Shown: piece by piece, positions 1-33,854 of the stretch | How the letters are laid out: each line of letters begins with the position of its first letter | Numbering within the stretch: the first letter of the stretch is position 1 | Notes under the pieces: generated by a model | The model's input: only the letters and a program-made list of their open reading frames with translations | Database searches by the model: none | What the model was told of the DNA's origin: nothing | Assembly (NCBI GenBank): GCA_002269645.1 | Contig: NIVC01003326.1 | Coordinates: 1-33,854, forward strand | Origin: Macrostomum lignano | Taxonomy: Eukaryota | Direction: 5' to 3' | DNA: 33,854 nucleotides | Position numbers and translations under genes: made by a program

Positions 1-480
1 GAACACTACCAGCTTGTGACACGTCTCCGAGTCCAGGGAACACTACCAGCTTGGTGAGATGTCTCCGTGTCCAATGGAACATACCAGCTTGGTGACACTC
101 TCCGAGTCCAGGGGAACACTACCAGCTTGGTGAGATGTCTCCGTGTCCAATGGAACACTACCAGCTTGGTGACACGTCTCCGAGTTCAGGGGACACTACC
201 AGCTTAGTGACATGTCTCCGAGTCCAGGGAACACTACCAGCTTGGTGAGATGTCTCCGAGTCCAGGGGAAACTACCAGCTTAGTGGAACAACAGATGTTT
301 CCGAGTCCAGGGAACACTACCAGCTTGGTGATGTCTCCTGTCCAATGGAACACTACCAGCTTGGTGACACGTCTCCGAGTCCAGGGGAACACTACCAGCT
401 TGGTGACATGTCTCCGAGTCCAGGGGAACACTACCAGCTTGGTGAGATGTCTTCGAGTCCATGGAAACACTGCCAGCCTT
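1..480. repeat. Minisatellite, about 37-38 bp unit, about 13 copies, running off the window edge
   Basis: Head-to-tail copies of GAACACTACCAGCTTGGTGA(C/G)A(C/T)GTCTCCGAGTCCAGG with no unique spacers. Confidence 0.95.
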
Positions 481-603
481 TGTGCATTGTTCTCGTGAAA
501 CAACTTCAAGTTTTACGTCCTGTTACACCCCCTATCGGTCTTTGAAAAGTGTCTTAATCGATTTCTATTCACAGGTACGCAATTATCGCATACACACACG
601 GCG

Positions 604-1053
604 ATGGCGTTCGATAACAGCGACTTGCGCTTCTACCAGGAGGTGCAGAACGCTCGTCGACAGCTCAGCGCGCTGGATTCCTTAATAAGATGCGGTAACA
701 GAATCACCATGCTGGACAACAGCCGCAATCGCAGTGCAGCAACGCAGGCCGAGCAAGTCTACAACCTGGTGTGCAGTGTCGATCACTTGGCTAGAATCAA
801 TTCCGAAGCTGAGTCTTCCAGTTTCCGAGCGACTTACACCAACGAATATTTCGTATTTGCGCAATTGGAGCTGCAGAAAGCCACGAAGGAGTTGAATCGG
901 CAAGAGGACGAGCGGTTGCGCAACTTGCAGGAGCGAGAGCGCGATCGAGTTCGAGAAGAGTTTCGAACGAGACGCGATGCGGCAATGAGTACAGAGATGG
1001 ACAGAGTTGCTAACGAAATGGCTGCTCAGATTGGGTCGGTAATGATAGAGTAA
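604..1053 (+). CDS. Unknown coiled-coil protein (149 aa ORF), probably an internal or first coding exon
   Basis: GC-rich, non-repetitive ORF with an E/R-rich helical C-terminal half. An acceptor-like TTTCTATTCACAG ends at 574 and the frame is open from 577. No family recognised. Confidence 0.55.
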   Translation: MAFDNSDLRFYQEVQNARRQLSALDSLIRCGNRITMLDNSRNRSAATQAEQVYNLVCSVDHLARINSEAESSSFRATYTNEYFVFAQLELQKATKELNRQEDERLRNLQERERDRVREEFRTRRDAAMSTEMDRVANEMAAQIGSVMIE

Positions 1054-1122
1054 ATCGATGGAGATTTTATTGTTTCCTTTAATACATGTATGTCTTATAC
1101 CGATATGTCAGTGCGAGCCACT

Positions 1123-1462
1123 AACAAGTTTCCCCGCAGGAAGTTTCCGCCCAGGAAGTTTCCCCGCAGGAAGTTTCCCACGCAGAAAGTTTCCCTGCAG
1201 GAAGTAACCTCGCAGGAAGTAACCTCGCAGGAAGTTTCCTCCCAGGAAGTAACCTCGCAGGAAGTTTCCTCCAGGAAGTAACCTCGCAGGAAGTTTCCTC
1301 GCAGGAAGTAACCTCGCAGGAAGTTTCCTCCCAGGAAGTAAATCGCAAATGGTTTCCCGCAGGAAATTACCCCGCAGGAAGTAACCTCGCAGGAAGTAAC
1401 CTCGCAGGAAGTAACCTCGCAGGAAGTTTCCCCATAGGAAGGTTTCCTCCGCGGAGGGGTTT
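1123..1462. repeat. 15-bp tandem array (GCAGGAAGT + AACCTC/TTCCYC), about 20 copies
   Basis: Directly visible periodic repeat; it generates the spurious TSCEV/NFLRG/KLPAR ORFs. Confidence 0.95.
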
Positions 1463-1576
1463 TTGCTGGCCACAATTAACACGACAGGCGCACTCTTTAC
1501 ATCAATATTGCTACTGAAAAGTAGTCTGTCGCAGGAAAATGTGATAAATTAAAAAAACTTGAACTTACGTTCTCAG

Positions 1577-2198
1577 CAGAGGAAAGTGCTTCCCCTTGGA
1601 CGCGACGGTGATGACTCCGCACGGCCGGGTCCGCCTCTCCGAGCTCTCTGCGGGGCAGCCAGTACTCAGCCTGCAGGACGGCCGGCCGCCTTTTCGCGCC
1701 GTCTTCATGTGGGGCCACCGTGACGAGACTGCTTGGTCGTCCGACTTTGTGACGGTGTCGACACGAGCGCCCAGCTGACGCTCAGCTCCGGCCATCTGCT
1801 GTTCACCTCGGCTCAGCCCGACGGTCGGGCGACCCGTCTGTCCGCCGTGCCTGCGCGCGACATCCGGCCGGGACTCGCCGTGCAACTGCTGGACGAAGCT
1901 GGACGACAGCCGCGGCTCGAGACGGTGGTCGAAGTTCAGCGAGGCGTCACTCGCCAAGGCCTGCTGGCTCCGTTCACCCTGACCCGGCTGCATCGCTATT
2001 GACGGCGTTCTCGCCTCCTGCTACATCGACTGCCTGCCGCACGCCGTGTCGCACGCGCTGCTGGCGCCGATCCGCGCCCTCTGGCTGGGCGCGCCGTCAT
2101 TCGCCGTCACTTTGAACCGCATCGGCTGCCGCAGCGGCGACGGCATGCCCGGCTGGGTGCGCCTCGCCTGCAACTACCTGCTGCCCGCTCTGAGATGA
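1577..2198 (+). CDS. Hedgehog-type Hog domain (Hint autoprocessing module + sterol-recognition-like region), terminal exon with two frameshifts
   Basis: Acceptor TTCTCAG(CAG) at 1576/1579. Translation GK|CFPLDATVMT (Cys codon 1587), GHRDE, LTLSSGHLLF (block B, S-x-x-H), GLLAPFTLT-GCIAIDGVLASCY, then LPHAVSHALLAPIRAL, stop 2196-2198. Frame changes near 1760 and near 1985 restore the original frame; these may be assembly indels or decay. Confidence 0.85.
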
Positions 2199-2250
2199 TA
2201 ATCAAGCAACGTTCGTGAAATTTGCAGTATCTAACTTTGAAAGTATTTTC

Positions 2251-2334
2251 TAGGGATTCCAAAATCCCGACAATTTACAATCCCGGGATTGAGAAATCCT
2301 GAAATCCCGATGGTTTAAAATCCTGGGATCACTA
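2251..2334. mobile_element. Short MITE-like element with ATCCCGGGAT motifs
   Basis: Begins TAGGGAT, ends ATCACTA (imperfect inverted termini); same motif family as 3345-3719. No TSD seen. Confidence 0.4.
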
Positions 2335-2699
2335 ATATAGCTAGCTATGCAGTATCAATGTAAATTATCAAAGTGAATGTCATGTTTAATGCCACGTTAC
2401 AGTGTTAGACATCACGCAACTGACGAACATGTGAAATTAAATTACACCTTACGAAAACGAAAAAAAAATTAAATTTCTGCTTAACAAACTGATCTAACAA
2501 ATTTTGCTGCTTTTATGTGTGATTTCGATACAGAAATGCAGGCTGTAGTTGTATTATTTCATAATTGAGTTTAAACGTATATTCTATTTTAAACCTACGC
2601 CAAATAATTTGCTTAACTACGAATTTTTGTTTAAATGATGTGTTTGTTTTAACGAATGATTTTATATTTAGGGAAATTATTTGTTTAAATTGATAAAAG

Positions 2700-3271
2700 A
2701 AATTTGTTATTCACAAACCCGCGCACCCATCCTCCCCTAGTAGAACCTATAAATACAAGCGTTTTCGGGCAACTTTTTCTCCGCCGCGCGATTCTCCGAT
2801 TCGGTTAAGAAAGCAAATCGTGTTGGCTCGGTTCACTTGGAAAGCAGAAAGGAGAGAGAAGCTGTAAGAAGCCAGAAGGAAGGGCTATAAGAAGCCAGAA
2901 GAATAAGCTGTGAGAAGCCAGTAAGAAAGAAGCAAACCAACGGTCGCTTAGTTGGGCAACTCCTTCCCAGGGTAGCCGCTCTATGACTGGAAATTAGGAG
3001 TAGAAATTAATGCATTAGATCAGTGTTTGCCGCTCGACACTGCTACCAGGACTACTTGCATAATTTCAAGGAGTCCTTAGACTAAGATTCTGGACTTAGT
3101 GTTTTCCTAGGAATAATAAATGACTGAAGTCGTACACTAGAGTGATAGATATTATAAATTTACCACAACTAGGTGGCATCAGTAGGATAATTCAAGGAAT
3201 AATTTAAGTACACCTACGACAACTTGGTAACAGCAGTGGGATTTGAATAGACAGAAGTATCCTCTACGACA
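2700..3271 (+). mobile_element. Possible LTR remnant followed by primer-binding-site-like motifs
   Basis: TATAAATA near 2748. ...ACGACA-ACT-TGGTAACAGCAGTGGGAT at 3225-3242 resembles the complement of a tRNA-Leu 3' end, with a second similar motif at 3174-3188. No gag/pol and no paired LTR seen; left boundary approximate. Confidence 0.3.
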
Positions 3272-3344
3272 TAATTTTTAAAGTAGAATCTTTTTTTTCA
3301 TATTTTACATGAATACTTTAGTTGAAAAAAGAGAATTAAAATCA

Positions 3345-3719
3345 GTTTGAATCCCAAAACAATCCCGGGATTTAAGCCTTACAATCCCGGGATCCCAATC
3401 CCGCACTGTTGTAATCCCGAGGATCATAAATCCCGAAATTTCAAGTCCCAAAAAATCCCGGGATTGAAATCCCATGTTTTGAGGCTAAATCCCGGGATCC
3501 CAATCCCGCACTGTTGTAATCCAGAGGATCATAAATCCCGAAATTTCAAGTCCCAAAAAATCCCGGGATTGAAATCCCGTGTTTTGAGGCTAAATCCCGG
3601 GATCCCAATCCCGCACTGTTGTAATCCCGAGGATCATAAATCCCGAAATTTCAAGTCCCAAAAAATCCCGGGATTGAAATCCCGTGTTTTGAGGCTAAAT
3701 CCCGGGATTGGAATGCCTG
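3345..3719. repeat. 105-bp tandem repeat (3 copies plus partial) rich in ATCCCGGGAT palindromes, probably a DNA-transposon subterminal array
   Basis: Unit starts at 3383, 3488, 3593 and 3698; ends GGGATTGGAATGCCTG, resembling the inverse of a TAGGGATT-type terminus. Confidence 0.85.
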
Positions 3720-4096
3720 GTATTTTCCTGATCTAGAGAGTTCGTAGCTCAGCGGTGAAATCCGGAAAACAAATATTAAAAAATGATACAAAATCTTCAC
3801 ACCGGTATGCCACACACTTCTTTTTACACGGGTAGTACACGAATCCACTTAGAGTTTCTGTCAAATTCAAAGTCAAGTGGTCAAAACGTTTCTAGATTAT
3901 ATATTTCATCAGCTTATAGTCCTGAACTGATACTGAAGTTCCCATATCCTACTTTGAATGTGTTACCATCCAAATGAAAATTTAACAAGGGAAGCATCTC
4001 GAATGCGAAAGATTATATATCAACCTTTCGTTAAACTAAGCAAGAAGTTACTCTTTGAGGCTTAAATAAAAATTAATAAGCTCTCACTTGCGAGCA

Positions 4097-4282
4097 CCCG
4101 CAGGGGTTTTCCGGTAGGAATTTCAAGTCAAATCCAGTCTATAGACAATGCTGGACTAGACTAGAACTAGAATAGACTAGGCTAGACTAGACATAAACTG
4201 GAGTAGATTAAAAACTAGACTAGATTAGATTTCAAATCCAATTGGATTTGACTTGGAATTCCGACAGGAAAAACCCCGCGGG
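4097..4282. mobile_element. MITE with about 40-bp imperfect TIRs and an internal (CTAGA)n-like tract
   Basis: CCCGCAGGGGTTTTCCGGTAGGAATTTCAAGTCAAATCCA (4097-4136) is inverse to TGGATTTGACTTGGAATTCCGACAGGAAAAACCCCGCGGG (4243-4282). Confidence 0.75.
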
Positions 4283-4492
4283 CAGACCTCGGCGGGAGCC
4301 AATTTTATGAGTGGCGCGAGAGTCAGACGCTGCTGTGTCCCTAAACCAAACTCTAACCTTTTTTGTTTTACTGAATTTTGTAAAAGTAATTGTTTTCTTC
4401 AAGTTGAAAACCAAATGAAAATTCCGGAAGTTGAAACACACGAACCGGTCACTGTGAAAATATATTATTCATATTTAATATTCAGACAAGTG

Positions 4493-5320
4493 GGGTGGGT
4501 TTCACAAACGCGAAATTTCATAACCGCTAAAAGCACTTGCTTTCATAAACGCGAAACTTCACAAACGCGAAACTTCACAACCGCTAACTTTTTTGCAGTC
4601 ACTTTCATAAACGCGAAACTTCACAACCGCGAAACTTCACAACCGCTAAATCACCTACTTTCATAAGCGCTAAATTTCATAAACGCGAAACTTCACAACC
4701 GCTAATTTTTTTGCAGTCACTTTCATAAACGCGAAACTTCACAACCGCGAAACTTCACAACCGCTAAATCACCTACTTTCATAAGCGCTAAATTTCACAA
4801 CCGCGAAACTTCACAACCGCTAAATGTCGTCTACTTTCACAACCGCTAAATGTTATCTACTTTCACAACCGCTAAATGTCATCTACTTTCACAACCGCTA
4901 AATGTCATCTACTTTCACAACCGCTAAATGTCATCTACTTTCACAACCGCTAAATGTCATCTACTTTCACAACCGCTAAATGTTATCTACTTTCACAACC
5001 GCTAAATGTCGTCTACTTTCACAACCGCTAAATGTCATCTACTTTCACAACCGCTAAATGTCGTCTACTTTCACAACCGCTAAATGTCGTCTACTTTCAC
5101 AACCGCTAAATGTCATCTACTTTCACAACCGCTAAATGTTATCTACTTTCACAACCGCTAAATGTCATCTACTTTCACAACCGCTAAATGTCATCTACTT
5201 TCACAACCGCTAAATGTCGTCTACTTTCACAACCGCTAAATGTCGTCTATTTTCACAACCGCTAAATGTCATCTACTTTCACAACTGCGAAACTTTACAA
5301 CGGCCAAATGTCCTTCAAGT
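4493..5320 (+). repeat. Left foldback arm: outer TTTCA(C/T)AA(C/A)CGC modules, then about 18 copies of 26-bp TTTCACAACCGCTAAATGTC(A/G)TCTAC
   Basis: Directly visible; mirror image of 11770-12713. Confidence 0.93.
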
Positions 5321-5509
5321 TATCATTTTTGCAGGTTTCTGCGGTTTATGAATTATTTTTAACACAAATCGTATTGAAAAAACTACACGACACTGCAGGC
5401 TGTACAACGCGGCGCACAGCCCATAGACTGCGGTTATAATTTTTTAAAGGACGTTTTGAAAAAGCTACCTACTTACATTACAAGCCACAACTGATGTGCT
5501 AAGCTAAAC

Positions 5510-6990
5510 CATAGAATTATAGATAATATGGAAGTGAAGTCTTTTAACAAGGGTTTGAAAATTTTTAAATAACCGGGCCCTGAGCTGGCCGACTGTTTTT
5601 TCTTATTCCCTTTGGCTTTGACAAAACTGGGCCGTTGCTTCCCATTCCATAAAAGGGGTATTGAGTGAGGGGCTGAGGGCCAATGAAATGTGGATACTAG
5701 AATATGAGCACTGAGCCGTTGTACATGGGTCCGAAACAACTTTTTAGGGTTTAGGGTTAGGTTATGGGAATATTGTAAAGATAGTGATAACTGCCATTTG
5801 AGTGCAATAAGAAAACTTGGTGTGTAGTTTCAGTCATTCTCACGTCAAGTTAAACTGACAAAGAACGGGTGATGGCTGTATAATGTGCTTGGGGATTCAA
5901 AAAAAACCCTTTCTATAAACAGTTAACTGTATAGCTACTCGCTACCCTCTGCAAAAAGAAACGCGGGACCATGGCGGGGCAGGAGGGGATGCGGGTAAGA
6001 GAAATAAACTGTACAGTTACGAGCTAGCTCGTATATACGCAAGTCTTTGTTGTGTTGGTAAGATATAAGAAAACTTACAGGAGTTGCCAGAGAAAAGAGC
6101 AGCTCTGTTTTTATCATAGCAGGTTTCAGTCACACAAGAGCTTCAAAATCTGCCAGGCTCCTTACAGATTGCAAGCTCTGGTCCAGACGGTACCGTCAAG
6201 CCTCCTCGATTAATCTTTCACAGGAACGTAGAAGGGGCTTCGTTAACGCCTCCTTTATCTTCAACAGCAACCAGCAGTTCGGCACAGGCTCGCTCGACAG
6301 TTTTTTTTGCATTGAAATCGACTTGGCAAACTTGCCTGCGACATAGAAAGTGACGATGTCATCAGCATCTCACAATTCACCCACTGCCTCCAGTTCGCGA
6401 ACGAATTCCTTGACTTCTTCATCTATGCCTCGGGTGCTGCTTGATGATTCCACTGCAAGGTAGGTACTGAATATCCTGAGGCGCAACTCCACTGAACTGC
6501 TTTTACAGATTTTCCAGTCGCGCACGTAGTTTTTTCTACATCAGTAAGATGGCATAGCTGCCAGTCCATATCTGATCTGACTTGATCTCGGCTGCAATCT
6601 TTCCTGTGCCTATCGATTGTGCTCGTCCTCACGTTATGAACATGCCAGGGTGGAACAATGGATCGAACAAAATTGCTGTCTCATTCCACTGCTTGCCTTG
6701 ATTTTGATTTTTTAAACGCTTTTTTGATCAATCATGCTGCAAGTCAACTTTGAAGCCAGCTTCAAAGGCTTTCGCTCTTCAACGTTTACAGATTGACCGA
6801 GGAGGCTCAAGTGTACCGTCCGAACCAGCATTTGTAATCTGTACTGTAAGGAAACCTGATAGATTTTTAAAATAATCAAGAATCAGGAATAAGATTCAAT
6901 GGAAATCCTATGCTCACGTTACTTTCAAGTCGGCCCGGTTATGTAAAGGTCCAAAAAAGCCTTCGCTTCCATATTATCTAGAGTTCTATG
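5510..6990 (-). mobile_element. Non-autonomous P-element-like transposon nested in the MULE
   Basis: TIR CATAGAATTATAGATAATATGGAAGTGAAG versus inverse CATAGAACTCTAGATAATATGGAAGCGAAG; 7-bp TSD GCTAAAC at 5503-5509 and 6991-6997; decayed P-type transposase inside. Confidence 0.85.
6130..6600 (-). pseudogene. Decayed C-terminal fragment of a P-element/THAP9-like transposase
   Basis: Manual translation gives VTFYVAGKFAKS...C..C..LL...KINRGGLTVPS with stops and frameshifts, resembling the YIAGY...RGGLxxPS region of P transposases. Confidence 0.55.
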
Positions 6991-7041
6991 GCTAAACCAT
7001 GATATCTGCGTTTTTAGAGCAGAGCTGCCTATTGGTTCAGC

Positions 7042-7074
7042 CATGGACTTCTATACTAAGTATAGAAGTCCATG
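7042..7074. mobile_element. 33-bp perfect palindromic insertion with 7-bp TSD (ultra-short P-like MITE)
   Basis: CATGGACTTCTATACT-A-AGTATAGAAGTCCATG flanked by GTTCAGC at 7035-7041 and 7075-7081. Confidence 0.75.
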
Positions 7075-8060
7075 GTTCAGCTCAGCTTTATATACATGTA
7101 TGTATTAATAATAATAGAATTTTGTACCTTTTATTTATGGTCCTCTTTTTATTATACAGGCCCATGGCTTCTTAGTCTCCAAGTTAATATTAAATTTTAT
7201 TTTTAGCTACTTAGTTTTCTACAAAACAGCTATATTATAAAATGATTTTTTTCTATAACTCGCTACTAAGCTAACTAAAACTGTATAGCTTATGGCATTA
7301 TACTCTGATTCGACTAGAATCTTATAGAAATTTTAATAGATGATTTCTGACTCACAATTTTATGACCTATGCCGTATGGTATACTTAAGTAGGGACTTCA
7401 GTGAGGGTCCCGTGACCGTGACTTGCCAATATGCTTACATTGAAAAGTAAAGAGGAGAAATAAGAGAGTAGAGACGAAAAATAAGAGCTAGAATATAATA
7501 AAAAAGAGAGTGCAGAGATGAGAGATTAGAGATGAAAGAGCAAAGAAGAGAGGGGAGAAAGGAGAGTCTTGGTCTGGAGACAATGACAGCCAATTTTTCC
7601 AAACAGGGAAAACAAGATATGATATTTCAAAGGTTTCATTGTGGATTTGGAGAGGATTTGAAAGATGAATTCTGGTCATGGGATTATTGAGCTGATGAAT
7701 TTCAGGGAATGGAATTCTGGCAATGGGAGTTCTATCCCTATTCTTCTTCAATGGAGGATTTTCACTTTTACATTTAGTACCAAAAATATAGAAGTGATGT
7801 CAAAAAAGACAAAACTGGGATTGTCTTGCCAACTTAGCAATACAATAATTTTTTAGCAGAGTTGCCCATATGCTATAGTTTAGATTTCTATCTACAAATA
7901 GTAATAGATTTAGAATATTTGGAAGTGTAATAGGATCATATTTTAAGTGGTTGTACATACACTTAGTTGTATTTTTATGAACAATGTAATCAAATGGATA
8001 TTACCTTTCAAAATTTTCCTCTTTCAGTACGCTATCTTCATCAAATAAACGATACCACAA

Positions 8061-10205
8061 ATGCCATTTGAATTTGTTGAAGGCCGTAGGGGCTCAAGGC
8101 TTCTCCTAATAGACCAGCATGCATACAGGTGCAAAAGAACATTGAACGAGAAGCACTATTTTACATGTCGTAATGAAGACTGCTTCGCCAAAGTTATGCT
8201 GAGTGGTGAGACTGCCACACACAGTGGGATTCATAACCATGGTCCAATCCCTGATGAAGAAATTGGAAAGATGAAGTTAAAGCGACGACTAAATGAAGCT
8301 GCGACAAGACAGCCAGAAAAGCGCCTACGAGTAGTTTTTGACGAAATAACAAATGATGAAGCAGCTGGGCCAGATGTTGGATTTCCAGAAGTGGAGCTCC
8401 GCATGTGGCGAGCAAGACGAGCTGTACAGCCTCGAATCCCAACATCTGTTGATGAGGCTGTTGAACTTCTGCATGACGTGGACATGCATCTGCAAAACTG
8501 CGGAGCAGATGGCAAGAAAGTTTTCCAGGGAAGCAGTCAAGTTGACCAGCATGCTGCTGTTTTTTTTGCTCACCCTGAACTCCTGGCTGAGCTTCAAAAT
8601 GCAAACAACATTTTCGTTGATGGCACATTCCGAGTTGTGCCTCGCCTGTTTTTTCAATTAGTGACCATTGGAATCGTTAAACAAGGTTTCTTTTTTCCTT
8701 GCTTTTTTGCGCTACTTACTGGCAAGACAAAGGCCCTCTACCATTTAGTGTGGTCGAAGGTAAAGCAGCTGTTTCCTGCCTTCGAGCCACTGAGTGTCAT
8801 GACGGATTACGAAATTGCGCTGCGAGATTCGCTGCTGGAAGCATTTCCGACATCAACCGCTCATGGATGTTGGTTTCACTACACGCAAGCTGTCCTCACG
8901 AAGCTAAAAAAGCTTGGACTATGGAGTGAAGTGTGCCGCAACACTGACGTTCGAAGCTATGTGAGACTGTTTTTGTGCTTGCCTCTGCTTCCTGCGCAAC
9001 ACCTTGCTGCACTTCATGCTGTCCTGCGACCTGAGACATTTGTTACAACACTTGCCAATGACAAGATGGAAGCACTGCATCGAGCCTACACGTACATCCG
9101 GACCTACTGGCTCGAGAGGGTTGGTGCAGCCATCCTCTCTGTGCACAACTGCGAAGACAGGACCAATAGTAAGCAGGAATCCTACCATAGTCAATGGAGG
9201 ACCTTTGTAGAGACCGCTCATCCCAATATGTGGGATTTCATTGTAGCGCTTTATTCCTCAACGAAAAGAAGCATTTGTTCAACCTATGCAGCTGACCTAA
9301 ATAGGCTAAAACGTGGTGTTCCAATCCGCCGAGCGCGAGGAAAGCGCAGTGTACTAAAAAGTATCCGCATTCGGCAGCAGTATGACCTGTTAAGCAGTGG
9401 ACGGGCAACTCCTCTGGAGGTTCTACGCAATTTGAGTGCATCAGCTGGTCTCCCTCTAGACGACCCACATGATGCTGCTGAACTGGCTGTAGGTCAGTTG
9501 CCAGACGTCGCCCAGCCGGCCCTTGGCGGCGCCGGTGGGCAGCCACAAGACGACGTCGCCCAGCCGGCCCTTGGCGGCGCTGGTGGGCAGCCGCAAGTCA
9601 TCGCCCAGCCGGCCCTTGGCGGTGCTGGTGGGCAGCCGCAAGACGTCGCCCAGCCGGCCCTTGGCGGCGCTGGTGAGCAGCCGCAAGACGTCGCCCAGCC
9701 GGCCCTTGGCGGCGCCGGTGGGCAGCCACAAGACGACGTCGCCCAGCCGGCCCTTGACGGCGCTGGTGGGCAGCCGCAAGTCATCGCCCAGCCGGCCCTT
9801 GGCGGCGCCGGTGGGCAGCCACAAGACGACGTTGCCCAGCCGGCCTTTGACGGCGCTGGTGGGCAGCCGCAAGTCATCGCCCAGCCGGCCCTTGGTGGTG
9901 CTGGTGGGCAGCCGCAAGACGTCGCCCAGCCGGCCCTTGGCGGCGCTGGTGGGCAGCCGCAAGTCATCGCCCAGCCGGCCCTTGGCGGTGCTGGTGGGCA
10001 GCCGCAAGATGACACCGTCGACCAGGGCCTTGGCGGCGGCGAACGACGATGCCCCGTATGTCTAGAAAACTTAGACTCTGCTTCCGCCACATATCCCTGT
10101 GGTCACGTTGTTTGTACCATCTGTTCAGAGAATATTCAGATCAGACTACTGCAGTGCCCTGTGTGTCGAGGCGATTGTGTGATGTTCATTCCTATTTTTT
10201 TCTAG
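8061..10205 (+). CDS. MULE transposase (FLYWCH + DDE) with Gly/Pro/Gln repeat linker and C-terminal C3HC4 RING finger, 714 aa
   Basis: N-terminal YFTC..C...HNH (FLYWCH-like); catalytic VDGTF, MTDYE, GCWFHYTQAV (CxxH), RTNSKQESYH; C-terminal CPVC...CGHVVCTIC...CPVC. Uninterrupted ORF, with an upstream acceptor TTTCCTCTTTCAG near 8027. Confidence 0.95.
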   Translation: MPFEFVEGRRGSRLLLIDQHAYRCKRTLNEKHYFTCRNEDCFAKVMLSGETATHSGIHNHGPIPDEEIGKMKLKRRLNEAATRQPEKRLRVVFDEITNDEAAGPDVGFPEVELRMWRARRAVQPRIPTSVDEAVELLHDVDMHLQNCGADGKKVFQGSSQVDQHAAVFFAHPELLAELQNANNIFVDGTFRVVPRLFFQLVTIGIVKQGFFFPCFFALLTGKTKALYHLVWSKVKQLFPAFEPLSVMTDYEIALRDSLLEAFPTSTAHGCWFHYTQAVLTKLKKLGLWSEVCRNTDVRSYVRLFLCLPLLPAQHLAALHAVLRPETFVTTLANDKMEALHRAYTYIRTYWLERVGAAILSVHNCEDRTNSKQESYHSQWRTFVETAHPNMWDFIVALYSSTKRSICSTYAADLNRLKRGVPIRRARGKRSVLKSIRIRQQYDLLSSGRATPLEVLRNLSASAGLPLDDPHDAAELAVGQLPDVAQPALGGAGGQPQDDVAQPALGGAGGQPQVIAQPALGGAGGQPQDVAQPALGGAGEQPQDVAQPALGGAGGQPQDDVAQPALDGAGGQPQVIAQPALGGAGGQPQDDVAQPAFDGAGGQPQVIAQPALGGAGGQPQDVAQPALGGAGGQPQVIAQPALGGAGGQPQDDTVDQGLGGGERRCPVCLENLDSASATYPCGHVVCTICSENIQIRLLQCPVCRGDCVMFIPIFF
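9504..10035 (+). repeat. In-frame 45/48-bp coding tandem repeat, 11 copies of (D/V)(V/I)AQPALGGAGGQPQ(D)
   Basis: Counted in the 714-aa translation. Confidence 0.95.
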
Positions 10206-11769
10206 CAATGACGTTTCGTAATAGAAAAGGGCCACAGGGCCGCAGGACGTGACCACAGGAATATATGGCGGAAGCAGAGTCTGCATTCAGATTGAACAGA
10301 TTGAAAATAAGAATTAAGTGCAGAAAAGGACGATAGGCTCTCAGCGTAGAAGTTAAAAAGGACGGGGAGAGGTTAGTAATAAGAATTAACAACAAATATG
10401 ATTCGAAGTAACGTAAATATTATTGCGAGCAATAAGCAGCTATCATGTACCCGGTGCATAAATCTGGTTAAGATACAAACGGAGAATTCGTGAGAGTGGC
10501 CTGTGAGACGGCATTGCTAGCCAAAACTTATGAGGGTGGCACCTTGACAAATTCCATAGGGCATAGGAATCCAGTGGCCAGAGAGAAAACTGTGAGCAAT
10601 GTGAATAATCATAATGAACAATACGAGAGAAAATCGCAAGGAAAAAGTACTTCAGACTAGGCCCATAGTCTTATTATCTAATGCCTAATAATGTCCCATT
10701 ATCAAAGTAAATATTATAATAAAATTAGAGTTCGTTCGCATTGTTATAGCATTTATCCTTCTAAAATAGCAGTAACTAGGTTTCTTTTTTAAAGAACGTG
10801 GCATTCGCACTTTTTTCTCAAGTTACAACAAGTTACGGTTCATAAGCTTTCCATCGTTTGTTCTATAAACCGTGTACTCAAGGTGCAAAGCCTCTAAAAG
10901 ATATAGCAGGATTTAAATGTATAATTTAGTGCCCACAAGTTTCCTGCACATTTTTCAGTTTTGTTGTTGCTATCTTGCCGTTTGTCAAAGTTGAATAATA
11001 CAAAAGGTCGAAATCGAAGTGGAAAACCATGGAGCATGGATACTACAACATCATTGAGTACAGTGAAAACTTACAGCAAACAATTTGTCTTTTTCTTTCT
11101 GTTTCCAACACGTGTGAGTGAAGAAAAAGAAACAGTAAAAAAACTGAGACGCTAAGTAGGATAGTACAGTATTATGACGTTGTGAAATTTTCTGTCTCAT
11201 GTGTTGTGACTGCGTTTCAGTATAACGTAAAAAGTGTGAGACATGTGTCCGCAGAGTCATACAACCTCTAGACTCTGGCAGTTTGTACCCGCGTTTCCCC
11301 GCTACCCCATCAATGTAGAGCCGGAACCTGCTATGGCTGGTGAGAATTGAGGAAGGCACAAGGGCCAGGAAAATAAAACAGTACGAGTATGCTCTCTTCC
11401 CGAATGGGAAACAAGTGTTCTTTCATTAAAGACACGGTCAAAAAACCCTCCTCTGTTCCGAGTTCCGAGTCCTAAATCTGTATAATTATATACTGTTTTA
11501 TTATTAATATATTCAGACTACTCTATAATTTCTGTATAATTCCTAAATTTCCGTGTCTTAAGTACTGCCCTGTACTTTACAGTTCAAACATTAGGAAATT
11601 TTGGTCTTATGAAGCCCCCACCGAGAAGACGAATGTATAATAGCTTCATTACATATGCAAAATGTACGAGTATCTGCCTTAACTTAACTGAGAGTAATTA
11701 TTGACGTCACTGTTACAGAACGTAACACCTACCACTCGGTATCTGTGCTCAATTGGCAATGGAACTCTA

Positions 11770-12713
11770 CTATAATAAGAAAGTAGATGACATATTTGGC
11801 GATTGTAAAGTTTCGCGCAGACGACATTTAGCAGTTGTGAAAGTAGATGACATTTAGCGGTTGTGAAAATAGACGACATTTAGCGGTTGTGAAAGTAGAT
11901 GACATTTAGCGGTTGTGAAAATAGACGACATTTAGCGGTTGTGAAAGTAGATGACATTTAGCGGTTGTGAAAGTAGACGACATTTAGCGGTTGTGAAAGT
12001 AGACGACATTTAGCGGTTGTGAAAGTAGATGACATTTAGCGGTTGTGAAAATAGACGACATTTAGCGGTTGTGAAAGTAGATGACATTTAGCGGTTGTGA
12101 AAATAGACGACATTTAGCGGTTGTGAAAGTAGATGACATTTAGCGGTTGTGAAAGTAGACGACATTTAGCGGTTGTGAAAGTAGACGACATTTAGCGGTT
12201 GTGAAAGTAGATGACATTTAGCGGTTGTGAAAGTAGATGACATTTAGCGGTTGCGAAAGTGGACGACATTTAGCGGTTGTGAAAGTAGATGACATTTAGC
12301 GGTTGTGAAAGTAGACGACATTTAGCGGTTGTGAAAGTAGATGACATTTAGCGGTTGTGAAAGTAGATGACATTTAGCGGTTGTGAAAGTAGATGGCATT
12401 TAGCGGTTGTGAAGTTTCGCGTTTGTGAAAGTGACTGCAAAAAAATTAGCGGTTGTGAAGTTTCGCGTTTATGAAATTTAGCGCTTATGAAAGTAGGTGA
12501 TTTAGCGGTTGTGAAGTTTCGCGGTTGTGAAGTTTCGCGTTTATGAAAGTGACTGCAAAAAAGTTAGCGGTTGTGAAGTTTCGCGGTTGTGAAATTTAGC
12601 GCTTATGAAAGTAGGTGATTTAGCGGTTGTGAAGTTTCGCGGTTGTGAAGTTTCGCGTTTATGAAAGTAGGTGATTTAGCGGTTGTGAAATTTCGCGTTT
12701 GTGAAAGCAACCC
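11770..12713 (-). repeat. Right foldback arm of the MULE (about 22-23 copies of the 26-bp unit plus outer modules)
   Basis: GTAGA(T/C)GACATTTAGCGGTTGTGAAA array, the reverse complement of the left arm. Confidence 0.93.
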
Positions 12714-12988
12714 GACAAGTGTACACGGTGCATGCGATAAAAATTTGCTGTAACGCAGAATAACTGGGAAGAAATGATTTGATAAATATTAAATTTTTTA
12801 GTTAGAAAGAATTTAATTTTGGTAGGAAAATAAACCGATTGTTGCAATAAGCATCAGAAAAAAAATCGAACAAGCGAAATACATGTAGCACTTTAAACTG
12901 AATTGTTTCAAAGCTGTCAGAAAATTGGTCGATTTTTAAATAACAAAACGCCCGTTTTTTTCTAATAAAAGTTACATGTACCATCAAT

Positions 12989-13112
12989 GACCAATCAGAT
13001 TACCCGGAAGCCTTCTTTTCTTTTCTTCCTCTAACCAATCAGAGAACTCCAAAAAATTCTACAACCTGACCAATCAGGGAGCTTCAAACCCTTTCTTTTC
13101 TCGACCAATGAG
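12989..13112 (+). promoter_or_regulatory. Cluster of four ACCAAT(C/G)AG (CCAAT-box-like) motifs
   Basis: CCAAT at 12991, 13035, 13070 and 13105; may equally be a transposon subterminal motif. Confidence 0.35.
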
Positions 13113-13142
13113 AGAACAGTCTTTTCCCTTTAGTAAAGAACA

Positions 13143-13460
13143 TCAATTGAGCCGAAAATCAGAATGACTGCAGGCTCCTAGCAGGCACAGGTGGCTGCAA
13201 TGTTCGTTCAGTTTGGCAGAGTTCGACAGAGTCTGCTCAAACTCGTCCGGCAAAACTAGCGGGTCAGCTAGCTGAGGACACGGCAGCCAAGCAAAGTTCT
13301 GATGCAACGCTGGAGGTTGCTTTGCGGTTGCCGAGGCGGATTGCTGTTGCCATGGCAACAGACGGCACAGCAGAGTGAGAAATATTCCGCAGTTGGCGTT
13401 GTTAGCCGAAAGGAATTCGCTGTGAAGCACCGCTCTAAATTGCACCTTACGGCCTGTTAA
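13143..13460 (-). CDS. NUDT18: NUDT18-like Nudix hydrolase, exon 6 (terminal)
   Basis: Acceptor TTTTCAG, phase 0, matching the exon 5 donor; VLHSEF...NCGIFLTLLC resembles the NUDT18 C-terminal region; stop at 13143-13145. Confidence 0.65.
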   Translation of the reverse strand, partial: LTGRKVQFRAVLHSEFLSANNANCGIFLTLLCRLLPWQQQSASATAKQPPALHQNFAWLPCPQLADPLVLPDEFEQTLSNSAKLNEHCSHLCLLGACSHSDFRLN

Positions 13461-13701
13461 CTGAAAATCGAATGAAATATAAAAAATTACGTTAAAATAC
13501 CTGAGCTTAAACAGTAGACGTTTATAGAACAATTTATAAAAAAATGAAGTGGTAGTATGATATAAAGGTCTGAGCCACACTTATTGCTCGGGCGCAGTGC
13601 GCGCCAGCTCGCTGGATGACTCAGCCCCTTATATCACACTACTACTACCAGGAGGTCAGAGTTGCAAGGTGTCTGAGATAAATATATAATTATTTATCCC
13701 C

Positions 13702-13732
<31 letters not shown>

Positions 13733-14090
13733 TGTGTGAGGGTGCTTAAGGGTGAGGGCATGTGTGGGTATTGGCATGTGGAATATTTCGCAGAACACAG
13801 ATTTTTCAGAATTTTTATACTTTTTAAAAGGGAGAGTGCCCTCGCCCTCATGCCCTCACTCATTTTGAAAATCACAAAAATAAGTGAAAAATGACTAAAA
13901 ACAGGTGAAAATGGTCTGAAAACAGCGATTTTTTGTTATTTTCAAATACTTTGAAAAGGTGCAATTTTCACGATTCCAGCTCTAAAACCATGAGAAAAGT
14001 TGGATTCACGGGTCAATTCAATGCAATTTCAGGTATATACAATATGAAAGTGTCATCCAATTTAACGATAGTAAATTTTAAATACATAAA

Positions 14091-14222
14091 ATGGCCTTCA
14101 GTAAACCATTATTTCTAGGTTCTGCATTAGATATTCAGTCAGCTATAACAAAACTACCCCCCATCTTCTTCACTGGAAAATATCCTGGCGAATTTCATAT
14201 TCCTGGGTATTCTTTCGCAGGT
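14091..14222 (+). CDS. Exon 1 of the Polinton PLA2-like (PLA2X)/integrase gene
   Basis: ATG at 14091: MAFSKPLFLGSALDIQSAITKLPPIFFTGKYPGEFHIPGYSFAG, ending in U at the group I 5' splice site. Confidence 0.85.
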
Positions 14223-15059
14223 TACGTTGTGGCCTGAGTGAGGAAGTCAATGTCCTTGTTAGTCATAGAATAAGCACTTGTTAAATTTTCTAAACTAAAA
14301 ATGGAGCAAACAGTTCGAAAAATTCTATACTGAACCAGTTGATGATAAGGTTGGGCATGATCAAATTCTTCATTGATCTTTTCCAAGAAGAGTTAATCAT
14401 TTCACACAAGATTAAAGTTATTCAAATGAGACTCGGCAGACTATATGAAATATTAGCAGAAAATTATTTTGGATTCGAGAAGGTAAAAAAGATAGACCTG
14501 GTTCACGTTGACCGAAAGATTGCATTAGAGCTTAAATCTTCTGATAACACGGACAATTCATCAAGTCGTGAAAGGAATTATCAGAAACTATTAGACTATA
14601 CAAATTCTTATCCCACCTACCAGTTGTATTATGTATGCATCAATAAAACTACAAAGGAACCTAAGAATATTTTACTAGACAATGGAATCACCCTTATACC
14701 AGGAGAATTTGCATTGAAATTTCTTTATGGAGATCAATACAAAAACATTATAACCAACATTAAACAAGTGCTTAATGATAGGCGACACCTTCGAATTGCG
14801 GGAACTCCGTCAACAACAGCCTCAAGTACCACTTCAGTTGAGAAATCTTCTGAAGGAACACAGGTAATTCCTGTTCCCAATGGTAACAAGCTTGAGGACA
14901 TGGTGGAAATCCGCAGCCAAGCTCCTAAGTCCGAACGAAGTTGACAAGGATATGGAGAAGGTTCAGAGACTTAATGGGGGTGGGGCTGAAGGATCTGGTC
15001 AATCCTGATGAAGCCTTAAGATAAAGTACAGCCTCTTTCGAAAGATTGAGGAACAACTG
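14223..15059 (+). ncRNA. Group I intron, IC1-type, 837 nt
   Basis: P1 (CAGGT/GCCTG with U-G pair); P3 (CACCTTC/GGGGGTG); P element AATTGCGGGAAC 14794; P5abc with AGTACC and GAAA loop; Q element AATCCGCAGC 14908; 11-nt receptor CCTAAG/TATGG; R element GTTCAGAGACTTAA 14961; S element AAGATAAAGTAC 15018; P9.0; terminal G 15059. Excision restores the reading frame and the G-P-G motif. Confidence 0.92.
14301..14780 (+). CDS. Intron-encoded PD-(D/E)XK nuclease (restriction-enzyme-like; candidate homing endonuclease), degenerate
   Basis: QMRLGRLYEILA...IDL...IALELKSSDNTDNSSS (E..D..ExK pattern). The likely start ATG at 14301 is out of frame with the 14339 ORF, and TAATGATAG near 14773 is one base out of frame, suggesting frameshifts at both ends. 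Confidence 0.65.
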
Positions 15060-16219
15060 CCTGGTACAAATTTAGACAAAAGACTCAATCCAATTACAGA
15101 CTGGCCTCGGTATGACAGTCTACCAATTAACCCAATAGATTGGACTGCTTACGCTCGTACTATCATGACAAAAGCTATAGAGATGCTGAAAAAACGTCTT
15201 CAACTCCAGAGGAAGCTCTAGCAAAGAAGCATATTGCTGATGAAACAATGATAACTGATTTAGATGCTATTCCAACCAGTGACTTGTCTGTGAAAGAGAG
15301 ACTCATTAGAAATCTAGTAAAGCGTATTATCAAAGCTAAAGTTCGGTTTGGATTAGGCATTCATACTCACAACCCCAACAATTGTACAGACTGTCTAACA
15401 ATTTATGGAAAGGGTCTTAGCTATGAAGATGCTGTGAAGCTGCATAGGGAATACAGAAAACCAAGACTGTTTAGAAAAATGATTCACTATGCAAAAGACA
15501 CAATTTGGCATGCAGATATCATTATCCTACCACCCGAAAGAGGTTACAAATATGCTCTCACTATCATAGATGGTTTTACACGTTACGCCTGGGCAGTTCC
15601 TTTGAAAACAAAGACGGGAGCGGAAGTTGCAGAAGCTTTCCAAAAAGTATTTAAGGAATCAGGAAGACGATCAGAGAGATTTTGTGTAGATGAAGGCAAG
15701 GAGTTTTATAATCAGCATATGTACAAGCTATACTCGTTTTGAAAAGACAACATAAGAAAGAAAGATGAAAATGGGGAGTATATTAACAAGACTTTTTCAA
15801 TTTATGGCGAGTCCAAGAACGCAATGATTGAGAGGTTCAATCGTACTCTCACAAATAAACTCTGGTTTGAATTCGATCTACAAGGAAACCAGAAGTGGCT
15901 CCACATATTGCCAGCTATTGTTGATAAGTACAACACAATCCATTCTGAGATTCTGATAACTCCTTCAGAAGCATCTAAACATCCTGAGCGAGTACCAAAG
16001 CCTTACTTCGAGGTTTCAAATGAGAAACCAAACTTTAAAGTAGGTGACAAAGTTCATATCTATAGATTCAAAGAGCACTTTGAAAAGGGTCGAAAGGGTT
16101 ATTGGAAAATTTCAAAGGTTTTTACGATTAAGAAATTTGTGTACTCAAATCCCATAAATTTTTCAACTAAAAATGAGCGCCTATCGAACAAACTGCAAAC
16201 GGGCGAAAGGTCAGATTGA
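15060..16219 (+). pseudogene. Exon 2: PLA2-like domain fused in frame to a Polinton retroviral-like (rve) integrase; one frameshift (about 15155) and one in-frame TGA (15740)
   Basis: PGTNLDKRL...PINPIDWTAY / YHDKSY...HIAD...KAKVRFGLG, then WHADII, IDGFTRYAWAVPLKTKT, FCVDEGKEF, MIERFNRTL (D,D,E triad). Confidence 0.88.
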
Positions 16220-16433
16220 AACGTCTGATTCACAACTACTAGTTGATAAAGAGGGTGAAGGAATCGGTGATATGATCAGTGGTGTCACAAACTTTTTATC
16301 AAATCATGGAAGTAAAATTGTGAGTGGAACTGATGCCATAGGTAAAACAGCAACAGCAGCTAAAAACATTTTCGACGCAAAGAAAATATACAGTGACATG
16401 TCTAAAGCAGGTGAGGAACTGGAATATATTTAA
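16173..16433 (+). CDS. Small Polinton ORF of unknown function (GEGIGDMISGVTNF...)
   Basis: Short amphipathic ORF between the integrase and the polymerase fragment; true start uncertain. Confidence 0.4.
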   Translation: MSAYRTNCKRAKGQIETSDSQLLVDKEGEGIGDMISGVTNFLSNHGSKIVSGTDAIGKTATAAKNIFDAKKIYSDMSKAGEELEYI

Positions 16434-16572
16434 GAGTGGAGTGAATATTCAATTATTTATCAAGAAGTCAAAAAATGTTAAGCTGACAGTTTTTGCACTA
16501 ATTCTTGAGCAAACAAAGAATGTTATCAAAGTTACCAGTGAATATCAAATGACTCGGGTTGAATAAGGTCAA

Positions 16573-16887
16573 ATGAATGGCTCGATAATTTCCGAAGCTG
16601 TATTCCTGCGGTCAAAGGAGTATGCTTTCAATACAGTTTCAGGAGAGTGTGTTAAGATCAAGGGAGTTGATAAAAGCAGTACAAATATAAAGTTTAAAAC
16701 ATTTAAAAACATACTATTGACAGATTACAAAGAGATTAGAAGAAGCCATGTAAGCATGACTGTAAAATATATAAAATATAGAAATAAAATATATATTCGT
16801 GATATTATGAAACAAACAATGAGTCACTTAAATGATAAAAGATATTATTTGGATCCTATAAGATCTATTCCTTTTCAGCCAATGTAA
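16573..16887 (+). pseudogene. C-terminal fragment of protein-primed family B DNA polymerase
   Basis: MNGSIISEAVFLRSKEY...KIKGV...LNDKRY...IPF matches the Polinton pPolB C-terminal pattern; the exonuclease and palm regions are absent. Confidence 0.82.
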
Positions 16888-19369
16888 TCTCATGGATAAC
16901 ATCTTCGTTTATTTTTTTCTTGCACTGTAGCAACACATTTCTAGTTTCATGCTGTTTACCATCTACGCCTATATCTGTCCTTATAATACTTACAATAATC
17001 ATTGGGATTCTTGAAGAAATCAGTTACGAATTGCTGTCGAAATTCTAGTTTTTATGATTTAGATAGGTTTCTATAATATTCACTCTCTCTTGCGGCAGTG
17101 TGAATTTCGCTAATAGGCACAAATGTTTTTTCCTCAGTTTCTAAAAATTCATAATTCTCTTCAAAGAAGTGCGCGAACCAATTACAATTCTGTATGGATT
17201 CATTAGTGTTCTCAATTACGTTTTCCGATAGATATATTTCGCCTTTTGTTTGTTTGAAAATTTCTAGTAGGTGTTTCATCTCTGCAAACTTATATTTAGT
17301 CTTAAACTCCTCACTTTTCAAATATGTATCGGCCTTGTAAGTGTGTGTCTCAGGATCAATCATTTCGTTATCTGTTGTATATTTGCACGGGTAATTAATA
17401 TAGACAATTCTCCTCTTCTCCGCATCTCCAATATTTTGTCTGAAGTCAGGCTTGTTGTTGCATTCGACTATCAGAGTTGCGTGTAAAACGACATTACACT
17501 GGCTTGAATATAAATTTCTACCATGGTAGCTTGGATAACCCCACCACCAGTTAGTAATTTTATTGATGCATTGTTCAAGACACCGCCTACTTCTTGACTG
17601 ATAACCAACCTCTTTTTATTAATTTGTGCTAGGGCTGGTTGTGGCTTGTCTATTCTTATTGGTGAATTCAAAACATCAGGACTCAGTGGTGCTGCATAAT
17701 CAGATTCTAGAGTTCTAAGAAGTAGGTTGTCCTCAACCCCCTTGCCATTTCCACCAGCGCCATCAAACATTATAAAGTTTTCAAAATTCTTACCCATTAG
17801 AGCTGTAACTATAACGGATTCCCAACTCTTTCTGTTCTCTGGATCTGGATGGATTTGGTTATGCAGATTAACAATGAAGCCATAGTCGTCATCACTCACT
17901 CTAAGTACATCCGAGTAATTATATCCCACCGATTTAGTAACGTAATCTTCATATCTATACTAGCGAAACTCACTTGTAATGAGGTCATATACTCCATCGT
18001 CAAACCCTAGCAAATTCCATTTCATGTCGAATTCAATTTCATTGTTAGTAAACCTCTCTTTGAACAAAGTAGTTACCTGTTTGAGTTTGTTGGCTCCTTG
18101 TATTGAATTTATATTCTTCATTGTGTTCTTTAGTTTCTTTTCAAGTGCTTTTAACTTCTCTTTATCATCAGCCTTCTTAATTGCAATTTCAAGTCTAGTC
18201 TTTCGGTGGTTTAACCCACTGCTAACAAGGTGTGATATTTTAAGAAATATGTCATTTATACTACTTAGTTCTCTCCACTTATCATCATCAAAATAGTAAA
18301 TACCATCGCTATTGTAAATTATATTATTTTTCTTATATTCAAAAACAACGGTTATGTTAACGTCAGTGAAATTATCATCAAGATACTAAATCCTACCATA
18401 ATAATCATTTTGCTTTTCCATTCCTTATATTTACCATAGTTTTCTTCACTAGCCCATTTCTTCAACGTACCGATAGTAAGTCTGTCCTGTGCATCAGCAG
18501 AGCTGGCACTGGTGCTATTCCACACTTTTTTACATGACTCGGAATCGAACTTATCATAATTTACTTTTGACCAATCAGTGAATACTTTGTAAATTTCATC
18601 ACCACTGTCTATGTCGCGGAGTATGAGTGCTACCTTGTACCAAGAATCATAGTCTTGGTTTTTGTGTTGTATTATACTTAACAACCTTGAAACTCCTTCA
18701 CAAGTGGGTGGTGGAACGGTGCTTTTTAGTGCTTGTTTATCGGGTTCTTGGTTTTCTGTTTTATCCTGTGGCTTAATTAATCTATTTATCTCCTCAAGAA
18801 TTACATATGGCATGTCAATTAACCCTTCGGGCTATATGTTTGTATTCCTTCATTTCACCATCGACATAATAGAAACCTGGTGGAGCAAATACTAAAGCCG
18901 GAATATCAAAACCCACACTTTGTTGAATCGTTACTTTTAATCCATCTACCTTGTTAAAGTAAAAGTGGTGACCCTTGTTTGTCTGAACAATCCAATCACA
19001 ATGAGTCATACACAGTTCATTCAACTCAGGGCATAGGTCAGCATTATCAATATCGATTATGGTTATACTTGAATTTCGAGTATCTATCCAAATCATGTTG
19101 TCTACCTCTGATCGAAATGGTGGGGAGGTTGAATTCCTATCTGCTTTGGTTGGCATACCTGACGGTATTTTTTTTGTTTTACTATTCCATGTTATACTGC
19201 AATTTCCGAATGTAAAATTACGTTCTCCATAGAGATTAATTAGTTTATCGTACGATTTTGTTTGTTTTAAATTTGTCAATCTTGGTGGTGGTGGTGCATC
19301 ATGGTTTTGAAGTGGATCCTGTACGATCACAGGAGAGACACTTAAATCGTTTTGATTTTTTCCTTCCAT
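16865..19369 (-). pseudogene. Prim-pol + PriCT-2 + D5-like SF3 helicase gene, fragmented by frameshifts and stops
   Basis: IIDID and QTNKGHHFYF (prim-pol motifs, 18815-19423 ORF); YDSWYKVA...DWSK..YDKF...W...TIGTLKKWA (PriCT-2); FDGAGGNGKG Walker A and RLVISQE Walker B (17471-17929). Confidence 0.85.
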
Positions 19370-19385
19370 TTTATTAAAAATAAAT

Positions 19386-19753
19386 TCAACGATATATTTT
19401 ATCGGTTTTAATGTACTTCTCAAAGGTTATGGGGAGTTTGAAAATGTTCGATTTCAGCATGACGAAAAATTCATCATTCCTTATGTGCTGTCTCGAAATC
19501 AATGCCCATTTATCAACATGTGCAAGATATACTCTGAATGAAAACAAATATGGGGGACATTTACAATCGGTGTGTTTTAATATTTCAGCTTTATATTCAT
19601 CGTAAGCTTTATCAATTTCTGCAATTAGTCGAGACTTTCGAGTGTGGGTTTTAATTTGAGAAAATGATATAATAGAATCATAGTATTTTTTGGTAGAGCA
19701 TTTCGTACACTTGGGTTATTAGCTTCCATTTTTTCTAGGAAAAATTTAGCCAT
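19386..19753 (-). pseudogene. Small unknown Polinton ORF (about 120 aa), one apparent frameshift
   Basis: Manual translation MAKFFLEKMEANNPSVRNALPK / YYDSIISF...KYIKTDKIYR*, directly upstream of the primase gene. Confidence 0.35.
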
Positions 19754-19851
19754 GTAGTTTTCATTTTTCAAGTCACAAAGTATTTTTTGAATATTTGGAA
19801 ACTAGCATGACCTCTTTGCTTACATTTTGACTCAGAGTTGTTTTTTGGCAG

Positions 19852-20112
19852 AGTAGGCAAACTTCACTCGATTGCCCCGAAGGGTCGCAGACATTCTGAT
19901 TGCATTGACACAGGAATTCGGGTTCTATTCGCGCTACACATAAACAAGTTTGCATTGCAACAATATGGTCGGCTATAGCAAAGCAAGTAGGCAAACTTCA
20001 CTCGATCGCCCCGAAGGGTCGCAGACACAGTCTGATGACTAACACAGGAATTCGGGCTTCTATTCGCGCTACACACAAACAAGCTCACACCGCAACAATA
20101 TGGCCAGCTATT
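19852..20112. repeat. Diverged 134-bp tandem duplication inside the Polinton
   Basis: AGTAGGCAAACTTCACTCGAT(T/C)GCCCCGAAGGGTCGCAGACA starts at 19852 and 19986. Confidence 0.85.
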
Positions 20113-21112
20113 GTCTGACCCCCGTAGACTTGCCACTTCAATAGATACTGTAGAGGTTCTACCCCCGCTCACCCACTCAACATTTCAATCTGACCAATAC
20201 TCGCGACCAAATCATCCGACCAAAAAAGTTTTAGCTTTGGTTTTGGTTTTGGATTTTGGCAACCAATTCTTTCTCTCCAGTTCGTCTATTTTTCTGTTAC
20301 TAAAAATAGACAAAAATGACGAACATTACACATGCATACAATCTGAATGAATGGCAAACAGAAGACCCAGTAAAAGTATCGTGCAGAAGATGGGTGGTAG
20401 TTTTGTTATAGCTGACTGAATATCTAAAGCATTTCCTAGAAATAATGGTTTACTGAAGGCCATTTTATGTATTTAAAATTTACTATCGTTAAATTGGATG
20501 ACACTTTCATATTGTATATACCTGAAATTGCATTGAATTGACCCGTGAATCCAACTTTTCTCATGGTTTTAGAGCTGGAATCGTGAAAATTGCACCTTTT
20601 CAAAATATTTGAAAAACACAAAAATCGCTGTTTTCAGACCATTTTCACCTGTTTTTAGTCATTTTTCACTTATTTTTGTGATTTTAAAAATGAGTGAGGG
20701 CATGAGGGCGAGGGCGCCCTCCTTTTTTAAAAGTATAAAAATTCTGAAAAATCTGTGTTCTGCGAAATATTCCACATGCCAATGCCCACACATGCCCTCA
20801 CCCTCAACACCCTCACACAATATATATATATATATATTATATATTTATCTCAGACACCTTGCAACTCTGACCTCCTGGTAGTAGTAGTGTGATATAAGGG
20901 GCTGAGTCATCCAGCGAGCTGGCGCGCACTGCGCCCGAGCAATAAGTGTGGCTCAGACCTTTATATCATACTACTACTAATTGAATATTTTTGTCTTTTA
21001 GTGCCTTCGGATGACAATGTCAGTGCTAATTGACTTGTCTAAAAATTCGATATTGACAAGCGGTGGTCTAAAATGCTAAAAAATCATTAAGAAACTATAG
21101 TTAGTACGTCAC

Positions 21113-21392
21113 CTTTTCAGTCAGAGTGCCGGCAAGGACCCCGAAGCTACCCGGGTGCTGCATTCGCACCACAGGCAGCCGGGCACCGGCGCCATCTGGC
21201 AGCACTCGACAGAGCACCTTCGACACAGACGAATCCGTATCGCTGCTGACAGCGCCACCCGGACAATGTATGAACAGCCGCACGTGACACGCCGACCAGC
21301 TGACTGCTAACGGCAGACGCGGAATCGATGGCTTCTTCCGGCGAGTGTCCAAATGATTAGCCAATACTAACATTGGTATTATGTCTGCTGAA
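21113..21392 (-). CDS. NUDT18: NUDT18-like exon 5
   Basis: SADIIPMLVLA...PRLP...CHVRL...VL...RLPV resembles the NUDT18 C-terminal domain; phases fit the neighbouring exons; donor AAG|GTGACG. Confidence 0.7.
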
Positions 21393-21613
21393 CTGAATTT
21401 GGTTAGTTTATTAGCTATGCAGAAGTAATGTAAGATATTTGAAGTGTGTGACATTTTTAAAGACAAAATTTGATAACTCACCGAAGTTCAATGCGCGCTC
21501 TGAAATAATTTAATAGTTACATGTAACTTCTAAACATACTTTCTTCGTGCACAATTTAAAGAATGCATACTACTTCTAGTAGACATGTAATTATACATTC
21601 TTAATCAACTTAC

Positions 21614-21672
21614 CCAATAACGTCTTTCAACGGGATCCACTTGGCGCATAGAGACTCTTCGTCCGGTTTGTT
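21614..21672 (-). CDS. NUDT18: NUDT18-like exon 4
   Basis: CTGCAG|NKPDEESLCAKWIPLKDVI-GG|GTAAGT, similar to the ADAESLQAAW motif. Confidence 0.8.
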
Positions 21673-22626
21673 CTGCAGTTGAAATTGCGGTTGTATGATA
21701 TAAATAATTTATAAGTATCTCAGACAGCATCGTGATAGTGCTCATATTTGCTGACAGACTGGTTAAGATTGAGATAGCATAAAATAAGATTAAGATAGAC
21801 TGAAAATCGACAAAACGCCGAGCGAGTGCCCGTCCTCTGCATTGGAGCGCCTGCAGTCAAAAGCAGCGCCTAAGAGTCAGTTTGAGGCGTTTTATTGTTT
21901 GCGACTCTGAAACAACACTGGGGTGATGCAAGTGACTTTGGTGCACTTCTGTAATGACTCTGGAGCCGTAGATTCGTATCCTAGGAGTCTAAAAGCGCGT
22001 CTGCATCAATTTATGAATTATAGAATCGCATTTCGCATTTACATGTATAGCAACTCTAATTTAGTCTTACTTTTTCTTACTAGTCTTACTTAGTTTTTTG
22101 CGAATCATTTTACGATTCTACAACCATGCGCTCGTGGCTCAACAGTCGCCTCTACAGTCATTTGAGTCGGTAAAAAAGTCACAAGAGTCGTCAGAGGCAC
22201 TCACTAGTGAGTTGTTTGCAATGACTCTTTTGCGATTCTTGTCACGGTAACGTTTTCAAAGGGTCGCTTAGACGCTTAGACGAATCAGACCTGTTGCTAT
22301 TCGAGCGAGTCTGTCAGCGTCCAAGTGTTACGCTCGTAGCTCGTATAAAACAACGCCAACTTCTAAAGGTCAAGGCCAAAACTAACCTCTAATCAACAAC
22401 CTCTACCAAAGCAAAGCTAGTCTCCAACCTCAAGCTTCGAAATTTAATAGGTCGTCTGACCAGTGCAGTGTGGTTGGCGAACGCAAAATATAATTCCTTG
22501 TTAAATTAACTACAAGAAATCTATCAGAGTCAACATGCAAATCAAGTTTTTAACTTAAGTATATATACACTGAAGATGGTTTTGTGGCCAAATAATTGAC
22601 TAGAAGAAAAAAAACAGCAAACTTGC

Positions 22627-22761
22627 CTTCAACTTTCCGCCGACAATTTCGCCAAGAAAGTTGACGCGAATCCAATGACAGTCGCGGCATTCGATGCTGA
22701 CTAATAGGCGTGGCTCGAATTGCAGTCCAACCTCTTCGAGGAATTCGCGCTTGACCGCGTC
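22627..22761 (-). CDS. NUDT18: NUDT18-like exon 3 (second half of the Nudix box)
   Basis: DAVKREFLEEVGLQFEPRLLVSIECRDCHWIRVNFLGEIVGGKLK; acceptor TTTTCTAG; non-canonical donor AAG|GCAAGT. Confidence 0.88.
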
Positions 22762-23082
22762 CTAGAAAACAGACGAAATGGCAGGAATTTTTTATACCGT
22801 AAGAAAAATTAGCGCTGTTTTAGCGTCGGTTTTTGGTCTGAGAGTCTTTTTAGACGCGTTTCTAAAACTGCGACTCTGTAACCCTCTTGTCACGGTAACA
22901 TCTTCATCCTGCATCCATCTGGCTGTTTTAGTCGAAATACTCCAAGTTGTCTACTTTTTTGGTGTTCCAAATGCCAAAGCGTTTGGAAATGTGATTCATT
23001 GGTCTGGGATGTACCAGTGTTTTGGTTTGAATAAATTATGAAAGGATTTATTCAAAGGATTAAAGATTTACATGCTTTAAAC

Positions 23083-23310
23083 CAAGGGTCGAGAAACTCC
23101 GGCCCGCCAAGCCTCTCTATCCGGCCCTCGGGTCCTTTGAAATTTCACAATAGCAATCCGGTCCGCTCGAGGTTTGTGTCTCTTCTCAGCTCTCTTTTCA
23201 AATCTCATATCTTTTCTCTTCTCTCTCGTCTCTCGTCTCTTTTCTCTTCCCTTTCCTCTCCCCTCTGGCCCGCAGTCCTGTGCTAGATTCTGTATCTGGC
23301 CCTTTAGGTA
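23083..23310 (+). mobile_element. hAT (Charlie/Buster-like) terminal fragment
   Basis: CAAGGGTCGAGAAACTCCGGCCCGCC start and repeated GGCCC(G/T)C motifs; no partner end found. Confidence 0.35.
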
Positions 23311-23466
23311 AAAAAAGTTTATTAAACAATATTTTCAGGGACACAAACAGTGTTTCAGATAGGCAAGATGATTCTCTTGAATGCACACTAATGCTTTACT
23401 TTTTAAAGATCAATGTTTGCAGATCATTTAAAATAATGGTAAATAACTATTGCAGTTATTGCTTAC

Positions 23467-23633
23467 TTCCAATGACTCATTAAGTTCGAGTCTGCCAGCC
23501 GGCAGGTACCAGAGGCCTCGGGCAGATGGTTTGGCCTCCTGGATCATTGCAACGTCGCGGTTGGCAGAGAATACTATGCCGGAAACGATCACAGCTTTGC
23601 TGCGACCCAGCTTTGGAATGTCGTGGTCTAGAC
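23467..23633 (-). CDS. NUDT18: NUDT18-like exon 2 (first half of the Nudix box)
   Basis: VAMIQEAKPSARGLWYLPAGRLELNESLE|GTAAGC closely resembles NUDT18 LIQEAK..RGSWYLPAGRME. Confidence 0.9.
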
Positions 23634-23746
23634 CTGACCGTGAAAATGTGACACTCGTTAAATTACAGTATAATTTTCTTAAAATTTTTAGCAGTAATTG
23701 TTTAACAAATGTAGTATGCTTGAAATACAAGGTAGCTATGTAAATT

Positions 23747-26323
23747 GCGTCTGCAATTCATCTGCAAGTCATCTGCGTCTATGCCCCAACGGCCCCTCGG
23801 ACCAGCGAAGATCCATCTGAGACAGAAGCCCTTTACGACACCCTGGGCTGCACGCTTGATTCCCTCCCTGCTCGTGATTCTGTCATTGTCGCTGGTGACT
23901 TCAACTCGCCACTGCCAGCTGACGGCCGCTTGGTAAAGAACAGCTGTGGCACCCCCAATGCCAACTCTCCTTTTCTATCTAGTTTTATCCAGGCCAGAGA
24001 TCTGATAACTGTCAACGGCACCTTGCAACAGCGCTTCAGCAAGCTCCCAACTTTCTCTGGTCCCAACGGGCGAACCACTCGGCTGGACTGGATTCTCTGC
24101 CCAATTGGTCTGAGGTCCAGGGTGCGCAGAGTCCTCAATATCCGCCCCGACTGCGTTCAATCTGATCACCGCCTGGTGGCATGCGACTTCGACCTGCACT
24201 GGCAAAAGCTCCGGCCTGCGCCACCTCACCCGCTCTGGGCCGACCTGAGAAACCCGGACACGCGGCAGGCCTTCCTTCGCAAGCTGCTTGCCGCCACTCC
24301 TGCTCCAGCCGAGTCCTTCGAGTCTTTCCATCACGCTGTTGAGGATGCTGCAGCGCTTCTCCCACGGAGACAGGCAAACCATCCAAAGACACTGTGGGAC
24401 CGCGATCCCGTCATCTCCCAGGCAAGGCGGCATGTGCAGAGCACTGCTGCACTCCACGGCCATGACAGCGACCAGTCCAGTGCTGCCAGGGACGAGCTGC
24501 AGCGCATCTACGCCCAACGGACTGAAGCCTTCATCGAAGAGGTTGTGAGCGAAATCCAACTCGCCACTGACAACTGCCGCCATAGCGCTGCCTGGAGGGC
24601 CATCAACCAGCTGACAGGCAGGAAACCCAGGCCCAGCACCATCGTCGGCGCCGATTCCACCGAGCACCGCAAGGCTCTACTGGCCGCCCACTACCGCGAG
24701 GTGCTCAACGCGCCCGCTCCAACTGCGCCTCTTCTGCCAATCCCGGACTTCACTCCAGCCCAGCCGAGCGCCTTCAACACCGGCCCCATCACTGCAGGCG
24801 AGGTTGACCGAGCACTGAGGACCATGCGAGCTGATGCCGCCGCTGGGGTGGACGCCATCCCTCCCAGGGTCCTGAAGCTGCCCGAACTCACCCCAACCAT
24901 CACCAGCCTGCTGAACAAACACTGCAGCCTTGGAGGCAACGAGACCGCCTCAGCTCCTCAGCAATGGCGCACCTCCAAGATCGTCTCCATCCCGAAGAAA
25001 GGCGCCTCCACCAGCCTGGACAACCAGCGGGGCATCGCACTGGAATGCACAACGCCGAAGCTGCTGAACGCAATTCTGCGCAACCGCCTGCTGCCCGGCC
25101 TCAACCCGCTGCTGCTGAGCCTCCAAAGCGGCTTCCGCCCGGGTAGGTCCACCACCGAGCAGGTTGCCACCATCCGCTCTGTCATCGAGGCCTGCAAGAC
25201 CCGCCAGCGCTCCGTGTCAATCATCTTCGTCGACTTTCGCAAGGCGTTTGACTCGGTGTCCAGGCCTGCGATCGCGTGGCTTCTATCGCAATATGGCGTG
25301 CCTGCTGCGCTGGTGAGTGCGGTGATGGACCTCTACCGCGACTCCAGGGCTTTTGTCATGTCGAGCGACGGCCCCACAGAAGAGTTCGGCACCAGCTCAG
25401 GCGTTCTTCAGGGTGACACGCTGGCTCCTCTGCTCTTCCTCGTGGTTGTGGACTACGTGCTTCGTCGGTCCCTCCGCGAGGATGACAGCTACTTGCTGGT
25501 CCCACGCCGAAGCTCCAGACACCCTGATGTTTCGCTTCCCGCTCTCGCGTATGCTGACGACATCGCGCTGCTCTGCCGCGACCCAGCTGCGGCCCAGCGC
25601 GCTCTCACAAGGCTGTGCGACGAGGGCGCCCGTGTTGGGCTGCTGGTGAATGCTCGCAAGACGGAGGCGCTGCACGTGGGCACGAATACCGCCCCAACTC
25701 TAACGCTGCCCAATGGAGATCGCATCGCGGTGTGCGAGGACTTCCGGTACCTCGGCGCCCTGGTGATGAGCCCCGATGCGATTGTCTCCGACAGGAGGAA
25801 TCAGGCCTGGCGCGCCGCTCACCTCCTCAGGAACGTTTTTAATTCAGCTGCCAGAGACGACCTGAAGGTGCGCCTGTTTCGCACGGCCGTCGAGCCGATT
25901 CTTCTGTACGGCATGGAGGCTGTGCCGCTGACCGAAACGCGAGAGCGAGCCCTAGACGCGCTTTACCGATCGCTGCTGCGCTACGCGCTGGGCGTGCACT
26001 ATCCGGATCGCCTGCCGACCAACGCTCTGATGGCCCGCGCCGGAACTCCGCCCCTGAGTGCCATACTGCGCCGGCGCCGCCAGATGCTGCTGGGCCACTG
26101 CCTACGGACCCTGGGTCGCGGCGCGCCCGTCCCTCTGGCCCTGGCCATGCTGCACCGGCCGACCGAACAATTGCGCCGTGGCCAGGCTCGCACTGCCACC
26201 CTAATGAACTGCCTCATCGCTGACTTGCAGGCGCTTGAGCTGACCCCTCAGGCTGCTGCTGCCTGCCCCTCCCGCCTGTTCTGCGAACGCGTGCGCGCAA
26301 GGGGCCTCCCCTCTGCGTCTTAA
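23747..26323 (+). CDS. LINE ORF2: truncated AP endonuclease + reverse transcriptase, uninterrupted
   Basis: VYAPT, GDFN, LDWIL, SDHRLV (APE); QSGFRPGRST, DFRKAFDSV, GVLQGDTLAP, YADD (RT). The frame is also open upstream of the listed 23930 start. Confidence 0.93.
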   Translation, partial: ASAIHLQVICVYAPTAPRTSEDPSETEALYDTLGCTLDSLPARDSVIVAGDFNSPLPADGRLVKNSCGTPNANSPFLSSFIQARDLITVNGTLQQRFSKLPTFSGPNGRTTRLDWILCPIGLRSRVRRVLNIRPDCVQSDHRLVACDFDLHWQKLRPAPPHPLWADLRNPDTRQAFLRKLLAATPAPAESFESFHHAVEDAAALLPRRQANHPKTLWDRDPVISQARRHVQSTAALHGHDSDQSSAARDELQRIYAQRTEAFIEEVVSEIQLATDNCRHSAAWRAINQLTGRKPRPSTIVGADSTEHRKALLAAHYREVLNAPAPTAPLLPIPDFTPAQPSAFNTGPITAGEVDRALRTMRADAAAGVDAIPPRVLKLPELTPTITSLLNKHCSLGGNETASAPQQWRTSKIVSIPKKGASTSLDNQRGIALECTTPKLLNAILRNRLLPGLNPLLLSLQSGFRPGRSTTEQVATIRSVIEACKTRQRSVSIIFVDFRKAFDSVSRPAIAWLLSQYGVPAALVSAVMDLYRDSRAFVMSSDGPTEEFGTSSGVLQGDTLAPLLFLVVVDYVLRRSLREDDSYLLVPRRSSRHPDVSLPALAYADDIALLCRDPAAAQRALTRLCDEGARVGLLVNARKTEALHVGTNTAPTLTLPNGDRIAVCEDFRYLGALVMSPDAIVSDRRNQAWRAAHLLRNVFNSAARDDLKVRLFRTAVEPILLYGMEAVPLTETRERALDALYRSLLRYALGVHYPDRLPTNALMARAGTPPLSAILRRRRQMLLGHCLRTLGRGAPVPLALAMLHRPTEQLRRGQARTATLMNCLIADLQALELTPQAAAACPSRLFCERVRARGLPSAS

Positions 26324-26340
26324 TATATATATAATATATA
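23747..26340 (+). mobile_element. 5'-truncated RTE-like non-LTR retrotransposon, antisense in NUDT18 intron 1
   Basis: 10-bp TSD TATGTAAATT at 23737-23746 and 26341-26350; (TA)n-like 3' tail; open APE+RT frame. Confidence 0.92.
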
Positions 26341-26399
26341 TATGTAAATTAATTGTAATCTAAAGTACAATCAAGGTTATCAAGTAAATGTTGAATTAC

Positions 26400-26526
26400 C
26401 TAAGAATTTATTGTCAATTGCCAGATCATCTTGACTGAACTCTTTTGAAAGCTTATATGGCTTATTGCTGAGAATGTCTTGTAACTCCTTTGTGAGCTTC
26501 AGGTCTAAGGCATCTTTGTGCGCCAT
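26400..26526 (-). CDS. NUDT18: NUDT18-like exon 1
   Basis: ATG at 26526, MAHKDALDLKLTKELQDILSNK...FL-G|GTAAT, phase 1 matching exon 2. The joined exons total 1086 nt (361 aa + stop) with no frame break. Confidence 0.65.
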
Positions 26527-29017
26527 ATAAACAACTCTGAAAAGTTGAAGTTTTAAAATCAATGAAGAGTAGCAAAATTTTCTAATTAAAATGTTAAGTC
26601 CAAATTTAATTTAACTTAAATTTTTAACACTAATATATTTTACTAGTAGTCTAGAGCTGAATTTCAGTAAAAAAGCAAAAATTTGACTGGAAACAAAGAT
26701 TTTTAAGAAATTGAAATCTAACCAAGGGTTTTAGATAAAAAGAAGTTTCTATAGGCATTTTATTAGTATCATGCAATTCAAATAAACATATGCTTATTGG
26801 CTTTAGTTATAAAAGAAACAATAAATCCAGTTCCTGATTGTTCAAATACATTAATACGAGTACTAGGCCCCTAGCTAGATACATCATGATTTTTTTCAAT
26901 AACTATATATTTAACTTTATGTGTATATTGATTTGTAAAAAATACCTAAATTTATTCATCCTTACATAGTTATATATATAGAAAGGTGTACTATAAGATC
27001 TAGCCAAAACTTTACAGCTAGTAGTAAAAAATCTTAGTCTCAATGGTGATTGGCTTAAACCCTGAATGCTAAATCTATACAGTATATACTATACTATCAA
27101 ATATTACCCAATTAAAATTAAAGTATCTGCTATTTCACCTAATAACTCAAATTATACATTCGTTTAATCTGTTTCGAATTTTCAAAATGCGCATAGCAAA
27201 TTAGAGTACTCATGATAAAACTTGCTTTTTACATTATTACTTGTTCACATACTTCTTCAAACTTACATTTTGTTTGAAGTTATAAGTTCGAAGTTTAAAG
27301 AAGCAGTTAAAAGTTCAATATGAAAATGGAGTGCAAACAGAAGCAAACTTAACACGTTCGGTAAACTGCTTCAGTCAGAAGTAAAGTTTAACACGCAATG
27401 GCCCCGACTGAAAAATTAATTAAAATTGCCAACATCAAAGCAAGTTAAATTCGCGCAAACTGTTGAATGTTTAATTTGATACAGTATCTCGATAACGCCA
27501 AAATCGGCGTGATATAACGAATATTCATAGAAATGTGCCCCATAGGCTTCCAATTAGCTTTTAGATATAAAAATGGGCACCTGCACGTTCCATCATAAGC
27601 ATAGGAAACATTCAAACAGTGGTAGGTCGAACAGGCTTGGCGGAATACATCTGTTAAATCAGTAACTCTTCAAAACCGAAAAATAGTTAAGTAGGCAAAA
27701 ATCGGATGTTTGTAGCCTTCAATACCTCTGCGTTCTCGCGCAGGCAAACAAAAACAAACCACCACTTAGCAAAAAGCACGCTTACCAAAATCACGACCTT
27801 TTTAATTAATATTTAACGTGGGGGTGAGGTTAGCAGAGGGAAAGAGGGGGGTTGGCTCATGTACATTAAATAAAGAAAAAATACATGTACAATTAAATTA
27901 GTAAAAACCCCAAAAATACGAGCTCGTATAACAAAATATGAACCTCCAGAACAACATCAATAAGACAAACGTTATTTAGTTCATAGCATATGACTACTTG
28001 TACATTGTTAATTATATGTACAGTTAATAATTTAAAAAACAGTTCGATTCTCTTATCAAAAGTGGAGTATGCCACTAAATGCCATTAACTCTTGGCAGGT
28101 CGACGAATCAAGAAATGAGAAATATCCTTTTAATTGATCCTATTCATGCATAAATTGTCTCGTACATCGAGATTAAAAGATCTGAATGCGTACTTTTATC
28201 CAATGATGGCTTTTATTTCTCTTTTCATTGTAAATTAAGTTTCATTCTTATATATCTTTCCGAATGTACTGCAATTGTAAAGAATTTGAAAATCCATTCA
28301 TTATCCATTCCATTCACTTTTATTATCATGAATCAATGCAATGAATAAAAATACTACCAGCTGGCGAGATTGAAAACTCTTGGTGCTATATAATATATAC
28401 AAGTAAAATCATGCAACTGACTGAAGCAATATGGGTGCTAGAATTGTGTACTAATTGATTCCAAGGTTTAAAATTAAGCGTTAAATTACGTATATACATG
28501 TAACTTAACTGCATTCACACGTATCGCACGTGTCACATGCATGCATCAATAATAAAGTTTTTTCATCGAAAGAGTTTCCTTATATACGCTGTGTGTACCG
28601 AACTTAGCAGCAAGAAAGCTTTATTGACAAAGTATACAGATGTGAAGACAATATTTGCTCCGGAACCATTTGTATGAGCACTGCACATGTATACGCATAA
28701 CTTATGCAAAAAAAGGATACTTTTACATGCATGAATTAGCTAAGTTCTCAGCATCCAATCAAAATAGCACGCCCATATAGGACCTGCATAAAAACTCCCA
28801 TTGCCTGATATCAACATTTATCTTCAAAAGCAGATGCAACAAATAAAAAAGCTTTTTTTATAAACGGTCCAATTCAACCTATGAGCGACTGTTTATCATA
28901 TTGCATGAAATGCATGCACAAGCACGCAGCTTGTTGATGCATCATCAGCTTGTGCTTACTGTAGCAATACTCTTCAGCATCGTTTATGATAATAAGTTCA
29001 AATAAACCATACCTGCA

Positions 29018-29290
29018 TGTAACAATGATCATATTCCTGCACGGTCACGAGTGCGGGAATGACATCTGCACGAGTGCGCGCTAGCGCACGAGTGCACGAT
29101 GTCCTTCACGCACGAGTGAACGTGAAGGAATTCCATTGTCGGATGATTCATCGTGCAGGAATGCACAAAACCGTGCAGGAATGCATTCTGCGCCTAATGC
29201 TTTTTCAGTGAGATTTTACCATAGACATCCATTCCTGCACGCAAAAGAGTGCAAGAATGCCATTCTTGCATGGAAAATCAGCCGACAATG
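29018..29290. repeat. Palindrome-rich interspersed repeat (GCACGAGTGC and ATTCCTGCACG/CGTGCAGGAAT motifs)
   Basis: CATTGTCGGATGATT...TGCAGGAATGC (about 29134-29163) is inverse to GCCATTCTTGCATGGAAAATCAGCCGACAATG (about 29259-29290). Confidence 0.55.
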
Positions 29291-30021
29291 ATGACGCTCC
29301 TTTTGGTTCTGCTGTCTCTGCAAGCTCCAGCTGCGATGCAAGACGCCTACAACCTGATCACCGGCTACCTGTGCATCAGGAGCGACTTTAATTCATTGAG
29401 ACTCCAGGTGGCTCGCACTCTGAGATCGGGTGCGCCGCTCTGTGCAACCGAAACCGGCGCTGTCAGGCGTTCAGCCTGGCTGACGGTCCGTGCCAGCTGT
29501 TCGTGTTCGACAAGTGCAGCAAGTCGGTGAGGGACTGCGGCTGCTCCAGGAGAGGCCGGGTGTTTTTGAAGCAGCAGCCGGGACTCGAGGCGGGCGCGCT
29601 GTGTCCGTCTGGCTACGGAGACGACCTGTGCGGAGTGAAGTACAAGGTGTACAACACCACTAGAATCTGGTCAGAGAGCAGACAGAAGTGCGAGTCGGAG
29701 AGCGGTCTGGTGATCATGGCGGATGTGGTGGACGCTACCGAGATGAGCCACGTAGACGAGATTCATGGTGTGCGCAGTCCTGAAGCGCCTTTCTACCTCG
29801 GAGGGTTTCAGCCAGCCGGCAGCGCTGAACCCGCCGGAGGCTGGCACTGGGTCGGCTGCAACATCCCCATTGACGGCAGCCTGTGGTGCAAACCTGATCC
29901 CAATAACGGTGGCGGAAGTGAAAGTTTTGTAGCTCGCGTACCGAACGTAAAAAACCTGGTCGATGTTCCGGAAAATTACGCCTTGAATGCCTTGTGCGAG
30001 TGTGTGTCGCCATTTAACTGA
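29288..30021 (+). CDS. Secreted PAN/apple + C-type lectin domain protein, single exon, one frameshift near 29428
   Basis: Signal peptide MMTLLLVLLSLQAPAA; CAALCNRNRRCQAFSLADGPCQLF (PAN-like); W.ESRQKCE, FYLGG, GGWHWV, W...DPNN...DV...ALCE (CTLD). Confidence 0.8.
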
Positions 30022-32109
30022 CTAAACTAACTGCATCATCTGCATGCGTGTGAAGCAGATATTGAGCAAAGCCTTTTTCTAAGTTTTCATGACAATAGAT
30101 AGCTTGATGGTTTTTGAAATATTGTGTGCACATCTAAATTAAAGAACAACTTTTTGTTGGAAAAAGTGAACAAGTGCAGCAGCTAGTAAATGTAAAAAAA
30201 TATCCAGGAAAATAAATAGAATGGATAGCTAAATCTAAAATCGAGTTCTTCATTATTATTTTGGTCTCCAGATTTATTTGTTAGTAAAATTAAAAATTTT
30301 CCAGCAAAATCTCGACTGGTACGAGCGTATTGCAGTGGTGAAACAGCAATTTCTATGCTTTTCGACTTAGTACCTTATGTGGACTGCATGCGACGCATAT
30401 AAAAACAAGGCATTTAAAACTCAAGTCTCATTCACATCGCCATGAAGGAGCCAGAAAATCGCTCGACCAATGTACAAACCCGTGCAACATTCCGACGTTA
30501 ATCGTCGTACCCGACATGGATGGACGCGTCGCTGACAAAAGGGTACTTCTTCTTCAGACTCTTTTTTGTTCCCCTGAATTTAAAACCAATTACCTTCGTT
30601 AGTTTTTAATACAATTTTAATATACAGAGCATCGTCACTCATCGGCATAGTGTAAAATTGTAAAATTACCAAAATTATTGTACGGGTAAGCGATGGAGAG
30701 GTTTAAAAATGTACTACGCCGCGTGATCAAATAAAATCTGGGTCCGTTTGATCGCAGTTGAAACGGGCAATTGCCCATTAGCGCTACTTTTAGCTCAGAA
30801 ATCTTACGAGTCATACAAAGACTGACCGAATCTACTGCTAGCCATTAAGCTTTTATTGAAGTTTGCCGGCTTTAAACTTTTACCTTTCAGTTGTATAACA
30901 TAGGGAGCTGGAATTTTTCACAAAAAGTTACTTAAAATGGATCCATCGCTGTTTTCAATTCTTTTATTGACACTTTTTAATCGCTTGACAAATGATGGGT
31001 ATCTGTGACACTGAACTGGACTAGAGTTTTACGGCTGATATCGAATCGTTCCTCTGTACCATGCGATGGTAGATGCAGGCTTAACTGCGGCTCAAATATG
31101 ATCGTATTTAGTGGTGTCTTTTACTGTGTTTGATGTCTGTTTGCACAAATAGATGACGCCGCGCCACCGGTCCCCGCCCACTAAGGCGGGTGCTTGATTC
31201 GCCTCAAATGACATTAACCAGCATGTGCATACCAATTGGCGCTGTTAGGTAAGAAAGTTGGCGATGGACTGCTCCCTCCAGAAGAAGCCGGGTGTTTGTG
31301 ATACAGCAACCCGGACTGGAGGCGGGCGCGTCGTTTTCTCGGGCGCGTCGGAAGGGGGTATACTGCAGCTTAGAAATGCTCCTGTTAGTGATGAGTTCTT
31401 GTTGGGCTTAAGACGGATGGCGCAGTCAAAGTGGGATCATAACTCTGCTTAATTAATACTATAGGCGAATATAGAATGTAGTTTTGTGTACATTTCTCAT
31501 ACTCAAATGTATAAAATGCCACATAATTGCAGTACTGGGTAAAAACGCTGACTTCAAAATACAGGTAGGGTATACATGCAAAAACAAAGAGGGATACGGC
31601 ATGCAAAAGTCACGTTGTTTAGGTTACCGGTAATCTATGTACCCATTTGTGTTGTAGAGAAACATTTCATTGTCCCTGTTCTATTTATGTCTCTATCAAT
31701 GTATTTTATGTACCTATTTTATCTATGTATCAACGAATTCAACTGTATTACGTCATGCATTTATGTCTTTGGCAGGTGAAACGTTTCATACCGCTAATAG
31801 AGCTTTTAAATATTAATGTCGCGAATTCCCAAGTATGACTGTCGACGACATTATTTTAAAGCGATTAAGACCGAATGAATGTTCGAATTTAGCTTGTAGA
31901 AGAAACTTTTCCAGTGTCCTTATGAAGTTATGAAGTCGCAAACCCATCAGTTTGAGCCATGGACGACGCATTAATGGTTTAGAACGAACCTTTTGAATGC
32001 TAATTAATTAGATAAGCAATGTGTAATTTTTGTCAGATAATTAGCCATTAATGTGCTCTGGCTATGATAGCAATCTTTAGTGTTTTGTCTCACTTGTTGT
32101 CTAGACCAT

Positions 32110-32262
32110 TTGACAATATAGTCTAGTAGTTGAGCGTCGAACTCACGACTAAAAGGTCGGGGGTTCGATTCTCGACCCGCTTGGAACAATTTGTGTCCTT
32201 GAGGAAGACACCTACCTCTGCATTTCTTCAGCTCACCCAAGCTGTAAAATGGGTGCTTCACA
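32110..32262 (+). mobile_element. tRNA-derived SINE with CORE-like domain
   Basis: A-box-like TAGTCTAGTAGTT at 32119; B-box GGTTCGATTCT at 32162; TGTGTCCTTGAGGAAGACAC...CTGTAAAATGGG resembles the MIR/CORE region. Confidence 0.7.
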
Positions 32263-32978
32263 TAGGAGAAGTTGATAGAGAAATTTCATAGAAAAAATAT
32301 AGAATCCAGAAGTGCACATAGCTTACGCTGGTACAATTTTCATGAGGAAAATCGAGTTTTTATTTTGATTCTTTCCTTGCGTACTACTGAGTAGTAAGGA
32401 AAGAATGTAAAGTGAAAATGTTAAATAAATAAGACAGCCTGCTTATAGGATCATATAGAGCTTTAAAGTGCTGTACTTATAAGCAAAATTTCGGATTTAA
32501 AAATATTTAAACAAATTTTAACGAAAAATTGTTTACAAACAATCGAGAGATTTTAAAGCTTCCAAGGTCCCAATCTTAATTTTATAACTTCTTAAAACCA
32601 ATTCCATTTATTTTTGTTAAATTTATTGACTTCAATTAATACAATTTTACGTCAAAATCATCATTTCAACAAATATTGAATCCCTACCTATCAAACGAGG
32701 AACTGAACACCACATAGAAAGAAATTTTCACCTATTAATTTAAATAAAAGCGTCCAATATGAGTGTCGTACTTGATACTTTTAAAAAAGGTTCCCAATGG
32801 TTCCTTTCAGAATTTTCGGCATAATGTAAACTGCATGCTTTTCTTCTAGGCCACGGTTGATAGGCAAGATTGAGTTGATGTCGCTTGAATGTTGTCGGGC
32901 TTAATCTAAAATTTGAAGGTTTTTGCTGATGTACTATAGTGGTTGCTAATATACTCATTGGACATGTTTCAGCAGAGA

Positions 32979-33368
32979 TTACTCACAATCAAAATCCCAT
33001 CCAGGAGCAGTTTTACCGCCTTTCTTGCCGCCCTTCTTGCCCTTTTTTCCCTTCTTGCCCTTTTTTCCTTTCTTGGCCTTCTTTCCCTTCTTGGCCTTCT
33101 TTCCTTTCTTGGCCTTCTTTCCTTTCTTGGCCTTCTTTCCTTTCTTGGCGCCTTTCTTTCCGCCCTTCTTGGCGGCTTTCTTGGATTCCTTCTTGGCGAC
33201 CTTCTTGGCGACCTTCTTGGCGACCTTCTTGGATTCCTTCTTGGCGACCTTCTTGGCGACCTTCGTGGCGACCTTCGTGGCGACCTTCGTGGCGACCTCC
33301 TTGGCAATCTTTTTAGTTTTTGCATCCCCCTTCTTGCCGGCTTTCTTGCTTGTCGCCATTGCAAGCAT
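32979..33368 (-). CDS. Lys/Ala/Gly-rich highly basic protein (histone H1-tail / sperm nuclear basic protein-like), no globular domain in this exon
   Basis: VAKK, ESKK and GKKAKK repeats; acceptor TGTCTTTTAG just upstream (exon from 33397); a GTGAGT donor at 32986 suggests further exons are possible. Confidence 0.65.
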   Translation of the reverse strand: MLAMATSKKAGKKGDAKTKKIAKEVATKVATKVATKVAKKVAKKESKKVAKKVAKKVAKKESKKAAKKGGKKGAKKGKKAKKGKKAKKGKKAKKGKKAKKGKKGKKGKKGKKGGKKGGKTAPGWDFDCE

Positions 33369-33854
33369 GTTGTTTCTAGTTGGAGCCGATTCGCCGACTA
33401 AAAGACAGATTAGATTAGAAAAGTTTTGACTTAACTAAATGCTTGGTGAGATGCGTCGTAGAACGCGCAAACTACATGGATCATCATAGAATTTTACTTA
33501 CGGCAGATGGCTGCAACGGCCACGATAGCTAGTAGAAAGATGAGCTTCATCACTGCTAAGATTTAGTTAGTGTTAAGATATTCCACTAGAAACCAGGAGA
33601 GTTAAACTGAAGTGAATTAGCCGGGAGCTTTGCGGGCGAGCCTGCAGGTTCTTAAAATGGTTTCGATTATTCCTAAGTCAAAAAACCAGCTGCTATCGAC
33701 CAGAGAGACTCAGCCATGCCGCTCCACGTCCTCCCTGCATGCATGGACTTCGACACTACCAAAGTTACTTCGTCATGCATTCAGGAACTGCAGTCTATAG
33801 CTTTGGACCTTTTTGGGAATTCCCCGTGACTGCCCACTGCACCATGGCGCGGAG

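Follow-up and report, generated by a model that had tools for sequence, protein, structure and literature searches.

An endogenous element within a NUDT18-like gene

The window, i.e., the whole stretch of DNA analyzed here, is a complete contig of Macrostomum lignano (33,854 bp, assembly GCA_002269645.1). It contains a Maverick/Polinton-type endogenous element bounded by terminal inverted repeats (TIRs), in which a PLA2-integrase gene is divided by a group I intron with a nuclease gene of its own (Table 1). The TIRs are about 600–626 bp long, and the left arms 13548–13690, 13714–13751, 13746–13933 and 13930–14173 are 92–99% complementary to 20381–20978. The entire element sits in the last spliceosomal intron of a host NUDT18-like gene, between the exon at 21107 and position 13463, on the opposite strand; the ribozyme is hence antisense to the host pre-mRNA. 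The Nudix box of the host gene straddles the 23467/22761 exon junction, and the host exons are 91–100% identical to annotated M. lignano proteins. A paralogous contig (L056, NIVC01000184.1) carries the same insertion; element and flanks are conserved there at about 97% identity, so that the window contig cannot be an assembly chimera.

Table 1. Features of the Macrostomum lignano window.
Feature	Position	Strand	Evidence and remarks
Host NUDT18-like gene, last exon	13146..13463	-	tblastn with P0041 (PAA88524.1) residues 259-364, 99% identity
Left flanking hexamer AAATGA, putative 6-bp target-site duplication	13542..13547	.	equals right flank at 5/6 positions
Maverick/Polinton-type endogenous element	13548..20978	.	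7431 bp; 5'-AG...CT-3' termini; inverted repeats, gene content
Left TIR	13548..14173	+	contains first 83 nt of PLA2-integrase reading frame
Exon 1 of PLA2-integrase gene	14091..14222	+	44 codons from ATG 14091, end ...EFHIPGYSFAG; tblastn with intron-less P0005 stops at 14222 = residue 58; last five bases pair with the internal guide sequence
Group I intron	14223..15059	+	837 nt, phase 0; RF00028, homologue alignment, covariation
Internal guide sequence GCCUG	14232..14236	+	P1 with exon bases 14218-14222; co-varies with exon
P2 hairpin	14240..14257 (about)	+	alignment of copies; stems differ yet are complementary
P2.1	14262..14783	+	long stem, 5' strand about 14262-14283, 3' strand about 14760-14783; nuclease gene in closed loop
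Eco47II-like PD-(D/E)xK nuclease gene, putative homing endonuclease	14301..14944	+	in P2.1 loop; PF09553, homologues, fold
Ribozyme core P3, P4, P5, P5abc, P6/6a/6b, P7, P8, P9 with GAAA loop, terminal G	14785..15059	+	RF00028, covariation
Exon 2 of PLA2-integrase gene	15060..16219	+	rest of PLA2-like domain (PGTNLDKRL...HD..Y) fused to rve integrase; Pfam, tblastn
Truncated homologue of the 143-aa protein located after the integrase in L047	16173..16433	+	tblastn 69% identity, residues 1-86 of 143
Primase-helicase gene remnants (Prim-Pol, PriCT-2, SF3/D5-type P-loop)	17052..19423	-	Pfam, PHROG, ORF frames
Right TIR	20381..20978	-	paired with left arms; alignment
Right flanking hexamer AATTGA, putative target-site duplication	20979..20984	.	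equals left flank at 5/6
Host NUDT18-like gene, penultimate exon	21107..21400	-	tblastn with P0041
Host NUDT18-like gene, further exons	21613-21681, 22627-22761, 23467-23634, 26398-26517	-	tblastn

The rve integrase was identified in exon 2 (Pfam PF00665, E 1.8e-10). One frameshift and a single in-frame stop disrupt this exon, whose product shares 76% identity with that of exon 2 in the related locus L047, which is intact at 377 aa. A Pfam search with the short window exons alone gave no PLA2 match. The parvovirus-type PLA2 domain (PF08398) is present in the intron-less homologue P0005, with which the window exons align through the YxGxG calcium loop (...YSFAG|PGTNLD...) and the catalytic motif (...HD..Y). 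Gene callers fragment the interrupted integrase in nearly every copy found.

The primase-helicase remnants were recognized by Pfam (PriCT_2, 1.2e-12; Prim-Pol, 0.0039) and by PHROG primase/helicase families (2.7e-11). They are spread over at least three frame segments and therefore contain at least two frame changes, a lower bound because no intact comparator was found. No PolB match was obtained in the ten element ORFs scanned with Pfam, six of which were also searched against PHROGs. The element is internally reduced and decayed, without capsid, ATPase and protease genes; the whole morphogenetic module (DJR major capsid, penton, ATPase, adenain-like protease) is absent. Part of this module is found in relatives, i.e., a double-jelly-roll (DJR) capsid gene in L047 and L050, and a weak adenain-like protease match (Peptidase_C5) in L050.

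A Polinton in the strict sense is defined by pPolB together with an rve integrase (PMC5499653). As the window element has PrimPol/PriCT-2/SF3-helicase remnants instead of pPolB, it fits the 'group 2 Maverick-Polintons' (bioRxiv 10.64898/2026.06.19.733378) and not the strict Polintons. With these elements, and with adintoviruses carrying PLA2-like genes, it shares the animal host, TIRs, rve integrase and parvovirus-type PLA2 (PMC8502044; PMC3671162; bioRxiv 10.64898/2026.06.19.733378) as well as the PrimPol/SF3-helicase module replacing pPolB, and its relatives share the DJR capsid gene and the adenain-like protease. It differs from them in that PLA2 is fused to the integrase N-terminus rather than to a pX-like domain, in that a group I intron divides the gene, and in the loss of the entire morphogenetic module from the window copy.

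An initial annotation, made from sequence alone, had described a Polinton in a spliceosomal intron of NUDT18 in an animal genome, with the ribozyme antisense to the host transcript and with a target-site duplication arguing against contamination. The host, the NUDT18 intron and the antisense orientation held, with exons on both sides of the element and on the opposite strand, and so did the absence of contamination or chimerism, in view of the second contig. The Polinton identity held in part, for lack of pPolB, and the duplication likewise, since it is imperfect.

Structure and covariation of the intron

The Rfam model RF00028 (Intron_gpI), the sole Rfam match in the window, aligns over its full length (model positions 1–253 of 253) to 14711–15050 (+) with 83.5 bits and E 4.8e-20, the curated gathering score being 50 bits. 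The conserved stretches P (AATTGCGGGAA), Q (AATCCGCAGC), R (GTTCAGAGACT) and S (AAGATA.AGT) correspond to the consensus of the model, P3 is formed by CACCTTC/GGGGGTG, and 67 of 68 modelled pairs in the window copy are standard. In P1, exon CAGGT pairs with GCCTG of the internal guide sequence (IGS), with U-G at the 5' splice site; the first intron base follows the U of this pair, and the last base, 15059, is a G. The P2.1 stem has 15–22 bp and closes a loop of about 470 nt; its RNAduplex energy is −19.5 kcal/mol, compared with −5.7 ± 2.4 in shuffles. A P5a/b/c three-way junction is predicted, with compensatory changes. The 3' end has a single P9 hairpin, and neither P9.1 nor P9.2 was seen. P7 pairs and co-varies in relatives. 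One catalytic-core pair is non-standard in both flatworm copies, catalysis by the window copy may therefore be impaired.

The intron boundaries were fixed by the intron-less homologue. The alignment with P0005 breaks at residues 58|59, i.e., exactly at 14222, and those copies that have an unbroken exon 2 continue it from residue 59. Deletion of the 837 nt thus restores the calcium loop.

We found eleven related intron copies from at least nine other samples, in addition to the paralogous flatworm locus. The introns of the family are 770–837 nt long. Relatives occur in aquatic metagenomes; of all copies, only those of the flatworm have a demonstrated animal host. RF00028 scored the paralogous flatworm copy at 88.2 bits and eight other loci (L002, L003, L047, L048, L049, L052, L053, L054) at 61–89 bits. 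L050 and L051 stay under the Rfam gathering score because they have no P9 hairpin, hence some family members may be degenerate. In all twelve intron-bearing copies the intron lies at the G|PG codon boundary of the PLA2 calcium loop. Intron-less alleles are uninterrupted there, reading ...LGPGT... or ...TGPGT... (L002(+), L057, L060), and ...CGPGT... is the reading in seven IMG/VR contigs whose PLA2 genes are separate.

Base pairing is conserved throughout this family. In an alignment of ten copies, 94.3% of 661 cells were paired, compared with 80.7% in shuffles and 38–45% with slid partners. Changes on both sides occurred in 31 of 70 modelled pairs, and none of 500 shuffles reached any of the measures. 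P1 co-varies between exon and IGS, six copies having CAGGU/GCCUG and the other four UUAGGU/GCCUAA. P2 stems read AGGA/UCCU, AGGAG/CUCCU, GAUAG/CUAUU, CUAUA/UAUAG, CGUA/UACG and GGAUA/UAUCU, all of them complementary, and P2.1 is complementary in eight of eight full copies without conservation of sequence. The U-G pair at the 5' splice site (10/10 copies) and the terminal G (9/9 copies with the 3' end present) are retained, and the L5b GAAA loop and its 11-nt CCTAAG...TATGG receptor in P6a are invariant in the ten copies. The PLA2-integrase products of the relatives are about 33–40% to 76% identical. Intron identity tracks exon identity moderately (Spearman 0.51), which leaves vertical descent versus homing among close relatives unresolved.

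Most of what the initial annotation had said about the intron was confirmed. It had placed a group I intron at 14223–15059 in the PLA2-like part of a Polinton gene, and this held by covariance search and by covariation across copies, the part in question being the PLA2-like N-terminal part of the integrase gene in an element with TIRs. P, Q, R, S, P1, P2, P3, the GAAA loop, the tetraloop receptor and the terminal G were located as it had proposed. Restoration of the calcium loop by the deletion also held, and the intron-less alleles that it had suggested as a check were found, with the junction G|PG read through. Its P2.1 (GTCAT/ATGAT) held in part, being only the base of the longer stem, and it had missed the nuclease gene in the P2.1 loop. 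Its IC1-like layout is borne out by the P5abc extension, the tetraloop-receptor contact and the presence of P2 and P2.1; assignment to subgroup IC1, without the backing of a subgroup-specific model or phylogeny, is plausible. Self-splicing is inferred from structure and covariation, and the window copy is a decayed fossil.

The nuclease gene in the P2.1 loop

The P2.1 loop holds a gene matching Pfam PF09553 (RE_Eco47II) with E 5.6e-7 and 29.8 bits against a cut-off of 25.9. Similarity of the window nuclease to Eco47II is modest. The 3' end of the gene reads through P2.1, P3, P4, P5 and P6. In the window it is broken by at least one frameshift, and in L047 the ORF is stop-free over 233 aa. Twelve homologues have intact N-termini, and the catalytic residues D53, E64 and K66 (D...E-x-K) are invariant in 14 sequences. 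An AlphaFold (AF2) model of the intact homologue P0029 reached pLDDT values mostly of 86–96 over residues 1–166. Its top Foldseek matches were EcoO109I (best, E 2.3e-4), the DdmD nuclease domain, Hef/XPF and BamHI.

Three allele types coexist in the family, i.e., ORF-bearing introns in most copies, an ORF-less intron (L002(-)) and intron-less genes. Giant-virus MAGs, lake metagenomes and another part of L002 contain free-standing relatives of the nuclease (25–38% identical) that have no group I intron in their vicinity. At the intron site, the Gly-Pro codons spell GGNCC, which we take to be an Eco47II-type site that the intron splits. From the allele pattern and the enzyme family we infer that the nuclease is most probably the homing endonuclease of the intron; there are no cleavage data. 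No homing endonuclease of the Eco47II family was described in the literature searched.

Origin of the intron and alternative explanations

We conclude that 14223–15059 is, with good probability, a genuine mobile-type group I intron with its own nuclease gene, from a Maverick/Polinton-type virus lineage and now residing in M. lignano; self-splicing, homing and the order of events are inferred. The transcript of the viral gene would be the precursor RNA. Two transesterifications of the usual guanosine-initiated kind would let the intron release itself from it and bring the reading frame back together. Intron-less alleles would be cleaved by the nuclease in or close to the Gly-Pro site and would acquire the intron during repair. 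Such a virus would have integrated by means of its integrase into the last NUDT18-like intron before duplication of the locus in M. lignano. The window copy is a fossil of this integration, with nuclease and integrase genes broken, the capsid module gone and the ribozyme almost intact, and there is no evidence of its expression. In the absence of RNA evidence, splicing at 14222/15060 is not shown in any copy.

The 837 nt might instead be a spliceosomal intron or an unrelated insertion resembling group I by chance. GT follows AG at 14221–14222, AG dinucleotides occur soon after 15059, and the host genome has ordinary spliceosomal introns. Yet the nearest GT...AG reading would remove GPGTNL from the conserved calcium loop, whereas the group I boundaries give the intron-less homologue sequence exactly. 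The full-length covariance-model match, the compensatory changes in 31 pairs and the co-variation of IGS and exon add to this, and we regard the chance reading as refuted, for practical purposes without residual doubt. Contamination by a food diatom, a protist or free virus DNA, or mis-assembly onto flatworm DNA, could be suspected from the occurrence of relatives in aquatic metagenomes. Diatoms are the feed of M. lignano cultures. Against this stand the NUDT18-like exons on both sides of the element with their match to annotated M. lignano proteins, the same insertion and flanks on the second contig, and the TIRs with their 5/6 flanking duplication, so that this explanation is virtually excluded as well. 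The same applies to the idea that rDNA, a mitochondrion or another resident intron donated the intron to the element after integration, unrelated to the virus lineage. No supporting evidence for it was found. The intron occupies the same site in all eleven copies from the other samples, at least nine in number, among them L047 and L050, whose integrase and capsid genes are intact. Moreover, the PLA2-integrase products of these copies are divergent, as the above identities show, and the intron core tends to diverge with the exons.

Two further objections concern function. The entire family might be a dead relic, with no splicing in any copy and a non-functional interrupted gene, as the decay of the window copy, the sub-threshold L050 and L051 without P9 and the lack of expression data could suggest. 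We consider this very improbable: compensatory substitutions from P1 to P9 indicate selection on the RNA fold during divergence, the nuclease ORF and integrase exon 2 of L047 are both stop-free, and the element was able to integrate, hence integrase was made, from the interrupted gene or in trans. Alternatively, the intron ORF might not be a homing endonuclease but a maturase-like gene, an unrelated passenger or a defence/restriction-type gene that landed in the loop. Its free-standing relatives without a nearby group I intron and the lack of any described Eco47II-family homing endonuclease speak for this. The position in a peripheral loop, the invariant D...E-x-K, the restriction-enzyme fold and the coexistence of intron-less, ORF-less and ORF-bearing alleles speak against it. 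PD-(D/E)xK homing endonucleases are known, e.g., I-Ssp6803I and I-Bth0305I (PMC3424549), and free-standing relatives are expected under the Bonocora-Shub model of intron invasion. We therefore judge this alternative unlikely, and retain a mobile-type intron with its own homing endonuclease as the preferred reading.

Such an intron combines features of several known systems. With the Tetrahymena-type IC1 introns of nuclear rDNA (RF00028) it shares the P3–P9 core with the P/Q/R/S stretches, P5abc with L5b GAAA, the 11-nt CCUAAG/UAUGG receptor in P6a, P2 and P2.1, the U-G 5' splice site and the terminal G. In contrast to these, it belongs to a virus-like element of an animal genome, where it interrupts a protein-coding gene; its P2.1 accommodates a nuclease gene, and its 3' end is short, with the single P9 hairpin only. 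Phage T4 (td, nrdB, sunY) and other phages have mobile group I introns with intron-encoded homing endonucleases, a subject of reviews cited in PMC11296320. Common to both are the highly conserved site in a viral protein gene, the endonuclease ORF in a peripheral loop and the presence/absence polymorphism among related genomes; here, the lineage is a eukaryotic virus lineage, the ribozyme subgroup is another, the carrier integrates into chromosomes and the endonuclease is an Eco47II-like PD-(D/E)xK enzyme instead of GIY-YIG or HNH. I-Ssp6803I and I-Bth0305I, PD-(D/E)xK-fold homing endonucleases of bacterial group I introns, likewise have the restriction-endonuclease fold and are encoded in, or associated with, a group I intron. 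Their families are PF11645 and Vsr-like, whereas the window ORF belongs to PF09553 (Eco47II), with a fold nearest EcoO109I.

Chloroviruses and other giant viruses also have group I introns within protein genes. These, too, interrupt pol II-type protein-coding genes of eukaryotic dsDNA viruses, but their carriers are large, non-integrating viruses of algae or protists, with no animal host or endogenous copy. RF00028 matches were reported in 2025 in protist Polinton-like viruses, i.e., Rhodomonas lacustris cluster C3, Paulinella micropora and Desmodesmus armatus (PMC12220804). These are group I introns in small integrating dsDNA viruses, often endogenous. They measure 309–376 nt, have no reported endonuclease and occur in protist hosts, and those of Rhodomonas lie upstream of the capsid gene, in a gene encoding about 50 aa (PMC12220804). 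The flatworm-type intron differs by its 770–837 nt, the nuclease ORF, the PLA2-integrase gene and the bilaterian host genome. The initial annotation's statement that no such intron had been described in a Polinton/Maverick hence holds in a narrow sense only.

To our knowledge, nuclear group I introns are not known outside protist and fungal rDNA, nor animal ones outside non-bilaterian mitochondria. Within the literature searched, the window intron, albeit a fossil, is the first group I intron reported in a bilaterian nuclear genome. With it, animal Maverick-Polintons join phages, giant viruses and protist Polinton-like viruses as known carriers of group I introns. The full series of a homing cycle (intron-less, ORF-less and ORF-bearing), with homing itself inferred, is now visible in a Maverick/Polinton-type lineage, and the Eco47II family is indicated as a new source of intron homing endonucleases. 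The split of the interrupted integrase by gene callers is a warning for annotation.

A bolder reading would be that living Maverick/Polinton-type viruses of animals harbour a mobile group I intron which splices itself out of a pol II transcript in animal cells, and that an Eco47II-like homing endonuclease, a new class, spreads it from one virus genome to another, targeting the wobble-tolerant GGNCC of the invariant Gly-Pro codons in the PLA2 calcium loop. We lean slightly against accepting this on the present evidence. The locus provides a natural setting in which to ask if a group I ribozyme functions within the mRNA of an animal cell. If the bolder reading were true, such viruses would be an entry route of catalytic introns into bilaterian nuclear genomes.

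A group I intron between codons of a PLA2-integrase gene

The only Rfam match within the window was to RF00028 on the plus strand, with 83.5 bits (E 4.8e-20; gathering score 50 bits) over the whole model, i.e., model positions 1–253. An initial annotation made from the sequence alone had proposed an IC1-like group I intron at this site. Its claim passed the covariance-model check, and the stretches it had named P (P4, AAUUGCGGGAA), Q (AAUCCGCAGCC), R (GUUCAGAGACU) and S (AAGAUA.AGU) held as well, all sitting on the RF00028 consensus in the printed alignment. The model leaves the 5′ 490 nt of the proposed interval uncovered because an inserted gene lies there. We regard the ribozyme as an ordinary RF00028 member with IC1-like features; no subgroup classification stands behind the IC1 label.

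Homologues, not visual inspection, set the intron boundaries. Searching with the integrase portion of the gene yielded 28 homologous proteins. P0005, an intron-less homologue encoded on the ENA contig L002, carries a parvovirus-type PLA2 domain (PF08398) and an integrase core without interruption. We aligned it by tblastn to the window and twelve related loci, and in every intron-bearing copy the alignment broke between residues 58 and 59, i.e., ...Y-x-(F/Y/L)-x-G followed by P-G-T-x-L.... In the window, 14222 is the last position of the first P0005 segment, and PGTNLDKRL opens exon 2 at 15060. In the frame of the ATG at 14091, 44 complete codons precede the intron, which hence lies between codons. 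Exons 1 and 2 were compared with intact homologues separately; they were not joined and frames were not mended. Ten IMG/VR viral contigs were also uninterrupted across the calcium-loop motif. On L057 and L060 from IMG/VR, motif and integrase form one fusion like that of P0005, and the remaining IMG/VR contigs have the motif in a separate PLA2 gene. Intron-less alleles, which the initial annotation had suggested looking for, are represented by P0005, L057, L060 and the further IMG/VR contigs.

Automatic gene callers break up the interrupted gene in nearly all copies (L001, L047–L055), where integrase calls start inside the 3′ end of the intron or later. Because the integrase is called from the intron 3′ end, database proteins such as the integrase P0001 begin with residues translated from ribozyme P9.

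Conservation of the ribozyme fold

Introns at the same site were found in related loci from other samples (L003, L047, L048/L049, L050, L051, L052, L053, L054 and L055), furthermore as a 3′ fragment on L001, on the minus strand of L002, and in L056, the paralogous flatworm locus. L002 and seven other related loci pass the RF00028 gathering score with 61–89 bits, as does L056 with 88.2 bits. L050 and L051 score below it; their cores align, with the P9 hairpin missing.

RNAalifold on A3, an alignment of ten ribozyme core sequences, yielded P4–P6 with the P5abc three-way junction, P6a/b, P7 and P8; before pairs were counted, we completed the fold with P9 and with P3 as a pseudoknot. Standard pairs filled 94.3% of 661 cells compared with 80.7 ± 0.9% after shuffling, and only 38–45% when partners were slid by 1–3 columns. 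Changes on both sides occurred in 31 of the 70 pairs, and none of 500 shuffles matched any of five pairing measures. The L5b GAAA loop and its CCUAAG/UAUGG receptor are invariant in this alignment.

P1 co-varies, pairing exon CAGGU with the internal guide sequence GCCUG in six copies and UUAGGU with GCCUAA in four. All ten copies keep the U of the 5′ splice-site U-G pair, and nine of nine the terminal G. P2 retains complementarity although its sequence varies in almost all lineages. P2.1 is a stem of 15–22 bp, complementary in all eight full-length copies with no sequence conservation; its duplexes have energies of −10 to −21 kcal/mol, compared with −3 to −8 kcal/mol for shuffles. In the window ribozyme, 67 of the 68 modelled pairs are standard, and the single exception, located in the catalytic core, is common to the paralogous copy. 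The fold is shown by these data. We conclude that it is under selection, in a pattern as in a working ribozyme family; splicing itself is inferred, without RNA evidence.

An Eco47II-like intron nuclease and its alleles

The P2.1 loop of about 445–480 nt contains an ORF, which in the window matches the Pfam family RE_Eco47II (PF09553) with E 5.6e-7, over the curated cut-off. Twelve homologues with 41–64% identity come from other intron copies, and the D, E and K of the D...E-x-K motif are invariant. An AlphaFold model of P0029, an intact homologue, was confident for residues 1–166 and disordered for residues 167–233 (pLDDT below 50). In the fold search it matched EcoO109I, a type II restriction enzyme, best (E 2.3e-4), and further PD-(D/E)xK nucleases ranked behind. 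Among PDB sequences, by contrast, the nuclease profile found no relative. Family and fold of the nuclease are shown in this way. The ORF continues through the 3′ strand of P2.1 and P3–P6 (window 14760–14944, P0029 residues 167–233). This tail shows nucleotide-level conservation; given its predicted disorder, it looks like RNA-dictated read-through rather than a protein domain.

At the insertion site, the Gly-Pro codons spell GGNCC in all copies (window 14220–14222/15060–15061) and are split by the intron. Eco47II-type enzymes recognise GGNCC. Possibly, this explains why an Eco47II-like nuclease family settled there, but this is inference only.

Remoter nuclease relatives with 31–38% identity (among L004–L046) occur as free-standing genes in lake metagenomes and in giant-virus MAGs; in freshwater giant-virus MAGs they are common. 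Rfam scans found no group I intron in 30 metagenome loci holding nuclease relatives, several of them catalogued as giant-virus MAGs. L002 encodes two further free-standing relatives of about 25% identity. On this contig, positions 1–4294 hold two PLA2-integrase 5′ ends head to head with 65% identity in exon 1; the one on the minus strand carries the ORF-less intron, the one on the plus strand no intron. Between and beyond these ends lie the free-standing Eco47II-like ORFs, 2774–3130 (+) and 7909–8466 (−), and a RING-ankyrin ORF.

In the ORF-less intron of L002, P2 runs almost straight into P3. Three coexisting allele types are thus shown for the lineage, i.e., intron-less, with an ORF-less intron and with an ORF-bearing intron. 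This pattern is the expectation for a homing-endonuclease cycle, with homing itself inferred. The more similar the exons, the more similar the intron cores tend to be (Spearman 0.51, p 0.0014), which is compatible with long co-descent plus some exchange.

The carrier element in a flatworm NUDT18-like gene

The element comprises 7431 bp with AG...CT termini, flanked by the hexamers AAATGA and AATTGA, and the intron-bearing gene begins within its left terminal inverted repeat (TIR). Besides the PLA2-integrase, it contains a truncated small ORF common to L047 and, on the opposite strand, remnants of Prim-Pol, PriCT-2 and SF3 helicase; it lacks genes for pPolB, capsid, ATPase and protease. On L047 and L050 a double-jelly-roll capsid gene follows the integrase, accompanied on L050 by a weak adenain-like protease match. 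The helicase-like ORF matched primase/helicase families in PHROGs, and its PDB search was empty. The window copy is decayed, with one frameshift and one in-frame stop in integrase exon 2, at least one frameshift in the nuclease gene and at least two frame changes in the primase-helicase. The last count is a lower bound because tblastn against all related loci collected found no comparator for these ORFs.

A recent preprint (bioRxiv 10.64898/2026.06.19.733378) describes 'group 2' Maverick-Polintons, which combine a phospholipase with replication genes of the PrimPol-helicase type. The element belongs to the Maverick-Polinton world and matches this group. We did not adopt the strict label 'Polinton', since its pPolB-based definition (PMC5499653) is not met when pPolB is absent.

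Features of the window and their coordinates
Feature	Position	Strand	Remarks
Tandem array	1–484		roughly 39-bp unit; offset-match ladder against L056
ORF	604–1053	+	weak AIG1/GIMAP-like GTPase match
Stretch missing from L056	4493–12713		8.2 kb
714-aa ORF, intact	8061–10205		GC about 62%; FLYWCH, MULE-transposase and RING domains
Tandem array	12502–12731		16/24-nt units (TTAGCGGTTGTGAAGT...); just upstream of last host exon
NUDT18-like gene, six exons	26398–26517, 23467–23634, 22627–22761, 21613–21681, 21107–21400, 13146–13463	−	
Left TIR	13548–14173		92–99% complementary to right TIR
Group I intron	14223–15059	+	837 nt; RF00028 and homologue alignment
RF00028 match	14711–15050	+	
Element indel	16157–16490		333 bp
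Direct repeats, two	19852–20111		period about 134 bp; 84–98% identical; inside element beside right TIR
Right TIR	20381–20978		92–99% complementary to left TIR
797-aa reverse-transcriptase ORF, uninterrupted	23930–26323	+	RVT_1 E 3e-28; GC about 62%

The host gene was identified from a minus-strand NUDIX-like exon with human NUDT18 structures as best match; the exon that follows supplies the rest of the Nudix box. In an exhaustive search, the joined host-exon peptide was 100% identical to a 364-aa protein annotated in Macrostomum lignano, and a word-indexed homologue search with this peptide gave no match. The last intron of the gene consists of the whole element and little besides. Integration is thereby shown, and the claim of the initial annotation that the intron-bearing gene is antisense to its host gene held. 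L056 (NIVC01000184.1) shares this insertion, about 97% identical, and its intron is 99.4% identical to that of the window. The insertion is therefore older than the regional duplication. The indel between the flatworm copies measures 787 bp in L056 (reverse, 13007–13794), which thus retains about 450 bp more after the integrase. A third contig (70,032 bp, PAA51967.1) is also paralogous.

Three other readings were considered and rejected. Contamination or a chimeric assembly would place the element in the flatworm only by artefact, and is excluded by the second contig with the same insertion. Intron gain after integration would make the intron an acquisition of the resident copy; introns at the same site in distant relatives exclude this. 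A spliceosomal GT-AG intron would remove conserved residues of the protein.

Elsewhere on the contig, the stretch missing from L056 includes the 714-aa ORF and is likely an insertion of a MULE-type transposon, by which the duplicated loci differ; an exact look-up of this ORF returned no record. Antisense to the NUDT18-like gene, within its first intron, lies the reverse-transcriptase ORF, probably a young non-LTR retrotransposon. On L056, the predicted product of the neighbouring gene (26779–30071) has 499 aa and unusually combines AIG1 with Hint domains.

PLA2 domains in Polintons and adintoviruses were already known (PMC3671162; PMC8502044), and a 2025 paper (PMC12220804) reported RF00028 matches from Polinton-like viruses of protists. 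Those introns, in contrast to the present one, are 309–376 nt long, have no annotated endonuclease and reside in other genes. In the literature searched, which did not cover subscription journals, we found no description of a group I intron in an animal Maverick/Polinton or in a bilaterian nuclear genome, nor of an Eco47II-family intron endonuclease. Full-text searching for the SRA, ENA and BioSample accessions of the related contigs likewise returned no paper. The finding is tempered in that the window copy is a fossil, RNA evidence is lacking and the hosts of intact relatives are unknown. The following working is inferred. In the virus, the PLA2-integrase precursor RNA would rid itself of the intron through guanosine-initiated self-splicing. 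Intron-less alleles would be cut by the nuclease, in mixed infections or between resident copies, and repair of the cut allele would copy the intron in. Either the virus itself or a derivative that an integrase in trans had mobilised would have integrated into the flatworm germ line and subsequently decayed.

Follow-up and report, generated by a model that had tools for sequence, protein, structure and literature searches.

A fossil group I intron with an Eco47II-family nuclease gene in a Polinton-like element of Macrostomum lignano, and a proposed mechanism of homing at GGNCC

Introduction

What does a gene of restriction-enzyme type do inside a group I intron, and why does this intron interrupt the calcium-loop motif of a phospholipase A2 (PLA2)? 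Both questions are raised by a stretch of 33,854 nucleotides of Macrostomum lignano (contig NIVC01003326.1), herein called the window. Homing endonucleases are recognised in six structural families (PMC3384342), and the literature searched yielded no account of a restriction enzyme of Eco47II/AvaII type encoded within an intron. The window copy is compared here with a small sample of around twelve loci, which for the most part are known from short metagenomic contigs and are cited by locus number.

The element that carries the intron

The intron lies in the integrated remnant of a Polinton-like element, which is composed as follows.

13548–20978, no strand assigned: Polinton-like (PLV-type) element remnant, integrated, about 7.4 kb, without capsid genes, bounded by its terminal inverted repeats
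13548–14173, no strand assigned: left terminal inverted repeat in three contiguous arms, overlapping the start of exon 1 and 96–99% complementary to 20381–20978
20381–20978, no strand assigned: right terminal inverted repeat, paired with the left arms
14091–14222, plus strand: exon 1 of the phospholipase-A2/integrase gene (within ORF 14091–14237), whose last codon is GGT, for the Gly of the calcium-loop motif
15060–16219, plus strand: exon 2, with the remainder of the PLA2 domain and, fused to it, an rve integrase (tblastn with the exon-2 protein of L003, 76% identity)
17471–19423, minus strand: primase-helicase gene fragments in several ORFs (PHROG DNA primase/helicase families, E 2.7e-11 and 2.3e-6)

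Hence, inverted repeats, an integrase, and primase-helicase fragments are present. Exon 1 matches exon 1 of L003, L004, and L021 as well as the intron-less protein P0275, and the PLA2-integrase relatives carry PF08398 together with PF00665. A tblastn search of the window with the genes of related loci matches the intron ORF, the PLA2-integrase gene, and part of the gene that follows it, and nothing else; the element yields no capsid gene. The relatives L001, L022, and L028 contain genes for a double jelly-roll (DJR) capsid protein and an rve integrase, and an A32-type ATPase is faintly matched in L022 and L028. The preliminary description of this DNA had spoken of co-resident Polintons, an assumption that finds no counterpart in the window, which holds a single copy of the element. 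A LINE-type reverse transcriptase is encoded in the flanks, an indication of eukaryotic DNA.

The window copy is an inactive fossil: its nuclease gene contains two frameshifts, its exon 2 one frameshift and one in-frame stop, and its capsid genes are lost.

Architecture of the intron

The intron and its structural parts are listed below, all on the plus strand.

14223–15059, plus strand: group I intron of 837 nt (Rfam RF00028, alignment with L001–L004, exon reading frames, and start of the tblastn HSP at 15060)
14218–14236, plus strand: P1, in which exon bases 14218–14222 pair with the guide 14232–14236 (strand folding)
14262–14283, plus strand: 5' strand of the ORF-enclosing hairpin (P2.1-type), in duplex with 14762–14780
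14762–14780, plus strand: 3' strand of this hairpin, within coding sequence, in duplex with 14262–14283
14785–15059, plus strand: ribozyme core from P3 to P9 with the terminal G (Rfam alignment and conserved blocks in the alignment of relatives)

The RF00028 match spans 14711–15050 of the plus strand with 83.5 bits and an E-value of 4.8e-20, at a gathering threshold of 50. Exon 1 ends with GGT at 14220–14222, the terminal G of the intron is found at 15059, and exon 2 begins with CCT at 15060. The insertion point is thus located between the Gly and the Pro codon of the PLA2 calcium-loop motif. P1 shows a U-G wobble at the 5' splice site, and the internal guide bases are invariant in a five-sequence alignment.

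The long stem is assigned to the P2.1 type because it is located between P2 and the P3–P9 core. A folding energy of −19 to −23 kcal/mol is calculated for the pairing of 14262–14283 with 14762–14780; an artificial construct, in which a short linker connects the sequences on either side of the ORF, served solely to see whether these pair. Equivalent ORF-enclosing stems of differing sequence occur in L001–L004, L022, and L023, and the ORF-less intron of L029 is devoid of this hairpin. The P9 hairpin is missing in L001 and L002. The homologous introns of L001, L002, L022, L023, and L029 are missed by the Rfam scan and were identified by alignment. As had been described, an AT-rich ORF lies between the P2.1 strands: the segment 14267–14780, which falls within their span, has a GC content of 31.3%, as against 47.5% in the core and 42.5% over the window as a whole.

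The nuclease ORF

The hairpin encloses most of the following gene.

14301–14944, plus strand: Eco47II-family PD-(D/E)XK nuclease gene (homologues P0001–P0011, invariant catalytic residues, and AlphaFold model)

The ORF belongs to the PD-(D/E)XK nucleases of the Eco47II family (PF09553). Eleven database homologues (P0001–P0011) are detected with E-values from 2e-49 to 4e-19, five of which carry PF09553. A profile of this clade matches 331 cluster representatives and reaches bacterial PF09553 proteins of about 195 residues at E ~1e-60. The residues E52, D68, E79, and K81 do not vary across 12 sequences and are retained by the window copy, and the motif TDNSSSR is invariant among the aligned nuclease sequences. 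The AvaII profile is matched weakly (E 0.18); in this alignment, the catalytic Asp and Lys fall on AvaII D147 and K163, and a motif that follows the catalytic Lys is common to the clade and AvaII. Taken alone, the window ORF gives nothing significant in NCBIfam, PHROGs, PADLOC, or PDB sequences; the viral fold library returns weak, generic PD-(D/E)XK matches only, and cluster look-ups provide no names for ten distant family representatives.

The fold was searched with the window ORF unrepaired and with intact natural relatives, the AlphaFold models having a pLDDT of 80.5 for the former and 88.9 for an intact relative. For both, the top whole-domain Foldseek match is EcoO109I at a probability of 1.0 and a TMq of 0.56–0.58 (0.58 for the window ORF), with modest E-values of 1e-3 to 7e-3; other PD-(D/E)XK nucleases rank below it. 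The preliminary description had named an Eco47II-type PD-(D/E)XK protein and had placed its affinities among large DNA viruses. The first point is borne out by PF09553 on the homologues, by the clade profile, and by the invariant E/D/ExK residues, and the predicted fold agrees with it; the second is matched by nuclease relatives in giant-virus bins of IMG/VR. The peptide strings quoted at the time are all found in frame of the ORF 14339–14944.

Compared with its intact relatives, the window nuclease contains two frameshifts and no premature stop, and its catalytic core is uninterrupted. The final ~50 codons are read through the ribozyme core, as in the intact relatives. Of the earlier statement that the copy is frameshifted at both ends, the frameshifts themselves therefore stand, and their placement at the 3' end is rejected since this end agrees with the intact relatives. 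At ~160–195 residues, the protein matches the small size of the five-base cutters that bacteria encode in this family, and it contains no extra DNA-binding domain.

Selection on the coding sequence differs between its two parts. The nuclease domain yields a dN/dS of 0.15 (L003/L004) and 0.18 (L022/L001), which indicates that its coding sequence is kept by selection; the C-terminal tail over the ribozyme core yields a dN/dS of ~1 at low dS. These values bear on the idea that the ORF is a mere passenger—a maturase or a decaying insert—without a role as nuclease. Some intron proteins also act as maturases, and decay is visible in the broken window copy and in the L001 copy, which is interrupted once. 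A passenger is nevertheless highly improbable, given that none of the four catalytic residues varies among the 12 sequences, that the domain is under the constraint just described, that the copies of L002, L003, L004, and L022 are intact, and that the ORF-less intron of L029 implies a core in need of no insert.

Distribution at the Gly|Pro site

The same intron with the same ORF occupies the same Gly|Pro site in the metagenomic loci L001–L005 and L022. Other loci exhibit different combinations of intron and nuclease. L023 contains an HNH/EndoVII-type gene inside the same intron hairpin, and in L029 the homologous intron has no ORF and is directly preceded by a GIY-YIG gene. In L024 and L025/L026, a free-standing Eco47II-like gene is found immediately upstream of the intron-less target gene; L028 has a divergent free-standing paralogue of this nuclease upstream of the target gene. 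The target motif of L024 and L028 reads Gly-Ala and is free of GGNCC. L025 retains the junction GGNCC downstream of its nuclease gene, which speaks against cutting at this site, and its contig ends there.

Intron-bearing and intron-less alleles coexist. The intron-less L021 and the intron-bearing L002 derive from one sample, and the intron-less L028 shares its sample with the intron-bearing L022/L023. The L021 protein is 73% identical to the exon-2 protein of L003. Among the 120 closest PLA2-integrase proteins, Gly-Pro is uninterrupted in 57, and eight start at the Pro codon. The sequence flanking the junction differs among the intron-carrying lineages.

No Rfam introns are found near the IMG/VR family members L007–L016, the scan of IMG/VR with the L003 integrase gives no match, and the scan of one metagenome gives nothing but distant intron-less PLA2 genes. 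A pattern of the intron core is present at no fewer than 118 IMG/VR loci (at least this number), none of which has the nuclease domain or a PLA2-integrase gene; the tblastn matches at these loci are to the translated ribozyme core only.

The homing role proposed in the preliminary description gains support from this distribution, that is, from the constant position of intron and gene, the intron-less alleles in the same samples, and the HNH and GIY-YIG genes at the locus. Together, these patterns suggest a mobile intron.

Avoidance of GGNCC

Eco47II homologues are assigned to the sequence GGNCC (PMC10305163), and the related enzymes AvaII and EcoO109I cut at G^GWCC and RG^GNCCY, respectively (PMC7337904). 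For the putative homing nuclease, a specificity for GGNCC is extrapolated from the family name and from the avoidance of this site. When the window element, L003, L023, and L029 are each taken whole, 0 GGNCC sites are observed and 22.9 are expected; the window element itself accounts for 9.2 of the expected sites. Over all nuclease- or intron-bearing stretches, one site is observed vs 45.7 expected, a count in which the site-free stretches of L001, L022, and L028 were bounded post hoc after inspection of the data. The flanks of the window contain 73 sites (55 expected), and L030, a related element without intron or nuclease, contains 29 (31 expected). Counts of CCNGG in the same elements agree with expectation. 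Several IMG/VR loci with family members are GGNCC-depleted as well.

At the junction, the site is present in a particular form. GGT|CC is read at 8/8 intron-containing junctions, and the intron-less allele L021 contains a single GGNCC, located at the junction. Because Gly-Pro is encoded by GGN-CCN, this GGNCC is not removable by synonymous change. The target at the junction that had been put forward earlier gains indirect support from the eight junctions and from the purging of the site elsewhere; GGWCC as the sole candidate is set aside, as the namesake site of the family is GGNCC.

An alternative is that the nuclease is a conventional homing endonuclease with a longer recognition sequence at the junction and that GGNCC was depleted by another enzyme in the environment. 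Known PD-(D/E)XK homing enzymes recognise long sites (PMC3384342), and L029 is GGNCC-free though it has no Eco47II-like gene, so that the avoidance could come from outside—from another element, a giant virus, or the host. The depletion at several of the IMG/VR family loci implies that such enzymes are common in this milieu. A long site is improbable all the same: the protein is small and without an added DNA-binding domain, its C-terminal tail is free of selection at the protein level, and the flanks of the junction vary across the lineages that carry the intron.

The nuclease could also be a restriction-type weapon directed against the DNA of the host, of giant viruses, or of competitors, the element itself being GGNCC-free and the location in the intron or beside the integrase gene being incidental. 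Such a use is presumed for the restriction enzymes that large algal viruses encode. Such a role fits an inferred site of only five bases, genome-wide avoidance without a methyltransferase, the existence of free-standing copies, the normal frequency of GGNCC in the host-like flanks, and the relatives within giant-virus bins. It is unlikely as the whole explanation, however, as the gene occupies the very hairpin where L023 holds an HNH gene and adjoins the target gene where L029 holds a GIY-YIG gene, as the intron breaks the one GGNCC that cannot be removed synonymously, and as the presence of the intron is patchy among close alleles. The roles of weapon and homing enzyme are compatible and not mutually exclusive.

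A model of homing at a single remaining site

The reading preferred here, to which a probability of roughly 60% is given, is that the feature is the fossil of a mobile group I intron that homed via an Eco47II-family nuclease at GGNCC in the PLA2-integrase gene. Herein, a hairpin added between P2 and P3 carries a nuclease of ~160 residues, a relative of AvaII and EcoO109I, which cut at a GGNCC core, and this enzyme would retain the cutting of GGNCC. Every intron-less allele would carry GGNCC exactly at the insertion point, where synonymous loss is impossible, and the lineage would have purged the site elsewhere while carrying no methyltransferase; no methyltransferase Pfam family is on record for any called gene in L001, L022, and L028. 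As the junction would be the sole remaining GGNCC, an intron-less genome meeting an intron-bearing one would be cut once, at the junction, and repair of the cut from the intron-bearing copy would constitute homing. The intron splits GGNCC and would thereby render its own allele immune. The free-standing nuclease just upstream of the target gene would fit the route from free-standing to intronic genes that was proposed for homing endonucleases. Cleavage and homing are thus ascribed to the intact nucleases of the relatives on the basis of sequence patterns.

A more far-reaching version of the model is put forward tentatively, at slightly less than even odds. A five-base type IIP enzyme would home without a long recognition sequence, its specificity being provided by genome-wide avoidance and the genetic code. 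The Gly-Pro pair of an essential enzyme motif would then be the unique target in the genome, with only two escapes from cutting at the junction: an altered protein, of which the Gly-Ala variants are examples, or an intron that splits the site. Three families of nucleases—Eco47II-like, HNH, and GIY-YIG—would be rivals for a single locus. One point against the preferred reading is that an enzyme with a five-base site and no methyltransferase partner would cut host DNA too, where GGNCC occurs at normal frequency, as judged by the window flanks.

Comparison with known systems

The type IIP enzymes Eco47II, AvaII, and EcoO109I resemble the nuclease in sequence family (PF09553), catalytic residues, size, the fold of EcoO109I, and the motif after the catalytic Lys of AvaII. 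They differ in context: a C5 methyltransferase gene (PF00145) adjoins the family gene in the bacterial member L006, whereas the nuclease described here is not part of a restriction-modification pair. Instead, its gene lies within a group I intron or next to the target gene in eukaryotic virus-like elements, and self-protection appears to be achieved by avoidance of the site and by the intron rather than by methylation.

With I-Ssp6803I, the nuclease has in common a restriction-type fold, a location in a group I intron, and an intron-less allele as presumed target. I-Ssp6803I recognises a long site, in contrast to the five-base site inferred here. This PD-(D/E)XK homing enzyme belongs to a group I intron in a cyanobacterial tRNA gene (PMC3384342). 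Neither the PDB sequence matches nor the 50 Foldseek matches listed per PDB search include it; with no relationship detectable in these, independent recruitment is suggested.

Collaborative homing—a free-standing endonuclease acting with an ORF-less intron—was described by Zeng, Bonocora and Shub (2009), as summarised in PMC11296320. L029, with an intron free of ORFs and a GIY-YIG gene just upstream of it, has this arrangement. Going by that summary, the Eco47II-like genes upstream of the target in L024, L025, and L028 and their intronic counterparts at the other loci would correspond to stages of the proposed pathway. The systems summarised there are from phages, whereas the present one belongs to eukaryotic Polinton-like viruses and involves three nuclease families at one locus.

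Group I introns of Polinton-like viruses have been described in a short gene that lies upstream of the one for the capsid protein; they measure 309–376 bp, and no endonuclease was identified (PMC12220804). In both cases, RF00028 introns are located within protein-coding genes of such viruses; the difference lies in the PLA2-integrase gene as the site and in the nuclease gene carried by the intron.

Significance

If the preferred reading is true, the locus provides a direct link between restriction enzymes and homing endonucleases. The small enzyme of bacterial restriction-modification pairs would drive the mobility of an intron in eukaryotic virus-like elements, with avoidance in the place of methylation. 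The locus would further represent a natural series at one site of one gene, comprising a free-standing nuclease, an ORF-less intron, and an intron with a nuclease gene—a series that would match the route by which mobile introns have been proposed to arise. The reading would also explain why the gene of a conserved virion enzyme has an intron in the part that encodes its catalytic loop, and genomes free of GGNCC would serve as a compositional marker for this lineage of Polinton-like viruses.

Architecture of the intron and its host element

The only Rfam family in the window is a group I intron (14711-15050, + strand, 83.5 bits, E 4.8e-20). Sequence reading, all-frame translation and an alignment of five related loci extend it to 14223-15059. 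It interrupts a gene whose product joins a phospholipase A2 (PLA2) domain (PF08398) to an rve integrase (PF00665), both families being on record for relatives. The features are the following.

13548-14173 and 20381-20978: terminal inverted repeats of ~600 bp, 96-99% complementary
14091-14222, + strand: exon 1 of the PLA2-integrase gene, final codon Gly (GGT)
14262-14283 and 14762-14780: strands of a long stem enclosing the nuclease ORF, after P2 and before the P3-P9 core
15059: G at the 3' end of the intron
Directly after the intron: start of exon 2, CCT GGT ACA
17471-19423, - strand: primase-helicase pieces, adjacent ORFs matching DNA primase/helicase families

Intron bases 14232-14236 pair with the last five bases of exon 1, the pair at the splice site being a U-G wobble. 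Spliced in the RNA, the two exons would read ...PGYSFAG/PGTNLDKRL..., and this predicted product is the Y-x-G-P-G calcium loop of the parvovirus-type PLA2 domain.

The preliminary description had placed a nuclease ORF in a P2.1 loop at 14267-14780, which falls within the two stem strands. This intronic ORF is confirmed, and all peptides quoted for it are present in the window. The stem occurs in every ORF-bearing relative, with a different sequence in each, whereas in L029, a relative with an ORF-less intron, P2 runs directly to P3. Hence, stem position and comparison agree that the ORF occupies an added P2.1-type hairpin. The GC content of 14267-14780 is 31.3%, compared with 47.5% in the ribozyme core.

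Relative to intact homologues, the ORF carries two frameshifts and no premature stops, and its catalytic core is uninterrupted. It had been described as frameshifted at both ends; two frameshifts are indeed present, but the 3' end is unbroken and runs into the ribozyme core as in intact homologues, in which the tail is translated from P3-P7. In divergent copies (window 14785-14944; proteins P0001, P0003-P0005 and P0007), the nuclease frame stays open for 50-70 codons through this core. The dN/dS is 0.15-0.18 for the nuclease domain and ~1, with low dS, for the tail, which is thus constrained as RNA and not as protein. Exon 2 contains one frameshift and one in-frame stop. Judged from these lesions together with those of the ORF, the window copy is a dead fossil.

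The element bounded by the inverted repeats is 7.4 kb long, contains the PLA2-integrase gene and is present in the window in one copy only. The left repeat takes in the first part of exon 1, so that a partial reversed copy of the exon 1 start lies at the right end. The adjacent primase/helicase ORFs appear to derive from a single primase-helicase gene of the element that has been broken up. No capsid gene was found in the element. Two GC-rich ORFs lie outside it (23930-26323 and 8061-10205, both + strand), one coding for a reverse transcriptase of LINE type (E 2e-21 to L1 ORF2p) and the other for a 714-residue protein that has a RING finger at its C terminus and, internally, a peptide repeated in tandem. 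From this gene content, the window is eukaryotic chromosomal DNA holding a deleted remnant of a Polinton-like element.

Family and fold of the nuclease

Searched directly, the ORF has no significant match in NCBIfam, PHROGs, PADLOC or PDB sequences. A large protein collection yields 11 homologues (45-64% identity), five of which carry PF09553, the Eco47II restriction-endonuclease family, which Steczkiewicz et al. (PMC3424549) placed in the PD-(D/E)XK superfamily. In a 12-sequence alignment, E52, D68, E79 and K81 are invariant and form the E...D...ExK of PD-(D/E)XK nucleases; T-D-N-S-S-S-R, following the catalytic residues, is likewise invariant. Set beside these residues, a non-nuclease passenger ORF is very improbable. 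Searched against 1.84 billion proteins, a profile of the clade matches 331 cluster representatives and reaches PF09553 proteins of ~195 residues at E ~1e-60.

The AlphaFold model of an intact relative (pLDDT 88.9, pTM 0.81) matches, in order, the PD-(D/E)XK domain of DdmD, EcoO109I (E 1e-3, probability 1.0, TMq 0.56), and then XPF/Hef, McrC and BbvCI. For the unrepaired window ORF (pLDDT 80.5), EcoO109I is again the best whole-domain match (TMq 0.58). The earlier assignment to an Eco47II-type PD-(D/E)XK nuclease is thus borne out by homologues, catalytic residues and fold. AvaII (6G3B) is a weak match in a profile search of PDB sequences (E 0.18), in an alignment where the catalytic Asp and Lys fall into register, as does the motif following Lys. 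AvaII cuts G^GWCC and EcoO109I RG^GNCCY (PMC7337904); GGNCC is the assignment for Eco47II homologues (PMC10305163).

In a rough neighbour-joining tree, the intron-borne copies form one clade beside free-standing copies of such elements, and copies from IMG/VR giant-virus bins fall among bacterial-type proteins. P0025 (NCBI source) is a 542-aa protein with a C-terminal Eco47II-like domain; the best viral fold match (BFVD A0A1C9C4X3) likewise has 542 residues, an uncharacterised protein of Heterosigma akashiwo virus 01 that may be identical to P0025.

One gene site among relatives

Among the relatives, one gene site is associated with several nuclease ARRANGEMENTS. Six loci (L001-L005 and L022) share this intron and its ORF with the window, inserted at the equivalent Gly/Pro codon boundary of that gene; L001 and L022 also encode a double-jelly-roll capsid protein, and L022 has a faint packaging-ATPase match. 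L023, which comes from the L022 sample, also has this intron at the site (2670-3273), with an HNH/endonuclease VII-type gene (one interruption) in the hairpin that holds the Eco47II-like gene in other copies. L029 (IMG/VR) contains a homologous ORF-less intron of ~300 nt at this site (3283-3582) and, directly upstream of the target gene, a free-standing GIY-YIG gene (2804-3145) matching PHROG homing-endonuclease families (E 1e-9). In L024 and L025/L026, a free-standing Eco47II-like gene lies directly upstream of an intron-less PLA2-integrase gene, a position taken by a divergent paralogue in L028. The target genes of L024 (731-766) and L028 (about 5170-5200) read Gly-Ala-Gln instead of Gly-Pro-Gly and lack GGNCC there; this also changes the canonical calcium-loop motif of the phospholipase domain.

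The intron-less L021 shares a sample with the intron-bearing L002, and its identity to the L003 protein is 73%. In a set of the 120 closest PLA2-integrase proteins, Gly-Pro is uninterrupted in 57, Gly-Ala or Gly-Thr stands at the site in five, and eight start at the Pro codon. Three of these eight (P0274, P0282 and P0287) were traced to intron-bearing loci, and a fourth, P0276, shares its N terminus with exon 2 of the intron-bearing L004.

An intron-core pattern, TGCGGGAA-N50-80-CAATGGTAA, occurs in at least 118 IMG/VR viral contigs (L032-L149), many from giant-virus bins, although some may be chance matches. Such a distribution points to wide occurrence of this type of intron among large DNA viruses; neither an Eco47II domain nor the PLA2-integrase gene was found in these contigs.

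Avoidance of GGNCC

Gly codons have the form GGN and Pro codons the form CCN, so that the coding sequence of any Gly-Pro pair necessarily contains GGNCC; the intron splits this site into GGN and CC. In the eight intron-containing junctions that were read (window, L001-L004, L022, L023 and L029), the sequence is invariably GGT/CCN. The proposed target at the junction is supported, the probable site being GGNCC and not only GGWCC.

Observed and expected GGNCC counts (first-order Markov expectation; the site-free stretches of L001, L022 and L028 were delimited after inspection)
Window element: 0 / 9.2
L003: 0 / 4.8
L023: 0 / 2.8
L029, whole 10.7-kb contig: 0 / 6.1
Sum of the above four, each counted in full: 0 / 22.9
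L001, last 13.2 kb: 0 / 5.1
L022, last 8.5 kb: 0 / 4.7
L028, last 8.3 kb: 0 / 3.7
All stretches carrying nuclease or intron: 1 / 45.7
L030, related element lacking both: 29 / 31
Window flanks: 73 / 55

For the control word CCNGG, counts in these sequences agree with expectation. The sole GGNCC of the nuclease- or intron-bearing stretches is the junction at the L025 contig end (734-738), and the single GGNCC of the intron-less L021 is likewise its junction. L025 stops exactly on this site of the downstream PLA2 gene, possibly where a presence/absence polymorphism of the intron broke the assembly. In L016, a GC-rich locus from a giant-virus bin (GVMAG-M-3300022752-26; 8.3 kb, 61% GC, with an Eco47II-like fragment), GGNCC occurs 16 times against 54 expected and CCNGG 70 times against 53; depletion is milder in L012-L014.

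The lack of GGNCC in the nuclease- or intron-bearing elements is the pattern that a nuclease specific for this site would be expected to leave in their genomes. One of the ~195-residue PF09553 proteins is encoded beside a C5 DNA methylase, as in classical restriction-modification pairs. For the nuclease of these elements, a restriction role, with degradation of host or competitor DNA, is an unlikely alternative to homing. No methyltransferase is on record in L001, L022 and L028, and avoidance of GGNCC would explain how an element carries such an enzyme without one.

Proposed mechanism and implications

Building on the observed anatomy, family, fold, distribution, selection and site avoidance, we infer that the enzyme cuts at GGNCC. 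The only site left in the lineage would be the one at the Gly-Pro junction in alleles without the intron; after cutting, the genome would be repaired from an intron-bearing one, and immunity would come from the intron or from Gly-Ala replacement. We give this full reading, drawn from a small sample of relatives, a probability of about 0.6. It is weakened by L029, which is GGNCC-free yet without an Eco47II-like gene, and by L025, where the site persists downstream of a free-standing nuclease gene. A recognition sequence longer than GGNCC, combined with avoidance imposed from outside, is improbable too, to about the same degree as a restriction role. The homing interpretation of the preliminary description is supported, with corrections to the site, the 3' end, the number of element copies and the state of the copy.

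Group I introns are known in Polinton-like viruses, where those reported were ORF-less and in another gene (PMC12220804), whereas the present intron carries a nuclease ORF and lies in a PLA2-integrase gene. Six homing endonuclease families are recognised, and I-Ssp6803I is a known PD-(D/E)XK homing enzyme (PMC3384342); it is not among the matches listed for the ORF family or models, and the Eco47II-like gene is hence a separate recruitment of the restriction fold. No report tying PF09553 to introns or homing was found in the literature searched. The system would be a case of homing by a type IIP restriction-enzyme family, operating in eukaryotic virus-like elements. Its target would owe its uniqueness to genome-wide site avoidance together with the genetic code, possibly a new principle.
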